The notes under the pieces were generated by a model. It ran no database searches and had not been told where the DNA came from. It worked only from the letters and a program-made list of their open reading frames with translations. Below are positions 1-64,000 of a DNA stretch of 64,000 bases, piece after piece. Position numbers and translations under genes: made by a program. This stretch comes from a virus (lineage: Duplodnaviria > Caudoviricetes), in IMG/VR virus record IMGVR_UViG_3300032280_000320, positions 1-64,000 of that record. The stretch is one strand, 5' to 3'. The first letter of the stretch is position 1, and every line of letters starts with the position of its first letter.

Positions 1-314
1 ACGAAGAGCTAAAAAATACGCCTGAAAGTTATATAAATGTCGACAAATCTATATAGAATCATATAACTATTTAAACAAATGTGTGCAGAATTAGCCAAAA
101 TCTGTCAAAATTTTTCTATGAAAATCTATTGACAATGTGGGCAAAATATGCTCTTTACGAGGGCATTGACAAAATCCCTGAAATTTGGTAGACATGGATC
201 TATATATCCATATGTCGACATTGACATTACGTCCATCTATGTGGTAAGCTCAATTACATGTATATCTAAATACATATATATCTGTAGTAGTTGTCGACTT
301 ATCTATAACCATAT

Positions 315-342
315 TACTCCACTTTACTCCACAATACTCCAC
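315..342. repeat. Three TACTCCAC direct repeats with 10-bp period
   Basis: TACTCCAC at 315, 325 and 335 in non-coding AT-rich DNA. Confidence 0.85.
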
Positions 343-428
343 TAAATAAGCCTCTAGGAGGCTGATACAAGGGAGATAAAGGGAGGGGGGATATAGGAGT
401 TAGGACCAAATTGCTGTAAATTCTACAG

Positions 429-563
429 CTATCTTACTGAGCATTCCAGACACACAAATGGGTCATCATTAGCCTTATAAAATAGGATCTTACATTCGCT
501 ACATGCTACCTTATATGGCTCAGTTTTAGCAAACTTCTTATATGATGATTCAAACTTATCCAT
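429..563 (-). CDS. Small zinc-ribbon protein (44 aa, not in ORF track)
   Basis: Manual translation MDKFESSYKKFAKTEPYKVACSECKILFYKANDDPFVCLECSVR; CxxC..CxxC; TAATG coupling to upstream gene. Confidence 0.7.
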   Translation of the reverse strand: MDKFESSYKKFAKTEPYKVACSECKILFYKANDDPFVCLECSVR

Positions 564-754
564 TATTTACAGACCATGCAGTAGTAAGGAGTACGCATGT
601 CTTCTTCTCTAATGACCATATATTGTGAGCATCTGGAACACTTGGCAGTAATTAAGCCATGATCATTTAGCTCTGGTAAATTAATAAATGGATTTCTTGT
701 GTAGTATAGTTTAGTTCCATACCATGTTAGTATTATTGCTATTAATGTTATCAT
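563..754 (-). CDS. Membrane-anchored zinc-ribbon protein
   Basis: N-terminal hydrophobic helix, CSRC...CMVC; ATGA overlap. Confidence 0.65.
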   Translation of the reverse strand: MITLIAIILTWYGTKLYYTRNPFINLPELNDHGLITAKCSRCSQYMVIREEDMRTPYYCMVCK

Positions 755-996
755 CTCTTGGCCTCCCCGCCTAATAATTCATTTACTGGCTCTTTTGACC
801 AGTGTACATAGGATCTAATATACACTATGCCGTAGGCAATAGCTGCAAAGATAAATCCGTACTGCTTGGTCGTTACGGCATAAACCATCCATAGGCATTC
901 GTTAAATAGCAATAAGAGCCAAGCCCATATTGATTTCCTACCTACAAAATAGATGCCTGTTACACCTATTGCTGCTAATACATACGACCAATACAT
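751..996 (-). CDS. Small 3-TM membrane protein, PnuC/SemiSWEET-like
   Basis: Three hydrophobic helices; WAW..N..LW..YA pattern resembles phage PnuC-like proteins. Confidence 0.55.
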   Translation of the reverse strand: MYWSYVLAAIGVTGIYFVGRKSIWAWLLLLFNECLWMVYAVTTKQYGFIFAAIAYGIVYIRSYVHWSKEPVNELLGGEAKR

Positions 997-1022
997 TTTA
1001 AAAACCTTATCTATAGATATCT

Positions 1023-1091
1023 ATTATATCATTAAAGTCAGGTACTGACAATACCCTCTCTACCGCCGCCGATTTCACTAATTGGGGTCAA
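1023..1091 (-). promoter_or_regulatory. Sigma70/HrdB-type promoter with conserved upstream box, copy 1
   Basis: TTGTCA-17-TATAAT preceded by CAATTAGTG..GCGGCGGTAGAGA; similar block at 2119-2190. Confidence 0.8.
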
Positions 1092-1199
1092 ATTTTCATG
1101 ATATTGTAAATGAAAGTCATATAATTGATATGTAACTGAACAAAAGCACATAGGGCAATGCGTGATCCATTGGGACTTATCTTCCCAATGCTTAGGCAA

Positions 1200-1364
1200 C
1201 TATGAACTCAATCCTTTAAATGAATGGCATGCACATACGCCTACTATCTGATAGTTTCTATCTACTTCAGCTAGATCATTATATGTAGCTACAGCCTGAC
1301 AGTAATGGCATTTCTCTTTTGTTTCAGCCTCTAAATAGGCTTCAAGGTTATCTAGGATACCCAT
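1200..1364 (-). CDS. Small Cys-containing protein (54 aa, not in track)
   Basis: MGILDNLEAYLEAETKEKCHYCQAVATYNDLAEVDRNYQIVGVCACHSFKGLSS; abuts upstream stop. Confidence 0.6.
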   Translation of the reverse strand: MGILDNLEAYLEAETKEKCHYCQAVATYNDLAEVDRNYQIVGVCACHSFKGLSS

Positions 1365-1682
1365 TTACTTATTCCTTGGAATTAGTGTTTGAGGTCCTTC
1401 TGTACCAAATAAAGACTTCTTGATAGGTACGCAATTAGGGACTCTCTTACCGCCCTTATCCTTCATACCTACCTGCTTATATCCTGCCCAGCAAGCCTTC
1501 TGCATATTGTCCCATTTGTCTTCATCTTCGTTGTCTGAGTCATATGACTTTGAGATCTCTTCATCTGAAAGCTCTTCTGATTTATGCATGCTATCATGAC
1601 CTTTGCATGTATCCATTTCGCATCCGCCCTTTGCTTTGCAGGCCATGCATCCTTCACACTTACAATCTTTTGTATTATCCAT
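1365..1682 (-). CDS. Cys-rich protein with CWxGY..VPNCVP phage motif, possible internal virion protein
   Basis: CKCEGCMACK..C..C N-terminus; CWAGYKQVGMKDKGGKRVPNCVP motif recurrent in large-phage proteins. Confidence 0.6.
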   Translation of the reverse strand: MDNTKDCKCEGCMACKAKGGCEMDTCKGHDSMHKSEELSDEEISKSYDSDNEDEDKWDNMQKACWAGYKQVGMKDKGGKRVPNCVPIKKSLFGTEGPQTLIPRNK

Positions 1683-1684
1683 AG

Positions 1685-1930
1685 TTACATTCTACCATAT
1701 CTATCACTATCAGAAAGTATCTCTTCTAGAAGACCTTCTGGTATATCATGCCCAGCCTTAATATGCTCATCTATATGATTAGATAGGGATTGATCATCCC
1801 ATATTTTCTCTGATAGACCAAATAATCCCGTCTCTAATTTTTCATTTAGCCAACATGCACAACATTCTATATGTCCATCTACATGAGGATAGATATATAT
1901 ATCGCTATCAAAGAATCTAGAGTATGCCAT
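1685..1930 (-). CDS. Hypothetical phage protein
   Basis: Coupled ORF; IECCACWL and H..EH..AGH possible metal site. Confidence 0.7.
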   Translation of the reverse strand: MAYSRFFDSDIYIYPHVDGHIECCACWLNEKLETGLFGLSEKIWDDQSLSNHIDEHIKAGHDIPEGLLEEILSDSDRYGRM

Positions 1931-2112
1931 TATGCCCTTGCCTGCATTTCCTTTACTACCATCTCTTCCGCCTGGCCTTGGCTATGGCAATAGCCATATG
2001 TCAATATCTCTCCGTGCTTATATAGGGTCCATTTATATGGCATTGGATCAAGCCTAAATGCTGAACGCTTGTCCTCAACTCCATCATGCTCTTCAATCTC
2101 ATGGTATATCAT
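1930..2112 (-). CDS. Hypothetical protein, probably leaderless
   Basis: ATG 6 nt after the -10 TATATT. Confidence 0.65.
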   Translation of the reverse strand: MIYHEIEEHDGVEDKRSAFRLDPMPYKWTLYKHGEILTYGYCHSQGQAEEMVVKEMQARA

Positions 2113-2118
2113 ATGATA

Positions 2119-2190
2119 AATATACTATATACGACAGGTACTGTCAATATGTCTCTACCGCCGCACTTTTTTTGCACTAATTGAGATCAA
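2119..2190 (-). promoter_or_regulatory. Promoter with conserved upstream box, copy 2
   Basis: TTGACA-17-TATATT; shares CAATTAGTG, GCGGCGGTAGAGA and spacer GTACCTG with copy 1. Confidence 0.8.
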
Positions 2191-2785
2191 TATATTGGTA
2201 TAGTCTTTGTGATAGTAATTCATAAGACCTAAAGGCTCTATCTATACCTTCATGATTCATAACTTCATTGCGACAATATTGATAATACTGATTGTCTTTA
2301 GAGGTAGCTATGAATGATTCATTGCTCTGTGGCATAACGAAAGTAGTAAGTTCTTTATCGCTGCCAAGGGTTTTAAATATATAGTTGAATGCCCACCAAG
2401 GGTTTGTCTCAAAAGTACTAAAGTCTATAACCATTAAATTTTTATATTCATTTAACTTATCATATGTGTCTGAGTAGGAATTAATAATTCTAGATAGTTG
2501 TTGTTCTATGAACTCTTGGGCATCAGCCACATCTGTAATGTTTTTAAACCGTTCATTTCTCTCAAGACTAAGTATAATCTTAGAGGCTATTGCATCTATT
2601 GGATTTCTTACAACAGTAAGTACTACATCATCTTCTAGGATTTCATTGCCATGAGCAGTATCAAGGTTGTGTTGGAATATTATATCGAATCCATCTACCT
2701 CTTGGGTAAGGTTCTCTCTTAAAAAATGTGATCCATGCCTAGGATATGTTACGCAAAATATTTTTCTACTGTCTATTGTCGACAT
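2177..2785 (-). CDS. Sulfotransferase-like protein
   Basis: 5'-PSB-like TYPRHGSHFL and 3'-PB-like VRNPIDAIAS. Confidence 0.65.
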   Translation of the reverse strand: MSTIDSRKIFCVTYPRHGSHFLRENLTQEVDGFDIIFQHNLDTAHGNEILEDDVVLTVVRNPIDAIASKIILSLERNERFKNITDVADAQEFIEQQLSRIINSYSDTYDKLNEYKNLMVIDFSTFETNPWWAFNYIFKTLGSDKELTTFVMPQSNESFIATSKDNQYYQYCRNEVMNHEGIDRAFRSYELLSQRLYQYIDLN

Positions 2786-2966
2786 CTTTAATCCGCCTCC
2801 ATCTACCGTATTTTGTTGGTACGTCTAGCCCTATGTACTCTTGACCAGTTTCTAGATCAATAAGGAGCCATTTGCCTGGAGCTTTGGTATGTACGGTCAA
2901 GTCAACTGCTTTTGGAAACTCTTCAACAGTTGCGCCTTGGTACATCTTGGGCAAGAAGTTGTACAC
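2766..2966 (-). CDS. Hypothetical phage protein
   Basis: HTKAPGKWLLIDLETGQEY; start moved to GTG after upstream ORF stop. Confidence 0.6.
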   Translation of the reverse strand: MYNFLPKMYQGATVEEFPKAVDLTVHTKAPGKWLLIDLETGQEYIGLDVPTKYGRWRRIKDVDNRQ

Positions 2967-2970
2967 ACCA

Positions 2971-3147
2971 TCAAGTAGTTTTCTCAATATTCTCTTCCCA
3001 ATCAACATACATTTTGTAGTTATCATCTGCAATTTTAAACCAAGCAAGGCATTCTTTGCACATATAAAATGATCTAAATTTAGAAGTATACAGATGTAAT
3101 TGTGATGAGTCTATCTCTTTTGCACAATGTCCACAGACTGCCTGCAT
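2971..3147 (-). CDS. Small zinc-finger protein (58 aa, not in track)
   Basis: MQAVCGHCAKE...MCKECLAW; GGAGG RBS. Confidence 0.7.
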   Translation of the reverse strand: MQAVCGHCAKEIDSSQLHLYTSKFRSFYMCKECLAWFKIADDNYKMYVDWEENIEKTT

Positions 3148-3173
3148 AATTCCTCCATCATAATACTATTATA

Positions 3174-3443
3174 CTACTTAATTTTCTCTTCCATATCAGT
3201 TAACGCTGATATAGCGGCCATCATATTTTCTTCTGGAACATCATTAAAATAATAAATTCCTGACTCTTTATCATGGCTCCAACTTCTCCAGCCATCGCTA
3301 TCAGGGAAATATAACGCTGCAGTTTCCATTGACTCTGGGTTATCCGTTATAGATTTAATATAGTCGTACATATGTACTTCTTGAATAATTGAATTCCTTA
3401 GTGGTGTCCACCAAAATAATTTATTAACTAGCCAATCAATCAT
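3174..3443 (-). CDS. Hypothetical protein
   Basis: ORF in gene-dense run; start moved to MIDWL. Confidence 0.6.
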   Translation of the reverse strand: MIDWLVNKLFWWTPLRNSIIQEVHMYDYIKSITDNPESMETAALYFPDSDGWRSWSHDKESGIYYFNDVPEENMMAAISALTDMEEKIK

Positions 3444-3539
3444 TCTCTGTATCCTTTTCCCATGTAAGCTTTCCATCTTTATACACTGGCCAATATCCTA
3501 GTGGACGCCAGTCCATTTTCATAATCTTAGGCTCTTTCA

Positions 3540-3683
3540 TTAGAAAGAATTTCTTATCTGTTCTGCAATAAGTGCTTGACTTCTTTCAAATTTACTAATC
3601 TTTGGCTTAGCCGACAGCCTCTTTAAATTCTTTTTCTGTCTCTTCATTTTAGATTGTGAGCTTGATGTATTATTTTTTTTCAT
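3540..3683 (-). CDS. Small basic protein, leaderless (47 aa)
   Basis: MKKNNTSSSQSKMKRQKKNLKRL...; TTGTCA-17-TATAAT-6-ATG. Confidence 0.6.
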   Translation of the reverse strand: MKKNNTSSSQSKMKRQKKNLKRLSAKPKISKFERSQALIAEQIRNSF

Positions 3684-3721
3684 ATCTTTATTATACTATA
3701 AGTAATAAAGCCTGACAATAG

Positions 3722-4186
3722 CTATAGTATTTTAAACCCGCCGCATTCTTTTAGAAATAATGAAAACTCTACTAAATCGTCTACACGTGGCAAATAGTTA
3801 TAGGCATATGGTCTAGCCTTGCCCTTGCCTTTACACTGCCTGCAAACCCCCTTAGAAGGGTGGAAAACACCACTTCTGGTGATCCCAAAGCCAAGGCAAG
3901 CATAGCAGTCTACATCTGGCAATGACTCTAGAAACTTTTTGCACTCATCTACATATATTTCTATCTTTCCTATTTTAAAATCACTATTTATTTTATCAGA
4001 TAAAGATATGCAATCTTTTTTATTTAATGATCCGCCATCATTTGTATGAGGGCTATCAACCTTACGGGCTATTTCTGGGTACTCATGCTCTATGTATTCC
4101 CATAATGAATGCCAGCCCCAGATATTTCTTCTAAATATTTTACCTATATCAGATGTAGGCTTAATTCCATAAACATCCATACCCAT
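3722..4186 (-). CDS. Phage protein with DnaJ-type zinc finger
   Basis: CYACLGFG and CRQCKGKG motifs; MGMDVYG..FRRNIWGWH N-terminus. Confidence 0.7.
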   Translation of the reverse strand: MGMDVYGIKPTSDIGKIFRRNIWGWHSLWEYIEHEYPEIARKVDSPHTNDGGSLNKKDCISLSDKINSDFKIGKIEIYVDECKKFLESLPDVDCYACLGFGITRSGVFHPSKGVCRQCKGKGKARPYAYNYLPRVDDLVEFSLFLKECGGFKIL

Positions 4187-4902
4187 TATTTGTGCACCTT
4201 TAAACTGGAGTAAGCTTTATTGCTTACCTTTATATCAAGAGATGAGCCCATATCCCAATAGAATGTTTCCATTGGTCTTCTTGTGATATAGTTGTCCGTC
4301 CATTTTGAGTTAGCCCCATAATGAAGCATTGGTGCTTCTATGCCCTCTAGTAAATAAAACCACTCTTCATTTGCAAATTTATCTATTGCGGAGTTCCATA
4401 CTGGCCAGCCTGTTTCTTGATCAGAGGCTATGCTGTAGGACTCAAGAGACTTTAATTTAGAGATCATTAATTCTATAGCATCTTTTAGTATTGGGTTTTC
4501 TGGACTACAACCAAAAAACCACATTGCATATTCTGTTTTTCTATCTGCTATTGGATTTTTGATTGGAATAAAGAATGCATCTTTATCTTGTGGTAAAAAG
4601 GAATCTATATTACTAAATGATATTACATCTATATCTATGTAAACTCCACCAAACTTATATATAGATAAGTATCTCCAGAAATCTGCTTTAATCTGTGGGT
4701 GATCTATCTTAAGATATATGTCTGCCATGTCCTGGTCATAGTTATCTAGTATCATCTTGTAGCAATCTTCGTGGGTTAGATACCTATATTCCCAGCCCTC
4801 ATTATTGTTTTTCCAACTGTCAGAACAAACCTTAACGTACTCTGGTAAATCATTATAATCTGATAAACATGTCTGCCAAATTATCTTTGGGATGTTACTC
4901 AT
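4186..4902 (-). CDS. Glycosyltransferase family 32 (OCH1-like, DxD)
   Basis: IPKIIWQT, KADFWRY..IYKFGGVYIDID. Confidence 0.88.
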   Translation of the reverse strand: MSNIPKIIWQTCLSDYNDLPEYVKVCSDSWKNNNEGWEYRYLTHEDCYKMILDNYDQDMADIYLKIDHPQIKADFWRYLSIYKFGGVYIDIDVISFSNIDSFLPQDKDAFFIPIKNPIADRKTEYAMWFFGCSPENPILKDAIELMISKLKSLESYSIASDQETGWPVWNSAIDKFANEEWFYLLEGIEAPMLHYGANSKWTDNYITRRPMETFYWDMGSSLDIKVSNKAYSSLKVHK

Positions 4903-5473
4903 TAACAGCTTCTCTTGGCATTATGTCTATGATTAAGTGTATTCTTTCCCCGCCCCCATTTTCTACAGAGTGCACTCTATTGTTATTAATCTCCCAGCAC
5001 TCACCAGCTCTTAGATGCTTTCTCTCTCCACCTACACTAAAATATACTCTATCATTTGTTACAATAGGAATGTGATGCCTTCTAACTAGGCCAAGGTAAT
5101 CTCCACTGTCTGAGTGCGGGTCTATGTCGCTTTCTTCAGAAAGTTTTACTAGCAAGGCTCTGGCCAGAACTCCATCACAAGAGTACTCTAGACCCTTAAT
5201 TATTGGATCAATCTCTTTCCATAAATCTTCATTGTAGTTTGGCTTATAAGTTGTAAAAGGCTCTCCATAATTCCATTCAATTGAACAGGAATTAATTAAA
5301 TATGAATGAGTAAAAGAATGTGGGTTCTTTCTATCTGGGTATTTATTATTCTGTCTGGTGGTGTCTATAAGCCACTCAGAATCAAATTTAGAAACTATAT
5401 TAATTAAAGAATCAATATTAAATCTTCCTTTAAACTTAAAATTAAAGTTTTCTTCTGCTTTATTTAATATCAT
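4895..5473 (-). CDS. Aspartyl/asparaginyl beta-hydroxylase-like 2OG-Fe(II) oxygenase
   Basis: IDPHSD, RHHIPIVTN, WEINNNRVHSVEN, RIHLIID. Confidence 0.85.
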   Translation of the reverse strand: MILNKAEENFNFKFKGRFNIDSLINIVSKFDSEWLIDTTRQNNKYPDRKNPHSFTHSYLINSCSIEWNYGEPFTTYKPNYNEDLWKEIDPIIKGLEYSCDGVLARALLVKLSEESDIDPHSDSGDYLGLVRRHHIPIVTNDRVYFSVGGERKHLRAGECWEINNNRVHSVENGGGERIHLIIDIMPREAVNE

Positions 5474-6269
5474 TTTCTATACTCCTTACATAGTTATATA
5501 TTGCATAATCAATATCGTTTTTATCTAGTATCGACTGCTTTTCTTCTTCCGTCAACATTTCTTTTAGCTTTGATGTAGTATATTCTACACCATTATATGT
5601 AACTTCAGAAGGATTAACTCTTTTTTCTTTATTCCAGTTTATTGTAACGCCATAGTTATCTTTAAACCACTTTTGTTTCTTTGACATAAACTCATCAATG
5701 TTGTCTACTGTACCCACAATGCTAAAAGAATCTATTTGCTTCTTGGCAAATTCAAGAGATGTTTTATCATTATTTACAAACCAAGTAAAAACTTTTCCAT
5801 CATTAAATTTTCCTTCTTGCTCTAGTATGGCCTCGTCTTCTCTTATAAATTTAGATGCATTAAACAATCTTGAGTCTGTTGGATTACATATAAATCTTGC
5901 CTGGTAGTTCTTGTGAGAGGCAGCGTTTGGATCAGTAAACAAATAATATCTTAGTTTATCTACATATGAGTCAATACTGTCGTACTCTTTTTGTCCTGCA
6001 AACTGTGGTTCATATATAAAATTAAAATAGCTAATTCTTGCATCTACTGGATGTCTAACAATGCAGGCAACCTCTATGTCCTTTACAACATCAATTGGGT
6101 ATGTACCAAAATGACCAGCAATATATGCTTGGTCATTTAGGTTTACATTGTGTGGGTAGTGCGTGTTAGTGTAACTATTTATATCATTAGCATACAATGT
6201 AGTTCTAATATTTTCTTTTACAAACCTGCCAGCAGTTTTAGGTATATGCAAAAAGTACAACTGTTTCAT
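5460..6269 (-). CDS. Sulfotransferase family 2 protein
   Basis: LYFLHIPKTAG (5'-PSB) and RHPVDARISYF (3'-PB). Confidence 0.85.
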   Translation of the reverse strand: MKQLYFLHIPKTAGRFVKENIRTTLYANDINSYTNTHYPHNVNLNDQAYIAGHFGTYPIDVVKDIEVACIVRHPVDARISYFNFIYEPQFAGQKEYDSIDSYVDKLRYYLFTDPNAASHKNYQARFICNPTDSRLFNASKFIREDEAILEQEGKFNDGKVFTWFVNNDKTSLEFAKKQIDSFSIVGTVDNIDEFMSKKQKWFKDNYGVTINWNKEKRVNPSEVTYNGVEYTTSKLKEMLTEEEKQSILDKNDIDYAIYNYVRSIENDIK

Positions 6270-6388
6270 TACACTTCTCTCATTTTACCGCATCTAGCAC
6301 ACGCTTCATATGTCTTGCCAGTAAATGGGCAAGAACCAGCTGCAACAATATTGTGCCCAAGGATTGAGCATTTTATTTTGCTAAACAT
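6269..6388 (-). CDS. Small CxxxGH..CxRCG protein (39 aa, DUF1660-like)
   Basis: MFSKIKCSILGHNIVAAGSCPFTGKTYEACARCGKMREV; TAATG coupling. Confidence 0.65.
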   Translation of the reverse strand: MFSKIKCSILGHNIVAAGSCPFTGKTYEACARCGKMREV

Positions 6389-6393
6389 AAAAA

Positions 6394-6651
6394 CTACTTT
6401 GTTGGTAGATGTTTAATTGTTGACTCGTAGTAGTCTGGTGTTGGGTTGTCGAACCAATTCTGTAGGTCCTCAAGAGACATGTCTCTTTTTTCTGATACAG
6501 GCTCTTGTCCTTCTTGTGCGAAGGTAGCAACTGTTTCAAATGTTCCATCAGAATTTGGAGAGTATTCTACTCTACCTATTTCAATTGTGAATCCGTGGTC
6601 GTAAGCTTCTCCAGATTCATCTACACCTTTTGATCCCGCTTTTGTAATCAT
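6394..6651 (-). CDS. Hypothetical acidic protein
   Basis: ATGA overlap with oxygenase; RBS-like AAGGAAGAGG. Confidence 0.7.
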   Translation of the reverse strand: MITKAGSKGVDESGEAYDHGFTIEIGRVEYSPNSDGTFETVATFAQEGQEPVSEKRDMSLEDLQNWFDNPTPDYYESTIKHLPTK

Positions 6652-7538
6652 TTTTCTTCCTCTTCCTTAATGATCATGTCGTTAATTACGCCCTCTGGCA
6701 CACGACCTTCTTTTACTGCATTTTCTTGGTTTCTACGTGCATTAGACTTAATGTCTGCTGTAGTCAAGCTCTCTTTGAATCCAGGCGGTAGTTTAGAATC
6801 ATCGTCAACTCCAGCGTATGGATCTTCTAGTAAAGGATGGGCAACGCCATCTTTCCATTGTGTTTTTAATTGGTATTGATGAATTCTTTCTTTTAAAATC
6901 ATCTTTTCCATTTCTTGCAATTCTGCTTCTGAGTACCATGCATCTGCGTAGTCCCAAAAAATAACAATAGTGTATCTCGTACCACTTGTTATTTCTGTAA
7001 CACTGTGGATGTTTTCTACTCCACCTGGGAAGGATACAAATGATCCAGCCTCTGGGACTACATCTAATCCGTGATCTCTAAACTTTAAAACACCACCAGT
7101 GTAATCTGGTTGGGAGTTTAGATAGATACCAGCATACTGCTTGTTATCACTCCAGCCCATGTCATTGCCTTCTAGATCTGAGCTGTCTGAGTGATCATTT
7201 GCGTATGCACCTAGCTCCCATTTCTGGGCATGCATACTATTAATTTTCATTGGTCTTCCAGCAGCATCTGAGACATACTGAATCATTCTTTCACGAAGAT
7301 TAGCCATGTACTCTTCAGTTATTGTTGTTCCATGCTCCTTAGTAAATGGAGAAACAACATGCATTCCATATGATCCATAAAAGCAGATAAATCTCCACTC
7401 TTCTTCGTTGGCATTAAAGAATTTAATTAGCTCATCGCACTCTTCCTTAGAAAGAAAATTTTCGTATGACCAAATTCCTGTTCCTCCGCCACCTAAAAGC
7501 TTACCGCCTAGTTGACTAACTACCTTTGTATCTGACAT
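6648..7538 (-). CDS. Prolyl-4-hydroxylase-like 2OG-Fe(II) oxygenase with C-terminal extension
   Basis: ENFLSKEEC, HSD, IYLN..YTGG.L.F, HSVTEITSGTRY; AGGAG RBS. Confidence 0.88.
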   Translation of the reverse strand: MSDTKVVSQLGGKLLGGGGTGIWSYENFLSKEECDELIKFFNANEEEWRFICFYGSYGMHVVSPFTKEHGTTITEEYMANLRERMIQYVSDAAGRPMKINSMHAQKWELGAYANDHSDSSDLEGNDMGWSDNKQYAGIYLNSQPDYTGGVLKFRDHGLDVVPEAGSFVSFPGGVENIHSVTEITSGTRYTIVIFWDYADAWYSEAELQEMEKMILKERIHQYQLKTQWKDGVAHPLLEDPYAGVDDDSKLPPGFKESLTTADIKSNARRNQENAVKEGRVPEGVINDMIIKEEEEK

Positions 7539-7556
7539 GTTGTTCTCCTTTTAATA

Positions 7557-7646
7557 TTATGCAATAGATGAATCTATTATTAAATCTACGGCATCGTCTA
7601 AAGAATTTGAATGTTCCTTAGAGCAATTACCACATTCTTTACACAT
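7557..7646 (-). CDS. 29-aa Cys-rich peptide
   Basis: MCKECGNCSKEHSNSLDDAVDLIIDSSIA fills the gap between genes. Confidence 0.55.
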   Translation of the reverse strand: MCKECGNCSKEHSNSLDDAVDLIIDSSIA

Positions 7647-7648
7647 TG

Positions 7649-7849
7649 TTAAACTTTTTTACGTCCTGTTTTCTTTGGTGGCTTTGGAACATTACTGGTT
7701 TCTCTACGAATACCATGTCTGTTTACATCCACTTTCATTCCCTGTCTAGGGTGTTTTTTTGTAGCTTCTCTACTTGTTACTGCTCCAGAAGGGGCAGAGT
7801 TTGGTGGAGGAGTTGCTCCAGTACCATCATCTTTTTTAAAATTACTCAT
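7649..7849 (-). CDS. Small basic Pro-rich protein
   Basis: ORF overlapping upstream stop; low-complexity. Confidence 0.65.
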   Translation of the reverse strand: MSNFKKDDGTGATPPPNSAPSGAVTSREATKKHPRQGMKVDVNRHGIRRETSNVPKPPKKTGRKKV

Positions 7850-7991
7850 TGATGAATTGTCTTGTCTGCTCTGGTGTTGAGCTCATGCTAAAGTTTAAGC
7901 CTGACTCACCATCTCTTGAAACATCTGTAATTGAAACTGAGGTTGCACCTAATGTGCTTCCCAAAGTTTCACATCCGCATTCGTAGCACAT
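7842..7991 (-). CDS. 49-aa peptide with N-terminal CxxCGC
   Basis: MCYECGCETLGSTLGATSVSITDVSRDGESGLNFSMSSTPEQTRQFINE. Confidence 0.65.
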   Translation of the reverse strand: MCYECGCETLGSTLGATSVSITDVSRDGESGLNFSMSSTPEQTRQFINE

Positions 7992-7992
7992 G

Positions 7993-8151
7993 TTATTTAC
8001 CGTTTGCGCCTAAGCCTGCGCCATCTTGTGAAGACTTATCAGTTGATGCAAATGCTGCTGCTGGTGCCTCTGTGTAGTTCTCTGTTGGCCATGGTGATGG
8101 CTCATTTCCTTTTGTTTCGTTGAATCCTGTTAAATTTAATCCGTCTGACAT
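7993..8151 (-). CDS. 52-aa peptide, first gene of operon
   Basis: MSDGLNLTGFNETKGNEPSPWPTENYTEAPAAAFASTDKSSQDGAGLGANGK; strong AGGAGA RBS and TGcTATAAT promoter. Confidence 0.75.
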   Translation of the reverse strand: MSDGLNLTGFNETKGNEPSPWPTENYTEAPAAAFASTDKSSQDGAGLGANGK

Positions 8152-8177
8152 TTTATTTCTCCTATAGGTTATTAATT

Positions 8178-8217
8178 TAAGCGGGACTAGTATTCCGCTT
8201 ATAAGACTATTATAGCA
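8178..8217 (-). promoter_or_regulatory. Extended -10 promoter with 5'-leader hairpin
   Basis: TGCTATAAT then stem-loop TAAGCGGAA-TACTAG-TCCCGCTTA. Confidence 0.7.
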
Positions 8218-8226
8218 TTTAGTTGA

Positions 8227-8349
8227 TTAGGATCTGTAATACTCGTGCCAGCATTCATCACATATATCGATAATCATTCCTGCTGGTTTAGCTGCTATTC
8301 TTGTTGCCTTTTTGCCACAGCCGTTCCATTCGCACAAATCACCAAGCAT
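8227..8349 (-). CDS. Small zinc-finger protein (40 aa)
   Basis: MLGDLCEWNGCGKKAT...ICDECWHEYYRS; TAATG coupling. Confidence 0.65.
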   Translation of the reverse strand: MLGDLCEWNGCGKKATRIAAKPAGMIIDICDECWHEYYRS

Positions 8350-8492
8350 TATTTAGATCTTTTTGCGGTCTGGCCACGGTATCCTGTCTTCTTTTTATTC
8401 ATGGATCCTGGCTTCTTATACCCACCCCCATTTGGTGTCGCTGCAATTCTTTGCTCTAAAGCCTTTTTAATTTTATCGTGGTGCTTTCCCAT
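8349..8492 (-). CDS. Small basic protein (47 aa)
   Basis: MGKHHDKIKKALEQRIAATPNGGGYKKPGSMNKKK...; TAATG coupling at both ends. Confidence 0.65.
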   Translation of the reverse strand: MGKHHDKIKKALEQRIAATPNGGGYKKPGSMNKKKTGYRGQTAKRSK

Positions 8493-8710
8493 TATTTAAC
8501 CTTACTTCCAAATTTTGACCATGCTCTTTCATGTAGAAAAAATCCTACCATTTCGCATGCAGTGTAAATTATTGCAAATGTACCAGCGTATTCCCAGTGG
8601 GCTTCTCCAGTAATAGCCTTTTCAAAAAAATAGACTAATGTGCCAACGAATCCAATATGGACTACTGGCCAAGTAAATGATTTATATAAACTTCTTTTAT
8701 TTGATTCCAT
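8492..8710 (-). CDS. DUF2061 membrane protein
   Basis: ESNKRSLYKSFTW...FFLHERAWSK. Confidence 0.8.
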   Translation of the reverse strand: MESNKRSLYKSFTWPVVHIGFVGTLVYFFEKAITGEAHWEYAGTFAIIYTACEMVGFFLHERAWSKFGSKVK

Positions 8711-8764
8711 TTTTCTATTATACTCTCTATTGTATAAAAGTTCAATAGTTAGAACTTTTATTTA

Positions 8765-9382
8765 TTAAAGCCATCCTCTAAATTGCAAAGATGCTCTTGG
8801 TGCCGAAACTTCTATTTGATGATACATTCCTTCTGGGAAAAACAAAAAGTCTCCTGGATTCATCTCAAATGTTTTTTTATATGTAATTGAATCTTCTCCC
8901 ATAAGGTATTTATCTGAGAGTGTCCAATGTGTTTGCCCCTGACACTGTAAAGAAAATCCTGGCCAACTATCTTTATGACTTAAGCTTTGATAAGGCCCTA
9001 TGCATACTTTTGGCCCAGCCAAATTTATTGATACTCCAGACTCTTGTTCTAATTTTACTGACATTTTAAAAATTTCTGGAAAATATTTTTTAAACTTTTC
9101 TTGTACATATGTACCATTATCAATTCCATTAAGTGCATTAATATATAAATTTTTACCAACAATAACAGTTCCAGTCAAATTTTCATTGTTACCAGTACCA
9201 GAAACTATAGCAGCAAGATCATTGTTTGTTGGTTCCTGCCATTCCTGATAAATACAATTTAAAAAATCTGGCCAAGATGGTAAGTCTTTTTCATTTATAA
9301 AATTTTTAAAATATGCTGCTTCAAAATTATTAAATGCATCTGTAACTGTTTGTTTAAATTCTTGTAAATTATAATTAATCAT
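8765..9382 (-). CDS. JmjC/cupin 2OG-Fe(II) oxygenase
   Basis: HKD, QCQGQTHW, MNPGDFLFFPEGMYHQI, R.SL; leaderless TATAAT promoter. Confidence 0.8.
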   Translation of the reverse strand: MINYNLQEFKQTVTDAFNNFEAAYFKNFINEKDLPSWPDFLNCIYQEWQEPTNNDLAAIVSGTGNNENLTGTVIVGKNLYINALNGIDNGTYVQEKFKKYFPEIFKMSVKLEQESGVSINLAGPKVCIGPYQSLSHKDSWPGFSLQCQGQTHWTLSDKYLMGEDSITYKKTFEMNPGDFLFFPEGMYHQIEVSAPRASLQFRGWL

Positions 9383-9397
9383 ATATTACATTATACC

Positions 9398-9428
9398 ATA
9401 AAGGCTGGGGGGATTACTCCCCCCAGCC
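9398..9428 (-). terminator. Intrinsic terminator after the surface-protein gene
   Basis: GGCTGGGGGG-AGTAAT-CCCCCCAGCC followed by TTTAT. Confidence 0.8.
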
Positions 9429-9442
9429 AATTAAAGAATTGA

Positions 9443-10549
9443 TTACTTAACTAAAGTAACCTTTGCTTTTGGATTTTTTGCGTTCCACTTCTTTGCAAGT
9501 GCGTTGAAAGAGTCCTTGATTGACTTAATTGCTGCAGCATTGTCTGCTGTTAGCTTTGCAATCTGTGCATCTTTAGCAAGTAGTGCTGCATCTGAGGCGG
9601 TCTTTGCATCGGCAAGAGCCTTTGCTGAAGCTGCCTTCTCTGCAGCAATTAGAGCGGTGTGCTCTGCTGTTGCCTTAACAAGTGCAGCATCTGCAACTGC
9701 TTTAGCAGCAAGTGCTGCATCCTTAGCAGCAATCTGTGCAGCAAGCTCTGACACTAGATCACGAACTGCGATTTCTGCAAATGGTGCTAATGCACGAGCA
9801 GGAAGACCAACTACATCTGCGGTTGTTGCATCAGATGATGTTGTTGGTGCAAATGTGATTAGTGAACGTGTTCCAGTTGTTGGAAGTGTTGCCTTAAATG
9901 TAGCAACTCCAAAGTCTGAAAGTGTGGCTCCAGTTGTTGCTGTTGCTGTATCTAGTGTTGCTGTTGAAGCAAATACTGTTGCTGTGATTGACTTTCCTGA
10001 TACTCTGTTTCCAAATGTATCTGTTGCAGTTACTGTAATGTCTTGCTTTGTTCCAGCAGCACCTGATGCAGGCGCAGATAATGTAAGTGCATTGATCTTA
10101 CCAGCAGTTCCCTGTACATAATATGTAAAGGTTGTACCCTGGTTTGTAACAGTTACTGTTCCAATTGCTGTAGTCTTTGTGTAGACCCAAAATGTTGCTG
10201 TTGTTCCTGTGCCAGTTGCAATTGTCAAAGATGATGATCCTGACGATGCTCCTACTGGTGCAGCAGATGTATGTAGTGCAGACACGATTGTTGCGTTTGT
10301 TGCTACTACAGAAACGTTTGTCCCTGTGTCAACTGTTGCAACAAACTTTAGTGCGTCAGCAGCGTCAACTGTGTTGTCTGCAGGTACTGGCAATGCAGCA
10401 GGTGTAGCAATAGCAGAAGCGGTTGTGTTAGCCGTTCCGTCTAATGATACAGAGACCGTCATTACAGCAGCACTTGCAGGTGTTGCTACGATTGTGCCCA
10501 AAGTCATGGCTGCAACCATGGCTAGTGCGATTTTCTTAAATGAGTTCAT
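9443..10549 (-). CDS. Secreted Ala/Thr-rich surface protein (Ig-like beta domains plus coiled coil)
   Basis: Signal peptide ending PASA; beta-rich core; Ala-rich C-terminal helix; strong RBS. Confidence 0.75.
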   Translation of the reverse strand: MNSFKKIALAMVAAMTLGTIVATPASAAVMTVSVSLDGTANTTASAIATPAALPVPADNTVDAADALKFVATVDTGTNVSVVATNATIVSALHTSAAPVGASSGSSSLTIATGTGTTATFWVYTKTTAIGTVTVTNQGTTFTYYVQGTAGKINALTLSAPASGAAGTKQDITVTATDTFGNRVSGKSITATVFASTATLDTATATTGATLSDFGVATFKATLPTTGTRSLITFAPTTSSDATTADVVGLPARALAPFAEIAVRDLVSELAAQIAAKDAALAAKAVADAALVKATAEHTALIAAEKAASAKALADAKTASDAALLAKDAQIAKLTADNAAAIKSIKDSFNALAKKWNAKNPKAKVTLVK

Positions 10550-10594
10550 TTAATTTATTCTCCTTGTTTCCTCTGATTCTCTTGAATCAGAATT

Positions 10595-10786
10595 TTAGTT
10601 TAAGTTATTTACTTTTACTTGGAAAGAACACGGGTCTCCGCCTTCATCCCACTCTTGCATTTCTTCTTCTGTCATTGGAGCTCCATCATGTGTATTGCAA
10701 AATACATCTGATATCCATCCACGATCAAAACCATTCTTTAACCAAATTTCAAACTCCATAAAGTCATCGTCTGAGTTTATATCCAT
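10595..10786 (-). CDS. Hypothetical protein
   Basis: WLKNGFDRGWISDVFCNTHDG..EW.EGGDPC. Confidence 0.7.
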   Translation of the reverse strand: MDINSDDDFMEFEIWLKNGFDRGWISDVFCNTHDGAPMTEEEMQEWDEGGDPCSFQVKVNNLN

Positions 10787-11079
10787 TCAGACAACTCCTT
10801 CAATAGAATATGCTTTGGCTTGGCTCCAGTAATAGTCTTGACTGGTTTGCCATCTACAAATAATACCATAGTTGGAATTGAATGTACAGAGAACTCAGCT
10901 GTTTTTACTGGATTCTCATCAACATTTATCTTTCCTACCCAAAGTCCACGCTCATTTGATATCTCATCTAGGATTGGGCTGACCTGCTTACAAGGGCCAC
11001 ACCAGTCTGCCCAGAAATCAATTAAGATTGTTTTGTGGGAAGATATGACAGAATCAAATTTAGTATCAGTTACTATCAT
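10777..11079 (-). CDS. trxA: Thioredoxin
   Basis: DFWADWCGPCK active site, SIPT cis-Pro. Confidence 0.95.
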   Translation of the reverse strand: MIVTDTKFDSVISSHKTILIDFWADWCGPCKQVSPILDEISNERGLWVGKINVDENPVKTAEFSVHSIPTMVLFVDGKPVKTITGAKPKHILLKELSEWI

Positions 11080-11546
11080 AATGAATCCACGTGTGTTGGC
11101 CAATAGTAGTTACAGTTTTCACAGCAGGTATAACCAATCTCTTTATAATCTGCATATTCACTATAGAAGTAGTAGTGAATAGGATCCTTTTCAAACAATC
11201 TTCCCTTATGAGTATAATGAACCTGGTCTTCTCCTAGCCACCAAGGTCTATCTGACTCTAATCCAAGAAAGTTTTCTTTATATATCTCATCGAACAAGGC
11301 GTGAGTTGTATTCTTATACCCACGTAGGATTATATCTCGAACAATGGCTTCATTGTAAAGGAACAACCAATCTTCATGTCCCCTCCACATTTTGACTGCT
11401 GGGTGATTAGACCAAGCTCCAGTTTCATATAGTCCAGCAAGGGATTTTAGAATCTGTAAATTTTCAACGCTTTGTTTGATTAAGCGCTTTCTATCAAGAT
11501 GCTTTGCAGTTTCTTGAAAGTCCGCCTCTGGTAAAAATGTTTGCAT
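11076..11546 (-). CDS. Pyrimidine-dimer DNA glycosylase-like protein (MSMEG_6728 family)
   Basis: MQTFLP, LDRKRL.KQ.VE, W.NHPAVKMWRG, PWWLG, Y.WP. Confidence 0.85.
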   Translation of the reverse strand: MQTFLPEADFQETAKHLDRKRLIKQSVENLQILKSLAGLYETGAWSNHPAVKMWRGHEDWLFLYNEAIVRDIILRGYKNTTHALFDEIYKENFLGLESDRPWWLGEDQVHYTHKGRLFEKDPIHYYFYSEYADYKEIGYTCCENCNYYWPTHVDSL

Positions 11547-11586
11547 GATACCTATCTTACTAAATTAACAAGAGCTGGTCAAGTAA

Positions 11587-11802
11587 CTAGTCTTGATCTT
11601 TTAATTCATCTGCTGCTGCATTAAATTTATTCATAAAATTTTGAATAACAAATACAGTAGTTTCATGTGCATTCTTTGACATAGCGCTGAATGCTTGTTG
11701 GTTTCTTTCTTCTTCAGGAAGTGCTGCTGACCACTTGTTATATAGGTCAGTAGCAACATCCTCAATAATTCCTTCTAATACGGTTTGCTTATTTTCATCC
11801 AT
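11587..11802 (-). CDS. Hypothetical protein
   Basis: Helical ORF overlapping the protease stop. Confidence 0.7.
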   Translation of the reverse strand: MDENKQTVLEGIIEDVATDLYNKWSAALPEEERNQQAFSAMSKNAHETTVFVIQNFMNKFNAAADELKDQD

Positions 11803-12922
11803 TGATTTTTGCTGCCCATGCTGCTTTTGTTGCTGCTAGCTTATCTGCTGCAGCCTTAACTTCTGCTTGGTACTGGGCTTCTGCTAATGCAATTGCCTTT
11901 AATGATTCAGCAACCAACAAAGCTTTTTGCTGTGCAGCCAATTGTTCTGCTGTTACCGTAGGTACTGCTGTAACTGTAGGCTTTGGTGTTGGATGTGCTC
12001 CATAAGAAATTGCCGCTTGAAGATTAATAAGCTTATTAAATGTTCCTTGACGACCAGTTGTGCTTGAAGCAGTTGATGTCATTGCACTTAGTATTTGTGA
12101 GTAAGTCCAAGAAGGATTCTTTTCTTTAATAAGCATCCAAGATGCAGCAGCAACTTGAACAGAAGCAGATGATCCAGCGATATACTTTTGAATATTTCCT
12201 GGTGACCAAGCAGCGTGATATCCTAGTGCAAATAGATCTAGGAGTGCATTGTCATTGTTGCTGTTTGCTGCCATTTCTCCCTGTTGGTCTGTGTATCCAA
12301 CTGAAATTGATTCTGGAATACAAGATGGCCAGTCAATTCTTTCATAGTCTCTTCCATTACCAGAAGGAAAGAATACTGGGATTCCGCTTGCCAATAAAGA
12401 ATTGATTGATGATCTTGTTGTTGGTGTTGCTGGGCAGTAGTTTGTTCCAACTGCACCAAGCATGTGGTGTCCTTGTGACATGGTTACAGCCTGAATATTA
12501 TATTTTTCTTTATTTGCATTTACCCAATTAAGTGCATTAAATACTGTTGACTCTCCAGCCGTTTGTCGTGAACCCTTTGATGTGTTACCAATAATTCTAA
12601 CAAAAACAATCTTTGCATTTGGGTTATTAGCAATGAACACTGAGGCCATCTGTGTGCCGTGATCAAATCCATTTTGAGACACATAAGGCATTTGAAGTGT
12701 AGCTGCTCCTGGGCCTTCCATAAATGTTTTCCCGTTTGGGCATGATGCCCAGTCTATGATACAAACTTCAGCAGCAATCTTGTCTTTAAAGATTGGCAAT
12801 GTAGAGTCTAAAGCTGTGTCTAAGATAGCAATTGTAGGTGCTGGTGCTGCCTGTGAGACAGTTGATGATAGCGGTAGGATTAGTGTTAGCGACAATAGCG
12901 CTGTTATTAGTTTTTTATTCAT
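11795..12922 (-). CDS. Secreted subtilisin-like (S8) serine protease
   Basis: Signal peptide; IAILDTA (D), HGTQMAS (H), SGN oxyanion, GSSAS (S). Confidence 0.85.
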   Translation of the reverse strand: MNKKLITALLSLTLILPLSSTVSQAAPAPTIAILDTALDSTLPIFKDKIAAEVCIIDWASCPNGKTFMEGPGAATLQMPYVSQNGFDHGTQMASVFIANNPNAKIVFVRIIGNTSKGSRQTAGESTVFNALNWVNANKEKYNIQAVTMSQGHHMLGAVGTNYCPATPTTRSSINSLLASGIPVFFPSGNGRDYERIDWPSCIPESISVGYTDQQGEMAANSNNDNALLDLFALGYHAAWSPGNIQKYIAGSSASVQVAAASWMLIKEKNPSWTYSQILSAMTSTASSTTGRQGTFNKLINLQAAISYGAHPTPKPTVTAVPTVTAEQLAAQQKALLVAESLKAIALAEAQYQAEVKAAADKLAATKAAWAAKING

Positions 12923-12952
12923 ATGACAATTGTACTAAATATAATCAGGATG

Positions 12953-13132
12953 TCAAGAGTCTTTTGAAGGCTTTTGGTACCATTTGCCAGAATCAAGCGA
13001 AGGTGCATGATTGTTCAATCTATCTGTCTCAGAATCAATTAGATTACCTAGGGCAGTTGCCATTAATTCAAGATGCATTTCCATTCTTAAAACCTGCATT
13101 TCAAGCTGGCGCAGTCTCTCTGCTTTTCTCAT
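12953..13132 (-). CDS. Hypothetical protein (59 aa, not in track)
   Basis: MRKAERLRQLEMQVLRMEM...DSGKWYQKP; ATGA overlap. Confidence 0.6.
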   Translation of the reverse strand: MRKAERLRQLEMQVLRMEMHLELMATALGNLIDSETDRLNNHAPSLDSGKWYQKPSKDS

Positions 13133-13464
13133 TCAGTATTCTCTCTATCTAGTGGTGTTGGTGCTGTGGCAACACTCCCGCATTGGGCGCATTCCATGTC
13201 TAAAAAATAAGTAGCAATTTCAAAGTTATCAAAGATTGCTTTAACATTAAATATGTTACATCCGCATATACATTCGTGAGTTGGATTGCCTCTTAGATCC
13301 ATAGAGTTCCTGTAGTCCAGCCCAACATTATTTTCTTCTTGCTCATATGGTTCATCTCTATCCATGTAGTATAGCCCTACTTTGTATTTTTCATTGAATT
13401 TTTTTACAAGCAAAACTAACTTAACTGTTATGGCTACTGACAAGACAAAGAATGCATATATCAT
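13129..13464 (-). CDS. Membrane-anchored zinc-binding protein
   Basis: TM helix; MDLRGNPTHECICGC...MECAQCGS. Confidence 0.7.
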   Translation of the reverse strand: MIYAFFVLSVAITVKLVLLVKKFNEKYKVGLYYMDRDEPYEQEENNVGLDYRNSMDLRGNPTHECICGCNIFNVKAIFDNFEIATYFLDMECAQCGSVATAPTPLDRENTE

Positions 13465-13478
13465 ATACTAATTATACA

Positions 13479-14036
13479 CTAAACTTGGATGTATGTATAG
13501 GGGGCTGCTACGCTCATATTAAACTCAGTTGCTGCTTCTAATGCTGCCTTTAATCTAAGCTTAGGGTTTTGTTGTTTTTTTGTTGCGTGAAGGGCTCCAA
13601 GCGCTATCTGTCCGCCGCTTCCTTCCGCCATATAGTTAACTATATTTTCTCCAACATGAAAGTCTTCATCTATGGTAAAGAGTCTGCCACAAACTCCAAC
13701 TATAAAAATTCCACCAGTGTCTTCTTCTGATGCTGAACCAATACTTCCATAGCCATGATCTTTAAATGCAGCCTTAACAGAATCAACAAACTTAGTTCTC
13801 ATAAACTTATCTAAGCCAGAGTTTGTTTTAGTTGGTGTGTATTTTGGAGGAGTCCACATGTATTGAAGGATCTGCCCCATACGAAATGAGTCTGTAAATG
13901 CAATTCCGTATTGACCATTTTTAAAACACTTTGGTTCTTTTCTGGATAGGATCCATCCAGTTTTATCATCTGAGGCGGCGTGGTCAGATCCCATATAAAC
14001 AACACCATTTTGGGCTATTGCTACTATACATGTCAT
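13479..14036 (-). CDS. Ntn-hydrolase protease (proteasome beta/HslV-like)
   Basis: N-terminal Thr (MTCIVA), MGSD, K, AEGSGG..ALGAL. Confidence 0.8.
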   Translation of the reverse strand: MTCIVAIAQNGVVYMGSDHAASDDKTGWILSRKEPKCFKNGQYGIAFTDSFRMGQILQYMWTPPKYTPTKTNSGLDKFMRTKFVDSVKAAFKDHGYGSIGSASEEDTGGIFIVGVCGRLFTIDEDFHVGENIVNYMAEGSGGQIALGALHATKKQQNPKLRLKAALEAATEFNMSVAAPYTYIQV

Positions 14037-14068
14037 AATACTAGTATACTATTTATAAATTCGAAGTG

Positions 14069-14377
14069 CTAGTCCTCATTTATGTGAATATTAATATGGC
14101 TTAATTTAATTAAAGTCGCTTCTAGCTCAGCTTTTACCGCAATTAATTCCTGAATGGCCTCATAATATTTATCTTTCCATTCATCTAAATCTCGCTCAAG
14201 TTTATATAATTTAATCTGTAGATCTCTTAATTCTATCTTTAAATTATCCTGGGCTTTTTCTTCTTTTCTGAACTTTTCTCTTCTTCTCTCTCTAAGCCCA
14301 GCGATTACGCCAGTTCCTAGGCCACTGAGAAGTGCGGCTAGTATAGCTACGATTATTTCTGCTATTGATATCTGCAT
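14069..14377 (-). CDS. Membrane protein with coiled coil
   Basis: N-terminal TM followed by heptad repeats. Confidence 0.7.
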   Translation of the reverse strand: MQISIAEIIVAILAALLSGLGTGVIAGLRERRREKFRKEEKAQDNLKIELRDLQIKLYKLERDLDEWKDKYYEAIQELIAVKAELEATLIKLSHINIHINED

Positions 14378-14407
14378 TATACATCTATTATACCGTAATA
14401 ATGTTTA

Positions 14408-14644
14408 TTAAACTAACAATTCAGAGGCAGTAATATCATTTCCACAGTATCTTTTTTTGATAACAAAATCTCTTACGGACTCTGATCCATACTGTCTTCC
14501 AGACAAAATAATTACCCATCTTGGCTCAAATTTTGATGTTATGCATGTTTCGCACATTAGAAGATTGATTGGTAATAATGTGGACTTTCTAAGATTAAGC
14601 TGATTCTTTGTTTTATTACAGCTATAGCATAAAACTTTTTCCAT
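14408..14644 (-). CDS. Zinc-finger hypothetical protein
   Basis: CYSC...CETC, FEPRW. Confidence 0.7.
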   Translation of the reverse strand: MEKVLCYSCNKTKNQLNLRKSTLLPINLLMCETCITSKFEPRWVIILSGRQYGSESVRDFVIKKRYCGNDITASELLV

Positions 14645-15099
14645 TATTCATTTACCTCTTCGCATTGTGTAGATTTAAAAAATCTAGAAACATCAAATCT
14701 GATGTTATCTCTTGAAAATAATCCTGCAAAATCTTTGATTAGTATAGCATATATTTCTGGGTCTAGGTGCGGCTTTACTGACAAAAGTATTTCCTCTGCC
14801 TTTATATAGTCTGCTTTTACAAATACACATTCACCAGCTTTTGGTCTTTTTAGCACCTTTGTAGTAATTTTGCCACCTGGCTCATAAAGGCTAACAGTTA
14901 GGTATTCTTTTGCAAAGCCCCAGTCTTGGTATCTATTGTATGCTTCTGCTGCATCAATAGCATTATTTAAATGGTAGATTGATCTTGCAGGACTTTCCCC
15001 GTCACGAGCAATTGTTAGCATGTAAGATGCATGGTTATTTTTTTGACTTTCAACAAATCTATTTACAACATCATCATGCTCTGGCTTTAATTCATTCAT
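14644..15099 (-). CDS. Hypothetical protein
   Basis: Coupled ORF; DN.RFD..RF C-terminus. Confidence 0.7.
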   Translation of the reverse strand: MNELKPEHDDVVNRFVESQKNNHASYMLTIARDGESPARSIYHLNNAIDAAEAYNRYQDWGFAKEYLTVSLYEPGGKITTKVLKRPKAGECVFVKADYIKAEEILLSVKPHLDPEIYAILIKDFAGLFSRDNIRFDVSRFFKSTQCEEVNE

Positions 15100-15100
15100 A

Positions 15101-15292
15101 CTATTCCTCTATGTGTGTTAATACAATTTCATTCATGATAATAAAATCTTCATTATCAATAATTTCTCTATAGTCAACGCCATCTTTAACATATGTAACC
15201 TCAGATGCATATATACCAAGACTGTCTACCATTCCGTAACACTGCTCAGAATATATGTATACTATATTTATTACTTCAGCGCTTTCCTTCAC
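15101..15292 (-). CDS. Hypothetical protein
   Basis: ORF in gene-dense run; start uncertain. Confidence 0.55.
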   Translation of the reverse strand: MKESAEVINIVYIYSEQCYGMVDSLGIYASEVTYVKDGVDYREIIDNEDFIIMNEIVLTHIEE

Positions 15293-15599
15293 CTGGTGCT
15301 CCCTCTAATTCGCATCTAACACCATAGGTTTCTATGATATTTTTAACCATTTCAACATACTCAATTACTCTTAATCTCATTGATCCATCAAACTGTTTAA
15401 AATTATCTTCATATAATCTTATTGCTAAAAATTCTGGATACTTAACTATATCCATTTTTAAATTAGAGGTGGGCTTTTTTAATTCCCTTAGCTTCCTTGC
15501 CATTTCTTTTGTATAAAATACTGGTTTATTTGGCTCTCCAGTCCATTGATTAATACCATACTTAAAGTGATCTTTACCGTTGTTCTTATCAATAAACAT
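15276..15599 (-). CDS. Hypothetical protein
   Basis: ORF overlapping the whiB stop. Confidence 0.7.
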   Translation of the reverse strand: MFIDKNNGKDHFKYGINQWTGEPNKPVFYTKEMARKLRELKKPTSNLKMDIVKYPEFLAIRLYEDNFKQFDGSMRLRVIEYVEMVKNIIETYGVRCELEGAPGEGKR

Positions 15600-15900
15600 G
15601 TTTAGCCTTCAATCTTTTCCATACTTCTTTTGTTTTATGTGAGTTTCTTACCTTGTCTATAGAGCCAGAATTTAAATAAACACCGCCCCATACACCATAA
15701 TCATTATTATTAATTCCGTTTTCATAACATATAGCTATAACTGGGCAAGAAAGACATGCCTCGTCAATTGTTCTAGCTATATTTATATCTGACTCATACT
15801 TATCGAAAAATAGATTTGTGTCCATTCCTAGGCATAAAGCAAGCTTATACCAATTTGGATCCTCTTCTTCTATACCTAGATTACTTAAAATACTTGACAT
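15589..15900 (-). CDS. whiB: WhiB-family Fe-S transcription factor
   Basis: ALC..D.NLFF, ACLSCPV..IC, YGVWGG; start moved to MSSIL. Confidence 0.92.
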   Translation of the reverse strand: MSSILSNLGIEEEDPNWYKLALCLGMDTNLFFDKYESDINIARTIDEACLSCPVIAICYENGINNNDYGVWGGVYLNSGSIDKVRNSHKTKEVWKRLKAKHVY

Positions 15901-16114
15901 ATTTTTTTGGCAACTTCCAGATACCTTTACCGTTAACAGAAATTTTTTCTGCTTTACCCCATTGATTATCATGGAACATGCCACTTGTATCTGAGTAGCC
16001 ATTGTAATCTTTTTTCCAAATAATCAAATCATAATTATCCCAAAAAGATTTTTGAACTTTTGTTTGAGATCTATTAATAAATATCTCAACGCCCTGCATT
16101 GTTAAATGAAGCAC
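15881..16114 (-). CDS. Hypothetical protein
   Basis: GTG-start ORF between tRNA-Asn and whiB. Confidence 0.7.
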   Translation of the reverse strand: MLHLTMQGVEIFINRSQTKVQKSFWDNYDLIIWKKDYNGYSDTSGMFHDNQWGKAEKISVNGKGIWKLPKKYVKYFK

Positions 16115-16149
16115 TTCATTCCTATCAGTAAGTCCGCCTGATTTATCTG

Positions 16150-16222
16150 CTGGCCCACCAAGAATCGAACTTGGAACCCTAGAGTTAACAGCTCTATGCT
16201 CTGCCTATTGAGCTATGGGCCA
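16150..16222 (-). tRNA. tRNA-Asn(GTT)
   Basis: Cloverleaf TGGCCCA/TGGGCCA, loop CTGTTAA, TTCGA T-loop; own TTGACA-18-TATAAT promoter; no encoded CCA. Confidence 0.92.
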
Positions 16223-16280
16223 ATAGGCAATGCCGCAGCATTACTATAATTATACAGTAAAAACTACGGCAGTGTCAAGG

Positions 16281-16430
16281 CTATTTCTGTTGCTCTTTTA
16301 TTGAAGATATAGTAACCTTTTTAATTTCGTCATCTATATTAAAAATATCATGAATATATTCACTTGCGTCTTGTGAGTTAAAGGCTTCTACTTCAACCTC
16401 TACTTCTAATTTAATGCGATATTTATTCAT
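16281..16430 (-). CDS. Small hypothetical protein, leaderless (49 aa)
   Basis: MNKYRIKLEVEVEVEAF...; TGcTATAAT-6-ATG. Confidence 0.65.
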   Translation of the reverse strand: MNKYRIKLEVEVEVEAFNSQDASEYIHDIFNIDDEIKKVTISSIKEQQK

Positions 16431-16445
16431 AGTATAATTATAGCA

Positions 16446-16736
16446 TTATTTCTCAGCTTTTTTGTCTACTGCTGAAAATGCAGCATTTATTTCTGCTACA
16501 GTTAATTTACCGTCATCCAGGAAACCTCGTGCAAGCCTTTCAACTACGGTGGCAACGCCAAGAGTACCTGCTAATATAACTGCTTTATAAGTTTCAATTC
16601 CTACCACTGCACCAGCACCAATTACTGATAATCCAGATGCTGCAAAGACTGCAACTATACGCATTACAATATTATTAATACTAGCAATTGCTCCTCCACC
16701 TACATGTGTTGGTGACTTTATATTTGATTTTGTCAT
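16446..16736 (-). CDS. Membrane protein, holin-like
   Basis: Hydrophobic helices plus FLDDGKLT..EINAAF; start moved to MTKSN. Confidence 0.6.
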   Translation of the reverse strand: MTKSNIKSPTHVGGGAIASINNIVMRIVAVFAASGLSVIGAGAVVGIETYKAVILAGTLGVATVVERLARGFLDDGKLTVAEINAAFSAVDKKAEK

Positions 16737-16963
16737 TATTTGTCCTTTCTTAATGGGATAGTAATTAGCCAGATTATTGTTGTTGCAAGCACTGCAATTC
16801 CAACAATGTCTCTCGCTGATCCCGTCAAAGTTAGCCATGCGATAAAGAAGCCAAGGAGGGTAAATGCCTGTGCAATTAATTCCATTCCTGCGTCTTTAAA
16901 CCATTTGATTAATCCCTTGAGCATTTTGCCTACCAGGTTGATGGCTTTATTGATTATCTTCAT
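16736..16963 (-). CDS. Two-TM membrane protein
   Basis: FTLLGFFIAWLTL / IVGIAVLATTIIWLI; coupled at both ends. Confidence 0.7.
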   Translation of the reverse strand: MKIINKAINLVGKMLKGLIKWFKDAGMELIAQAFTLLGFFIAWLTLTGSARDIVGIAVLATTIIWLITIPLRKDK

Positions 16964-19137
16964 TTGTTCCTCCTTATGACTGCCCCTGCAATTTGTGATG
17001 CAATGACCACTGGGACAATTACTTCTTGTGCTTTTTCTCTCTGATCATCCGTCATATCCATACCTAATTCAGAGAAATTAGATAATAGCTCTGTAACATC
17101 CACTTCAAATACTGCTCCAAGTGGGTCTGCTAAGAATGCTTCTGTCTGTACTTCTGTTGTTGCATCTGCTAATGTAAATGGCATTGGCGTGTCTCCTGCA
17201 TCCCCTGCTCTTTCTGCGAACTCAACGAATGCTGATGCTACTGCAGGATCTGACTTCATTGCCTCTGCTACCTTTGCAACTTCTGCTGCAGAAATACCAA
17301 GGTCTTTTGCAACCTCTAATTTGGCTTCTTGTGTTAAAGACTTAAGTGTTTGACTTACTGCTGCTGTTTGCTCTACAGAAAGTTTAACTAATTTATTATC
17401 CTTGCTTGTAAGGTTTGCAATAACTCCAGATAAATCTTCTGCATTTCCTGTACCCTTTTCTGGGATCAATGCTGCTAACTCTGCATCCTTTATAACTGGA
17501 TCAATATTTTCTGCTGGTTTAAAGTCTGGTCTTGGTAATGGTTTTGGCTCAGGCGCAGAAGGCTCTGGAGAAGGCTCTGGCTTTGGTTCAGGGCTTGGGG
17601 CAGGTGTAGGCTTAGGCTCTTCTGGCTTTGGCTTATCAGTAGGCTCTGGCTTTGGTTCTGGTTTAGGTCCAGGCTCTGTAGGCTTTGGTCCTGGCTGTGT
17701 AGGCTTTGGTCCTGGCTCTTCTGTGGCAGTATTGTTAGTTGGCTTTGGTTCTGGCTTCTCTGTTGGTGGTGGGGAAGGCTTTGGCTTTTCTGGTTCAACA
17801 GTTGGTTTTGGTTCTGGCTTAGGCTGGTTGGCTGCAGCAGCAGCGGCTGCCTGAGCAATTGCTCTTTGAATTTCTCTTTGTGACTGCTCATCATAGTAAC
17901 GCGATGCGTCATCAATTGCACTATTAACATCATTGACTGCATTATTAAAATTATTTATAGCATTATTCTTTTCAGACAAAGCATCTGCTGTATCATTTAC
18001 TGCGTTGTCATATTCAGATTCTTTATTAGTTAATGTTTGATTTAATGAATTTAGTGTTACAGTCTCTTGGTTATAAACATTTAATTTGTCATTATATTCT
18101 GACAAAGCATTGTTGTAGTCTTGTTGTGCTGAATTTCTTGTTGCAAGTGCTTCATTGTAAGCATCTGTTTGTGCTTGTGTTGGCCCAGAGCCAGAAGAAA
18201 ATGTATCAAGATTACAACTAAAGCTTTGTCCCCACACTCTTGGATTTCCAGCATAGTCGCAACCTGCACCCGTCCAACCTAAACTGCCAGATGAATCATA
18301 GGGTATTCCCCATCCAAGATGATAAGATCCTGGTCCTCCACCGTTGTACCACCAAATCTCTACATCAAATGTTTTATCTGTGGTTACATCATATATTGGA
18401 GAGTATTGACTCCATGTTGTTCCCTGTTCCTTCCAGTTATTAATGGCAAGGTTTCCATCAATATACATCCTAAAACCATCATCTGTGTAACCTGCAAATT
18501 TTGTTGATGTGAACCATTCTGGAACTGTTATCTGTCCAGTAAATTTAACTATAAAGTTTTCATATCTATTACCACAAACTGGAAGGCTCATATAGTTTGA
18601 GTTCCAGGTACCAGAACAAAGCACATATCCTGGGGTAGCAACATTACCCTCTCTAACAAGAGTATAAACAGTATATGCCAAACCTTCTCCTCCAGCACTC
18701 TGCATATTTGATTGCGCCGTTTGAAGGTTGATGTTGGCTATGCTGAGATCATCCTGTGCATCATTCTTATCTTGAAGAGCATCTTCTTTATTATCAAAGG
18801 CAAGTTCTACGTTTACAGTCTGGCCATCTACATTTGACTGTGCAAGATCTAATTCTTCTAAGGCTAGTTCTTCTGCTTCTACTGCATCTTCATAGGCTTC
18901 TTGAGCAGCATCTCTGACATCCCGCAGATTTTTAGCATACATGAACTTGTTCTCTGCTATGTCAATCATATTAATTAGACCATCTTTATAATCTAGCTTA
19001 TTTACCGCCGAATTTAAATTTTCAATTTTTTTTGCGGCTATTGTAAGCGGGTCATCGCTATAGGCTGGGGACATAAAAAGCCATCCAAATGCAAGCATTG
19101 TGGACGCTGTTATTCTAAATAATTTAACCCTTTTCAA
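16960..19137 (-). CDS. Secreted membrane-anchored PA14-domain protein with coiled coil and Pro-rich stalk
   Basis: Signal peptide; VKFTGQI..TDDGFRMYIDG..WYNGGG (PA14); PEPKP repeats; C-terminal hydrophobic anchor then RRNK. Confidence 0.85.
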   Translation of the reverse strand: MKRVKLFRITASTMLAFGWLFMSPAYSDDPLTIAAKKIENLNSAVNKLDYKDGLINMIDIAENKFMYAKNLRDVRDAAQEAYEDAVEAEELALEELDLAQSNVDGQTVNVELAFDNKEDALQDKNDAQDDLSIANINLQTAQSNMQSAGGEGLAYTVYTLVREGNVATPGYVLCSGTWNSNYMSLPVCGNRYENFIVKFTGQITVPEWFTSTKFAGYTDDGFRMYIDGNLAINNWKEQGTTWSQYSPIYDVTTDKTFDVEIWWYNGGGPGSYHLGWGIPYDSSGSLGWTGAGCDYAGNPRVWGQSFSCNLDTFSSGSGPTQAQTDAYNEALATRNSAQQDYNNALSEYNDKLNVYNQETVTLNSLNQTLTNKESEYDNAVNDTADALSEKNNAINNFNNAVNDVNSAIDDASRYYDEQSQREIQRAIAQAAAAAAANQPKPEPKPTVEPEKPKPSPPPTEKPEPKPTNNTATEEPGPKPTQPGPKPTEPGPKPEPKPEPTDKPKPEEPKPTPAPSPEPKPEPSPEPSAPEPKPLPRPDFKPAENIDPVIKDAELAALIPEKGTGNAEDLSGVIANLTSKDNKLVKLSVEQTAAVSQTLKSLTQEAKLEVAKDLGISAAEVAKVAEAMKSDPAVASAFVEFAERAGDAGDTPMPFTLADATTEVQTEAFLADPLGAVFEVDVTELLSNFSELGMDMTDDQREKAQEVIVPVVIASQIAGAVIRRNK
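17520..17830 (-). repeat. Pro/Glu/Lys-rich coding repeats (PKPE, PGPKPT)
   Basis: Recurrent GGCTTTGG/GGCTCTG units on the + strand. Confidence 0.85.
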
Positions 19138-19189
19138 CTATGGCTCCTACGCAAACAAGATGTCTGCTTAGTTAATTATACCACTTTAG

Positions 19190-19378
19190 TTATTTAGGAT
19201 TATCTGTTTTATAAAAGCCATTACCCTTAAACTGTATGCCGAATGGAGTGAAATGTCTTATCATTGGTGATTCACACTCTACGCATTCATATCCTGGGTC
19301 ATCTTCAACAATTGATCTTTGTACTGACATTGTCGCATGTGCATCATCTTCGCTGCACTTATACTCATAAACTGGCAC
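19190..19378 (-). CDS. FmdB-family zinc-ribbon protein
   Basis: MPVYEYKC...CVEC...FKGNGFYKTD. Confidence 0.88.
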   Translation of the reverse strand: MPVYEYKCSEDDAHATMSVQRSIVEDDPGYECVECESPMIRHFTPFGIQFKGNGFYKTDNPK

Positions 19379-20117
19379 TGTCTTCTCCTAAAATCTCTAG
19401 TACAACTTGGTGTATATTTGAATCATTTGTACCAAAGGATGTATTAGATATGAGTATATCAGTTACGCCCTGATTTTCCAACTGCTTAATCTGATTCTTT
19501 ATTTCTTCCTTGTTGCCAAATATAGTATTATTCTTTTCCTTGCCATTTGGCATTCCGTCATAAATAAACTTAGCATTGTCATCTACAATAGCTGAAAGCC
19601 TTACTATAGTTCTTTCGACCTGTGATCCAAGCTCATCAAATTTTGATAGGGTGACTATCTGCCCATCCCCAAGTTTTGCTACGCTTTCAGCAGTTTCCTT
19701 AGATGAACCACTAAAGAATATCTCTGGGCAATTTTTGTTTACAGACCTGAGTCTTTCAACAAACAGGGCGCTTTGCTTCTTCCTGTCTTCTATTGAAGTG
19801 GGGATACAAAACAATGCTTGATCATTGTCATGGGTGCCAGCTATTATGTTTAAAGATATTCTGCCTGGCTCAATCTCATTAAATGCATCTATCATCATAG
19901 AGCAATATGCTGCTGTTATTGCGTATGGCCTGATAGCAATCATATACTTAACTTTGTCTTCAGTATTAATTGCATGAGCAGCCTTTATCCAATAGTCTGA
20001 TTCATCTGAGTGGAATGTAAGTAGCATCGAATCATACTTATAAAAGTCTATTACCTTAGATAGGGTTTTTAAATCTTTAGGATTAAGATTGTTCTTGACC
20101 ATCCAATGGAATCTCAT
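19365..20117 (-). CDS. Luciferase-like (LLM class, SsuD-like) flavin monooxygenase, compact
   Basis: KYMIAIRP, GRISLNIIAG, IFFSGSS, IFGNKEEI..L...GVTDILI. Confidence 0.75.
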   Translation of the reverse strand: MRFHWMVKNNLNPKDLKTLSKVIDFYKYDSMLLTFHSDESDYWIKAAHAINTEDKVKYMIAIRPYAITAAYCSMMIDAFNEIEPGRISLNIIAGTHDNDQALFCIPTSIEDRKKQSALFVERLRSVNKNCPEIFFSGSSKETAESVAKLGDGQIVTLSKFDELGSQVERTIVRLSAIVDDNAKFIYDGMPNGKEKNNTIFGNKEEIKNQIKQLENQGVTDILISNTSFGTNDSNIHQVVLEILGEDSASL

Positions 20118-20317
20118 TCCCTACCCCACTTAACTTTGTTCCACCCACGCTCATGAAAATAATAAAGAACAGTTTTTGTGAATACTTCAAAGCTTGCAAT
20201 TGCTCCTGCTGTAACTGGCTCTTTAGTTATAACCCAAGATATAACAAAGGTGTCTGCTGTGCCAATAACACGCCATGTAATTGCCTTTAGTGCTGATCTA
20301 GATTTAGTTACTTTCAT
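20114..20317 (-). CDS. DUF2061 membrane protein
   Basis: RSALKAITWRVIGTADT...LYYFHERGW. Confidence 0.88.
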   Translation of the reverse strand: MKVTKSRSALKAITWRVIGTADTFVISWVITKEPVTAGAIASFEVFTKTVLYYFHERGWNKVKWGRE

Positions 20318-20379
20318 TTTCATCCTCTTCAAAATAAATCATAGCTTCTTTATCTGACCAATTATTAGTAAATAGTAAA

Positions 20380-21141
20380 TTAAATACCCAATTCTTTACG
20401 CTTCTGAGTAGCTGAAATAGCATGAATGTCTGCCCCCAAATCCACTTGCTCAATCTTATATCCTACATCACGACCATACACAATGTTAGTAATGTTAGGT
20501 AATCTTAATACTAATGCACCATCCATAAATTCATCTTTGGCAATATATTCTTTTACCTGATCAAACTTAAGTGGATCTTTCTCGCTTGTGTTATATGTGT
20601 TACGTACACCAAGAAGAACTTGATCTGTTCTCTTACCAGCTTCTTTATAAAGTGCGTGGTGTCCTTCATGCCAAGGCTGGTACCTTCCAAGCATTAGTGT
20701 TGTTGGTGCGGACCAGTCATGTAGATTAAAATACTTAATGATTACTGTTGCCTTTTGCTCGGCGTTTAATCTGTGGTCTTCAAATGTTGCATCAAAAATT
20801 TCAGGACGCTCAAACATTTTATTGGTATCTTCAAATCTTCCCTCTTCTATTGTATCCATAAAGATAAGAATGTCTGGCTTACCAAATGCTGCACGAGTTA
20901 ATTCTGTAGGACAAACAAAGTCAACTACTACTGGTGCTACTCCTTGCTTGGCAATTAATCTTGCCATTTCTCCCATGCGTCTTGCTTGCTCTATTCTATC
21001 TTCAGCACTAAAGCCTAGGTCAGAATTTACTGTTGCACGGACTTCATCTGCATTAAGATGTATTGCGTTAATTCTTTCTTTTAAAGCTTTTGCAAGCTCT
21101 GTCTTTCCAGAACCTGGGAGACCAATTATTTGAATAATCAT
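20380..21141 (-). CDS. cysC: Adenylylsulfate kinase fused to an HxGH nucleotidyltransferase domain
   Basis: GLPGSGKT P-loop, LNADEVR..DLGFS.EDR, FERP; C-terminal GRYQPWHEGH and ISAT..R. Confidence 0.85.
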   Translation of the reverse strand: MIIQIIGLPGSGKTELAKALKERINAIHLNADEVRATVNSDLGFSAEDRIEQARRMGEMARLIAKQGVAPVVVDFVCPTELTRAAFGKPDILIFMDTIEEGRFEDTNKMFERPEIFDATFEDHRLNAEQKATVIIKYFNLHDWSAPTTLMLGRYQPWHEGHHALYKEAGKRTDQVLLGVRNTYNTSEKDPLKFDQVKEYIAKDEFMDGALVLRLPNITNIVYGRDVGYKIEQVDLGADIHAISATQKRKELGI

Positions 21142-21159
21142 TTTAATCTTTCTGTTAAG

Positions 21160-21186
21160 TGGGTAGTTTTAGGACATACCCAGGTC
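21160..21186 (-). ncRNA. Putative compact H-type pseudoknot, copy 1
   Basis: GAC-CTGGGTAT-GTC-CTAAAAC-TACCCA; sister copy at 22856-22881. Confidence 0.55.
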
Positions 21187-21192
21187 TCACTG

Positions 21193-21609
21193 TTAGTTAA
21201 TTTTTAGAATTTTTGGTTGTTTTTCTTTTGGTAGATTTCTAACTACACGGATGTGCAACATGCCATCCTTTAGCTCTACACTAGAAACTTCCATGTATTC
21301 ACTTAGTTCAAAGATTCTTGTGAACTTACGTGCAGCGATTCCCTTGTGGACAACTTCTGCATCTGTTACCTCTGTAATTTCACCTGTGATCCAAAGACTT
21401 CCGTCTTCAATTGACACAGTCAGATCTTCTCTTGTGAATCCAGCAACTGCCAGCGTTAACTGATAGTTATCTTCGTCTAGCTTTAGCAAATCATATGGCG
21501 GGAATGCCGTATTGTTTACCTTACTAAGACTATTGAAACGCTCCAACTCTCTGTTGAAGCCAATAAAAAATGGATCCTTAAATAGATCCATAGCAAATTG
21601 TGTTACCAT
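21193..21609 (-). CDS. Hsp20 small heat-shock protein (IbpA-like)
   Basis: FPPYD, LAVAGF, HKGIAARKFTR.F.L, L.DGML.I. Confidence 0.95.
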   Translation of the reverse strand: MVTQFAMDLFKDPFFIGFNRELERFNSLSKVNNTAFPPYDLLKLDEDNYQLTLAVAGFTREDLTVSIEDGSLWITGEITEVTDAEVVHKGIAARKFTRIFELSEYMEVSSVELKDGMLHIRVVRNLPKEKQPKILKIN

Positions 21610-21633
21610 TTTATTCTCCTTTTAAGCAAGTAA

Positions 21634-21696
21634 TATGGTCACCCCCATTTGGCAGGTGACCATACTATTATACCATTTAGGTGACTAGGATTGCAA
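21634..21696 (-). promoter_or_regulatory. hsp20 promoter and 5'-leader hairpin
   Basis: TTGCAA-18-TATAAT; stem TATGGTCACC/GGTGACCATA. Confidence 0.7.
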
Positions 21697-22104
21697 CTAC
21701 TTTTTTGCTTTTGCCCTAGCCTTTGCTAATGCGTCAAAATCTTTTACTTTGGTATCTCCAAGATATCCCCAAGCATATCCCTCAGATATCATTTGTTCAT
21801 TAATTGAAACTGTTGATCCATCTAAATATACCCATCCAAGGATGCGGCCATATTTTTCTGAGCTGTCCATCTTTTCAGTTTTAATTACAACGCTTTTAGC
21901 ATCTTTAATCTTTGACTTAAGATATTCTTTTGACTCAAGACCAAGAACTTTTTCTGCTTTATCTGAAGTTCTGCTTTCTGGTGTATCAATTCCAGCAAGC
22001 CTTACTCTTGAGCTAAAAGATATACTAAATCCTAAATCGATGTCAGCATCAATAGTGTCTCCATCAACAACGTTTGTTACTTTTTTTACATAGTATTCAA
22101 ACAT
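21697..22104 (-). CDS. Thermonuclease (SNase-like)
   Basis: VVDGDTID, RVRLAGIDTPE, KYGRILG. Confidence 0.92.
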   Translation of the reverse strand: MFEYYVKKVTNVVDGDTIDADIDLGFSISFSSRVRLAGIDTPESRTSDKAEKVLGLESKEYLKSKIKDAKSVVIKTEKMDSSEKYGRILGWVYLDGSTVSINEQMISEGYAWGYLGDTKVKDFDALAKARAKAKK

Positions 22105-22727
22105 TACTTTGTTGTCTTTTTAGACGCCTTCTTAATGCCTTCTAATGTTGTTGTGTTTACTGTTTCAGTTTTTTTAGCTGCTGGCTTTTCTGCCTTTGGC
22201 TTTACTGCTACACCAAATGCTGGTCTTCCAAATCCTACTACTGCTACTGGCTGTGACTTGCGTAGCTTTGATCCGTTCTTCTTCTTGTATGCACGAACCT
22301 TTAAGCATGCCTCTCCACCATTTCGCTGGTCTCCCTTTTTATCTGAGCTGGTGTTTCCTTCTACACATGTTACTGTTCCGTCTCCATTGTCTTTTACAAC
22401 AATTCCAACGTGAGAAATTCTATCGACACCGTCTCCTGGGAAATCAAAATACAGGATATCTCCTGGCTGTGGTGTTGCTTCTTCTGCTTTCTGCCATGTA
22501 CCAGCTTTGATAAATGCTTGTGCTCCTGCTGGTGTGTAAACTGTATTAGGAATTTTTACGCCAGCCTCATTTCCGCACCACATAACAAAGCTTCCGCACC
22601 ATGGTTGAAAGTTTGCTTTAGCAAACTTGCCATACTTTGTTTCGTTATCCTTTGGTCCTTCAATGTATCCAACTTCTGCAAGAGCTACTTCTACTAGTCT
22701 TGCCGCTGATCCTTGTACTGCTGCCAT
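22104..22727 (-). CDS. CHAP-domain endolysin
   Basis: PWCGSFV, PQPGDI..FD, HVGIV, EGNT; basic C-terminal tail. Confidence 0.9.
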   Translation of the reverse strand: MAAVQGSAARLVEVALAEVGYIEGPKDNETKYGKFAKANFQPWCGSFVMWCGNEAGVKIPNTVYTPAGAQAFIKAGTWQKAEEATPQPGDILYFDFPGDGVDRISHVGIVVKDNGDGTVTCVEGNTSSDKKGDQRNGGEACLKVRAYKKKNGSKLRKSQPVAVVGFGRPAFGVAVKPKAEKPAAKKTETVNTTTLEGIKKASKKTTK

Positions 22728-22779
22728 TTTATTTCCTCCTAGAAAATTGATTACTTTAATTATACCATTTTTATATTTG

Positions 22780-22852
22780 TGTCCCCAGATGGGCTCGAAC
22801 CATCGACCCGCAGATTAAAAGTCTGCTGCTCTACCAGCTGAGCTATAGGAAC
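22780..22852 (-). tRNA. tRNA-Lys(TTT)
   Basis: GTTCCTA/TGGGGAC acceptor, GCAGA-CTTTTAA-TCTGC, TTCGA. Confidence 0.93.
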
Positions 22853-22855
22853 TTG

Positions 22856-22881
22856 GGGCAGTTTTAGTCATACCCAGGACT
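22856..22881 (-). ncRNA. Putative compact H-type pseudoknot, copy 2
   Basis: AGTC-CTGGGTAT-GACT-AAAAC-TGCCC, 3 nt before tRNA-Lys. Confidence 0.55.
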
Positions 22882-22885
22882 TTTA

Positions 22886-23020
22886 CTATCTGCGCTTGGC
22901 TAAACCAAAGGCCTTTTCTTTTGCATTACTGGCAGCCTGCTTAAACCCATAAGCATATGAGCCAATCATTAAGCCAATAATTGCTGTTGAATGTAATAGA
23001 TAAAACATTGCACTTCTCAT
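22886..23020 (-). CDS. Small single-TM protein (44 aa)
   Basis: MRSAMFYLLHSTAIIGLMIGSYAYGFK...; AAGGAG RBS. Confidence 0.55.
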   Translation of the reverse strand: MRSAMFYLLHSTAIIGLMIGSYAYGFKQAASNAKEKAFGLAKRR

Positions 23021-25488
<2,468 letters not shown>

Positions 25489-25489
25489 G

Positions 25490-25563
25490 TGCAACAGGTA
25501 GGACTCGAACCTACGATTACCGAATTATGAGTTCGGGGCTTTAACCAACTAAGCTACTGTTAC
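25490..25563 (-). tRNA. tRNA with CAT anticodon (Ile2 or elongator Met)
   Basis: GTAACAG/CTGTTGC, CCGAA-CTCATAA-TTCGG; paired 1:72 so not initiator. Confidence 0.9.
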
Positions 25564-25573
25564 CTAGTTGCAA

Positions 25574-25822
25574 TTATAGTATAATCTTATCGTTATTGTC
25601 AATGCTTTTTTCAACTATCTGCTGTACATACTCTGAAAAATGTTTTCTTATTTTTCCAGGAGGCCTTGATCCAATAGAGTTCCAAACTCTAGTGTATTCC
25701 ATTATATTGGCAAATGTAGTTGGGCATACAACTATGCCATTAAACTCTCTCAATACAGTTGGAAGCGGAACATGCTTGCCACAGCACTTGCACTCTTTAG
25801 CTTTATCTTGATATTCACTCAT
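25574..25822 (-). CDS. Small Cys-containing protein
   Basis: CKCCG..VCPTT; ATGA overlap with terminase. Confidence 0.7.
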   Translation of the reverse strand: MSEYQDKAKECKCCGKHVPLPTVLREFNGIVVCPTTFANIMEYTRVWNSIGSRPPGKIRKHFSEYVQQIVEKSIDNNDKIIL

Positions 25823-27618
25823 ATTATTTGCATCCTGTCCATTGCTTCTCTTAAATCCTGTGGCATTCTTGGTGCCCTGATCATATTAGTTGATGTTACA
25901 TCTGGGTTATCTCTACTAAAATCATCATGTATTGACATTGACTCATATGTATGAATGTTTATTTCATTGTTCATATCTGGCCTTGTCCTACTAATTGAAT
26001 TAAATATAGACCCACAGACTGCATCCGCCAAGTCTTTAGAACCTTTTCTTGGGTGATCAACCTTATCACGCATAATTTTTAACTGCAACAATTCATCAAT
26101 TAGAAGCGGTATATATGGACCATTAAGTCTTTCTTCTAAAACAACCATAGCCATATCGTCATAGTGCTTCTTAGCCACTGACAAAATTTCAGTATTGATT
26201 CCGTATTGCTTTAACTGCTGCATCATATCGTGAGAGTTCCAGCGGTCAAATGTACATACTCCTATATTAAACCCACGAGTTTTAAGTGCAAGTATATAGT
26301 CTCTAACCTCAGTAAAATCAACAGACTTATCAGGTGTAGGTGTCCAGTATCTAACTGCATCTACACTAACAATTGGTGCTGGCTGAGAGTACTCGTTTGT
26401 AACTCTAACATTAACCCATCTTTCAACATGTGCTAGTGAGACTGCACAATGGTCGTGCTTTTGTGCAAGGTCAACGTGTATAAAGTATCTTGTATCTTCT
26501 TTTGGCTTAAACCATTCTTCTAATCTACCAAAGCTATCTACAGCAAGAGCAGTATTATTAAATGCCTTCTCTACCTTTTCACGTGACTTAAAAAAAGCAT
26601 CTACCATCTCTGGTGGCATGCAAGCAAATCTACCAAGAGCATCCATTGAATTCTTGTAGAAGTCTACCTTAAAATCTTCAATTTTTTTAGTTGGGTTGAC
26701 TTCCCATGTTGGCCTTTTTAAAGCATATGTTTTAGGATACAGATAAGATATGATATGGTCTTCTTCCCAATCGATAGTTATCTCATTGCCATCAGTTCCG
26801 TCTGGAAGATCATCGTCCATCTTAAGAGTCTTTGTTCTAATAATAGTTTCTTTTTCTCCAATAACAGACTCATAGAATTTTTGTATTGGATCATTTTTGA
26901 AACGTGGGAACGAAAGTAAAATTACTTTTCCGTAGTCTGGGAAACGGGACATCACAGATGCACGGTACATGTCATATATAGCATCAGCTGTCTTAGCCTG
27001 GTCATGTCCTGTTGTATTTTCCATGGCAAAACCAGAGATCTCGTCAAGGATAACAGTTATAACGTTGTATCCTTCCCATGCTTCTCTTTGAGAGTGGCCT
27101 GAGTATACATTTACATTCTTATCAAATTTAATTTCAGATGCTTTAGGCTCATACTTTCCAGCAAACCATGGGGATAATTCAATTCTTGTCTTAAATCCTT
27201 TAAAGAAAACATTGTTCGCCTGCTGTGCGTTAATAGCAATATTAAGGATATCAATTGTGTCACCTGGTGGCTTACCATAATATGTTGCTGGATCTTTTAA
27301 ACATAACAATAAATACACTTGATATGCTACTGATATGGTAGCTGTGTAGTCCTTACCAGAACCTTTGCCTAGCTGGGCAATTACTTCATTGCATGTCTGC
27401 TTAAATCTCAGCTTGCCGTCTTCTTCTCCAAAAAGTTTTATTAGTGTAGACTCTTTGTATATTTGAGATGACTTTTCAATTAAAGTATACTGTAATTCGG
27501 ATAGTGGTGGCAGGGCTAAATAGTTTGGGTCAGTAACAAATGTTTGTAGGTCTACTGGACGCTCTTCAAATTCTTCTCCGTCAAGTATGTCAATTAAATC
27601 TGAAAAATCAAATGACAT
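25819..27618 (-). CDS. terL: Terminase large subunit
   Basis: Walker A LGKGSGKD, Walker B VILDE, LLSFP motif III, nuclease HVDLA, FDRWNS, VDHP..GSKDLADA. Confidence 0.93.
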   Translation of the reverse strand: MSFDFSDLIDILDGEEFEERPVDLQTFVTDPNYLALPPLSELQYTLIEKSSQIYKESTLIKLFGEEDGKLRFKQTCNEVIAQLGKGSGKDYTATISVAYQVYLLLCLKDPATYYGKPPGDTIDILNIAINAQQANNVFFKGFKTRIELSPWFAGKYEPKASEIKFDKNVNVYSGHSQREAWEGYNVITVILDEISGFAMENTTGHDQAKTADAIYDMYRASVMSRFPDYGKVILLSFPRFKNDPIQKFYESVIGEKETIIRTKTLKMDDDLPDGTDGNEITIDWEEDHIISYLYPKTYALKRPTWEVNPTKKIEDFKVDFYKNSMDALGRFACMPPEMVDAFFKSREKVEKAFNNTALAVDSFGRLEEWFKPKEDTRYFIHVDLAQKHDHCAVSLAHVERWVNVRVTNEYSQPAPIVSVDAVRYWTPTPDKSVDFTEVRDYILALKTRGFNIGVCTFDRWNSHDMMQQLKQYGINTEILSVAKKHYDDMAMVVLEERLNGPYIPLLIDELLQLKIMRDKVDHPRKGSKDLADAVCGSIFNSISRTRPDMNNEINIHTYESMSIHDDFSRDNPDVTSTNMIRAPRMPQDLREAMDRMQII

Positions 27619-28144
27619 CTGCGTCCTGAATTACTATTGCCTCCACTACACCAGTAATCTGGGAAAGCCTTTTTGCAACATCCATTTTACATTTAGGACA
27701 AGATGCGGTTGTTTCTTTTAATATACCAACCAATATTTCTTGCTTGCGTTCTGTCTCTGCAATTTGTGAAGCTATCTGCGTGTTCTCTAGAACTCCAACA
27801 GATTGAAGCATTGCTATTCTTTTAGTCTCTATGTCTGCAATTAGCTTTAAAGCTCCTGCTTTAACACTAAGCTGCCCGCTTTGATCTGCGTCTTCTACAG
27901 TCTTCCAGGCCTCTTTAATAAGCATTGCATAGTGCTGGTCAGCACCAGAGATTGCTTCTCTTGCTCTATCTCTTATATTAGAGTCATTGTGTACTACTGT
28001 CTTCCACTCATCAATAAACTCTAGGACTTCTTTTCTAGATAATCCTGTAGCTGTTGCTATCTGCGTGGCTGAATTGCCCTTGAGTAGTTCCTCAACGACT
28101 TTATTCATACGATCAAAATGTACTGCTGGCTCTATATCGCTCAT
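27608..28144 (-). CDS. Probable terminase small subunit (HTH)
   Basis: N-terminal HTH (SATQIATATGLSRKEV), helical body, directly upstream of terL; TTGCCA-17-TATAAT-6-ATG. Confidence 0.65.
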   Translation of the reverse strand: MSDIEPAVHFDRMNKVVEELLKGNSATQIATATGLSRKEVLEFIDEWKTVVHNDSNIRDRAREAISGADQHYAMLIKEAWKTVEDADQSGQLSVKAGALKLIADIETKRIAMLQSVGVLENTQIASQIAETERKQEILVGILKETTASCPKCKMDVAKRLSQITGVVEAIVIQDADVI

Positions 28145-28159
28145 GATACTATTATACTT

Positions 28160-28510
28160 CTAGTCGACTGAAATGGCAACCTGAGACATGGCTATTCTTA
28201 ATAGCACTAGGTATCCAATTAAATCATCAATATCATTATCCCCAGCATACCCCTGTGAGTTTTTAATTCTATTTAATTTATCATCAATACGAACCTTTAA
28301 CTGCTCTACTGAATCTGACTGTGCGAATAATCTCATGGGATTTAATGCTGAGTCTCCGTAGGAAACATTCTTTTTTATTAGCATCTCTGCTATCTCTAAA
28401 CACTCTGTAATTATTTTATGTCCAGATGGTGCATCAGTTGCTATTAATTGTAAGTCTGTCACCCACATTTGATACCCGTTATCTTTATTTGGATATGATA
28501 CAAATCCCAT
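28160..28510 (-). CDS. Nucleotide-modification-associated domain protein (DUF1599-like)
   Basis: KKN.SYGDS, VRIDDKLNRI, D.IDDLIGYLVL. Confidence 0.75.
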   Translation of the reverse strand: MGFVSYPNKDNGYQMWVTDLQLIATDAPSGHKIITECLEIAEMLIKKNVSYGDSALNPMRLFAQSDSVEQLKVRIDDKLNRIKNSQGYAGDNDIDDLIGYLVLLRIAMSQVAISVD

Positions 28511-29100
28511 TACTCCGCCGTCTTTCTAATCCAAACCTGCCAACCAACATGAATGACAGATATTTTTTCTTTATAAATATCTAAAAACGCATCAATAGCT
28601 TTTTTAGGATTATACTGACTGCCTTCTGGATGCTGCCATTCATAATCATCAAATGCCATAATACCATTAATCTTAAGAATACTCCAGCTTAAAACGGCAT
28701 CTTCTAGTATTGCTTTTGCAGAATGATCTCCATCAATATATATAAAATCAAATAATGTTTCTCTATTTTTAATTAAATAATCAAAGCTAAATGATTTATG
28801 CTTATTTATTTTATCTTTATAAGGTTCTATTTGTTTATCAAACTCTGCTTCTATTTCTGACCAGTCGTATATTAAATTTTCTACATCAACAAGCCAAGGG
28901 TCAACGCAATCTAAATAAGAATTTTTTTCAGTCAAAATGTTTTTAGCAATCCATGCTGAGCTGTCGCCACAAAATGATCCTATTTCTAAAAACCTTAAAT
29001 TATCTTGGCCAGTATACTCAGAAAGTATGCTTCCAAATGTTTCTTGAGTTGATCCCATCTCAAACCAATTTGGTATCTTTTCTGAAGTTTCTCTAGACAT
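28510..29100 (-). CDS. Class I SAM methyltransferase (Methyltransf_24-like)
   Basis: LEIGSFCGDS, FDFIYIDGDH, G.MAFDDY.W. Confidence 0.9.
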   Translation of the reverse strand: MSRETSEKIPNWFEMGSTQETFGSILSEYTGQDNLRFLEIGSFCGDSSAWIAKNILTEKNSYLDCVDPWLVDVENLIYDWSEIEAEFDKQIEPYKDKINKHKSFSFDYLIKNRETLFDFIYIDGDHSAKAILEDAVLSWSILKINGIMAFDDYEWQHPEGSQYNPKKAIDAFLDIYKEKISVIHVGWQVWIRKTAE

Positions 29101-29866
29101 CTATAGTTCTCTTTCCTGGTATGGTCATTGGCATCTCTTTCTGTTGGAATTGAGATGTTGTTTCATAAAGCTCACAGCCTGGTAACGCTGTAGGTGATAT
29201 TGTGTAAGTATTAAAAACTTTGTTAAACTTATTAAAAATAAACCAATCTATTGGTTCTGTTATTCCATTTTCTTTAACAAAATATAATATTTTTTTTGCT
29301 GAATCTCTATTTACTATGTAACAAAGTAAAGACCAATCTTGATATGCCTCAACTACATCACTTTCAAATGAAACTTCTGGGGGAAGTATGTTCCTATATA
29401 TTGGAAATCCTGGTATTGAGTTGTCAACCTCTACTCCATACCCCAACCAATATTCTTTGGGATGAACAAAATAACTGAATACGTCCCAATTGTCTGGCAG
29501 TAGCATCATATACTTTTCTAGAAGACTTAAGAATAAGTCTTTATCTTTTACATAGATGTCATCTTCCATTAGCATTAGATACCCTTTATCAGATTCAATA
29601 AAGTTTTTCATTGCTATTAGGTTACTTGCCCATATACCAAGCTCTCCCCATTTAAACTTTGATCTTGGATCTAGTATTTGATACTTGTCTTGGGCATCAA
29701 AGTAATCTTTTTCAGAAGATATTAAAATTGTAGGCGTGTCAAGTTTGCTTATCTTATCAGATAAATATAAGTCAAGCTCATCAAATAGAGACTGCCTTAT
29801 ATTGGCGGAGTCTCCATATCCTGGTATATGGAATATGCTGTAGCAAAATTTATCTAAGACACTCAT
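29093..29866 (-). CDS. Glycosyltransferase family 25-like
   Basis: GELGIWASN, LMEDD, LPDNWD, CYIVN..AKKI, PIDW. Confidence 0.8.
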   Translation of the reverse strand: MSVLDKFCYSIFHIPGYGDSANIRQSLFDELDLYLSDKISKLDTPTILISSEKDYFDAQDKYQILDPRSKFKWGELGIWASNLIAMKNFIESDKGYLMLMEDDIYVKDKDLFLSLLEKYMMLLPDNWDVFSYFVHPKEYWLGYGVEVDNSIPGFPIYRNILPPEVSFESDVVEAYQDWSLLCYIVNRDSAKKILYFVKENGITEPIDWFIFNKFNKVFNTYTISPTALPGCELYETTSQFQQKEMPMTIPGKRTIDV

Positions 29867-30009
29867 CTTTTTTTAATTAATCCAAACTGCTCTAGGTATC
29901 TTTGTATAGTCATAGCAGATACTTGACACTCTTTTCCAATTTCAGTGACTGTCTTTCTTTGAACTACATATCTTCTATACAGCCACTCTTTACTTTGGTA
30001 AAGCTTCAC
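29863..30009 (-). CDS. Small HTH DNA-binding protein (48 aa, not in track)
   Basis: MKLYQSKEWLYRRYVVQRKTVTEIGKECQVSAMTIQRYLEQFGL; coupled at both ends. Confidence 0.75.
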   Translation of the reverse strand: MKLYQSKEWLYRRYVVQRKTVTEIGKECQVSAMTIQRYLEQFGLIKKR

Positions 30010-30599
30010 ATTGTGTTCCATTTAAAATGCTGTCTGTAATCTGTGTAACCGATAGCGCTTCTATCAACCCACCAGTCTTCATGGAAATCTCTAACCACAA
30101 GAGCATATCCAAGTGAATCAAGTATCTGTCTTTGTGCATCACGCATGGCTATATTATTTAAAACTAAATTAGCATCATGCTCAAATGTTATTACTGTAAA
30201 TCTATACTGGTTTAATGGTACTGCTAATAAGCCATGTAAAGATAGGTATGGGTTGCCAACGGCATATCCATTTGGATCATACCCTCCATCAATATCTACC
30301 TGTAGGTAATCTATCTGCTTTGGAAAATTGTTCTCTTCAAAATAATTAATATAATTAAACTGAGTAGCGTCTCCAAGAATACATGGATTCTTTCTATTTT
30401 CTGATACCTCTTTGTGAAATTCTGGAACTATCTCAAAAGAAACGCCCTTCCAGTCAAACTCATTTTCTAGTCTATAGGTATTGCTTCCATTCTTAGAATG
30501 AAATGCTCCTAGCTCTACATAGTATCCTTCTTTTTTATTATTAAGTAATTTTAAAACAAACTCTTCTTGATTACTCTTCTCTTGCCAGTCTGGACTCAT
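30006..30599 (-). CDS. FkbM-like methyltransferase
   Basis: GYYVELGA..SNTY.LE..W.G, IDYLQVDID, ITFEH, EDWWV. Confidence 0.8.
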   Translation of the reverse strand: MSPDWQEKSNQEEFVLKLLNNKKEGYYVELGAFHSKNGSNTYRLENEFDWKGVSFEIVPEFHKEVSENRKNPCILGDATQFNYINYFEENNFPKQIDYLQVDIDGGYDPNGYAVGNPYLSLHGLLAVPLNQYRFTVITFEHDANLVLNNIAMRDAQRQILDSLGYALVVRDFHEDWWVDRSAIGYTDYRQHFKWNTM

Positions 30600-31162
30600 C
30601 GTTTAGTTAACACCTCATTGGAATAATGTGCAATGCCGAATGCATCTGCAACATCAAAATCATTTAAATCTAATCCGTACATCTTATTAAAATAATCAAC
30701 AGTTCTTTGCTTACGCATATTCCTTAATTGATTTTTGTACCAAGAGTCAGCATAGCCTGGATTCTTGATACGTATTGCTTCCTTCTCAGCTTTTGTTGGG
30801 TTTTTATTGCCAATATGCGCCTGCCATGAGCTGGGTGGTATTGTTATAACTTTTGCCCCCGTGGACATAAGCTCTGCAATTACAACTCCATACACATAAG
30901 ACAATTTTATCACAGCATCTGGTGATCTGACAAGTATGGCACCTTCAACAACTATATAGTCTGACCTAAGTTCCTCTAGCATAACAGACATTTTCTTTTT
31001 AGCATCATATATCTTTTCGTATATGTCCATGCCAGCAAGATCAATCTTACCCCACTTTAATGGCTTGTTGCCTTCCATTAGGCAAAAAGCAATAGAGTTT
31101 GTTGACGCATCTATCCCAAGAACACGATGCGCTTTTGTCTTTACAAGGCTACTTAATTTCAT
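30596..31162 (-). CDS. ruvC: RuvC-like Holliday junction resolvase
   Basis: LGIDAS, VVE, D.ADAFGIA. Confidence 0.85.
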   Translation of the reverse strand: MKLSSLVKTKAHRVLGIDASTNSIAFCLMEGNKPLKWGKIDLAGMDIYEKIYDAKKKMSVMLEELRSDYIVVEGAILVRSPDAVIKLSYVYGVVIAELMSTGAKVITIPPSSWQAHIGNKNPTKAEKEAIRIKNPGYADSWYKNQLRNMRKQRTVDYFNKMYGLDLNDFDVADAFGIAHYSNEVLTKR

Positions 31163-31424
31163 CTATAATTTCCTGAAGCAAATTTTTAGTCCTGCTTCTT
31201 TTCTTTTCGCAATGGGCGCATATAATGTCAGTGTTGTATCTGCTTAACTTAGCCTTACATTTAGAACACTGTCTAACAGATCCATTCTTGATTGCTTTTC
31301 TTTCATAATATTTTTCCATTATCCTTCTGTTTGTTGCAACTCTGCAACACTCATCAGTACAATATTTTTGATTATGAGTCTTAGGATCAAAATCCTTTGC
31401 ACACTCTTTATTTGAACATATCAT
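31149..31424 (-). CDS. Zinc-finger protein
   Basis: C...C..F.PKTHNQKYC..C; C..C; C..C. Confidence 0.75.
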   Translation of the reverse strand: MICSNKECAKDFDPKTHNQKYCTDECCRVATNRRIMEKYYERKAIKNGSVRQCSKCKAKLSRYNTDIICAHCEKKRSRTKNLLQEIIDEIK

Positions 31425-32212
31425 AATGTTGGTATTCTGTACAGTTCTATCTGCACAGTTCCTGTTGGTCCCGATTTATCGTAGCATGCTTTTTTGACAG
31501 GGCAATACGTACATGGCATCTTAGATTTAGTTACACCCGCAGGGCGCATTGGCAAGTCTCCATTTTGAAAATTATCCCAAACTTCTTGCATCCAAAGGAA
31601 TGTATCTTCAATTATTTTTTTATTCTTATCGTTCATTGATACTGGTATAATTAGGATCTCTTGTGTATTCTTATTTTCATAAAGAAAGAATCCTTCTTTT
31701 GCATTCTTAAGTTTCATGTATGTAAGTAACTGTAGCATATGGTTATCTGAGGACTTCATCTCTGATTGTCTTGTATCCCACACTTCTTGCTTTGCCGTTT
31801 TAATTTCACCAATTACGGTTTCGCCATCATACTCCATGATTAAGTCAATGAATCCACGAATTGGTGGATATTCGTTTATGATCTCTTCTTCTTCTGCTAC
31901 AAATTGAGGCATTGTAGAAATAAGTTTTTGAAGTCTTTCATGAGCCTGTGTGCCCTGTGCCATGTTAGCAACAGCAACGGCATCATTGTCATCAATGAAC
32001 ATTGCTCCACTAAATGCCATGTACCAATATCTTGGGCATGTTCCATGGCCGTATCCTAAAGAGCTAGGGCTAAATGATTTCTTTGTCATCTCTCCATCAG
32101 CACGTTTAGTATTACGGTATGACTCATCAAGCAGCTGGGCAAATAATTCTGGATCAAAGTGTTTGCCAGTATGCTTTTTAAACTTTAAATTTTTTACAAT
32201 GTCTCTTGCCAT
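31421..32212 (-). CDS. Cas4-like PD-(D/E)xK exonuclease
   Basis: CPR, GT..H, G.ID, EIKT, QL..Y, C..C.....C. Confidence 0.88.
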   Translation of the reverse strand: MARDIVKNLKFKKHTGKHFDPELFAQLLDESYRNTKRADGEMTKKSFSPSSLGYGHGTCPRYWYMAFSGAMFIDDNDAVAVANMAQGTQAHERLQKLISTMPQFVAEEEEIINEYPPIRGFIDLIMEYDGETVIGEIKTAKQEVWDTRQSEMKSSDNHMLQLLTYMKLKNAKEGFFLYENKNTQEILIIPVSMNDKNKKIIEDTFLWMQEVWDNFQNGDLPMRPAGVTKSKMPCTYCPVKKACYDKSGPTGTVQIELYRIPTL

Positions 32213-32551
32213 TTATGAATTGTACCTAACGACATACTTAAGTGCATCTACAAGTTTGTCTATGGACTCCTTTACTGAATAATAAATATTCTTTTTATTG
32301 TTGTTTGCTGTTCCAGCCTTGTCTTTTGCAATAGTAGAATATACTGAAGCAAGTACGGCAAACTTAGTTGACATAGCCTGCAGCTCCATAATTAAATGTG
32401 GAGCTTTAGCAGATGGTACGTCTGGGTTCATTAATAATTTTACCACAATAGCCAGAGCTTTATCTAAATGCTCATCCTTCATAAACTCATGCAGGTCATT
32501 GAACTCTGTGATATCGCTTATCAACTCAAGTGTATTTTTATCTTCTGCCAT
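32213..32551 (-). CDS. Hypothetical protein
   Basis: Helical ORF ending DKLVDALKY. Confidence 0.75.
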   Translation of the reverse strand: MAEDKNTLELISDITEFNDLHEFMKDEHLDKALAIVVKLLMNPDVPSAKAPHLIMELQAMSTKFAVLASVYSTIAKDKAGTANNNKKNIYYSVKESIDKLVDALKYVVRYNS

Positions 32552-32641
32552 CTTTTTCCCTCTTGTCTAATTTGTCAATAAATAAACCAAGGCCGTAACC
32601 AATAATAAATCCAATTGCCGCCCCACAAATAAAAGAAATCA

Positions 32642-33028
32642 CTAGAATGGAACCTCTGCGTTCATGTCCCAGCTTGCGCTAGACGAAGCCTTCTCACGTG
32701 AAACAGACCATGGAGTCAAGCCAATGCTAGTGGCTTTAATTTCATAACTATTTTTGGTTTGTCCCGTTTCTTTGTCTTTCCATGTCTCTTCATAGATTAC
32801 TCCAGAGATAGTAACCTCTTGTCCTTTTTTAAGGACATCTTTAGCTTGCTCTGCAAGTCTATTCCAAACTTTAACTGTCCACCAAGAAGTTGGACCGTCT
32901 TTCCATTCTCCAGTGGAGTCATCTCTAATACGGTCATTGGTTGCAACTCTTAGCCTTAATCCGCCATTGCCTAAAGCAACTGGATCCTGCCCAATCTTTC
33001 CAACAAAACTAACATCTGGATTACTCAT
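32642..33028 (-). CDS. ssb: Single-stranded DNA-binding protein, bacterial type
   Basis: LRVAT, W.D.PT.W..V.VW..LAE, L.KG..V, C-terminal VPF. Confidence 0.88.
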   Translation of the reverse strand: MSNPDVSFVGKIGQDPVALGNGGLRLRVATNDRIRDDSTGEWKDGPTSWWTVKVWNRLAEQAKDVLKKGQEVTISGVIYEETWKDKETGQTKNSYEIKATSIGLTPWSVSREKASSSASWDMNAEVPF

Positions 33029-33326
33029 GATTTTCCTCCCAAAACGATATCAGTTCTTCTAATACCGTCCATTCAATGATTCCAAGACGAACCTTAGAAT
33101 CAGTTCCTATAATTATTTTTAACGCTGGGTGCATATCTCTACTTACTTTAAATGTATCAGTGCATATCTTAGACCACACTGGTTTGTTTAAAGTAAAAGA
33201 AGAAGATGCCTCCTTGTAATCAACAAGGAATTGATTCCATTTGGCATCACCCTTTTGATAATCTCCACGCCCACTATTCTTTTGTGCTTTTGCGCCATCT
33301 CTTTTAACTTCTGATCTTTCTGACAT
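33021..33326 (-). CDS. Holliday-junction-resolvase-like PD-(D/E)xK nuclease
   Basis: NSGRG..KGD, VDYKE. Confidence 0.7.
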   Translation of the reverse strand: MSERSEVKRDGAKAQKNSGRGDYQKGDAKWNQFLVDYKEASSSFTLNKPVWSKICTDTFKVSRDMHPALKIIIGTDSKVRLGIIEWTVLEELISFWEENHE

Positions 33327-33520
33327 TAGCCCACCTGATGCTTTGTTTCATGTCCATTAGAGCATGTCCATTGCATAGTTAAACTTTCTGGATCCCACAA
33401 CCCACCATCCACATCAAGCTCACATTTAGAACAAGGTCTAATACCTTCAAGGCTTTCCAATGTGGAACGAAGAGCCTCTTTCTGCTCTTTGTTGTTTAAA
33501 AATTCATTAAGATCTGGCAT
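33326..33520 (-). CDS. Zinc-ribbon protein
   Basis: CSKC...W.CSNGH. Confidence 0.7.
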   Translation of the reverse strand: MPDLNEFLNNKEQKEALRSTLESLEGIRPCSKCELDVDGGLWDPESLTMQWTCSNGHETKHQVG

Positions 33521-34511
33521 TTATTTTATCAGCCAATTCTATAACTACTTCTGGATTTTCTTTTAAGTAAGCAACTGCTTTTGCACGTCCCTGAAGTCTC
33601 TCTCCGTTTACTGTATACCAAGCTCCACCCTTTTCTACTGCACCAACCATCTCTGCAACATCTAGCGTTTCTCCGACTGCATCTACTCCTAAGATTTCTC
33701 CTTGATAGTAGAAGTCGTATTGTCCTGAAAGATTAGGGGGGCCGAGTTTGTTGTAATCAATAATCCAATTGACTGGTCTGCCAACTCTTTGCTCAATGAT
33801 TTTGTCACCAACTTTAATGCCCGCTTTAATCGCATTAGCCTCAGCTTCCGAAGACCATAACTTAATGACCGTGGAAGAGAAGAACTTAACTGCCATTCCT
33901 CCTGTCGGAATATGGGAGGCATGCATAGATCCAAATTGATTTCTTTGCTGTGAGATGAGTACCAATAGTGTATTTTTGTTTGCATAATTTAACATCTTGA
34001 CTGCATGAGTCATATCCTTTGCTTCTGCTCCGATTTGCTTAGTGTCTTGCAAATCTTTCATTTCATTTCCATCTTTTTCAAAATAAATTGCTGGCAATAA
34101 TGCTGAGATTGAGTCTACAACAATGATATCAACACCAGCATCCATTAGCTTTGTAGCAACATCTACCATATCGTTTACAGTTTTTGCTGGGGAATAGATA
34201 AGGGAAGCCGAATCTACTCCAAGCATCTCTGCCCACGACTGATCATATGAGGCCTCAGCATCAATCCAAGCGCAAGTCTTTCCTTCTTTTTGTGCCATAC
34301 CAATCATCTGCAAACAAAAAGAAGACTTACCAGCAGACTTATTTCCCCAGACTAATACCTGTCTTCCGTATCCAAGCCCGCCCTTTAATGCCATGTTTAA
34401 ACCAATGCTAGGTGTCAATTGCTTTTCAACTTTTACGTCTTGTGCAGACTGAACTCTTGCTCTAGTTTTTGGATCTAACTTTGCTAATATATCATTTATT
34501 TGTATAGTCAT
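33507..34511 (-). CDS. recA: RecA-like recombinase
   Basis: GNKSAGKS, WIDAE, VVDSISAL, ISQQR, TGG.AVKFFSS, GAWY. Confidence 0.93.
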   Translation of the reverse strand: MTIQINDILAKLDPKTRARVQSAQDVKVEKQLTPSIGLNMALKGGLGYGRQVLVWGNKSAGKSSFCLQMIGMAQKEGKTCAWIDAEASYDQSWAEMLGVDSASLIYSPAKTVNDMVDVATKLMDAGVDIIVVDSISALLPAIYFEKDGNEMKDLQDTKQIGAEAKDMTHAVKMLNYANKNTLLVLISQQRNQFGSMHASHIPTGGMAVKFFSSTVIKLWSSEAEANAIKAGIKVGDKIIEQRVGRPVNWIIDYNKLGPPNLSGQYDFYYQGEILGVDAVGETLDVAEMVGAVEKGGAWYTVNGERLQGRAKAVAYLKENPEVVIELADKINARS

Positions 34512-34540
34512 ATAAACCTTTTCTTTGTATTAGTATAGCA

Positions 34541-34882
34541 TTAAAACAAATTCCCGTGAAGCCTTTGTCTCTCTTTATTTTTATTTATCTTATTGTCCAT
34601 TACTTCATCCAAAGAATGTTCAACAAATCCTTCGTTCATCATTGCAGCATAAAGATCAAGCAGTCTAATTATTACATCAGCCATTTCTTCTACAATTTCT
34701 TCAGAGCCTTTATCTTTACGAATAGCCTCCAGGACTTCAGTTACTTCTGAATGCACAAGAGCAAGCTTATTTCCAATCTTGTCATATGTAATCTCTCCAT
34801 CCCAGAAACCCTTTTCTAAAGCTGACTCATGCAGTAGCGCTGCAAATGCATCTAGCCCATAATCAGTGCTCAACGTTGTCAT
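34541..34882 (-). CDS. MazG-like NTP pyrophosphohydrolase
   Basis: LVHSEVTEVLEA, EEMADVIIRLLD, K..N..R..HG. Confidence 0.88.
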   Translation of the reverse strand: MTTLSTDYGLDAFAALLHESALEKGFWDGEITYDKIGNKLALVHSEVTEVLEAIRKDKGSEEIVEEMADVIIRLLDLYAAMMNEGFVEHSLDEVMDNKINKNKERQRLHGNLF

Positions 34883-35075
34883 CTTTTACCTTTAACTTAA
34901 ATACAAATGTCTGATTATCTGCATCGTAGTCAACCTGTAGTTCCTTGTCTTCATTTAAAGCTTCAATTAAAACACTGGTGGGAACCATTAGTTCTTTATG
35001 TGATTCTAATATTGCTACTAATATCTTTGTAACATTTAGTTCTGCAAAGATATCCTCTGGTGCTTCTTCTGTCAT
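34863..35075 (-). CDS. Hypothetical protein
   Basis: Coupled ORF. Confidence 0.7.
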   Translation of the reverse strand: MTEEAPEDIFAELNVTKILVAILESHKELMVPTSVLIEALNEDKELQVDYDADNQTFVFKLKVKDDNVEH

Positions 35076-38000
35076 AGTATTTCCTTTATATTTAATGTGC
35101 CGTCATCTAATTTAGATAGCACAACCTTACATTTCATTCCCTCTCGCATCTTGGCAAGAGACATCTTATACATTGTTGGAAAAGCAATAACTCTAGTTAA
35201 TTCTTTATCCTTGTTAGACAATACAATATGGCTCATTTGCTTTCCAGCTTTGGTTGTATATGGGGTAAAGTTAACTACAATATACTCATCTTCTTCTAGA
35301 TCATATTCTTTTCTATATAGATAGTCAACAAACAAATCATCTGACTTAGGATCAATATCACTTACCTTAATATATCTGGCAATACGATTATCTCCAACTA
35401 AAATAAAATACATTTGATTTGTTTCAATTTGTGTCTGCTCTGTATGGAATAAACCAATAGAACCAGTTTCATCTACCAGTTCAACTCTTGCCCAGCCACT
35501 TCCACGCTTAATTGATTTAACCATTCCAAACATTACAAATGAACCTAGGTCATCGAAGTCTTGAATTGGTCTTGCCTGTGCTTTAATGCGTGGCGGAATT
35601 CCAGCTAAATTAAATGTTGGTATTCCTAGGTATTCGTAGTAGTTGTCTTTCTCGTTACCTTGTCTTGGATTATCGTCAAAAGCCGCACCACCGATGGAAT
35701 TAAGAGCAGTGATAGCCCTGCTATTAATGCCGCTACCTTTTTTCGACGCTTTATCAATGAAATCAACATAGTCTTTGTATGGTCTCTTTTCTATGATCTT
35801 GTTTGCAATACTGTCTGAGATAAACTTTACCTCAGCTAAACCAAATCTAATAGACTCTCCTTGTAAAGAGAAGTAAATATCAGACTCGTTAATGTGTGGA
35901 AGCTTGATACTCAAGCCAAGTCTTTTTGCTTCAATTAAATATTCTGTTCTTGCGTCCTTGTCATTTTCGTTTTTAAGAATTGAAAACATGAACTCAAGAG
36001 GATAATAGGACTTAAGCCAAGCAGTATAATAACTAAGCATAGAGTAAGCAACAGCATGGGAACGGTTGAAAGAATAACCAGCATGCGCTTCAAAGTCGTG
36101 CCAAAGCGCCTCTGCTTTTTTCTTAGTAATGTGTTCTGAAGCCCCAGTAACAAACTTATCCTTGAATTGGTCAAACTCTTTTGCATCTTTCTTCTTTCCA
36201 ATAATCTTGCGGACCTTATCAGCCTCTGCCCAAGTCATACCTCCCAAGTGTACGCATGCCTGCATAACTTGCTCTTGATATATAATAACACCATATGTGT
36301 TTTCTGTAAAAGGCTTAAGAATGGTGTGCGTATACTCTACCGCTTCACGACCATGCTTACGATTAATATAAGATGCACCAACTGTATTCATCGCACCAGG
36401 GCGAACTAGGGCATTTGATGCAGCAAGATCTTCAAATTTGTCTACACCCATTTTCATTAAAAGGTTTGTGTATGGGGTTGCTTCTGCCTGAAACACTCCC
36501 TTTGTATAACCTTCTGAAAGCATCTGATAAACCTTTGGGTCATCCATAGATAGCCCAGAAAGATTAATATCCTTCTTGTGTCTTTTCTTAATTGATCCAA
36601 GAGTGTCTGAGATTACAGATAAAGTTTTAAGACCTAGCGCATCTAGCTTAATGAGACCAATGTCTGCAACGGTATCCATATCATATGCTACAACAGGAAT
36701 TCTTCCTGAAACTTTGTCCTGTGAGTCTTCACGAGATTCAACTGGGGCAAACTTTCGTAGATCATCTTTTGCTACCACAACTCCAGCAGCATGAACTCCA
36801 ACTGACCTGATTCTTCCACGAAGTCTGTCTGCAAGCCAAACTACTTCTGGGTAGCGCAATCTAAATTCTTTTGTGTTTGGTGAGTCAATAAAATCTTCAA
36901 ATGTATCTACAGACTTAAGTGCACGATTAACCTCTTGAAGTGGAACCATAAATACACGAGCAGCATCTCTAACAACTCCCTTATCCTTAAAGTAGGTATA
37001 GGTTGAAATAGAAGCAACATGCTTAAATCTTTTCTTTAAATAATCTTTAACCTCTTTGCGACGACGGTCTTCAAAGTCAGTATCAATATCTGGAAAGTCA
37101 TTTCGTTCTGGGTTAATAAAACGGAAGAACAGCAAATCATATTCAATTGGATCTACATCTGTAATTCCAAGAGCATAGCAAACTAATGATCCAGCTGCTG
37201 AACCACGGCCAGGACCAACACGAATATCATTTTCCTTGGCCCAGTTAATCATGTCTGCAACCACTAGGAAATAGGAGGCAAAATTCTTTGAAGCAATAAT
37301 GTCTAACTCTTCCCTTAGCCTGTCCCTATAAATAGGGTCTGAAGCCTTCTGAAGGCTCTCTAAGCCCTTTTCAGACAACTCTAGTAGTCTTTCATCGGCA
37401 TCAGTCTTTGGGACTGGCAGAAGGTCTAGGCCCTGATAGAAATCATACTCCTCAATCTTATTTGCAATCTCCATAGTATTTTCGTATATGTCTGTTCGAT
37501 TAATTCCAGCCTTATTAAAGTCTGCCTCAATTTCTGAGCGTGACTGAATAAATAGGTTATAGTCTTGGAATGATATTCTTCTATCTGGATAAAGATAATT
37601 AAATCTATCAAGCATGTCTTTAATATTTCTAGACATGTCAAAATCTGTATCCTTGTCTGCCTTTGGTGATGTGGATAGAATAAGTAATGCTTCTTCTAAT
37701 ATTCTGTCTTCTTCTTTAGCAAAGTGAGCATCTCCTGTTGCCACCGCTTTAATTTTAAGTTCATCTGCTAACTCAAGAAGCTTTGAATTTATTTCTTGGG
37801 GATTGTGAGACTGCACTTCAATATAGAAATCCTCAGCAAAATTTTTCTTAAAATCTTGTAGGATAATCTTTGCTTCTTTGAACTCACCCTTTTCAATGCA
37901 CTTCGAAATAAGACCATTAAGACATCCAGAAAGAACGATAATACCTTCTTTGTATTCATTTAAAACCTCTCTATCAATGCGTGGCTTATGGTAAAAGCCT

Positions 38001-38347
38001 TCATTCCACGCAAGCTCTTGAAGCGTGTTAATATTTTCTAGCCCCTTCTTATTTTTTGCAAGAAGGATAATATGGTTGTAAGCCTGAATAGACTTATCTG
38101 TTTTAGATGATCTATCAAATCTATCTGTGGGGGAGATGTATGCCTCTACACCAAGGATTGGTTTAATTCCTAATTCTTTTGCAGCAATCTGCATGTCTCG
38201 GTGTGATGAAAGTGTTCCATGATCTGTAATTGCAATTGCTGTTTGCCCAGCATCTAGTGCAGCCTGACATAATTCTTTAGGTGAATTTAATCCATCCATT
38301 AATGAATAATATGAATGGACGTGTAGGTGTGTGAATTGATTACTCAA
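35072..38347 (-). CDS. dnaE: DNA polymerase III alpha subunit
   Basis: PHP HLHVHSYYS, TDHG; GRGSAAGS, PDIDTD, KLD.LGL, YSFNRSHA; no intein visible. Confidence 0.97.
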   Translation of the reverse strand: MSNQFTHLHVHSYYSLMDGLNSPKELCQAALDAGQTAIAITDHGTLSSHRDMQIAAKELGIKPILGVEAYISPTDRFDRSSKTDKSIQAYNHIILLAKNKKGLENINTLQELAWNEGFYHKPRIDREVLNEYKEGIIVLSGCLNGLISKCIEKGEFKEAKIILQDFKKNFAEDFYIEVQSHNPQEINSKLLELADELKIKAVATGDAHFAKEEDRILEEALLILSTSPKADKDTDFDMSRNIKDMLDRFNYLYPDRRISFQDYNLFIQSRSEIEADFNKAGINRTDIYENTMEIANKIEEYDFYQGLDLLPVPKTDADERLLELSEKGLESLQKASDPIYRDRLREELDIIASKNFASYFLVVADMINWAKENDIRVGPGRGSAAGSLVCYALGITDVDPIEYDLLFFRFINPERNDFPDIDTDFEDRRRKEVKDYLKKRFKHVASISTYTYFKDKGVVRDAARVFMVPLQEVNRALKSVDTFEDFIDSPNTKEFRLRYPEVVWLADRLRGRIRSVGVHAAGVVVAKDDLRKFAPVESREDSQDKVSGRIPVVAYDMDTVADIGLIKLDALGLKTLSVISDTLGSIKKRHKKDINLSGLSMDDPKVYQMLSEGYTKGVFQAEATPYTNLLMKMGVDKFEDLAASNALVRPGAMNTVGASYINRKHGREAVEYTHTILKPFTENTYGVIIYQEQVMQACVHLGGMTWAEADKVRKIIGKKKDAKEFDQFKDKFVTGASEHITKKKAEALWHDFEAHAGYSFNRSHAVAYSMLSYYTAWLKSYYPLEFMFSILKNENDKDARTEYLIEAKRLGLSIKLPHINESDIYFSLQGESIRFGLAEVKFISDSIANKIIEKRPYKDYVDFIDKASKKGSGINSRAITALNSIGGAAFDDNPRQGNEKDNYYEYLGIPTFNLAGIPPRIKAQARPIQDFDDLGSFVMFGMVKSIKRGSGWARVELVDETGSIGLFHTEQTQIETNQMYFILVGDNRIARYIKVSDIDPKSDDLFVDYLYRKEYDLEEDEYIVVNFTPYTTKAGKQMSHIVLSNKDKELTRVIAFPTMYKMSLAKMREGMKCKVVLSKLDDGTLNIKEIL

Positions 38348-38480
38348 AGTCTACCTGATTTTCAAAATACTGTAATGGGATTGTTTGTTTATCATCATCC
38401 ATTGCTCCGCACTTAACGCATGTAACCTGTCCATCTAAATCTAATTCAAAGTTGCATCCATACTTATTGCATATGCTCAT
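38340..38480 (-). CDS. Small zinc-ribbon protein (46 aa)
   Basis: MSICNKYGCNFELDLDGQVTCVKCGAMDD... Confidence 0.6.
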   Translation of the reverse strand: MSICNKYGCNFELDLDGQVTCVKCGAMDDDKQTIPLQYFENQVDFE

Positions 38481-38686
38481 TAGTATCCGCCCAAGCATTC
38501 ATTTCTAGTATGATAAAGTCTAATCTTTGTCATAGTTTTTTTAGTAGGTGCAAACAGCTCTTCCTTGCAGCAACTACAATTAGTGTGCCACTCTCTTGCA
38601 AAGAAGTCATACTGCATACCTTTATAGTTTGCATACTTCTTTGCTACAAATGTAGCAAATGGATCTGGTATTTCTAGGTTAATCAT
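38480..38686 (-). CDS. Small Cys/His protein
   Basis: CSCC..H....C; coupled. Confidence 0.65.
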   Translation of the reverse strand: MINLEIPDPFATFVAKKYANYKGMQYDFFAREWHTNCSCCKEELFAPTKKTMTKIRLYHTRNECLGGY

Positions 38687-38706
38687 TTCCGCCGTTTTCT
38701 ATTATG

Positions 38707-38779
38707 TACCAAAGGTGGGATTCGAACCCACGCTGTATAGATTTTAAGTCTACCGCCTCTACCGCTGGGCTACTCTGGC
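38707..38779 (-). tRNA. tRNA-Leu(TAA), short variable arm
   Basis: GCCAGAG/CTTTGGT, GTAGA-CTTAAAA-TCTAT, 5-nt variable loop, TTCGAAT. Confidence 0.92.
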
Positions 38780-38782
38780 AGA

Positions 38783-38804
38783 GTGGGGCGGTAACCCGCC
38801 CCAC
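38783..38804. other. GC-rich hairpin between the SSB gene and tRNA-Leu
   Basis: GTGGGGCGG-TAAC-CCGCCCCAC; no U-tract on the minus strand. Confidence 0.75.
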
Positions 38805-38809
38805 CTTTA

Positions 38810-39484
38810 CTACCAGTCTAAGCTGCTGCTTGTCGAAGAGTTTGTCTCTTCTGCTTGTCCGCCTTCGCCAGCAAAGAATGACTCTTGATCAGTGTATGGT
38901 AAATCACGCACTGCAGTAGTCTCTAGGTCATACAAATCTACTGTAGATAAATCAAATGCTGTTTCATCTTTTGCTAGTGGAATAATTGTATAACTTGTAT
39001 CTGTTTTTGTACCTGAACGCTTGATGCGCCACATAAGGTTTGTAATTGAGCCCATCTCTCCTGCGTATTCAATTAGTGTAGGTGTAATTGTTTTTCCGCT
39101 TGAGCCCTGTGAAAGAATTGCTACGTATGGATCTTCCTTACCATCATCGATAAGAACATTAATGTAAAGCCGTGAACGACCCTTCCATCCTGCCTTATAA
39201 TCTTTACGATGTTGTTCACAACCATAGCATTTGCCTTGGTCATCCATTGTGCAAAGTGCCTTACGGCGATAGTCCTTTGGATTTGTGTGTTCAACTGCAA
39301 TAAATCCAAGTCCAGCTTTTTCATTGTATGTTGGTGAGTCTGGGTCAAGCTCTTGTAGAAAACGAATCTTAACGCTTTCTGCATCCTCTAGCTTTGCCCA
39401 ACGTGCCTTTGTGCTATCTCCTTCTGAATATGAAGGCTTGTCCATTACTTGATTTAGTCCCTTAAGACCTTTTACTATACCCAT
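38810..39484 (-). CDS. Phage (gp32-like) ssDNA-binding protein
   Basis: L.D.ES.KIRFL, H..C..C..C zinc site, IKR.G..TDTSY, acidic tail ending in W. Confidence 0.75.
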   Translation of the reverse strand: MGIVKGLKGLNQVMDKPSYSEGDSTKARWAKLEDAESVKIRFLQELDPDSPTYNEKAGLGFIAVEHTNPKDYRRKALCTMDDQGKCYGCEQHRKDYKAGWKGRSRLYINVLIDDGKEDPYVAILSQGSSGKTITPTLIEYAGEMGSITNLMWRIKRSGTKTDTSYTIIPLAKDETAFDLSTVDLYDLETTAVRDLPYTDQESFFAGEGGQAEETNSSTSSSLDW

Positions 39485-39535
39485 TTTATCTCCTTTTATA
39501 ATTGATGGTGTAAATCCATCTGTTCTTTTATTGTA

Positions 39536-40534
39536 TCACGGGTTCCAAGATTGATATTCAATATTGGATACTGCGTTCTTAATACAGGCTTTAATCTCTT
39601 CTTGGGTCATATCGCCTACATCTTTTGCATCATGTGGGTATATCTTACCATATTCGTAAGAAGCCCACAAGAGGTCTTTATTCCTTAGCCTGCTGGCTAT
39701 GTTGTTACCAAGCTCTCTTCCAGCCTGGTCTGCGTCTGTCATTATAATTATTCTATTAAAATATTTATTTAATAAAGATATATTCTCTGATGATATGTGA
39801 CCACCTAATGTTGCTACTACATTTGGGAAGCCAGCCTGATGAACTAGGACTGCATCAAAGTTAGATTCAACAATGATTACAATTCCACCTTCTTTTTTTG
39901 CTCTATGAATATTAAACATTGTTTTGCTTCTTGGAAGATTTGTGCTGTTCTTAAATCTCTTGTCTGATATAGATCTGCCAACTAAGCCCACTGGAATTCC
40001 ATCTGGGCTATGTACTGGGGTAATAACCATGCCATTTGCATTTGAGTATCCAAGACCAAAGTATTTCATTGACTCTTCATTGATTCCTCTAGACTCCAAA
40101 TAATCTCTAGGCTCTTTATTGCCAAATAGATCTGCATGTAATCTGTCTAAAACTTCTTGTGAAAATTCTTCAAACTCTGGTTTGTCTTCCATAACAGAGC
40201 TTAGCATCTCATCAAAGTTATCGAGAACAATATTTTCTTTTGAGAACACATATCTCATTGCTTGAAAATCATTCTTATGCAATACTCTTTTAACAAGATC
40301 AATTACTGATCCTGACTCTCCGCATGATGGATTAAAGCAAAGCCATGCGCCAGTTGTTTTACTTATACTACAACTAGCACTGTGTCTATTAGAATGAAAT
40401 GGGCAGTAGAAAGCTATCTCAACATCAGTTTCACCAGTACAGTCTAGGCCTATTCCTTTTACTATAGCCTTGATGTGGTCTGGGGCATACTGCGTGGAAT
40501 CAACTTTCCTTGCGTAATTCCCTCTGACTGCCAT
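39536..40534 (-). CDS. dnaG: DNA primase
   Basis: CPFH..C...C zinc finger, GR, TOPRIM IVESNFD, DADQAG, KDVGD. Confidence 0.92.
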   Translation of the reverse strand: MAVRGNYARKVDSTQYAPDHIKAIVKGIGLDCTGETDVEIAFYCPFHSNRHSASCSISKTTGAWLCFNPSCGESGSVIDLVKRVLHKNDFQAMRYVFSKENIVLDNFDEMLSSVMEDKPEFEEFSQEVLDRLHADLFGNKEPRDYLESRGINEESMKYFGLGYSNANGMVITPVHSPDGIPVGLVGRSISDKRFKNSTNLPRSKTMFNIHRAKKEGGIVIIVESNFDAVLVHQAGFPNVVATLGGHISSENISLLNKYFNRIIIMTDADQAGRELGNNIASRLRNKDLLWASYEYGKIYPHDAKDVGDMTQEEIKACIKNAVSNIEYQSWNP

Positions 40535-40761
40535 GCTTTCTTCTTTCCAACATATATCCCATAGAGTGTCATTAAGAACACCCATGTTTGTCCGTCAAAT
40601 TCTACCGAAAAGGCTGGGTTTATGTCAAGTACTCTTGCATACCCTTTGCCTTTCATGTCTTGTGTTAGAAGGCTTTCGTACTGCGCTCTAACTCTGATCA
40701 TATCGGAATCGTCTTTAAACTCAACCTTTACTTGAAATCTTTTTATCTGTTTGTGATTCAT
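40462..40761 (-). CDS. Hypothetical protein
   Basis: ORF bridging dnaB and dnaG. Confidence 0.7.
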   Translation of the reverse strand: MNHKQIKRFQVKVEFKDDSDMIRVRAQYESLLTQDMKGKGYARVLDINPAFSVEFDGQTWVFLMTLYGIYVGKKKAWQSEGITQGKLIPRSMPQTTSRL

Positions 40762-41989
40762 CTTTTTGGAAAGGATTCTCATAAATTTCTTTGACGATAC
40801 CACGGTTGATATCCCAATCTAAATACAGGCCAAACTCATGACCATGTCTATTCTTTCTTGAAACTATCTCAATCATATTAGTTCCTGGATATCTGTGAAC
40901 TGCCATAGCCATGTCAGCATCATACTCAATAGCCTTTGACCACGCAACCTGAGACATCATTGGAGGATTATCTTGATCAGATACATCGTCCGCAGTTGCT
41001 GCAGTGATATCAATAATTGGAATATTGTTTGATACCGCAAGCATTTTAAACTCACGAGAAACATTTCGGTTTCTTTCTACTTCAGAGTTACTTCGTTTAT
41101 TATCATTAAACAGCTGGTGATAATCAAGGATAACTAGGTCTGGCTTGTGCTGGTCAATCTTGCCTTGAATAGTTGCTGGTGTTACTTCTGTGTTTCCTTC
41201 GTTTGAAATAAGAATAAAGCTATTCTTATCCGCAAACTTTTTTGTAGACCATGAACGAAAGTCATCAATATTAATATTGCCTTTTGAAAAATCTGAGGCT
41301 TTAAATAGACCAGAGCCTAGCATTGTATAGATACGGTCACGCATATTCTCTGGAGACATTTCAAGAGAAACAATCATTGGCTTAAAGCCTTGCTCCCAAG
41401 CCTTACATGCCAAGTAGGAAGTAAACCACGTCTTACCACGTCCAGGCCATCCAATAGCCACGATTAAGTGTCCAGGAGCCATTCCTGTTGGATATGCTAA
41501 ATCAATGGCCTCAAAACCAGTTTTAATTCCTGGTGATCCACCCATCTCTGCAGAACGCACACGAAGTAATTCCATATGTCTAATTGCAGCATCTGCATCT
41601 GTGATATCTAAGTCTCTAACGTTATTTGTAAATCTACTTAGGTTTGCAAGCTGGCTTTGCATCTGCTCTAGAACTCTTGAGGCAGCATCTTCTTTTAATG
41701 CAGAGCCACTCTTTAGAATAATATTCTTCAGTCTATTAGACAGGAACTCATTCTTTAATGTATCAAGATAGTATCCAGTCTCTGCCTTTGTTTCTACTGG
41801 CTCAAAGTCTTTAAACTTTTCCTGCAGGATTCCCACTTCTGGGACCGCCTTGAATTTATAGTAGTATGACTTTAGGCCTTCCCAAATGTCTTTGTGCGAA
41901 GTAAATAGTTCATCCACATTGTCTGCCAGCAGTGTGCTAATGTCTTTATTCTTACATACTGCTGAGATAAGTGTTGCTTCTGTGTTCAC
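40721..41989 (-). CDS. dnaB: Replicative helicase
   Basis: GWPGRGKT, SLEMS, LDYHQL, IEYDAD, KNRHG. Confidence 0.95.
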   Translation of the reverse strand: MNTEATLISAVCKNKDISTLLADNVDELFTSHKDIWEGLKSYYYKFKAVPEVGILQEKFKDFEPVETKAETGYYLDTLKNEFLSNRLKNIILKSGSALKEDAASRVLEQMQSQLANLSRFTNNVRDLDITDADAAIRHMELLRVRSAEMGGSPGIKTGFEAIDLAYPTGMAPGHLIVAIGWPGRGKTWFTSYLACKAWEQGFKPMIVSLEMSPENMRDRIYTMLGSGLFKASDFSKGNINIDDFRSWSTKKFADKNSFILISNEGNTEVTPATIQGKIDQHKPDLVILDYHQLFNDNKRSNSEVERNRNVSREFKMLAVSNNIPIIDITAATADDVSDQDNPPMMSQVAWSKAIEYDADMAMAVHRYPGTNMIEIVSRKNRHGHEFGLYLDWDINRGIVKEIYENPFQKDESQTDKKISSKG

Positions 41990-42309
41990 TCTATTCCGCC
42001 CTGCTCTACCATCTTCTTCGTTTCTTCAAGTAACAAACGACGCTTTTCTTTATCTTTTTCTATCTCAATCTTTAGGGCATCCATCTTATCAAAGTTATAA
42101 AAGAAGAACTGAAGTGGGTGTCCATTCTTTGTTAGAGAGAAATAGTATATCAGAAGTTCTTTTGCACGATCAAAGCCTACACTATCAATAACATCTTGCA
42201 TAGCCCACTTCTCACGGAACTTATTCATTGTTGGAACTCTGCCGTACTTTTCTTTATAAAGACTTTGATATAGCCCAATTAAAATGTATGGCTGCTTCTC
42301 ACTTGCCAC
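41986..42309 (-). CDS. Hypothetical protein
   Basis: Coupled ORF upstream of dnaB. Confidence 0.75.
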   Translation of the reverse strand: MASEKQPYILIGLYQSLYKEKYGRVPTMNKFREKWAMQDVIDSVGFDRAKELLIYYFSLTKNGHPLQFFFYNFDKMDALKIEIEKDKEKRRLLLEETKKMVEQGGIE

Positions 42310-42502
42310 TCTTAAGCTCTTCTTCTACCTCTTGAGTCTTTTGAATTAGCTTGTCTTCAACAAACTTGTATACACGTTCTGTTGCTGCATCGACATGCTC
42401 ACCCTGCCGAACATCATCTTCTACTCCAATACCAATCTTGATACTTTCATAGTTTCCAAGGTTACGTGTAAACGATAGGTCTACTTTAACTCTAGTTGTC
42501 AT
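42299..42502 (-). CDS. Hypothetical phage protein
   Basis: FTRNLGNYESIKI motif; start moved to MTTRV. Confidence 0.75.
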   Translation of the reverse strand: MTTRVKVDLSFTRNLGNYESIKIGIGVEDDVRQGEHVDAATERVYKFVEDKLIQKTQEVEEELKSGK

Positions 42503-42987
42503 TACTCCGCCTTCCATACAGGTACGAACTTTCCATCTTCTGTCTTAGTATACAATATTAAGTTGTGTTTGAGAAGCCCCAGTAATTCTGCCTTTGTCGG
42601 TACATCTGAAGAATGTCCTGAATCTAATATATGCTGGTGCATGTCCAAAATGTCTGATTCGCTAAACATATACTTAGACCAATTAGGATTCTCTGGGTCT
42701 CCTATAGGATAAATTTTTTGTGGAGTAATTACTTTACCATCCAAGATATAATCTTGAATAGTAACCCTATGCCTATTAAGCATTGCCGCCACTTGCTTTA
42801 CGCTATAGGCAGTCTCCATGTATTTTTTAACTTGTGAATACGAATAAAGCATTCTCTTTTTATCTGGATAGCACCAGGCAACCAATTCATCTTTTGATCT
42901 TGATGATCTTATAACCTTGTGTATCTTTTGATTTAAGAAGAAATACCGTAGTTCTTTTGATTTAAGTTTTCTATTTGATCTAGCCAT
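42502..42987 (-). CDS. MerR/excisionase-type HTH DNA-binding protein
   Basis: YSVKQVAAMLNRHRVTIQDYILDG..P, FSE.DI. Confidence 0.75.
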   Translation of the reverse strand: MARSNRKLKSKELRYFFLNQKIHKVIRSSRSKDELVAWCYPDKKRMLYSYSQVKKYMETAYSVKQVAAMLNRHRVTIQDYILDGKVITPQKIYPIGDPENPNWSKYMFSESDILDMHQHILDSGHSSDVPTKAELLGLLKHNLILYTKTEDGKFVPVWKAE

Positions 42988-43118
42988 TTACCGAAAGCAC
43001 TCGTTTCTTTATTAATCATCCAGCGTTTTCCACACATCACACAGAACATTTCCATGTGTAGCTTTTGAGAAAATACTCTGTCTACAAAAACTCTTCCTCT
43101 ACATTTAGAGCAAAACAT
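42933..43118 (-). CDS. Zinc-ribbon protein
   Basis: CSKC.GR.F.D...C.MCG.R. Confidence 0.75.
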   Translation of the reverse strand: MFCSKCRGRVFVDRVFSQKLHMEMFCVMCGKRWMINKETSAFGKWLDQIENLNQKNYGISS

Positions 43119-43918
43119 TATAAGGTAAACACCTTTCCGTCAACTACGCAAGAATAGTCTGGCGCAACGTGAATCATGTTTATGTGAGGATAATCATTTA
43201 CAATATGTGCAATAGCAAATCCTTTTTGCCAGTCATGGTGCTGCATGTATTTCATTCCAGGACCTTTTTCATCACACATATGGCCTAGCTCGTAACCACG
43301 AAGGGTTTCGCCTTCTCCGCCGTTTCGTAATTCATAAGTAACTAGATGAGATGCAATTCTATGAGAGTGACCTCTAATTAAAGATACTTGAAGGTCTTCC
43401 ATGTCTTTTCTGACTGAGCCTGTTGCTGCAATTGAAAGTCCATGGTGTACGTGGATATCTCCAAAGCGGAGCTTAGGTAGTTCGTTATAGTGAATATATT
43501 CATAGCCTAAAGAGTCTAATCCCCAAAGAGCTTCTGGAGTAACCTCATTAATATATTCAGGAAGTTTTGCATCTACATAATTAAATACTCTTATATCATG
43601 ATTTCCAAGTGCTGAGAATAGCTGAGCATCTGGTAGCATCTCTCTTGTCTTTGCATAAAAATCTCTTGCGCCCTTTGCTTCATGACGCATCATAGGAACA
43701 ATGAGATCTCCACTTTCAGTCTTGTGATAGTTTAAGAACTCTGCTGAGCGTCCCTCTGTGTACTTACTATAGCAAGCCTGATCATCTGTGTCTCCTAAAT
43801 AGTCAACCACATCTGGCTTAAACCATTTCATTACCTTAAACCATAGAGCAATCATCTTATCGTCTTGATAAGGGAACTGCTGGTCAGAGGATATCATCCA
43901 TTTTAAATCGTTACTCAT
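43118..43918 (-). CDS. Calcineurin-like metallophosphoesterase
   Basis: SDQQ, LGD..D, GNHD, HG, GHSH. Confidence 0.9.
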   Translation of the reverse strand: MSNDLKWMISSDQQFPYQDDKMIALWFKVMKWFKPDVVDYLGDTDDQACYSKYTEGRSAEFLNYHKTESGDLIVPMMRHEAKGARDFYAKTREMLPDAQLFSALGNHDIRVFNYVDAKLPEYINEVTPEALWGLDSLGYEYIHYNELPKLRFGDIHVHHGLSIAATGSVRKDMEDLQVSLIRGHSHRIASHLVTYELRNGGEGETLRGYELGHMCDEKGPGMKYMQHHDWQKGFAIAHIVNDYPHINMIHVAPDYSCVVDGKVFTL

Positions 43919-43934
43919 TGTTTACCTTTATACG

Positions 43935-43959
43935 AAAAAAGTCACGGGTACGTGACTTT
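43935..43959 (-). terminator. Intrinsic terminator
   Basis: AAAGTCACG-TACC-CGTGAC followed by TTTTTT. Confidence 0.8.
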
Positions 43960-43960
43960 G

Positions 43961-44001
43961 ATGTTACACCGTAAGTGTAACATATTTTATGCGGTTGTCA
44001 A
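43961..44001 (-). promoter_or_regulatory. Promoter overlapped by a 9-5-9 palindrome
   Basis: TTGACA-16-TACACT (TGn); ATGTTACAC-N5-GTGTAACAT. Confidence 0.7.
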
Positions 44002-44003
44002 TA

Positions 44004-44453
44004 CTAGCTAAGCGTTTTGAATTGAACTGCTTGCCATGATATAAATCCATTATCAATCTTTGTATCAGAATATATATATATCTTTGGATCATCTTTAAGT
44101 GTGTTTACTGAAACTGTAATATTTTTACCCTTTGATCCTTCTGCGCCAATGTTTCCATGGTATATTGCTGTAACGTATGGAAGGGTAACTTCTCCACTAA
44201 GATCAAATAGTTGTGCGCCTAGCCAGTTTATTGGAAATCCCTTTACCTTACCAGCTACTACACCACTTACAGGTATTCTTCCAGCATCAATAATAGGAAC
44301 TCTGTTAATAGACTTCTGTCCTACTGTAGCATTTTGCAATGAAGCGTTTTGCTTAAAAACGCTTGTTATGTTTTGCTGAAGCATGTTTAATTTATTAGGG
44401 TCTAGGGGTTCACCCTCCATAAAATTTACTGGTGTAAGTGTATATTCTGCCAT
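44004..44453 (-). CDS. Probable tail-associated protein
   Basis: F.EGEPLDP.KLN N-terminus; beta-rich H-lectin-like end (ISWQAV). Confidence 0.6.
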   Translation of the reverse strand: MAEYTLTPVNFMEGEPLDPNKLNMLQQNITSVFKQNASLQNATVGQKSINRVPIIDAGRIPVSGVVAGKVKGFPINWLGAQLFDLSGEVTLPYVTAIYHGNIGAEGSKGKNITVSVNTLKDDPKIYIYSDTKIDNGFISWQAVQFKTLS

Positions 44454-44454
44454 G

Positions 44455-44604
44455 TTATTCTCCTACTTGACTATTATCTTCTTCAGAAGTGTTTGTCAGA
44501 TTAGTTATTTCAGCACGTAGGATTGCTATATGCGTCTCATAATTTGAGACAAGCTCTCCAATGCGTTGCTGTAGTGCCTGTACTACTAGTTCTGCTTTAT
44601 CCAT
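44455..44604 (-). CDS. Small coiled-coil protein (49 aa)
   Basis: MDKAELVVQALQQRIGELVSNYETHIAILRAEIT; AAGGA RBS. Confidence 0.7.
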   Translation of the reverse strand: MDKAELVVQALQQRIGELVSNYETHIAILRAEITNLTNTSEEDNSQVGE

Positions 44605-44637
44605 TATATTCCTTTTCTACTTATCATAAGGATACCA

Positions 44638-47600
44638 TTATCCTTCTAGGGCGTCAAGTCTTGCTTGAAGAGTATCTATTTTATTAGCCATCTCTTTAAA
44701 TGCACCTACAAGGTACATTGGTATTTTTTCATATCCAACCGAATCAGGCAAACCATTTTTATATATAACAAGATCATTATTCGGCTGTATCTCATGAACA
44801 TCTTCTGCAATTAAACCTAAGTGCACCTGTTCTGGTAAATCAGAAAATTCTGGCTTATAGTTAAATGTCACAGGACTGAGATTTTTTATCAAATCATATA
44901 TTGGCTCTGTGTTTTTGTATTCAATGTTTTCTTTATAATTTCGGCTAGATGCGGATGAGTATACTCTTAAGTATCCGTCTGCTGCTTGAACTAGGGTTAC
45001 ACCTGAACCTGGTGTTCTTGTAGTTGTGCCAAGTGTATTTGCAAATATTCTACCGTCACCAAAGATTCTTGTTATTGGTCTACCAGCAATATCTGGATTT
45101 GGGGTATCACTGCTTCCATTTCCACCAATCATAATGCTACCAGTTAGTCTTAAATTTCTCCACCTATAAGTACTGTAAGTAACTGAGGACTGTGCGCTTG
45201 ACTGATTGATTCCTAAATCTGAGCCTCCATCATAGTATGGGTAGCATGAGCTTTGCCACCCTCCACTATTTACAGATATAAAACCAATTGAGTTAACTCC
45301 TAAACTAGGGATTCCGTTTCTTTGATATACTGTTGAGAAAGCGTTTGTAACAGTACTGATTATAACCGTTGGGTTTCCGTCTGGATCATTACCTACGGCT
45401 CCAGAGCCTCCGTCTACGTTAATAGATCCGCCAGTAATTAATGCACCGCTGATTGATGTATTTGCTGCTACAGCATTTGCTGTAATGTTTCCAGTTATTA
45501 TTGCGCTTTTTGCAGTTAATATACCACTTGAGCTAACGCTAAAGTTTGTTGAGCTATTTGATATTGAACCGTTAGAATTAATTGTTAATGTGTTTGTTCC
45601 GTCTGTTGCAGTAATTGTAGATGCTGATATTGCACCACTAAATGTTCCAGATGCTGCGGACAGGGATCCCTTAAAGAAAGCATTTCCAGATGCGTCAATT
45701 ACAAACTGCTTAGATATAATAGATCCTTGGTTATCTAAAACAATACTCATTCCATTTTGAGAAAATGGAGTTGTATTTGGTGATCCTCCAGGTGCTGTAT
45801 ATGTTGCTGACTGAATTACTCCAGTTCTAATCTTGCCGCCTGAAATTGTTGTTGTATTGCTGTTAACGTCTGCTGCTGCTCCGCCTGCGCCAAGTTTAGT
45901 AGCTAGACCTGTTGTCAGGTCTGTAGTCGATGCCTTGGTGGCTAGACCCGTTGTAAGAGCTGTAGTAGATGCCTTTGCAGCCAAGCTTGTGTTTATGTCA
46001 GTTATTGTTGGTCCTGTGATTGTTGCAGCTTTCATAACCACTGTTCCGTCTGCTTGAACATAGAAATTTGCTGCTGTTGAACGTGCTCCGCCTGCCCAAA
46101 ATACAATATCAGATGGAGAGTTTGTATTTGGTGTAGCAATACCTGCTGTATAGCTTGTGCTAGTTGCTGTTATCTGTGCGGTGGCTGAGTTAAGTGTGAG
46201 TGTGCCAGATGTGCTTGTTTTTGATATAGCGCTTGATGTTACATCCCAGTTACCAATAGAAGCAGATGCTGTTGTAAGCTTTCCTGTTGTGCCATTGATT
46301 GTTGTTATGCCATTTGTTCCTGCTGAGTTAAATGTGAGTCCAGTTGAATTTAATATGTATCCTGCACCTGAAAGGTTACCTCCAACAATTGCTCCAGAAT
46401 ATAATGAGCCACCGCTTGCAATATTAACGTTACCAGTAAATGATCCGCTAGCTGCATTTATATTTCCAGTAAGGTATAAGTTTGTTCCATTAAAATACAT
46501 GAACTGTGTGTCTGTTCCCACACGTAATTGTCCTGTTGTTAGCCAGTAGTTGTTTTTATTTCCAGTCTTATTTAAAAGTATTCCATGGTATCCGCCAAGA
46601 GGAGAAGGTGAGTTTGACGGAATAGTTGTTATGGAAGTGTTAATTGAATCAGGTATTCCTGTTCCAAACTTAAATAGGTCTCCTGTTGCTCCACCAATTG
46701 CTAATATTGATTTTAATCTTGCTGCAGCATTTACTGCGGTTGCAGCAGCGTCAGCTGCTGTAAATGTTTGGGTTGTGCTATATGTTTGTGTATTGTTATA
46801 CTGATCTACCGATGCAACTTGATAGTAATATGTTACATTTGGAATAAGCCCAGATGCAGTAAACGAAGTAGCATTTGTAAATCCATATTCCCAATTTGGA
46901 TTTGGCACTGTTGCTGGGTTATCTGGTGACCAGCGAAGCCTATACCCTCTTGTAGAAGTATCTGTTGATGCCGTCCAAGAAATTCTTGAAGATAAGCTAA
47001 ATCCAGTTTGGTCGTAAGTATCAACTGTTGCAACAGCACCTATTCCTGTTGGATTTGTTGGTGGAATTAAATCTGCAACAACAACTGATTTAGGAGTAAC
47101 AGATACTGCTGCTCCATATTGGCCAGCACTTCCATTGTTTGCAATAAACCTTGCTCTAACCCAACGCTTATTCTGGTTACTTCTTGTTAGCGATACTGGA
47201 TTTGATAGACCATAAAAACATGTTTCATATCCAGATGCTGGATCTGTTGCAGATGTAGATTCTACTTCTTGTATTTCAATTCCTGCAAATGTTTTATCTG
47301 TTGGCGTTGTATATGATACAGTGTAGCCTTCTACTGCTTCAGCAACATTTATTGTTGGTGCTGGCAAATTATTTACATACACGTGTGCTGCAAATGTAAC
47401 TGGTGTGCCTTGATTACCGTATATGTCTACTGTTGAAACTGAGCCAGAAAACGAAGTCTGTGGTACACCAAAGGATGCTCTATTTGCTTCTAAGCTTAAT
47501 GCAAATTTTTGCGAGGAGCCTGCTACTGGCCTTAATGTAAAGTCTGCTGCGGTGCCATCTGTTGCTATTAGTTTTATTAAATAAAATGACAAATAGCTGT

Positions 47601-48180
47601 TTGCTGGTGCAGAGGGGTCAGAATTAAACCCTACGGTAAAATCTGTACCAGACCATGCTGGGACAATTACTGTTGGTAAGCCTGGTGCATCAGCTTTTGC
47701 TGTTACATTTACAACTTGATTGAATCCAGAAAATGCTCCTGTTTTTGACACTGATCTAAGCTTTACATTATAATCGCCTGGCAATACTGGTATGTTTAAT
47801 GAGCCGCCTGTTGCTGGTATTGATCCCTTGCTTATATATAAGTTATCTGCGTCTGTCGCCCATTTAATATAAACTTCAATCTTATCTAGTGTTGATGGGT
47901 AGCTTCCTCCAACAGAATTTTTGCCGTCCCATTTAACAGTTATTATTCCTTGTGAGTATGTTACTATAGCTGGGGATGGCGGTAGTGGTGTTGATTCTGC
48001 TGGTGCGGTTATAGACTTTACTGCAGACCAATCTTCTCCAAATGTTCCATCCTTATACTTCCATCTAAACTCTAATGGATAAATAGTTCCTGGTATCAGG
48101 CCTGGTATGGTTACAATAAAGTAATCGCCGTTGTCATATGACTGCGATGTGTCTTTAAGTAAATCCTGATACTCTGCCAT
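44638..48180 (-). CDS. Tail fibre/tip protein with FN3 repeats and C-terminal S74 chaperone
   Basis: FN3 patterns (GLIPNVTYYYQVASVD), Gly/Ser/Thr beta repeats, SS..YKENI...GLIAEDV + coiled coil. Confidence 0.85.
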   Translation of the reverse strand: MAEYQDLLKDTSQSYDNGDYFIVTIPGLIPGTIYPLEFRWKYKDGTFGEDWSAVKSITAPAESTPLPPSPAIVTYSQGIITVKWDGKNSVGGSYPSTLDKIEVYIKWATDADNLYISKGSIPATGGSLNIPVLPGDYNVKLRSVSKTGAFSGFNQVVNVTAKADAPGLPTVIVPAWSGTDFTVGFNSDPSAPANSYLSFYLIKLIATDGTAADFTLRPVAGSSQKFALSLEANRASFGVPQTSFSGSVSTVDIYGNQGTPVTFAAHVYVNNLPAPTINVAEAVEGYTVSYTTPTDKTFAGIEIQEVESTSATDPASGYETCFYGLSNPVSLTRSNQNKRWVRARFIANNGSAGQYGAAVSVTPKSVVVADLIPPTNPTGIGAVATVDTYDQTGFSLSSRISWTASTDTSTRGYRLRWSPDNPATVPNPNWEYGFTNATSFTASGLIPNVTYYYQVASVDQYNNTQTYSTTQTFTAADAAATAVNAAARLKSILAIGGATGDLFKFGTGIPDSINTSITTIPSNSPSPLGGYHGILLNKTGNKNNYWLTTGQLRVGTDTQFMYFNGTNLYLTGNINAASGSFTGNVNIASGGSLYSGAIVGGNLSGAGYILNSTGLTFNSAGTNGITTINGTTGKLTTASASIGNWDVTSSAISKTSTSGTLTLNSATAQITATSTSYTAGIATPNTNSPSDIVFWAGGARSTAANFYVQADGTVVMKAATITGPTITDINTSLAAKASTTALTTGLATKASTTDLTTGLATKLGAGGAAADVNSNTTTISGGKIRTGVIQSATYTAPGGSPNTTPFSQNGMSIVLDNQGSIISKQFVIDASGNAFFKGSLSAASGTFSGAISASTITATDGTNTLTINSNGSISNSSTNFSVSSSGILTAKSAIITGNITANAVAANTSISGALITGGSINVDGGSGAVGNDPDGNPTVIISTVTNAFSTVYQRNGIPSLGVNSIGFISVNSGGWQSSCYPYYDGGSDLGINQSSAQSSVTYSTYRWRNLRLTGSIMIGGNGSSDTPNPDIAGRPITRIFGDGRIFANTLGTTTRTPGSGVTLVQAADGYLRVYSSASSRNYKENIEYKNTEPIYDLIKNLSPVTFNYKPEFSDLPEQVHLGLIAEDVHEIQPNNDLVIYKNGLPDSVGYEKIPMYLVGAFKEMANKIDTLQARLDALEG

Positions 48181-48181
48181 T

Positions 48182-49114
48182 TTATAGGTTTAGATCCAAT
48201 CTGTATTCTACGTCTACTGTTCTTCCCGTTGTTTTATATAGAGGTGAAGAAAGTATTGATCTACTTATAATACCAAAGTTTGGATCAAATGTATCCTCAT
48301 CATTTATTCTGAGTCCGTCTGCGCCAATAGATGTTTGTTGTCCAGTAACTGGTGTTATAACTATACCAATTCTATTAATGCTTGATATGTTTGGTCCATT
48401 TACTGCTCCCGCAAATAGTTCCTCTAGGTATATTTCGTCTGCTACCTTATACCCTACTCCTCCTGCAGGTGTTATTTGTACCTGATAATACTTATTAACA
48501 TCGCTATAAAATCTTATTTTAATGTTTGAAAGGTTTACATCGTTTTGATAATAAACAAAAGACAAGGAGTCTAGCTTTGAATATCCAGATAAATCAATTG
48601 GGATTACTGATGTAACATATTCTTTTGATGATCCCGTTCCTGAATACATCTCAAGTGTGGTCTCTCCAATTTTTCCATTGACATAGCTTAGTGATGGGTT
48701 GCCTCCTGCCAACTCTTCCCAGTCTAGGGGACTTGAAAACTCTGAAAGAAACTTACTATCATAGTTATTTGAAGATGTTCTTGTTGATGGATAAATTCCA
48801 ATTTCTGAAATTACACCAGAAACATCTTGTGGCAATGTTGCTTTATACACTACAGCATATGTGGTTCCATCTGTATCAGTCTGTATATCTGTGCTATAAA
48901 TTCCTACTGGCAGTCTATAAAACTCAAACTCTAATCTTGTGTCGTCCGCCGTTGCTGCGGTTGATCCTATACCAAATGCCATATCTCTGTCGGCTGTTTC
49001 TACCTTGCCAGCAAGAAGATTAGTTAAATATCTTTTACCAAACTTTGTTATAATATTTTTTGAACGGCCTATCTCTTTGCCGTCTTCATAATATATGTAT
49101 GTACCTTTTATCAT
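48182..49114 (-). CDS. Minor tail protein
   Basis: NIITKFGKR, L.FEFYR, ISEIGIY; start moved to MIKGT (GGAG RBS). Confidence 0.7.
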   Translation of the reverse strand: MIKGTYIYYEDGKEIGRSKNIITKFGKRYLTNLLAGKVETADRDMAFGIGSTAATADDTRLEFEFYRLPVGIYSTDIQTDTDGTTYAVVYKATLPQDVSGVISEIGIYPSTRTSSNNYDSKFLSEFSSPLDWEELAGGNPSLSYVNGKIGETTLEMYSGTGSSKEYVTSVIPIDLSGYSKLDSLSFVYYQNDVNLSNIKIRFYSDVNKYYQVQITPAGGVGYKVADEIYLEELFAGAVNGPNISSINRIGIVITPVTGQQTSIGADGLRINDEDTFDPNFGIISRSILSSPLYKTTGRTVDVEYRLDLNL

Positions 49115-49124
49115 ATTATCTCCA

Positions 49125-49907
49125 TTACTTTGGCGTAGAATACTGTGAGTAGTATGTCTTTCCATTTGTTCCAACTACAACTGCTCTTACACGAAGCCAC
49201 CTTGGGCTGGCGGTAGCACTTGTATCTCCTTCAGATGAGCTTACTCTATATGTTCTATTCTTGCCGCTATCTCCAATTGATTTTGAAGCAGAGGCAACAA
49301 AATCTTTAGTTCCGTTATCTAGTGCCGTTGCATTCTTTCCAGAAGATGTACTTATAATCCATTCATAGCTTACTGAATCATATGACCCTAGGCCTGTTGA
49401 GTTATTCCATCCCCAAGCAAGAGATCTTTCATTTGATCCATATCTACTAAATGTTACCGCTGGTACAGTTGGTGCAGGCGTAATAAATTTCTTTGGATCC
49501 CCTTCTGGTGTTTTATTATCATTTCTAGGTGCGGCGGCATCAAATATTCTCGCATCTACCCCAGCAATGTTTTCTTTATTGTCACTTGAGTTTCTAATCT
49601 TAATGAAAGCTGTCATAGTTGTTAGTTTAGTAGCAGGGTCATAGTCTTCTTGAAATGTAATGCTTTCAATGTCACTAAGGTCTGGGACATCCTTTTTAAC
49701 TACTGGTGGTTTGCCTGGTCTCTCTGGTTTTTTTGGATCTTTTGGTCCTGGTGGATTTGTACCACCATCATCAAATGCAGAATCTGATCCTACATAGGCA
49801 GCCTGAGATTCTTTGCTAGTAACAAGAAATTTATTTTTATTTAGAAATAACAAATAGTCTATATCATTTTCTGATACGACTGGCTGCCTTGAATCATTTC
49901 TTGTCAT
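49125..49907 (-). CDS. Tail-module protein with Pro-rich linker and FN3-like end
   Basis: Position; PPGPKDPKKP; WLRVRAV. Confidence 0.6.
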   Translation of the reverse strand: MTRNDSRQPVVSENDIDYLLFLNKNKFLVTSKESQAAYVGSDSAFDDGGTNPPGPKDPKKPERPGKPPVVKKDVPDLSDIESITFQEDYDPATKLTTMTAFIKIRNSSDNKENIAGVDARIFDAAAPRNDNKTPEGDPKKFITPAPTVPAVTFSRYGSNERSLAWGWNNSTGLGSYDSVSYEWIISTSSGKNATALDNGTKDFVASASKSIGDSGKNRTYRVSSSEGDTSATASPRWLRVRAVVVGTNGKTYYSQYSTPK

Positions 49908-49923
49908 TTTATTATTATACCAT

Positions 49924-51900
49924 TTATGTTCCTAATGACCTACAGGTGATTTCTGTAGTTAGGCCTTCCTTGTATGTGTGATAAACTCCAGTAATAATAA
50001 ACTTCTCTGTTCCGTCAAGCCCTTGATAAGTATACTTTACGCTTACAATATCTCCAGGAGATAGTAGAGGGTTTCCAAAAACTTCTGCAACCAATATCTT
50101 GCCCCTATTAACTACTACATCTTTAATCCAATAAGCAATTGACTCTACATCATTTTCATTTTGTAGCCACATTGACTGGAATACTATTGGCTCGTCGCTC
50201 TTATAATCATTTTCCTTTACTGTAGAAAACTCTTGATCTGGGGTTTTGTTTATCTGATTACCGAAAACAAATAGGCTATTAGTCTTTGAATCTTCTAGTG
50301 GGACTGTAGTGGAAGAGTTATTTAAAACAAATACATCTGTTCCATATGCCGATGTTTTATTGCCCAGTATCTTTGCTGATTTATTTAAAGATAAAGATAT
50401 GTCAATTGGTTTAGCTGGGCGTTCATCAAATTTGGTACTTAGTCTATAGATCTCTCTCACTGTTGATCCAAACTCTTCCACCGCCCCTGGCTTTTTTTCA
50501 ATTGCATCATCTTCGCTAACAGCGTTATATATAAAATCTCCAAATGATAGGTCTAATATATCATTTGAAAATTGTCCTGAATAAAAGTTTGGAGAATACT
50601 CTGCTTTTTTATACTGCTCTTCAGTTATTGTGTCTGCGTACACATAGTCAAAAAACGCTTTACCAATTGTTGAAAATAAGGCAACACCCTTTTTAGGGCT
50701 TATTGTTCCTGGGAATCTTTTATCATTGCTTACTTTGTCTGTAGCAACAATTCTTTGTCCATTAATAAAACATATTATGGTTGTTTGGGCTGATGTATAT
50801 TTTACCTTTAAATCAATAGAGTATGTTGTACCAGAAATCACTCCTGCAAACATAGAGTTTCTGGTTATCTGTGAGTCATTTAAAACTCTTTGCTCTGATC
50901 CGTCTACCTTTATTATCCTAAATGGTTTTTTATTTGCATCTGATGCATTTGCTTCTGTACTAAGCTGAATGAAGTATCCAGTGCCTCCATTATTGGATAC
51001 AAAAAATCCTAGCCCTGCCGAGTTTCTTCCATTTGAGTTAATCTCTGGATCAAAGTAAATGGTTGTTCCAAAAGAATAGTATCCACTTTGCGGTGTTCCC
51101 ACAACTTCATCTCTGCCGTATGTTGTGACTGGGGGAATTACTGAGTCAAAATCTTTGTATACTATAGAGCTTTCACCTTTTATTTCATTAAAAATTTCTA
51201 AATATGATTTACCAGATGTTTGATTTGCTAAAGATGCAGGTGATATTTTGTCTCTTGCAATTGGAGAATAGTATGAAGTTTTATATTTATTTACCTTCTC
51301 TGCAGGGCCTCTATTGGCAAGTAGTGTTGGGTTTCCCTTATAAGGTATGATGTTAAAGTCATAGTATCTTCCAGAATTTATTCCAGTTATAATTATATCT
51401 TGTATAGCTTTGCCTGTTGTAGCTCTTTCTGTTATAGGAGTTATTCCAGTACCATCAAAAGAAAATGTATCTGCTGTTACTGCTATTACTTTCTTTTTTG
51501 ACACATTAAATCTTTGATATGTATTAGTTATAGTTACATAATCTCCTACTGCAAAATTATGTGCAGTAGCAGTAAATGTAATTAAATTATTTGCACATAC
51601 TAGTTTTGTTACAGCATGTTTATAAAAGATTAATCTTCTAGTTTGGCTTCCTGGCCAAAACTCTGATATGGGCCCGTCTGGAGATGTGCCGTCTGATGAA
51701 AACATTTGATGAGTTACTATATAGCCGTCTGGGTCTATGCCTAGATCAATTTCTTTTACAGAAATATTTATATTTATATTTGAGTTCTCTGCTATTCCAA
51801 GATCTTTATTTGATATCTCGTGTATTGATGATGCATACAATATATCCATACCAATAGCGGTTCCACCGCTTCCATTAATATATGCTTCTGTTAGTCTCAT
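49924..51900 (-). CDS. Minor tail/baseplate protein
   Basis: FCCH-like TATAHNFAVGDYV; lectin-like middle; FGNP.L..GDIV.V C-terminus. Confidence 0.7.
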   Translation of the reverse strand: MRLTEAYINGSGGTAIGMDILYASSIHEISNKDLGIAENSNININISVKEIDLGIDPDGYIVTHQMFSSDGTSPDGPISEFWPGSQTRRLIFYKHAVTKLVCANNLITFTATAHNFAVGDYVTITNTYQRFNVSKKKVIAVTADTFSFDGTGITPITERATTGKAIQDIIITGINSGRYYDFNIIPYKGNPTLLANRGPAEKVNKYKTSYYSPIARDKISPASLANQTSGKSYLEIFNEIKGESSIVYKDFDSVIPPVTTYGRDEVVGTPQSGYYSFGTTIYFDPEINSNGRNSAGLGFFVSNNGGTGYFIQLSTEANASDANKKPFRIIKVDGSEQRVLNDSQITRNSMFAGVISGTTYSIDLKVKYTSAQTTIICFINGQRIVATDKVSNDKRFPGTISPKKGVALFSTIGKAFFDYVYADTITEEQYKKAEYSPNFYSGQFSNDILDLSFGDFIYNAVSEDDAIEKKPGAVEEFGSTVREIYRLSTKFDERPAKPIDISLSLNKSAKILGNKTSAYGTDVFVLNNSSTTVPLEDSKTNSLFVFGNQINKTPDQEFSTVKENDYKSDEPIVFQSMWLQNENDVESIAYWIKDVVVNRGKILVAEVFGNPLLSPGDIVSVKYTYQGLDGTEKFIITGVYHTYKEGLTTEITCRSLGT

Positions 51901-54164
51901 ACCCAGGCCACCCTCTTTTGTATCCAGCCTCCAGATTCTATTACATCCATTGGAGTGGCTTTATGGTCTGCTGCTGCTGTTCCAAGTGCGCCACGTGTTT
52001 TAACACGATATCTTCCTGTTGGCTTAAAGTATGCTGTTCCTAAAATGTTATTGATATCAACAAACCCTGGCTTTGACAGGGATACATATTTGTTTACATC
52101 GTTTTGTGATGCTATCCAAACAATATTTTCATCATCATTAAAGTCAATAAATTGATACTCTAATGCATCAAATTCAATTACCTCTGAGTCAATAAGGAAG
52201 TATCCACTGAATGCAAATCCACTTTGATATTGGCTATAAGAATCTCCAACAGTATTATTATTTATTACCAATACGGTATTATCTGCTGGCGTGTCCTTTG
52301 ATATGTCTAGCTTTAGTCCGCCTGCGCTTAAAAATGTTGTTGGTGCTTGGGCAAGCTTTGTCGCATCTCCAGTATATTGTGTTGGCACAATTGAATTCCA
52401 TATAACCTTTACGTTATTTCCAGAAGCAATTTCTTCCTGGCTTAAAGAAATAATGTTTGGCAAAACTGATCCTTCTGGCTTTTCGTAAAAATTCCATACA
52501 GGCGTTGTTTGTGAATATATCTTGTCTCTTGTATAAAACTGCAAAACATTGTTCTGATCAAAAAATGCATTCATCTGTATGTCTCTGCATAGATCTTGAA
52601 GGTGTTCCCAAACTGTTTTTGAATCTGTAGTCCACCAATATCCTATTGTAGGGATTGAAGTATCTTTAATTATTATAGCACCTTTTGCGGATGTTTCTGT
52701 TACCATGTTTATATTATAGTTTGTAAATCCAACTGAGTCTAGGAGTCTTCTAATTATTGCAGTTGCTGAATATGTCTCGCAAAGCATGTCTGGTGCAATT
52801 GATTCCATTAAATACTTTGCGCCATCTAGCGCAACTATGTCTGTCTCGCCAAAATTATTGATTGTCCAGCTATCCATATAATAAGATCCCTGTGGAATTT
52901 TATATTCTGTTGCGCCATCATATATTTTAAAGTGTGGTCTTAGTTCTGCATTTTTAAATGTGTATAAGAAATCAAAATCAGAAGGGCCACCTACAATACT
53001 TGTCCATGGCTTTTCTCTGTTATATGATCTAATCATAACTTGGCTTTGGTTGTAGTTTGCCAGAGACAGAGAAAGTACGTTTGCCGAAAGCTTTCCTACT
53101 GGTAAGATATCACTCGAAGATGAGTTTGATGATTCTTGTGACAAGCTAACTGCTGAGACTAGTGGGCTTATTTCCTTTACCCATCTTGCAGAAATTTCTA
53201 TTAACCCCATAACACTTGTTCCGCCAGGATTTTTTGCAGTTAATGCAATTGATTTTATATACTTTGGGGCTCTGTAAATATTGTCAGTAAAATGAATCCA
53301 GTTTGTATCTGCTTCAGTGGGATATAAGGATACTTCTCCTGATGGGAAATTTGTGCTGAAGTTAGGCATTGTTCCTGACTTTACTGTTCCATCTTTATAG
53401 GTTATGCTAACTGTAACTTCGGATGGTAGTGCATGATTCTTATCAAATCTAATTAATATCTTATTTGCAATTGCTGCTTTTGTTTCTGGTATGGTGGCTA
53501 CTCCAGCAGATGTTAGATAGCCAATCTTACCTATGTTCTTTTCTATAATAAATGAAGTACTTGATGGCACCTCTATAATTTTGCCGTTTGTGTTATATGC
53601 TGTGTCTGACATGCCAGTTATTGTTATTGTATTGCCAGTTACAAATCCATGTGGCACCGTGGTTGTATATTTAACCTTATATCGTGTACCAGTATTTGAT
53701 GCCTCCGCCTTTACAATAGGAACTGTAGTCTGTGAATACTTAATTGTTATTGTTGAGTCTTTGCCTTCTGGTGACAACCAATACTTGTAAAATGTTGAGG
53801 GGCCTGGGTAGTAAACTCTAGGTGTAGATAGATTATAGTATATAGCTTTTGGATCCTTGTATATAAAATTAGTTCCATCCGTTGGTATAACAAAATACTT
53901 AACCCCAGAATTTAATGGGCGGAATGGCTTGATGATAGAATCTACTGGGAAAAGCTTTTTATAGGGGTTAATTGATCCTTGCTTAAATCCATTTATGCCA
54001 GCAGTATATTCTGCATCTGTGTTTGAAGAATAGACTGATATGTTATCTATCATTGTATTCATATTGTATTCTACTTCACAGCCAACTGATATATTGATTG
54101 ATGATCTATTTTTTAATATTCCTGTTACGGCATCTGTTTGTGCCTGTGTTGCAAGAGAAATCAT
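51897..54164 (-). CDS. Minor tail (hub) protein
   Basis: Follows the distal-tail gene; FCCH-like TTTVPHGFVTGN; VWE.LQ.LC...FFD. Confidence 0.7.
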   Translation of the reverse strand: MISLATQAQTDAVTGILKNRSSINISVGCEVEYNMNTMIDNISVYSSNTDAEYTAGINGFKQGSINPYKKLFPVDSIIKPFRPLNSGVKYFVIPTDGTNFIYKDPKAIYYNLSTPRVYYPGPSTFYKYWLSPEGKDSTITIKYSQTTVPIVKAEASNTGTRYKVKYTTTVPHGFVTGNTITITGMSDTAYNTNGKIIEVPSSTSFIIEKNIGKIGYLTSAGVATIPETKAAIANKILIRFDKNHALPSEVTVSITYKDGTVKSGTMPNFSTNFPSGEVSLYPTEADTNWIHFTDNIYRAPKYIKSIALTAKNPGGTSVMGLIEISARWVKEISPLVSAVSLSQESSNSSSSDILPVGKLSANVLSLSLANYNQSQVMIRSYNREKPWTSIVGGPSDFDFLYTFKNAELRPHFKIYDGATEYKIPQGSYYMDSWTINNFGETDIVALDGAKYLMESIAPDMLCETYSATAIIRRLLDSVGFTNYNINMVTETSAKGAIIIKDTSIPTIGYWWTTDSKTVWEHLQDLCRDIQMNAFFDQNNVLQFYTRDKIYSQTTPVWNFYEKPEGSVLPNIISLSQEEIASGNNVKVIWNSIVPTQYTGDATKLAQAPTTFLSAGGLKLDISKDTPADNTVLVINNNTVGDSYSQYQSGFAFSGYFLIDSEVIEFDALEYQFIDFNDDENIVWIASQNDVNKYVSLSKPGFVDINNILGTAYFKPTGRYRVKTRGALGTAAADHKATPMDVIESGGWIQKRVAWV

Positions 54165-54640
54165 TATACTTCCTCCAGCGTCATTGATATTGTCCAGAAA
54201 GAATGTAATCCACGCTTTTGTAAGACTGCGGAAAATTCTGTAAACGAGACTGTATATACTTCTCCTGTTAAAGCTGTGTCTTCTGCGGCACCAGACTTTG
54301 CAAAATTTAATAGTATTCTAAATGTGCCCTTGCCTTCTTCGCTTGCATAAAATCTTCTTAGGTCTTCTGCACCAAGGTTTCCGTCTGCCGTATGTGTTCT
54401 TGTTGTGGGTAGCATATTCCAAGACATGCTAAATGTTTTTTTGTCAGCAATAAAAAATTTTCTAAGGGTTCCGTTAGCCATTCTTTGAGTTTGTTGGATT
54501 CTATTTGAGCCTACAGTTATTTCTGATCTATTGTGATCAGATATTTTTAGCCAAGTTAAAGTGGTGCCTGGGACAGTAGCAAGAACATCCTTGCCTTCTA
54601 TTTGTAACCCTACACCTTTAGGTAATTTTGTATAACCCAT
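54164..54640 (-). CDS. Distal-tail-like minor tail protein
   Basis: Directly after the TMP; SDHNR, RMANGTLRK..IADK, W..S..LEEV. Confidence 0.75.
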   Translation of the reverse strand: MGYTKLPKGVGLQIEGKDVLATVPGTTLTWLKISDHNRSEITVGSNRIQQTQRMANGTLRKFFIADKKTFSMSWNMLPTTRTHTADGNLGAEDLRRFYASEEGKGTFRILLNFAKSGAAEDTALTGEVYTVSFTEFSAVLQKRGLHSFWTISMTLEEV

Positions 54641-57600
54641 TATGCTTTAACCTCCAATCCACTTCCTAGTGATCTACTTTCTCCCATAGATTTAACTGAT
54701 ATCTTGCTCATTGTCTTTATAGACTCAACTGTTTTTCTTGTAACCATGTCAGACAGTGCATTTATGTCACCATCATATCCATTAATATTATTTGTAATAT
54801 TATATACGCCTCCACCCATTGTAGCATTATTAGCGTTTGGATTAAAGGGGTTCATATTAGCAGGAACTACTGCTTCATTCTTATGAAGCATGGCAAGCAT
54901 GTTTGCTGGGACGTTATTTATACCAGTTTCAAATCTAGGGATATTGAATTTGCCTCCACTTAAGTATCCCCCAGTTGCACCAGTAATTCTTTTACTTTGA
55001 AGACCCGCAATTTGGGCAAGCTTTGCATCCATTTCTGTACCAGATATAAATCCTCTAGCATATTGATTTATAATAAACTCCTGCATTGCTTTAAGGTCAC
55101 TTGGATTTGGGTAAGTCTTTCCGCTTTCATATTTACCAAAACGTGTCCACATTAAAAGTGCATCTAAAGCTTTTGTTGCTGTGGTGGTTCCAGTATTGGG
55201 AGTACCTACTGAAGTTTTATATTCATTTAAAAGATATGTAAACGGATTGCTTCCAGATCCTTTTGCCAGCATATCTAAGTCACCACTGTTATGGCCTCCA
55301 TCAAATCTTACTCCAAGCTTAGAGGCTACTTCTTGAATTACATCTTGATTTAAAGAATGATGCTCACCGCCGACAGCGTATAAGTATGGCTGATCTATTC
55401 CAATTTGTTTTTTTGCTTTATCTATTGCTATTATCTGTAGGGCTCTTTGGGCACTCATAGGAGTATCAACCTCATAAGAACTTCTTGCTGGCATGTAGAG
55501 ATCTTGATTGCCAAACACTCTTTCATGATTTGGCCTAGCCCTCATAGCGTCGTCTACTTGTGCGGCAGGTCTTAAATTACTATTTTCGTTAATTTCTTTT
55601 AATATTTGATCAAGCTCTGACTGGGAATATTTTTCTTTTGCTAAGTAAAATATTTCTTTTGTTGAAGGGTTTTCTGCCATTATTGGCAGCGGGTCTCCTT
55701 GTTTATATAACCCAAGCTCTGTTAATCTTTTAATATAGGCTGATTCTTCTAAAGGAAATACTGAACTGAGCTGCCCTTCTTTTTTACTATACTTAAATGG
55801 TTTCCCAAATTTTTGTAAGAAAAAGCTGTCGATTGAATGAAGCTGTTCTGGCTTACCGTTATATTTCATTAAATTAGAAAGTGTACTTACTATAAACGGC
55901 TTGTCTGGCTTCCAAGATCCCTGAAAATGAGATTGAACTGCATCATAAATTCCAAAGTGCCTTGATGTTCTAGCAACAGCATAATCAGCAGCTTTATCAG
56001 TTCCAGCAACAGAGCCTTTGGGTCCTACAAACCTATCAAATATTTTAAATCCTGCAGCAGTTTCTAGAAGGTCTCCGCTGGCATCTGCTGTTGGGAACTC
56101 TTCATTAAACACTCTTATCATTGGAATATCGTCTGGTGTTGGTGGAGCATAGGGGTCCATTCCTCTTGCTCTGTAAGCTGCAATCTCTGCTCTAGTTAGA
56201 GGAACTTCTCCACGGAATCCATGGAAACCTCCCTTTACTCCACCAGCACGTTCTGTGGCTGCTGCAATTAATGCGGCTTGCTCTTTGGCATTCTCTGCAT
56301 ATTCTTTTGCTGATCTGGCAAGTATCGGTGACATTGCTTTTGTTTTAGTTCTAATAGCAATATCGTCTTTTGCGCTACCAAGAGTTGCAGAAATCAATTG
56401 AGTAAGTCCTGCTGAATCTAGAGAGGTTGCAAGCTCTGGCATTCTTAGATCTTGGCCCAGCATGCTGATAGGGAGTAGGTCTGTATCTATTTTCCTTAAA
56501 TTTATGCTTCCTGCCGCTAGCATGTTCATTAAAAATTCTCTTACCTGTTTGTCATCCCACTTGTTATTATTCATCTTGTCTAACAAAATTTGAGCTTTTT
56601 TATTTTTTGGATCTTTTTTCAAAATATAAGAAAGTATTCCTTCGGGTGTTGTTGGTATAATATCAGAAACCTGATGATTTGTTAATAGGGAGCCAAGGTT
56701 TTCATTTGTGCCTTGGAAAACAACGGCATCGTTACCAAAAGGCCCTCCTGAATGTAATGGTACTTTATTTCCTTCATGAACTACAAATGGCGGATAATTA
56801 TTATTTGGTTTCATCTGCTCTGCAGTTGCAGTTATTTTTGGTTTTTGAATTACTGAAGCTACTCTATTTTCAACAAATGGCCTTGCTGCACCGATTACTG
56901 CAGCAGTTGCTGCATTTGTTGCAATCTTTGATCCAGATGCTCCAAGGAATGGTATCGAACCCTTTGGCAATAAGTGGCCAAGGTTTGGAATTCCTTTTGC
57001 TGCGCCAAATCCCTCAACTATAGATCTCATAAGTGCATTTCCGTTTGCCCCGCCAACCCTAGCTAAGGCAACATTTATTGCTGCGGTTAGGTATTCTCCT
57101 TTAGCCCAATCCCTGCCATCTTGGTAACGCTGAGCTCCTCCTGCTCCGACAAGGGCGGTGAGTAGAATATTTTGCATTTCGGTATGTATCGGACCACCAG
57201 GATTATTTCCCCCAATGGCTGCTGTCCAGTTTTTACTTGTTGTAAATGTTTCCCATAGAGATGGAGGGTTTTTTACCCATTCACCATTTTCATTTTTATA
57301 ATAGTTGCCATCCTTCTCATAAAATTTGTCGGTTGCTTTAGAGTTTGCTGCAGCTCTTGCTGGACTTAATGCACTCATGCTTGGACCTGAATAAGGTGCT
57401 TTGTAACTGCTTGCCATATGCCCTGGACTCAAATGCTTATGTCCTACTAGTCCGCCTTTATGGAAACCTAGCCCAGATTTAATTTTCTTAAATAGCTTAC
57501 TCCAATTAACAACTGAATGCATGGATCCACCAGATACCATTGTTCCCTGATTGCCAACAATTTCTCCGCCGCCAACCAGCATGCCTCTACTCCAAGAGTA

Positions 57601-60600
57601 TTCATGGTTTTCAGGAATATAATCTGGATAAATTGTTTTATATTTATCTGGTAGGAACAGCTCCGCTCTTCTATTTTTAGCTTTGTTTTCAGAAGTTGTA
57701 TTTGGAACAAGAGGTCTATATTCGCCATATCCTACTGGAGTGAATGCTGTGCCAGGAACAAACTTTGACATATATTCTGCAATAGCATTTGCTCTATTTT
57801 GTGAAAGGATCTTGTTGTCTTTTTCTTTACCTACAGAGTCTGTGTGTCCTTGAACAACTATTGATGCTAGCTTATGCTTAATAAGATCTTTAGCAATTTT
57901 TTGAAGCTCTAGTCTTTGCTCTTTATTTAATGTGTAAGAATTTGTATCAAAATTAGCTGTGATAGGCGGAACTTCAATTTTAACAACCTGCTTATTGGCA
58001 TCTTGCCATGCTTCTATTGGGCCCATTAGTTTTCCGCCTTGTTCGACTCCCTCAGTTGTCGATCCATGCCTATGTCCTACAGGCCCGCCTTTATGTAGCC
58101 TTTGAGCATTTAATTTATCAAAAAAATTAACTCCATATTGCTTTACAGCTTTTTCTTTAATTACATATTCACCATTTGAAAGCATGGCTGGAATAGAATC
58201 AGATGTTCCAGTTCCTGGACCAGATACTTTTCCTCCTGGCTCAAAATACTTTACCTTACCGCCCTTATTATATGAAACTACTTTTTTATCCCAAGGATTG
58301 CTAGCGTAATTTTCGCTTGCCCATCTACCAATTATTTTTCCATTTTTATCGGTTACTCTACCATCTGCTGTGTAGGTATATCCAGTTTTTGGATCAATAT
58401 AATCTTTAAATTTATTACGACCATCTTCTTCTCTGATAGTAGTTCCACGTTTAGTTGGATCTGGGTGCTTAAATGATTTATACTGGGCTCCTCCTGGAGT
58501 ATCCTCTGCAGGTTTAGGCATAAAGAATCTTTCACTTTCTTTATAAACTTTACCAGATGAATCTATGTACTGTCCAGTTTTCTTATCAAAAGTTAATTTT
58601 ATTGGTGCTCCCTTTGCATTAGCAAAGGCATTAGCTTCTCCTACTTCTGGTAATCCTAGTAGCTTTTTGACATACATTCCAAATGAATCTACGTGTTCTC
58701 CAAAGCCATCAAAATATTTTTCTGCATATTCTACAGCTGAGTTACTTGCTCCACCAGGATCATTAGTTATCTTTTTTAGATATGTGAGCCAATCAGCTGA
58801 ACCAGGCTGCTGGAAACTTAATCCCTTTGGACCAGTAACTGTTTTTCCTGCTGTTATTGGAACACCAGCTGTAACTGTTTTTGCTGCAGCCGCACCTTCT
58901 GAATTTATTGCAGCTAACGCTGCTACGTCTGATTGTAGTGCTTTTGCCAAGGTGCCTAGAACACCCTCATCTGTTGTCATTCCAGCTTTTGATATAGTAG
59001 TTGCAATACTTTGCTGTAGGGCCTGTATTGATGCATATTCTTTTTGCTTAATGTTAGCAATTTCTTGTAGCTTGTTTGCTTTCTCTTGAAGCTTAATAAG
59101 TCTCTCTTGAACTGCAGCTTTTGCTTCTTCAAGCTTTTTAACTTCTGCATCTCTTTTATCTTGGATTGCATCTATTGATAATGTTTTTTGTCTTTCGTTT
59201 GTTAGACTTTGTATATTAAGCTGTGACTGCGCTGCACGTGACATATCTCCAGCTAACAATGCTTGCTGGTAATTTAGTTGCTCTTTTTGTACCTCTGTTA
59301 AATAATCTTGCTTTTCTGCTTGATCTTCAATAGCACGTATTCTTGCATCTGCTTCTTCGTTGATTTTTTCTATCTTTTTGTCGAGAGCCTTTATCTCTGC
59401 ATCTGCATTCTTTTGAGCATTCTTTGTTGCATCGTCTGAGGCTTTCTTTGCTTTATCGTATGCAAGTTTTGCTGCTGTTCCATAATCTGCAATTGCATCA
59501 ATTGGGTTATTTAATAAGTTAGCATTTGTAGTCATTTCAGATGCAGCTTGTGAAATTGCTGTCACTACCTGTAGCAAATCTTGTGCTTCTTGTCCGCTTA
59601 ACCCTGATAGATTAGCAGTTACGCCATTTGTATAAAGCTGTATTTTTGCCCATGCATCAACCATACTGTCATTTGAATTAAGTATATCTTTGTATAAAGG
59701 ATTTTCTTTTACAAGAAGATTTAATATGTCATCGCCAATATCTTTTTGATTATTCTTATTTGCATTCATTTGCTCTATTGTGTCATTTAGAGCTTCTGTC
59801 TGTGTCTTTGCTTTTCCAGTCTCATCTTTTATTCCAACTAGGCTTTGGTAGTATAGCTGTATTGCATCTAGCCCGCCGCTAAATGAGGCTGCTATTTCTT
59901 TTTTGTCTACGTCTGCGCCTTCAATTGATTTAACAAATGTCTCTATTGCTACTCTTGCTGCGGATGCTCTGTCTACTACTCTTAAAAATTCTGATGAGGA
60001 TACAGCTGCCGTTGCCTGAGCAGCTTTATTTGAAACAGATATAATGCTGTAAATTTCTTTTGCAGCTTCTTGTGCTGATTTTCCTGCTGCAACTAGCTGA
60101 ACCTTGAGTGCTGTTGCTGCTTTTGTAACGTCATTTTCATCAAGGTTATTAAACATCTGTACGATGTCACCTTGTGTTTCTTTAGCTTTCTTTTGTAGAG
60201 CATTAAGTTCTTTTACAGACATATTGATTCCGCCGCCTATAGCGGTAGATCCAGCAGCCTTAATCTTTGCTAACTCTCCCTGTGCCTTTGCAGCTTCTGT
60301 TGCTTTTTTAATTTTGTCTGTCAGGCTTGTGTATGTTATGCCAAGTTGTTTTGCTTGTATTTCATTTACATCTAATGCTTCTTGAGAAGCAAGTCTTGCT
60401 TTTCTTGCATTCTCCCATGCTCCATAAGAGACTGTTGCAAGTGTTGTTAATGCAAATATTGCAACCTTACCCCAACCAGGAATTGCTTTGCCAGCAGCAT
60501 TAAGCTTTCCTAAAGTTTGACCAAACTTGCCAACGTTTCTTTCTGCTGCAACAGCTGCCGTTGCTTCTCCTACAGCACCTCCTGCTTTGGCGGCTTTAGC

Positions 60601-63600
60601 AGTTTTTATACCTTTGTAAATTGATCCAGCAGTCATTACTGCAAATATTCCATTTAGAATAAGGTTTGATTTTTCGCTGGCGATTCCCAACTTCTCTAAA
60701 GCTTTTGGCAATAGCATAAATGCAGCTAGTGGTAAAGCTTGCTGTGCAACAACACCTGCAACTGGACCTAGTGCTCCATAATTATATTTTCCACTTTTAA
60801 TCATTCCTCCCAATGCATGGTTAGGAACAATACCTCCACTGTTCATAGGAACAAATAGTTCTGGTCCCTTTTCTCCAACTATGTAAGGTGTGCCACCAGA
60901 TACAGGTCCGCCTTTTTCTCTAGCCTCTAAGCCAAATATTAATTTCTTTAACTCTTCTGTTAATGGAGTATCTTTTCTTGATTCCCAGTTTGTATATCTT
61001 CTTTTAAGTATATCTCTGTCTATTGCAGACAATACCTTTCTTCCTTCTGGTGCGGAAATTGTAGAAGATGCAGCTGATCTAATAACTGAGTCCATAATAT
61101 CTGGCTCTAGTGCTTTTAGTAATTGTCCTTGTGCATTTTTAGAATAGCCATAAGGCATTTCTTTTGCAAGTGCTTCTGCAAACTTGTCATAAAGAATTCT
61201 TTGTGCTCTCTTTGTTAATCCGCTAGAAGCAAATAGCTTTTCTGCCATTCCTATTTCTAGTGATGTTACTCCCCATCCGCCAGTTGTATTCTTTCCAAAT
61301 CCCGCTCCAATTCTACGCATAGCAAGAGATTTAATAACATTGATTAATCCACCACCATTAAATCCATTAGCATCAGATTTAAATTCCATATCACTTAAGC
61401 TTACAGCGTGGCCCTTTTGTCTTGCTCTTAATGCTGCAGCTTCTTCTAATTTAGCAAGTGCTGCTGGCGTCAATGATTTTGGAGCACTTGGCTTAACTGC
61501 TGCATGTATGCCGTGAAGTTCTTTCCAGTTTACATGCCTTGCATCTTCAAGCCTTCTTATCATTGCAGCATAAACTTCTTCTTCTCTTGGAGTTAGACCT
61601 TTAAAGCCAGCAATTGTTTCTTTTAGTCTAGGAAGGACCTCATCAATTTCATTAAGCATTGATTGCTGATATTGCTGAGGAGTCATTCCTCTTGGAATGT
61701 CTACTGTTGATTCTGCAAAGAATCTTTTTGCTCCGCCCTTTACGCCAAGTAAATTAATTCTTGCTTGTTCTCCAACTGATGGCATATCGTCTGCGTATGA
61801 TCTCAGACCAGAAGCTGTTTTAAATACACCCATAGTTCCGCCATCTGCAACAAAACTTCCACCAATGTTACCAGGTGATAAATCTTTGTCTCCTCTTAAT
61901 GCTGATGCGAGTAGCTGTTGGAAGTACTCTTGCTCTGACATTTCTTTTGGCAAGCTTGCAAATCTTGGGTCATAAGGTGATTCAAGAACAAGGAGTTTTC
62001 TTTTGCCTGCTGGATCTGTTGGGTCTATCATTACCCTTATTTCCTGCTGAGGTGTTGTTAATCTATGTGCTCCTTGGTGTATTGCATTATATCTTTGCTC
62101 AGCAAGTGCAGCAGTTTCATCAAGGACTGGCTTAACAAATACTCTTGTTCCGTCTGGCTTTGTGTATACTCCGCCCACTCCTTCGACTGGGAAGCTGTGA
62201 CCTTTTGTATCTTCTTCTTTCTTTCCAAAGTTAGTTGGTTCTTCTTTTGCAAAACGACTCTTGTTTACTGCTTCTGTCGTCTGCTCCATAACCTCTCTAC
62301 GTTTTCTTTGCTCTTGAACCTGCTTAATTGATTTAGGCATTCCAAGAAACAGTCTGCCGTAGTTTCTTTTCTTCTTTAAAATAGGTCCGCCCATTGCAAA
62401 TTCTTCAAATTCATCAAGCTGCATATGGGCAAAAGCTCCACGCTCACCATTAACTGTCATTCCTTTAGGATTGTATGATTCATAAGAACCCATGAAGTCT
62501 GTTCCGAATTCATCATTCTTTGCAATTAATTCATCTACGCTTGTTGTGCCATAAGGATTTATTCCTGTGGCAGCTTTAAATCCAGATTTAGTATCTCCTG
62601 GTTTACGGAATGCTCTTCTTTGTCCAGGTATACCTAAAGACCTAATATATTTCTTTCTTAAACCTAATCTCTTTGCTATCTCTAGATATACATCGTGTTG
62701 TGCTTTTGCAAATAATTTTTCTCCAATTAATGTATCACCATGTGCTTGGAAGTTCCCTACAATTTTATCTCTTGCTTCTAAAACTAATGAGTCTGCCATA
62801 TCGTCATCTATTTTATTTACCTTTAAGAATCTTCTTAGTGCTGGTAGCGCTTCTGAAGGAGGGAGTGACATTATGTCATCTATTATTTCTTGTGGCTTGG
62901 CTGTACTACTATTTATTTTTGAGTTTGTTGTTTTTCTAGTATTGAGTCCCCAGTTACCAACAAAGAAATATCCAAATGGATTTTTAAGTGTGCGTTTTAC
63001 TGGTGCTGCTGCTCCTAGTGTTTCATCAACAAATTTTTGAGCATTAGATCCAGAAGTTGCAACTCTCTTACCCATCTTCATTATTGGAGACAAAAGATCT
63101 TCTGCTGCATCTGTAACAGCCTTTGGCAACTTAACTCTTCCATAATTGTGCTTACCAGAAACAATTGGTCCACCTAAAATTCCGCCTGCATTTCTAAATT
63201 GAATTCTTTGTCCGTTATTTGCCGCCTCTAATATAGGCAACATCTCTTGTGTTTGTTCTGGTGTAAATACTGTCTCATATGGAGTCAGCATTGCATCAAT
63301 CATTCCGCCACGATTATATGGCTTAGTCTTTTTTGCATATTCAACTAGCTGTGGATTATTTCTTGTTGCATCTTGATTTAATACAAAACCACCAACTGGT
63401 ATTTTTGCCATTGTATTGTCATAGTTTACACTCTTGTCACCAGGTACAACTGGGCCATCTTCTAATGTGTATACATATCCACCATCATTAAACCCTCTAG
63501 ATGGACCTCTTTTTGGAAGAATAATTCTTGGCTTAGTGGTTTCTATACTATAGCCTCCGCCTGACGTTCTAACTCCTAAGCCTCTTGCAACATCATCAAC

Positions 63601-64000
63601 AAGTGCTGCGGTTTCTGGCTTATGGAACATTTCTTTCATGTTTGATTTACCAGTTACTGGATCAACTACTGGCTGGCTAGTAAATGGTACTGTTGTTAAA
63701 TTAATACTTCTTCCCATACCTGCTGCAACTTGTGCCGCAGTCTCTGCCATCATTATTTCAATTGTTGCATTAAGTGAAATTATTCTTGCTCTAGCTTGCT
63801 CTACAGTTATTACACCTTGCTGTAGCTGTCTTACAATCATTGCTCCTTCATCAGCCGCCAATGAAGTAAGTTGTTGCATTTGTGGAAGCATCTGTTGATA
63901 AACTGAGGATAACTCATGTGTTACTGTTCCAGTTGCTGCTACTTCCGTTTTTAATAATGTAAGTTCTGCTTGAGACTGGGTTGCAATAGCTGCTGTCATT
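54640..64000 (-). CDS. Tape-measure protein, at least 3119 aa, 5' end outside the window, with embedded kinase-like and OmpA domains
   Basis: Size and position; Ala-rich coiled coil; TMP motifs GGPV..GTPYIVGEKGPELFVP and GPGTGTSDSIPAMLSNGEYV. Confidence 0.9.
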   Translation of the reverse strand, partial: MTAAIATQSQAELTLLKTEVAATGTVTHELSSVYQQMLPQMQQLTSLAADEGAMIVRQLQQGVITVEQARARIISLNATIEIMMAETAAQVAAGMGRSINLTTVPFTSQPVVDPVTGKSNMKEMFHKPETAALVDDVARGLGVRTSGGGYSIETTKPRIILPKRGPSRGFNDGGYVYTLEDGPVVPGDKSVNYDNTMAKIPVGGFVLNQDATRNNPQLVEYAKKTKPYNRGGMIDAMLTPYETVFTPEQTQEMLPILEAANNGQRIQFRNAGGILGGPIVSGKHNYGRVKLPKAVTDAAEDLLSPIMKMGKRVATSGSNAQKFVDETLGAAAPVKRTLKNPFGYFFVGNWGLNTRKTTNSKINSSTAKPQEIIDDIMSLPPSEALPALRRFLKVNKIDDDMADSLVLEARDKIVGNFQAHGDTLIGEKLFAKAQHDVYLEIAKRLGLRKKYIRSLGIPGQRRAFRKPGDTKSGFKAATGINPYGTTSVDELIAKNDEFGTDFMGSYESYNPKGMTVNGERGAFAHMQLDEFEEFAMGGPILKKKRNYGRLFLGMPKSIKQVQEQRKRREVMEQTTEAVNKSRFAKEEPTNFGKKEEDTKGHSFPVEGVGGVYTKPDGTRVFVKPVLDETAALAEQRYNAIHQGAHRLTTPQQEIRVMIDPTDPAGKRKLLVLESPYDPRFASLPKEMSEQEYFQQLLASALRGDKDLSPGNIGGSFVADGGTMGVFKTASGLRSYADDMPSVGEQARINLLGVKGGAKRFFAESTVDIPRGMTPQQYQQSMLNEIDEVLPRLKETIAGFKGLTPREEEVYAAMIRRLEDARHVNWKELHGIHAAVKPSAPKSLTPAALAKLEEAAALRARQKGHAVSLSDMEFKSDANGFNGGGLINVIKSLAMRRIGAGFGKNTTGGWGVTSLEIGMAEKLFASSGLTKRAQRILYDKFAEALAKEMPYGYSKNAQGQLLKALEPDIMDSVIRSAASSTISAPEGRKVLSAIDRDILKRRYTNWESRKDTPLTEELKKLIFGLEAREKGGPVSGGTPYIVGEKGPELFVPMNSGGIVPNHALGGMIKSGKYNYGALGPVAGVVAQQALPLAAFMLLPKALEKLGIASEKSNLILNGIFAVMTAGSIYKGIKTAKAAKAGGAVGEATAAVAAERNVGKFGQTLGKLNAAGKAIPGWGKVAIFALTTLATVSYGAWENARKARLASQEALDVNEIQAKQLGITYTSLTDKIKKATEAAKAQGELAKIKAAGSTAIGGGINMSVKELNALQKKAKETQGDIVQMFNNLDENDVTKAATALKVQLVAAGKSAQEAAKEIYSIISVSNKAAQATAAVSSSEFLRVVDRASAARVAIETFVKSIEGADVDKKEIAASFSGGLDAIQLYYQSLVGIKDETGKAKTQTEALNDTIEQMNANKNNQKDIGDDILNLLVKENPLYKDILNSNDSMVDAWAKIQLYTNGVTANLSGLSGQEAQDLLQVVTAISQAASEMTTNANLLNNPIDAIADYGTAAKLAYDKAKKASDDATKNAQKNADAEIKALDKKIEKINEEADARIRAIEDQAEKQDYLTEVQKEQLNYQQALLAGDMSRAAQSQLNIQSLTNERQKTLSIDAIQDKRDAEVKKLEEAKAAVQERLIKLQEKANKLQEIANIKQKEYASIQALQQSIATTISKAGMTTDEGVLGTLAKALQSDVAALAAINSEGAAAAKTVTAGVPITAGKTVTGPKGLSFQQPGSADWLTYLKKITNDPGGASNSAVEYAEKYFDGFGEHVDSFGMYVKKLLGLPEVGEANAFANAKGAPIKLTFDKKTGQYIDSSGKVYKESERFFMPKPAEDTPGGAQYKSFKHPDPTKRGTTIREEDGRNKFKDYIDPKTGYTYTADGRVTDKNGKIIGRWASENYASNPWDKKVVSYNKGGKVKYFEPGGKVSGPGTGTSDSIPAMLSNGEYVIKEKAVKQYGVNFFDKLNAQRLHKGGPVGHRHGSTTEGVEQGGKLMGPIEAWQDANKQVVKIEVPPITANFDTNSYTLNKEQRLELQKIAKDLIKHKLASIVVQGHTDSVGKEKDNKILSQNRANAIAEYMSKFVPGTAFTPVGYGEYRPLVPNTTSENKAKNRRAELFLPDKYKTIYPDYIPENHEYSWSRGMLVGGGEIVGNQGTMVSGGSMHSVVNWSKLFKKIKSGLGFHKGGLVGHKHLSPGHMASSYKAPYSGPSMSALSPARAAANSKATDKFYEKDGNYYKNENGEWVKNPPSLWETFTTSKNWTAAIGGNNPGGPIHTEMQNILLTALVGAGGAQRYQDGRDWAKGEYLTAAINVALARVGGANGNALMRSIVEGFGAAKGIPNLGHLLPKGSIPFLGASGSKIATNAATAAVIGAARPFVENRVASVIQKPKITATAEQMKPNNNYPPFVVHEGNKVPLHSGGPFGNDAVVFQGTNENLGSLLTNHQVSDIIPTTPEGILSYILKKDPKNKKAQILLDKMNNNKWDDKQVREFLMNMLAAGSINLRKIDTDLLPISMLGQDLRMPELATSLDSAGLTQLISATLGSAKDDIAIRTKTKAMSPILARSAKEYAENAKEQAALIAAATERAGGVKGGFHGFRGEVPLTRAEIAAYRARGMDPYAPPTPDDIPMIRVFNEEFPTADASGDLLETAAGFKIFDRFVGPKGSVAGTDKAADYAVARTSRHFGIYDAVQSHFQGSWKPDKPFIVSTLSNLMKYNGKPEQLHSIDSFFLQKFGKPFKYSKKEGQLSSVFPLEESAYIKRLTELGLYKQGDPLPIMAENPSTKEIFYLAKEKYSQSELDQILKEINENSNLRPAAQVDDAMRARPNHERVFGNQDLYMPARSSYEVDTPMSAQRALQIIAIDKAKKQIGIDQPYLYAVGGEHHSLNQDVIQEVASKLGVRFDGGHNSGDLDMLAKGSGSNPFTYLLNEYKTSVGTPNTGTTTATKALDALLMWTRFGKYESGKTYPNPSDLKAMQEFIINQYARGFISGTEMDAKLAQIAGLQSKRITGATGGYLSGGKFNIPRFETGINNVPANMLAMLHKNEAVVPANMNPFNPNANNATMGGGVYNITNNINGYDGDINALSDMVTRKTVESIKTMSKISVKSMGESRSLGSGLEVKA
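57433..58095. repeat. 30-bp direct repeats flanking the OmpA cassette
   Basis: 57433-57462 and 58066-58095 match at 26/30; encode HKGG(L/P)VGH(K/R)H. Confidence 0.85.

Follow-up and report, generated by a model that had tools for sequence, protein, structure and literature searches.

Background

[quoted passage not shown] The TMP of mycobacteriophage TM4 reportedly carries an embedded wall-degrading domain. In the accessible text, T5 pb2 and Basilisk gp47 are likewise rulers that include a domain directed at the cell wall and ejected into the envelope (PMC10038345, PMC6145125); in T5, cleavage separates the ruler from the enzyme domain (PMC10038345). The T5, TM4 and Basilisk proteins resemble the TMP described here in this arrangement but have one or two fixed domains, with no combinatorial slots described, whereas the recognisable cargo of the present protein is a non-catalytic OmpA-type binder. 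Thermus phage P23-45 gp96 joins a TMP and a virion RNA polymerase in one chain of 5,002 aa and carries the enzyme into the host; it is, by the available part of its description, the published precedent for enzyme delivery via the tail lumen (PMC10770324). Unlike the present protein, it has its enzyme at the N-terminus, is full-size in virions (PMC10770324), lacks the mini-module described below and shows no excess of the motif GG-x-[VIL] (10 versus 6.5±2.6).

In phage lambda, the accessible sections of the 2025 Ur-lambda study describe gpH as expelled to form a trans-envelope channel and as cut in a Gly-rich region near residues 690-720, with exact site and catalyst still unknown (PMC12617516). 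This cut lies just upstream of one GG-bounded mini-module (FATGG...PAGIVHRGEFVF...YATGGYV, residues 733-784). While the mini-module is shared with the present TMP, gpH has 853 aa, no cargo domains, a single module copy and a TIGR01541 rather than a TP901-type core.

Two further systems offer partial parallels. The contractile injection system effectors Sle1 and Tme combine a TMP-related coiled-coil carrier with an exchangeable, divergent C-terminal domain in a tail-like tube; they belong, however, to bacterial nanomachines, have one C-terminal domain, associate with a partner of DUF4157 type and, in the available text, are not described as having a GG joint grammar (PMC13277306). Polyvalent proteins are very large and multidomain, include kinases and are predicted to accompany the DNA into the host, with release by embedded peptidases proposed; they are, however, head-packaged or transferred by conjugation, and the accessible portion of their description mentions tape measure proteins 0 times (Iyer et al. 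2017, PMC5512222). Membership of the present TMP among the polyvalent proteins was considered and rejected: only OmpA and TMP-core families were recognised (Pfam; best 25 of 33 NCBIfam matches), and there is no HExxH for a zincin-like MPTase hub. Single enzymes embedded in TMPs (T5, TM4, P23-45) are already known; the locus described here, together with at least 120 relatives, appears to follow a general building rule in which a short conserved joint makes whole modules exchangeable between phages.

A giant tape measure protein with recurrent GG motifs

The DNA analysed is a 64,000-nucleotide stretch of a viral record (the window), in which an open reading frame of 3119 aa occupies 54640..63999 on the minus strand. 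This frame had been noted correctly in an earlier, sequence-only reading of the window, but that reading missed that the gene is cut off by the edge of the window; on the record, which has 114,331 bp, the frame extends to a TTG at 66237, preceded by AAGGAG, for a full length of 3,865 aa. The complete product matches PF10145 (88.1 bits against a cut-off of 33.2; residues 239-438, a canonical TMP core that lies outside the window) and TIGR01760 (101.3 bits against 28.8; residues 191-547), and residues 18-631 share 31-38% identity with TMPs of cultured Streptomyces phages. On its 5' side lie two small chaperone-like ORFs, of 110 aa and 83 aa, and a gene for an Ig-domain protein of 227 aa; on its 3' side are genes for 755-aa and 658-aa proteins with matches to the PHROG family 'minor tail protein'. 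By these matches the protein can be assigned as a TP901-family TMP of an uncultured siphophage of ~114 kb. If its tail follows the 0.15-0.19 nm per TMP residue of other phages (Basilisk figures, from the available text of PMC6145125), a tail of ~580-740 nm is predicted. Hydropathy peaks at residues 537-571 and 1825-1844, and residues 1930-2520 are helix-favouring in composition (AEKQL 49%, P+G 6.8%); the long helix-favouring region is presumed to be the coiled-coil part of the ruler or conduit.

The sequence-only reading had described this protein as punctuated by recurring GG linkers, and all 12 of the 12 heptads that it listed were found. The full TMP contains the pattern GG-x-[VIL] 23 times, 22 of these in the window, compared with a mean of 6.3 (sd 2.5) in shuffled versions of the protein, none of which reached 23 in 2000 shuffles. 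The density of the pattern, 6.0 per 1000 aa, is ~5x that of the remaining ORFs of the genome (1.2 per 1000 aa in 75 ORFs with 150 aa or more), and occurrences with an aromatic residue at -3 number 7 in the TMP versus 2 in 24,696 other residues. The same enrichment was found in 120/120 relatives (median 16 observed versus 5.4 expected, minimum z 2.8). The flanking positions favour an aromatic residue at -3, Asn, Ala or His at -2 and Val or Ile at +3; F is enriched 6.5-fold and Y 4.9-fold at -3, and N and H ~4.8-fold at -2. At eight junctions the GG pair is conserved in 27-31 of the 31 relatives aligned. Three extended GG..I...K.NYG signatures lie at 63139-63186, 62356-62391 and 60775-60810, essentially where they had been reported, and these NYG forms, like the GHxH forms, flank cassettes on both sides and reappear in unrelated cassettes of relatives.

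That the motifs mark domain borders, as had also been proposed, holds for most of those modelled. In AlphaFold2 models, 17 of 19 modelled motif matches fall in Gly/Pro-rich stretches with pLDDT<50 between better-predicted domains, although the two models are of modest quality (mean pLDDT 59.0 and 53.6, with ~45% of modelled residues below 50) and a low pLDDT does not prove that a stretch is a linker. The remaining two, at 949 and 977, belong to a small domain predicted at 919-1013 (model 1 index 62-154, block pLDDT 62-82), whose GG motifs are at 919, 949 and 977. Synonymous sites vary among the motif copies, and within the gene the motif is not conserved as DNA except in one pair, the FHKGGLVGHKH and LHKGGPVGHRH cores, which are identical at 26/30 positions; for this reason the motif itself cannot be the substrate of homologous recombination. 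The features are collected in Table 1.

Table 1. Features of the tape measure protein gene in window coordinates; residue numbers refer to the full 3,865-aa protein.
Feature (residues)	Position	Strand	Basis or remark
TMP gene, 3' 81% (747-3865 + stop)	54640..64000	-	start at 66237, beyond window
Small predicted domain with two degenerate hairpin-plus-helix mini-module copies (919-1013)	63199..63483	-	AF2 model 1, sequence pattern
Junction 1, GG..I...K.NYG type (1018-1033)	63139..63186	-	breakpoint peaks 1009, 1033
Variable slot A cassette, helical, no recognised family (1034-1282)	62392..63138	-	AF2 index 205-393
Junction 2, NYG type (1283-1294)	62356..62391	-	GG kept in 29-30/31
Conserved protein-kinase-like domain (about 1303-1602)	61432..62331	-	Foldseek, conserved residues
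Conserved helical domain, no recognised family (1664-1765)	60943..61248	-	AF2 index 805-906
GG / GE.GPE / GG module + NYG junction 3 (1776-1821)	60775..60912	-	PHROG TMP matches
Hydrophobic segment (1825-1844), then long helix-favouring region	58288..60765	-	hydropathy + composition
Canonical GG-bounded mini-module (2659-2720)	58078..58263	-	matches Douge, JBD30 TMP chains
OmpA-like, putative peptidoglycan-binding cassette (2721-2924)	57466..58077	-	PF00691; Pfam domain 57670-57951
His-type junction FHKGGLVGHKH (2925-2937)	57427..57465	-	partner LHKGGPVGHRH at 58060-58098
C-terminal cargo block (2938-3755)	54973..57426	-	AF2 model 2, index 482-990
Conserved C-terminal end module (3756-3865)	54643..54972	-	cluster 6 in 76/120

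Exchange of segments between related phages

Relatives were sampled as 120 proteins among the matches listed, which are kin to one another, so that the counts below are not independent events. Alignments to these proteins are not colinear. Among 119 relatives, 238 of 459 internal BLASTP segment ends fall within 10 aa of a motif, compared with 10.9% of random positions (maximum 16.1% in 2000 sets), although part of this pile-up arises because segment ends tend to stop at conserved islands and the motif is conserved. The modal segment ends lie at six motifs (residues 1009, 1033, 1283, 1821, 2721 and 3761), junction 2 giving the strongest peak of the N-terminal half. A minor peak at 1257 (n=10) is 26 aa from the nearest motif, and no breakpoint peak accompanies the GG-x-[VIL] occurrences at 1886, 2001, 2734, 2890, 3014 and 3808, which may have arisen by chance or simply reflect Gly-rich sequence.

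In one relative (P0004), identity is 96% as far as residue 2718 and 83% from residue 2916 onwards; between these the OmpA cassette has been replaced, and identity breaks off and resumes at GG. Comparison of DNA gives a similar picture: a pair of IMG/VR relatives shares 92.6% identity up to codon 2694 and has no similarity over the next 3.2 kb, and from codon 3765 onwards, continuing into the genes downstream, identity is 92.4%. Two further IMG/VR relatives have equal block boundaries, at codons 2713 and 3761. By this comparison, phages with ~92% DNA identity have exchanged one 3.2-kb block between two motifs. When proteins were cut at the motif by construction, 94 distinct module orders were found among the 120, with 23 variants in slot A, where unrelated segments stand in place of the present cassette, and 61 downstream of the helical region; to the right of the OmpA cassette, 8 different neighbours occur. 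The earlier suggestion that the linkers are recombination points between swappable cassettes is strongly supported by the lack of colinearity, the coincidence of breakpoints with motifs and the many cassette orders. The joints are conserved, lie in predicted flexible linkers and are the sites where related phages have exchanged, inserted or deleted whole segments.

A mini-module common to tape measure proteins

The motif [FY]-[AN]-x-G-G-x-[VI] is the edge of a small hairpin-plus-helix mini-module common to TMPs, and full, degenerate or minimal copies of this mini-module are the joints between modules. Its canonical copy in the present TMP has the layout [FY]xxGGxV, Gly-rich loop, SDSIPAxLSxGEYVI, helix and LHKGG; it is the only such copy, most joints being bare motifs of 7-12 aa. 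At a threshold of E<=0.001, this element of ~60 aa matches 14,415 clusters; the 150 best are proteins of 301-7,872 aa with 1-11 copies each. Among 504 copies in 149 proteins, a GG motif stands on the N-side of 466 and on the C-side of 364. In proteins of 5,000-7,900 aa the copies are spaced ~1,000 aa apart, one distant giant TMP has SLT and NlpC/P60 domains after its mini-module copies, and in the JBD30 TMP a copy spans 1019-1067. No matching family was found in Pfam (E<=1) or among the best 25 of 33 NCBIfam matches, and in the literature we found no measured function for the mini-module. The module at 1776-1821 is common to TMP families of cultured phages, coincides with the breakpoint peak at 1821 and weakly matches a lambda-type TMP chain.

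Cargo cassettes

The OmpA domain proposed in the sequence-only reading was confirmed by PF00691 (66 bits against a cut-off of 27.2) and by Foldseek, which returned OmpA, Pal, OprF and TagL at probability 1.00 and target TM 0.5-0.6. Together with the TMP core it is the only family recognised in the protein (Pfam; best 25 of 33 NCBIfam matches). The cassette fits a putative peptidoglycan binder directed at the wall. Cargo families among the 120 proteins listed are OmpA (16/120) and CHAP plus LysM (3/120). The term effectors, which had been applied to these segments, is too strong, because the cassettes of recognisable family are only cell-wall binders or hydrolases, which fit envelope penetration.

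The C-terminal cargo block consists of a partly hydrophobic module (2938-3145) and a large globular domain (about 3147-3655) for which no match was found in PDB, BFVD or Atlas; its sequence occurs only within TMPs. The end module that follows is presumed to be the hub-binding end; it starts with GATGGYL and a degenerate hairpin motif, and the DNA identity of the relatives resumes within it at 3761-3765.

Interpretation

We consider it probable that the protein is a modular string in which a fixed scaffold is interrupted by two variable slots for cargo cassettes, with the GG joints as points of exchange. The scaffold would comprise the TMP core with the first hydrophobic hairpin, the kinase-like domain, the helical domain (cluster 3, present in 112/120 relatives), the second hydrophobic segment, the long helical ruler and the C-terminal end module. 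Joints of this kind might allow each module to be stored extended in the tail lumen and to refold alone after expulsion via the tail tip; they would also favour viable in-frame recombinants, and hence combinatorial evolution of the cargo set. After ejection, by analogy with T5, lambda, HK97 and TM4, the hydrophobic and helical parts would build a trans-envelope conduit. In keeping with known TMP biology, the OmpA-like cassette may tether this conduit to peptidoglycan, a role for which relatives would use CHAP/LysM instead, and the kinase-like domain may be delivered ready-made. Processing of the chain is assumed to amount at most to a single lambda-like maturation cut.

A true polyprotein, in which GG joints or mini-modules are processing signals and a host protease or self-cleavage frees the domains ahead of the DNA, seems to us improbable, and equally so its stronger form, in which the mini-module is the maturation signal of TMPs, every copy or joint is cut, the kinase, wall anchor and other domains are released before phage expression, and the same signal defines the gpH-to-gpH* cut of lambda. 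In its favour, lambda gpH and T5 pb2 are both cut during tail maturation in the available accounts (PMC12617516, PMC10038345), and the accessible JBD30 text proposes cleavage at residue 1066, where the module copy of that phage ends. As indirect support, the mini-module and a GGAV motif of lambda occupy 709-784, and a cut after residue 710 would yield a 14.6-kDa fragment, against a reported ~14 kDa. This estimate is, however, compatible with any cut at 700-737, and as long as neither the cut site nor the protease of lambda is known, no processing rule can be carried over from it. Globular domains of 300-500 aa would also be hard to fit into the tail lumen as a trimer. The present TMP, however, contains neither HExxH nor any cysteine, and therefore no recognisable zincin or cysteine peptidase, and no peptidase family was found on it in Pfam or among the best 25 of 33 NCBIfam matches. 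Control of tail length, as established for lambda, also demands that the ruler stay in one piece at least up to completion of the tube. The T5 cut follows Arg rather than a GG motif in the available text (PMC10038345), and P23-45 gp96, a giant TMP with experimental data, is full-size in virions according to the accessible part of its description (PMC10770324), although it is no direct test of cleavage because it lacks the mini-module.

It is unlikely, though somewhat less so, that the mini-module and its GG edges are docking marks that bind tail assembly partners such as chaperones, the inner tube wall or the hub and are repeated in very long rulers to keep the chains in register, cassette borders coinciding with them only because they are indispensable. 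The ~1,000-aa spacing in the largest proteins, the conservation in >14,000 clusters whatever the cargo, and the position near the hub-bound C-terminus in lambda, JBD30 and Douge would all agree with docking. Against it, the cryo-EM maps, in the available descriptions, leave the TMP unresolved in the tube and show order in the hub for the last 33-42 residues alone, not for the module, and the present TMP has its single canonical copy among joints that are mostly bare motifs. Least likely, and in our judgement very doubtful, are passive linkers, that is, unspecific Gly-rich spacers for which any flexible linker would be equally tolerant of recombination. Their placement in low-confidence Gly/Pro-rich stretches and the differences of copies at synonymous sites would suit such spacers, but the flanking positions are specific, the NYG and GHxH forms flank cassettes on either side and reappear in unrelated cassettes of relatives, and equal grammar is found in lambda and in distant giant TMPs.

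If the building rule of the modular string is true, the tail lumen is an evolvable delivery slot, its cargo could be recognised by dividing the sequence at each joint, and engineering would find natural sites there. As a mini-module lies beside the maturation cut of lambda, the old question of that cut site also becomes directly testable in a laboratory phage.

A kinase-like domain in the scaffold

It is unexpected that a ruler protein should contain a conserved kinase-like domain, and we found no report of one in the literature. The domain had been named in the sequence-only reading as one of the segments between linkers; its motif residues agree with that assignment and the structural matches give a lead on the fold, but it belongs to the fixed scaffold rather than to the swappable cassettes. 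No kinase profile was found on the TMP in Pfam at E<=1 or among the best 25 of 33 NCBIfam matches, and the domain has no sequence match in the PDB. The leading Foldseek matches are nevertheless all kinases (CtkA, SidJ, p38), none at E<=0.001, that to CtkA having E 0.016, probability 0.96 and target TM 0.36, and an Atlas feature search returned LepB_N clusters at 0.93. Kinase-like motifs follow in order (VEGVGGVY, VFVK, AALAE, KDLSPGN, ADGG), and residues G1353, G1356, K1369, E1380, D1452, N1457 and D1465, read as the Gly-rich loop, Lys, Glu, catalytic Asp/Asn and DFG-like Asp, are kept in 29-30 of 31 relatives.

Identity of the protein and its gene neighbourhood

The open frame at the end of the window, which the sequence-only reading had called a tape measure protein (TMP), is indeed present, but the gene continues outside the window and the canonical TMP core lies in the part that was not seen. 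In the 114,331-bp IMG/VR source record, which is rated complete and whose bases 1-64000 form the window, the frame extends up to position 66321. Of its possible starts, the TTG at 66237, with AAGGAG ahead, is the best and gives a protein of 3,865 aa (P0002, to which residue numbers refer here). P0002 is matched by PF10145 (residues 239-438, 88 bits, cut-off 33) and TIGR01760 (101 bits, cut-off 28.8), and has a hydrophobic stretch at residues 537-571. A head-tail adaptor, an Ig-domain protein and two small ORFs lie upstream, and two proteins matching a PHROG 'minor tail protein' family lie downstream, a neighbourhood that fits a siphophage tail module. Because of the PF10145/TIGR01760 core and these neighbouring genes, the identification of P0002 as a TMP is safe.

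The downstream stretch (window positions 44638-54640) holds a 158-aa ORF, then proteins of 755 and 658 aa, and a 1,180-aa minor tail protein. The 755- and 658-aa proteins match the two halves of phrog_10359 ('minor tail protein') and look like one longer tail protein that has been split. For P0002 itself, cultured phages yielded no near relative; its gene had no megablast match in 50,697 phage records, and the tblastn match to phage records was confined to residues about 18-631. Three MAG contigs with relatives of the TMP are labelled Bifidobacterium sp. (85 kb), Acidimicrobiaceae and uncultured lake bacterium. We do not trust these bins, and the contigs are probably phage contigs binned with bacteria; their labels give a weak hint of an actinobacterial host, in agreement with the likeness of the N-terminus to TMPs of Streptomyces phages.

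Coordinates of the TMP frame, selected joints and predicted domains
Feature	Coordinates	Numbering	Strand	Remark
TMP ORF within window	54640-63999	window	minus	3119 aa
GG..I...K.NYG form	63139-63186	window		
GG..I...K.NYG form	62356-62391	window		
GG..I...K.NYG form	60775-60810	window		
Kinase-like domain	61432-62331	window		
His-type joint LHKGGPVGHRH	58060-58098	window		
His-type joint FHKGGLVGHKH	57427-57465	window		
Better-predicted body	921-1013	P0002		AlphaFold2 model of 860-1830
Better-predicted body	1064-1252	P0002		AlphaFold2 model of 860-1830
Better-predicted body	1303-1602	P0002		AlphaFold2 model of 860-1830
Better-predicted body	1664-1765	P0002		AlphaFold2 model of 860-1830
Better-predicted body, OmpA	~2760-2835	P0002		AlphaFold2 model of 2666-3865
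Better-predicted body	2959-3040	P0002		AlphaFold2 model of 2666-3865
Better-predicted body, large domain	~3147-3655	P0002		AlphaFold2 model of 2666-3865

GG motifs and predicted domain borders

All twelve GG-containing heptads listed in the sequence-only reading were found in the protein, as were the three extended GG..I...K.NYG forms. The motif GG-x-[VIL] occurs 23 times in P0002 versus 6.3±2.5 times in 2000 shuffles, none of which reaches 23, and its density is 6.0 per 1000 aa versus 1.2 in the genome's 75 other ORFs that reach 150 aa. Forms led by an aromatic residue at -3 number 7, versus 2 in 24,696 residues of other ORFs. Of 1836 candidates scored in a search of 5.8 billion proteins, 222 matched at E<=0.001. 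The 120 relatives listed are 2,268-4,340 aa long, many of them on contigs of 100-120 kb; every one is enriched in the motif (median 16 vs 5.4), and the consensus of the motif as a joint between modules is [FY]-[AN(H)]-x-G-G-x-[VI]-[PG]. Cysteine is absent from all 3,865 residues of P0002 and from 104 of these 120 proteins (maximum 5), which fits a protein obliged to unfold, travel and refold outside the cytoplasm.

The motifs had also been placed at the borders of globular segments. AlphaFold2 with family alignments gave weak models of residues 860-1830 (mean pLDDT 59.0) and 2666-3865 (mean pLDDT 53.6). In these, 17 of the 19 modelled motifs do fall in stretches of pLDDT <50 between the better-predicted bodies, but those at 949 and 977 lie inside the small first domain. 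Since such stretches make up about 45% of the modelled residues, the excess of motifs in them is clear; low pLDDT at a joint is compatible with a linker and is not proof of one.

Block replacement and cassette shuffling

The idea that segments between the motifs are swappable was strongly supported by BLASTP of P0002 against the 120 listed relatives, in which the alignments are not colinear and unrelated sequence interrupts conserved blocks. From 119 proteins we obtained 459 internal segment ends, 238 of them within 10 aa of GG-x-[VIL], compared with 10.9% of random positions (maximum 16.1% in 2000 sets), counts to be read in light of the phylogenetic dependence of the relatives and the tendency of alignment ends to be drawn to conserved islands. 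Modal ends fall at residues 1009, 1033, 1283, 1821, 2721 and 3761, and the sole peak missing motifs is a minor one at residue 1257 (n=10).

P0004 is 96% identical to P0002 over residues 1-2718 and 83% over 2916-3865, with unrelated sequence in place of the OmpA cassette; identity ends at the GG of LHKGG and restarts at GFHKGG. The pattern extends to the DNA: for two IMG/VR relatives, identity is 92.6% as far as codon 2694, similarity is then absent for 3.2 kb, and identity of 92.4% returns at codon 3765 and continues into the downstream genes. This difference is a clean block replacement within otherwise near-identical phages, bordered on one side by a canonical mini-module (the GG-edged unit of about 60 aa described below) and on the other by the GATGGYL joint. 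In two further relatives, DNA similarity ends at codon 2713 and restarts at codon 3761.

Cutting the 120 listed proteins at motif clusters produced 1,297 segments in 112 similarity clusters and 94 distinct module orders. Because the motif served as the cutting point, this analysis shows the re-use of whole segments and not the position of borders, for which the evidence is the P0004 alignment, the DNA comparison and the BLASTP segment ends. The 120 proteins carry 23 variants of slot A, the variable cassette position that follows the N-terminal region and precedes the kinase-like domain; the region C-terminal to the helical ruler has 61, and consists of the C-terminal end module alone in 20 proteins. 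The OmpA cassette, present in 16 proteins, has 8 different right-hand neighbours. Differing slot-A cassettes share a terminal joint of the NAGG...GG...YG type, and [FY]H[KD]GG.VGH.H borders alternative C-terminal cassettes.

Two shorter proteins, P0123 (1,786 aa) and P0124 (2,145 aa), were considered as a natural split at a joint. They are instead one relative, a member of the P0014 cluster, that is called as two genes owing to a frameshift; this falls precisely on the REKGG codons (joint at 1776) and is probably an assembly indel in the G-rich run.

The mini-module

The mini-module (residues 2659-2720) comprises [FY]xxGGxV, a Gly-rich loop, SDSIPAxLSxGEYVI (a predicted hairpin), a helix and LHKGG. 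Degenerate copies make up the 921-1013 domain and the start of the C-terminal module, and the other joints of P0002 are bare forms of 7-12 aa. No Pfam model matched the unit in P0002, nor did any among the best 25 of 33 NCBIfam matches. It does match deposited TMP chains of mycobacteriophage Douge (two copies) and Pseudomonas phage JBD30; as both papers describe models of the last 33-42 TMP residues alone, the mini-module has no known structure. A three-copy complex prediction (residues 2666-2727) scored 0.04, the mark being 0.42, and carries no weight either way.

At E<=0.001, a full HMMER scan of 1.84 billion representatives recovered the mini-module from 14,415 proteins. Among the 150 best of these, lengths run from 301 to 7,872 aa and copy numbers from 1 to 11, and among 504 copies in 149 proteins a GG motif stands on the N side in 466 and on the C side in 364. 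Pfam identified both of two such proteins as TMPs, one with SLT and NlpC/P60 domains after the module copies. P0285 (7,872 aa) and P0291 (7,794 aa), among the longest TMP-like proteins found in the best 150 of the 14,415, have 10-11 mini-module stretches at a spacing of roughly 1,000 aa. Lambda gpH has one copy, FATGG...PAGIVHRGEFVF...YATGGYV, at residues 733-784, within the broad TIGR01541 region.

Cleavage, recombination and the probable role of the joints

The sequence-only reading had proposed the GG linkers as points of cleavage and/or recombination. According to the lambda study, T5 and lambda are the only TMPs known to be cut, and lambda gpH sheds a C-terminal peptide of ~14 kDa from a Gly-rich region, with neither site nor catalyst established (PMC12617516). 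We computed fragments of 14.6 kDa for a cut after 710 (GGAV) and 12.2 kDa for one after 737 (FATGG), and any site from 700 to 737 fits the mass equally well. In T5, the cut in pb2 follows R1127, a position that separates the hydrophobic stretch from the peptidase motif (PMC10038345). The JBD30 authors place a proposed cut at 1066, where the mini-module copy of that phage ends. In P0002, a scan for peptidase marks turned up neither HExxH nor any cysteine. The only giant TMP that has been studied, P23-45 gp96, occurs in virions at full size (PMC10770324); having no mini-module and no motif excess, it is irrelevant to joint cleavage and was dropped as a test case. The TP901-1 dissection paper yielded no passage on motifs or cleavage, and the Douge paper none on SDS-PAGE, MS or cleavage.

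We consider it probable that the joints descend from the mini-module and act as flexible, conserved junctions between independently folding units, and that in-frame recombinants survive there. By keeping such units apart, the joints would let them be stored extended in the lumen and refold once expelled. As for how segments are exchanged, pairing between motifs is the less likely route, because motif copies within the TMP gene differ at synonymous sites, with the exception of the pair around the OmpA cassette; homologous recombination in conserved flanking modules, or illegitimate events filtered by selection, is more likely. The exceptional pair consists of His-type joints whose cores are identical at 26 of 30 DNA positions, a short direct repeat that could mediate gain or loss of the OmpA cassette, while NYG-type joints are identical at merely 25-30 of 57.

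A TMP-borne enzyme has reportedly been published for TM4. Others are described for T5 (PMC10038345), Basilisk (PMC6145125) and P23-45 (PMC10770324). Contractile injection systems have TMP-like carriers with exchangeable C-terminal domains (PMC13277306), and polyvalent proteins represent a parallel concept from which TMPs are absent (PMC5512222). In our searches of the TMP literature we found no account of a joint grammar or of combinatorial cassette exchange.

Cargo and the kinase-like domain

Family recognition among the 120 listed proteins was confined to OmpA (16), an assignment that is solid, and CHAP plus LysM (3). Searches of PDB sequences by phmmer with residues 640-1283, 1283-1780 and 2925-3756 and with the C-terminal 126 aa gave nothing significant, and pentatricopeptide matches to the GE.GPE stretch, in which no single stretch passes by itself, were treated as spurious. 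Slot A and the large C-terminal domain went unmatched in PDB sequences, in Foldseek searches of PDB and BFVD, and in the Atlas: for the model of 2666-3865, the OmpA domain was the sole PDB match and BFVD offered no credible one, and the Atlas search with residues 3140-3660 gave no usable match. Both occurred exclusively within TMPs or fragments of them, and no stand-alone form turned up. Among shorter proteins, the large C-terminal domain had 7 matches, which resemble TMP fragments mostly on short contigs; a word-based search with the kinase-like domain, which at its sensitivity located the domain solely within TMPs or their fragments, gave 50 matches, all resembling TMP pieces, again mostly on short contigs.

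The kinase-like domain had been counted among the cassettes. Its kinase character has leads in fold and residues. Within the TMP it belongs to the scaffold (clusters 4 or 10+11) and is not swappable. No curated kinase profile of Pfam matched P0002. The leading Foldseek matches are all kinases, none significant at 0.001, with CtkA at the top (E 0.016, probability 0.96, target TM 0.36), and an Atlas feature search pointed to LepB_N-type clusters at 0.93. The Gly-loop, Lys, Glu, Asp/Asn and DxG follow in kinase order and are retained in 29-30 of 31 relatives. We infer that this domain would be delivered to the cytoplasm. The wall-directed nature of the cargo favours a function in envelope penetration.

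Follow-up and report, generated by a model that had tools for sequence, protein, structure and literature searches.

The window, by which we mean the whole 64,000-nucleotide stretch of DNA analysed here, comes from the 114-kb genome of an uncultured phage. It ends within an open frame (54640–64000, minus strand; ORF list and translation) that runs past the window end to a TTG start (G000:C1:66237), giving a complete product of 3865 aa, and whose in-window stretch of 3119 aa served as query in Pfam searches. [quoted passage not shown] A Kyte-Doolittle scan revealed two hydrophobic clusters, one at residues 510–571, outside the window, and the other at full-length residues 1822–1877 (60607–60774, minus strand). 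The PF00691 match (E 3.2e-18, 66.3 bits against a cut-off of 27.2) corresponds to an OmpA-like domain of the peptidoglycan-binding type in the C-terminal half of the protein (57670–57951, minus strand). TMP is Gly-rich and in places repetitive, and enriched in GG dipeptides (52 observed, against 32.1 ± 5.2 in 1000 shuffles, with a maximum of 49). The phage also encodes a KatG-like protein with 59–65% identity to KatG from many phyla, several Bacteroidota being near the top; as a pointer to a Bacteroidota host this sequence likeness is a weak lead and not decisive.

Given where the two hydrophobic clusters lie, the segment that concerns us, a predicted kinase-fold domain of 304 aa (P0002; TMP residues 1313–1616; 61390–62301, minus strand), sits between both. 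Residue numbers below refer to it unless stated otherwise. The kinase-like motifs originally reported in 61490–62205 are all present, on the minus strand and inside the TMP frame. An extended Gly-rich loop, GHSFPVEGVGGVY (residues 34–46; 62164–62202, minus strand; coordinates checked), is followed by K57 of VFVK, a putative ATP-phosphate-binding lysine (62131–62133, minus strand), E68 of AALAE, a putative αC-like glutamate (62098–62100, minus strand), a catalytic-loop-like DKDLSPGN with D138, D140 and N145 (61867–61890, minus strand) and, eight residues past N145, a DGG with D153 and G155 (61837–61845, minus strand), whose Asp is a putative metal-binding, 'DFG-like' residue. Two junction motifs that had been proposed to bound this interval, FAMGG upstream of the domain (62386–62400, minus strand; coordinates checked) and FNGGG downstream (61348–61362, minus strand; coordinates checked, and included in a count of GG motifs), do bracket it, but both fall just outside it. 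FAMGG is one of 22 matches in TMP, some of them overlapping, to the regular expression [FYHL]x1-2GG, compared to 9.6 ± 3.3 in shuffled sequences. Plus-strand ORFs below the domain (for example 61697–61975, 92 aa) were rejected as genes because they are antisense frames within the conserved 3865-aa ORF; plus-strand translation of 61490–62205 meets many stops.

Other TMP modules adjoin the domain. Downstream lies a module of 184 aa (60838–61389, minus strand; AlphaFold2 pLDDT 65.8), present in 117 of 237 relatives, where it begins 14–19 aa after the kinase-fold domain. For the upstream module (window 62380–63162), a search of the ESM Atlas gave no usable match.

Predicted fold and sequence relationships of the domain

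The AlphaFold2 model of 61390–62301 (minus strand; pLDDT 87.6, pTM 0.83) has strands at residues 27–31, 44–47, 53–59, 87–92 and 102–109 and helices at 62–77 and 123–136, followed by a helical C-lobe at 176–297. This arrangement, in which a β-rich N-lobe contains a single helix and the C-lobe is built of helices, supports assignment of the predicted structure to the protein-kinase-like (PKL) fold. In a wide search with VIA-align, each of the 50 listed rows was a kinase-fold (protein-kinase-like) enzyme, with 17 chains at Z ≥ 8. The top neighbour was CotH (5jda; Z 11.9 and rmsd 3.8 over 218 aligned residues), followed by MavQ (7m7a; Z 10.5), PI4KIIα (4hnd; 10.0) and CtkA (3akj; 9.5), and the list also included Fam20C (4kqa; Z 9.1) and HipA (4pu3; Z 9.0). 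A second structural search returned CtkA (Z 10.8), MavQ (10.3), PI4KIIα (10.1), LepB (9.6) and HipA (9.2). By contrast, the adjacent 184-aa module, submitted to the same procedure, had no clear structural match, its neighbour list being mixed and its best Z 5.3. Foldseek against the PDB, a check proposed at the outset, gave kinases in every listed row, with the LepB N-fragment first, but the matches were weak (best E 1.8e-3, hence none at or below 1e-3, and TM 0.2–0.3). By protein-language-model features, the nearest named clusters were those of LepB_N (0.93–0.94). The kinase fold on which the original prediction was staked is thus what the model predicts (pLDDT 87.6, Z up to 11.9), and HipA, CtkA and PI3K-like kinases, the atypical kinases that it had named, are among the structural neighbours at Z 8–11. 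CotH, the closest of all, was not among the kinases named there.

The putative catalytic residues fall in kinase order in the model. K57 lies in the β3-like strand 53–59, E68 in the next helix (62–77), D140 and N145 come right after helix 123–136, and D153 follows; the Gly-rich loop runs up to and into strand 44–47. From this residue order and its secondary-structure context, we infer that K57, E68, D140, N145 and D153 cluster as one active site. The residue signature expected of the PKL fold, a Lys and a Glu, D-x4-N and then an Asp, is likewise supported by sequence and model.

Sequence-family searches, on the other hand, failed to connect the domain with any named kinase. Pfam found no kinase family at E ≤ 1 in the segment or in the 3119-aa in-window protein, PHROGs searched with the segment gave no kinase match, and neither did PDB sequences searched with phmmer and in two profile searches; 19-residue WD40-repeat matches in the PDB profile search, at 1–4 bits per stretch, were taken as chance. 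Alignment of a 151-sequence alignment of homologues to E. coli HipA by hhalign had a probability of 0.16%. Neither HipA_C (PF07804), in a six-frame genome search at E ≤ 10, nor CotH (PF08757), in the protein, the family members or a six-frame genome search, was matched. HipA_2 (PF20613) matched 1 of 15 members over the Lys-Glu region, below threshold (E 0.015, 15 bits against a cut-off of 27). There was no HMM match to PI3_PI4_kinase (PF00454), the loop being DKDLSPGN and not DRHxxN, and none to LepB_N (PF18640) up to E 10. The context of HipA toxin–antitoxin systems (a HipB or HipS partner and the HipA N-terminal domain) is also absent, the domain being flanked by other TMP modules. The HipA/PI3-PI4-kinase likeness originally claimed is therefore supported by predicted fold but not by sequence, with no Pfam match at E cut-offs of 1 to 10 other than the single sub-threshold one to HipA_2. 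Since no known kinase-family sequence model, from Pfam or PDB sequences, matches it, the domain is, by the measure of sequence models, an unnamed kinase-fold family outside HipA_C, PI3_PI4_kinase and CotH.

Conservation and distribution of homologues

Conservation was counted in the 151-sequence homologue alignment, with the sequences that cover a given position as denominator. K57 is conserved in 134/134, E68 in 138/138, D140 and N145 each in 145/146, D153 in 146/146 and G155 in 142/146, and G34, S36, G44 and Y46 of the Gly-rich loop are invariant or nearly so. Among homologues in which all five catalytic positions are covered, K/E/D/N/D is complete in 132 of 134, and the conservation of the K/D/N/D residues, by which the original prediction was also to be judged, is thus borne out. 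One of the two exceptions has D140V (P0104); the other (P0099) is a fragment with 96% identity to the query, aligned only to query residues 5–118, so that homology probably does not extend to its later columns. The loop pattern D-L-x3-N is invariant, and the catalytic loop shows no conserved His in the alignment. D138 is kept less strictly (139/145; the other 6 have N), and the proposal that DxDxxxxN is the signature shared with atypical kinases fails on this point, given that the first D varies and that E. coli HipA reads TDGHAKN; what is common is G-x-x-D-x4-N. A163-S164, 10–11 residues past D153, is also invariant, and residues 161–170 around it are the least confident part of the folded domain in the model (pLDDT 63). 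In bits per residue, the domain is conserved about as well as the N-terminal TMP core and better than most other TMP modules.

A collection of clusters at 90% identity contained 829 matches to the domain, nearly all in giant TMPs (PF10145 was present on 112 of the 120 listed). Clustering at 50% identity left 165 homologous representatives at E ≤ 1e-3, in which the homologous segment is sharply delimited, and identity among homologues reaches down to 27–30%. Entries in the 90%-identity collection are annotated as no more than 'hypothetical protein' or 'TP901 family phage tail tape measure protein'. No match to the segment was found by tblastn in 50,697 phage records, and a scan of genome contigs gave 53 pattern matches, 0 of which were confirmed. 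A profile search among proteins of 160–553 aa produced 10 matches, every one on a short contig; these are therefore probably fragments, and hence a stand-alone form was not found. Giant TMPs from a clade of uncultured phages, distantly related to Stanwilliamsviridae, thus account for nearly all members of the domain family. Our literature search found no published description of a kinase domain embedded in a TMP.

Possible roles of the domain in TMP

With its predicted atypical-kinase fold and retained catalytic residues, the domain may be a phosphorylating enzyme that the phage carries into its host at infection, and this functional reading, which combines catalysis with delivery at injection and, as first proposed, may extend to an action on host defence, translation or lipids, is plausible. 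In the explanation that we consider best, and towards which we lean without great assurance, TMP residues 1313–1616 would form a catalytically competent atypical-kinase-fold module that is ejected, refolds and phosphorylates a host target. As part of the TMP polypeptide between two hydrophobic clusters, the module would be carried through the tail lumen metastably and without its native fold, on the pattern proposed for pb2 of phage T5. The lumen of a siphovirus tube should be too narrow for three folded domains of ~35 kDa, so that storage there would require unfolding. At infection, the module would be expelled with TMP, whose hydrophobic segments would enter the host membrane, and if the C-terminus leaves first, the domain, lying in the N-proximal third, would exit the tail late. 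It would then refold where ATP is available, and as the periplasm is without ATP, kinase activity would need the cytoplasmic side. In the refolded module, K57, E68 and the Gly-rich loop would bind ATP-Mg, D140 would be the catalytic base and N145 and D153 would bind metal, and a host protein, or a lipid or small molecule, could be phosphorylated before any phage gene is expressed. Several points weigh against this explanation: sequence and profile searches link the domain to no known kinase, the Foldseek E-values are weak, the interval from N145 to D153 is short compared to that in E. coli HipA, one homologue has D140V, and the narrow lumen, the lack of ATP in the periplasm and the late exit each constrain it as just described. 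Tentatively, we extend the explanation to the proposal that TMP in a large clade of siphophages, all uncultured, carries a non-muralytic effector, a kinase-fold enzyme threaded through the tail that acts within seconds of adsorption. It might refold at the cytoplasmic face of a channel made by the hydrophobic segments of TMP, and phosphorylate a host protein or membrane lipid ahead of phage transcription.

An active kinase need not be an injected effector, and could instead act on TMP, on tail proteins or on late host targets while tails are being assembled in the producing cell, or earlier. The producing cell offers ATP and a folded state, whereas folded copies should not fit the tube lumen, and CotH, the best structural neighbour (Z 11.9), phosphorylates structural proteins of the spore coat; moreover, the position of the invariant A163-S164 is one at which other kinases have activation-loop phosphosites. 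We nevertheless think such a role unlikely: CotH leads the next neighbours by just 1.4 Z and is missing from the top of the second structural search, cultured relatives (the 50,697 phage records) make long tails without this domain, and the TMP-embedded enzymes known so far that are covered by PMC10038345 work at entry. The substrate, too, might not be a protein. MavQ, PI4KIIα and LepB tie with protein kinases (Z 9.6–10.5), LepB comes first in Foldseek and LepB_N is the nearest named language-model cluster, and the domain lies between two hydrophobic clusters of a protein that also bears the envelope-binding OmpA-like domain, all of which would suit a lipid or sugar kinase (MavQ, LepB, PI4KII or WaaP-like), or a 'kinase-fold' enzyme that AMPylates or glutamylates, in either case with envelope lipids or precursors as substrates at the site of TMP insertion into the membrane. 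Yet the protein kinases CotH, CtkA, Fam20C and HipA score equally well or better, and the domain lacks DRHxxN and has no HMM match to PI3_PI4_kinase or LepB_N, which makes these two variants, even taken jointly, quite doubtful.

Loss of catalysis altogether, with the domain serving as a pseudokinase or as a structural or nucleotide-binding unit of TMP, for example as a folding element or a plug through which tail length is set or ejection is gated, could account for the failure of every active-kinase-family sequence model to match and for the one natural D140V variant. The near-invariance of the five catalytic positions (132/134) down to 27–30% identity is, however, a pattern that an active site would show and a scaffold would not, and we regard a non-catalytic role as improbable. 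Hardly credible is a chance likeness of the motifs in a low-complexity structural protein with no real domain, for all that TMP is Gly-rich and partly repetitive, since a sharply delimited homologous segment recurs in 165 cluster representatives and a confidently predicted fold has kinases as its every listed structural neighbour; homologues, conservation, AlphaFold2 model and structural neighbours together refute it as far as computational evidence can.

To our knowledge, the enzymes known within TMPs either hydrolyse the cell wall or are wall-binding domains. A kinase fold that uses ATP would widen the role of TMP from measuring and piercing to delivering an enzyme of the signalling or toxin type, and were the effector reading true, a step of host takeover or anti-defence that precedes gene expression would be built into the DNA-delivery device itself. 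The family is large and strongly conserved and yet invisible to present sequence annotation. It offers a test case for the ability of proteins kept unfolded in a tail tube to regain enzymatic activity in the host, for the earliest modification that a phage imposes on its host, and for whether CotH, HipA and PI4K-type atypical kinases have a phage-borne relative in common.

Comparison with known systems

Among free-standing enzymes, CotH (5JDA; PF08757) is the best structural neighbour and, as predicted for the TMP domain, an atypical kinase fold tied to a large structural assembly, but identity is 6% and the domain in TMP is an internal module. MavQ (7M7A; Z 10.3–10.5) and the N-terminal domain of LepB (4JW1; PF18640; Z 9.6), both Legionella lipid kinases, share with the proposed module that they are delivered effector kinases. 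They reach eukaryotic cells by secretion, through a type IV secretion system, whereas the kinase-fold domain here sits in a phage TMP. CtkA (3AKJ/3AKK) is similar at Z 9.5–10.8 and HipA/HipT (PF07804, PF20613) at Z 8.8–9.2, and the GATDGHAKN of E. coli HipA has the same G-x-x-D-x4-N spacing as the TMP domain; the interval from Asn to Asp, however, is 18 residues in E. coli HipA (N314–D332) compared to 8 in the TMP domain, which also lacks the loop His, an antitoxin partner and the HipA N-terminal domain. In the PI3K/PI4K/PIKK group (PF00454), PI4KIIα is matched at Z 10.0–10.1 and PI4KIIIβ, Vps34, ATM and SMG1 at about 8, and the TMP domain has a comparable D...N catalytic loop and D-G motif, but with DLSPGN in place of DRHxxN.

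Large proteins of phages and conjugative elements offer a further comparison. Foldseek against BFVD gave 6 matches at E ≤ 1e-3, in phage proteins of 614–1340 aa, one of them named as a PI3/PI4-kinase catalytic domain protein; the names of others, such as ADP-ribosyltransferase and portal protein, differ from tape measure. Kinase domains have been described in polyvalent proteins of phages and conjugative elements that are delivered with the virion or by conjugation (Iyer et al., 2017; PMC5512222), and these resemble the TMP domain in that each is part of a giant protein with many domains that is presumably delivered together with DNA. As characterised in that paper, the polyvalent kinase group has lost the whole C-terminal subdomain and conserves a His and an Asp, whereas the TMP domain keeps a helical C-lobe (helices within 176–297) and has no loop His, and so does not belong to that group as there defined; the term 'tape measure' has 0 occurrences in its main text. 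Enzymatic domains embedded in TMPs provide another parallel, for example the C-terminal domain of pb2, the TMP of phage T5. T5 TMP is described as a metastable trimer that is expelled (PMC10038345), and its enzymatic domain is, like the module proposed here, an enzyme inside a TMP that stays metastable within the tube, leaves with the TMP at infection and may then refold (PMC10038345). By the same account, pb2 acts on peptidoglycan in the periplasm (PMC10038345), whereas the domain in the present TMP is a predicted ATP-using kinase fold.

The tape measure gene and its surroundings

Translation of the plus strand at 61490-62205 is interrupted by stops. The minus strand has a single open frame (54640..63999, 3119 aa; P0001) that is still open past the window end in the flanking sequence of the virus record (114,331 bases, with the window as its first 64,000), and a TTG start at G000:C1:66237 in the fetched flank gives a full protein of 3865 aa. 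By sequence, the gene is assigned to the tape measure proteins (TMPs), and PHROG matches, PF10145 and gene order bore out the original prediction that a TMP carries the segment. Thus, its N-terminal 746 aa matched 13 'tail length tape measure protein' families in PHROG (best E 1.3e-124), and the identical protein in the protein collection (P0153) has precomputed PF10145 and PF00691 matches. The gene is preceded by two small ORFs of chaperone-like type, of 110 and 83 aa, and by a 227-aa ORF matching a PHROG that covers Streptomyces phage major tail protein; farther upstream are head-tail genes, a major capsid protein of 356 aa, a protease/scaffold-like ORF and the portal; downstream are ORFs with minor tail and tail protein matches in PHROG. 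The capsid protein shares 61% identity with that of Streptomyces phages of Stanwilliamsviridae, and phage Wofford has an identical gene order, with a TMP of 2084 aa. The G+C content of the record (37.8%) indicates a host other than Streptomyces.

Elsewhere in the window, 35072-38347, 39536-40585 and 40721-41989 (minus strand) encode a phage DnaE-type DNA polymerase III alpha subunit (PHP, NTPase, finger and HHH domains), a DnaG-like primase and a DnaB-like helicase, whose region has 72-81% DNA identity with Streptomyces phages. Five tRNA genes (Asn-GTT, Lys-TTT, Arg-TCT, Met-CAT and Leu-TAA) lie within 16149-38779, all on the minus strand, and a 1180-aa tail-fibre-like protein (44638-48180, minus strand) combines an fn3 domain with a Peptidase_S74 domain (endosialidase-type intramolecular chaperone) at its C terminus. 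A 707-aa ORF (23021-25144, minus strand; Pfam peroxidase, E 3.7e-62) shares 59-65% identity with bacterial genes of the catalase-peroxidase (KatG) type from many phyla and resembles an auxiliary gene against oxidative stress.

In the TMP, the kinase-fold segment (residues 1313-1616) lies between two hydrophobic clusters (residues 510-571 and 1822-1877), beyond which come a stretch rich in Ala, Glu, Lys, Gln and Leu and then an OmpA-family domain of the peptidoglycan-binding type (57670-57951, minus strand; PF00691, E 3.2e-18). Short aromatic-x-x-Gly-Gly motifs, which may be hinges, cleavage sites or tube contacts, stand at the module borders, and GG dipeptides number 52 versus 32.1 +/- 5.2 in shuffles. 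Motifs typical of TMPs, among them GTGTSDSIPAMLSNGEYVI and VGEKGPELFVP, are also present.

Presence of the other modules varies among 237 long relatives, every one selected for having the kinase domain: the N-terminal core occurs in 212, module 601-905 in 116, module 1026-1285 in 28, module 1630-1800 in 117 (always 14-19 aa downstream of the kinase domain) and the OmpA region in four. For a 261-aa module upstream of the kinase domain (62380-63162, minus strand; 28/237), Pfam gave no match and the ESM Atlas none that was usable. A conserved 184-aa module directly follows the domain (60838-61389, minus strand; 117/237). In bits per residue, the kinase domain is comparable to the N-terminal core and above most other modules, a comparison biased by the kinase-based selection of the set. 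CHAP, LysM or OmpA domains are present elsewhere in relatives among the matches listed. P0152, a distant homologue of 652 aa, has after its kinase-fold domain a HAD-superfamily phosphatase domain (residues 436-562; PF03767, E 1.2e-6, 28.7 bits, cut-off 27), which places kinase-like and phosphatase-like modules in one TMP fragment.

A conserved domain of giant tape measure proteins

The proposed kinase motifs were all found, on the minus strand and in the order claimed, with checked coordinates: the Gly-rich loop GHSFPVEGVGGVY (62164-62202), the VFVK lysine (62131-62133), the AALAE glutamate (62098-62100), DKDLSPGN (61867-61890) and DGG (61837-61845). FAMGG (62386-62400) and FNGGG (61348-61362), named as its bounds, do flank the interval; their positions are just outside 61490-62205.

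We searched for homologues with P0002, the 304-aa segment encoded by 61390-62301 (minus strand). Exhaustive phmmer analysis of 1.84 billion cluster representatives yielded 165 proteins at E<=1e-3 (140 at E<=1e-30), and 123 of the best 150 of these have at least 1700 aa (median 2873, maximum 4468). Short homologues among the matches listed begin or stop within the domain or bear TMP-type motifs, and hence are apparent fragments. A 90%-identity collection had 829 matching proteins (1715-5459 aa); for the best 120 of these, PF10145 was present in 112 and a kinase Pfam in none, and names among the matches listed were 'TP901 family phage tail tape measure protein', 'hypothetical protein', 'LysM repeat protein' and OmpA-like. 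Only 10 matches, every one on short contigs, emerged from a profile search of 160-553-aa proteins. A tblastn search of 50,697 deposited phage records gave no match, and a pattern scan of genome contigs no confirmed one. In distant relatives, the domain mostly starts at about residue 735-760, directly behind the N-terminal core. Judged from these homologues, the segment is a discrete conserved domain almost exclusive to giant TMPs.

The original prediction that the K/D/N/D residues are conserved held in a 151-sequence alignment (P0002 numbering): K57 (134/134), E68 (138/138), D140 and N145 (145/146 each) and D153 (146/146), besides G155 (142/146), G34 and G44 (134/134 each), S36 (133/134) and Y46 (130/134). 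K/E/D/N/D is intact in 132 of the 134 sequences covering all five positions. One exception, P0104, has D140V; the other, P0099, is a fragment 96% identical to the query whose match is limited to query residues 5-118, which makes homology in its later columns improbable. When 15 diverse members with identities as low as 28% were aligned and the alignment was checked by hand, the same residues were invariant. D138, the first Asp of the predicted DxD, is Asn in 6/145, and the unit under constraint is therefore D140-L-x3-N145, with G137 before it. The catalytic-type residues are under strong constraint.

Predicted fold and family relationships

AlphaFold2, with the window segment aligned to 19 short homologues, gave a model of P0002 with pLDDT 87.6 and pTM 0.83. 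In it, strands 27-31, 44-47 and 53-59 (with K57) are followed by helix 62-77, which holds E68, strands 87-92 and 102-109, and helix 123-136; then come immediately the D138-N145 loop, two short strands and D153. Residues 161-170, where activation segments lie, are less confident (pLDDT 63), and a helical C-lobe extends to residue 297. The modelled elements follow one another as in a protein-kinase-like core, and this order and secondary-structure context suggest that the five residues form one putative active site.

Foldseek found nothing in PDB at E<=1e-3, the best match being a LepB N-terminal fragment (4jw1_A, E 1.8e-3) with TM scores of just 0.2-0.3; every match listed was a kinase. An independent structure search of 48,161 representative chains gave 17 with Z>=8, and kinase-fold enzymes in 50 of the 50 matches listed: CotH (5jda; Z 11.9, 218 aligned, rmsd 3.8), MavQ (10.5), PI4KIIalpha (10.0), CtkA (9.5), Fam20C (9.1), HipA (9.0), HipT and ATM (8.8 each), actin-fragmin kinase (8.7) and, lower down, PI4KIIIbeta, SMG1, Vps34, RIO, Bud32 and others. 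Structural re-scoring of the Foldseek top 1000 gave Z values of 10.8 (CtkA), 10.3 (MavQ), 10.1 (PI4KIIalpha), 9.6 (LepB) and 9.2 (HipA), and by language-model features the nearest named clusters were of LepB_N (0.93-0.94). In contrast, the adjoining 184-aa module, treated identically, had pLDDT 65.8, a mixed list and no clear structural match (best Z 5.3). A confident model, with only kinase-fold enzymes among the structural neighbours listed, supports the predicted kinase fold. Of the two outcomes named beforehand as refuting the proposal, a predicted structure lacking a kinase fold and K/D/N/D residues that vary among homologues, neither was observed.

Sequence models, which define these families, did not uphold membership of HipA_C or PI3_PI4_kinase, both named for comparison at the outset, or of CotH; the LepB_N model likewise gave no match, alongside the structural and language-model similarity described above. 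Pfam recognised no known kinase family in P0002 at E<=1, and none reached the cut-off in 15 members examined one by one at E<=10; a sub-threshold HipA_2 match in one of the 15 (E 0.015, 15 bits, cut-off 27) spans the Lys-Glu region. Six-frame searches of the genome for HipA_C and CotH gave no match, phmmer and two profiles recognised no kinase among PDB sequences, and hhalign with Escherichia coli HipA gave a probability of 0.16%. The domain shares the G-x-x-D-x4-N spacing of that protein (G-D-K-D-L-S-P-G-N versus G-A-T-D-G-H-A-K-N), but its loop lacks the His and its next Asp is 8 rather than 18 residues on; unlike PI3/PI4 kinases, it has no DRH. Predicted fold and residues support an atypical-kinase-like domain that is best treated as a new sequence family with a kinase-like fold.

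Possible roles and known systems

The domain and the rest of the TMP make up a single polypeptide. The TMP of T5 is described as a trimer kept metastable in the tube, with hydrophobic segments that enter the membrane and build a channel there (PMC10038345). The kinase module, by analogy, would be kept in a non-native state, then expelled and refolded. Its need for ATP would place its action on the cytoplasmic face of whichever membrane receives the hydrophobic segments on either side of it, and a host target would be phosphorylated prior to any phage gene expression. Such function at injection is plausible, but the tube should not hold three folded copies, the periplasm has no ATP and the domain, being N-proximal, would exit late.

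Alternatively, with CotH-like logic, the module may act in the producing cell during assembly. The modelled neighbours do not tell the substrate class, protein kinases (CotH, CtkA, Fam20C, HipA) and lipid kinases (MavQ, LepB, PI4KII) being tied, and the module may use a non-protein substrate, perform another ATP-dependent transfer or be a pseudokinase.

In our full-text literature search, no paper turned up that reports a domain of kinase fold within a TMP, and we therefore rate the domain as both a new family with this fold and a new type of TMP cargo, each of an already known kind. BFVD has large phage proteins with kinase-like regions (six matches at E<=1e-3), with names including ADP-ribosyltransferase and PI3/PI4-kinase catalytic domain protein. 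Tape-measure-related effectors have been reported for contractile injection systems (PMC11126660, PMC13277306). The large 'polyvalent' proteins that phages and conjugative elements deliver are also known to include kinase domains, from a paper whose main text does not mention TMPs; that kinase group, said to lack the C-terminal subdomain and keep a His...Asp pair, is set apart by this description from the TMP domain, which its features do not fit (PMC5512222).
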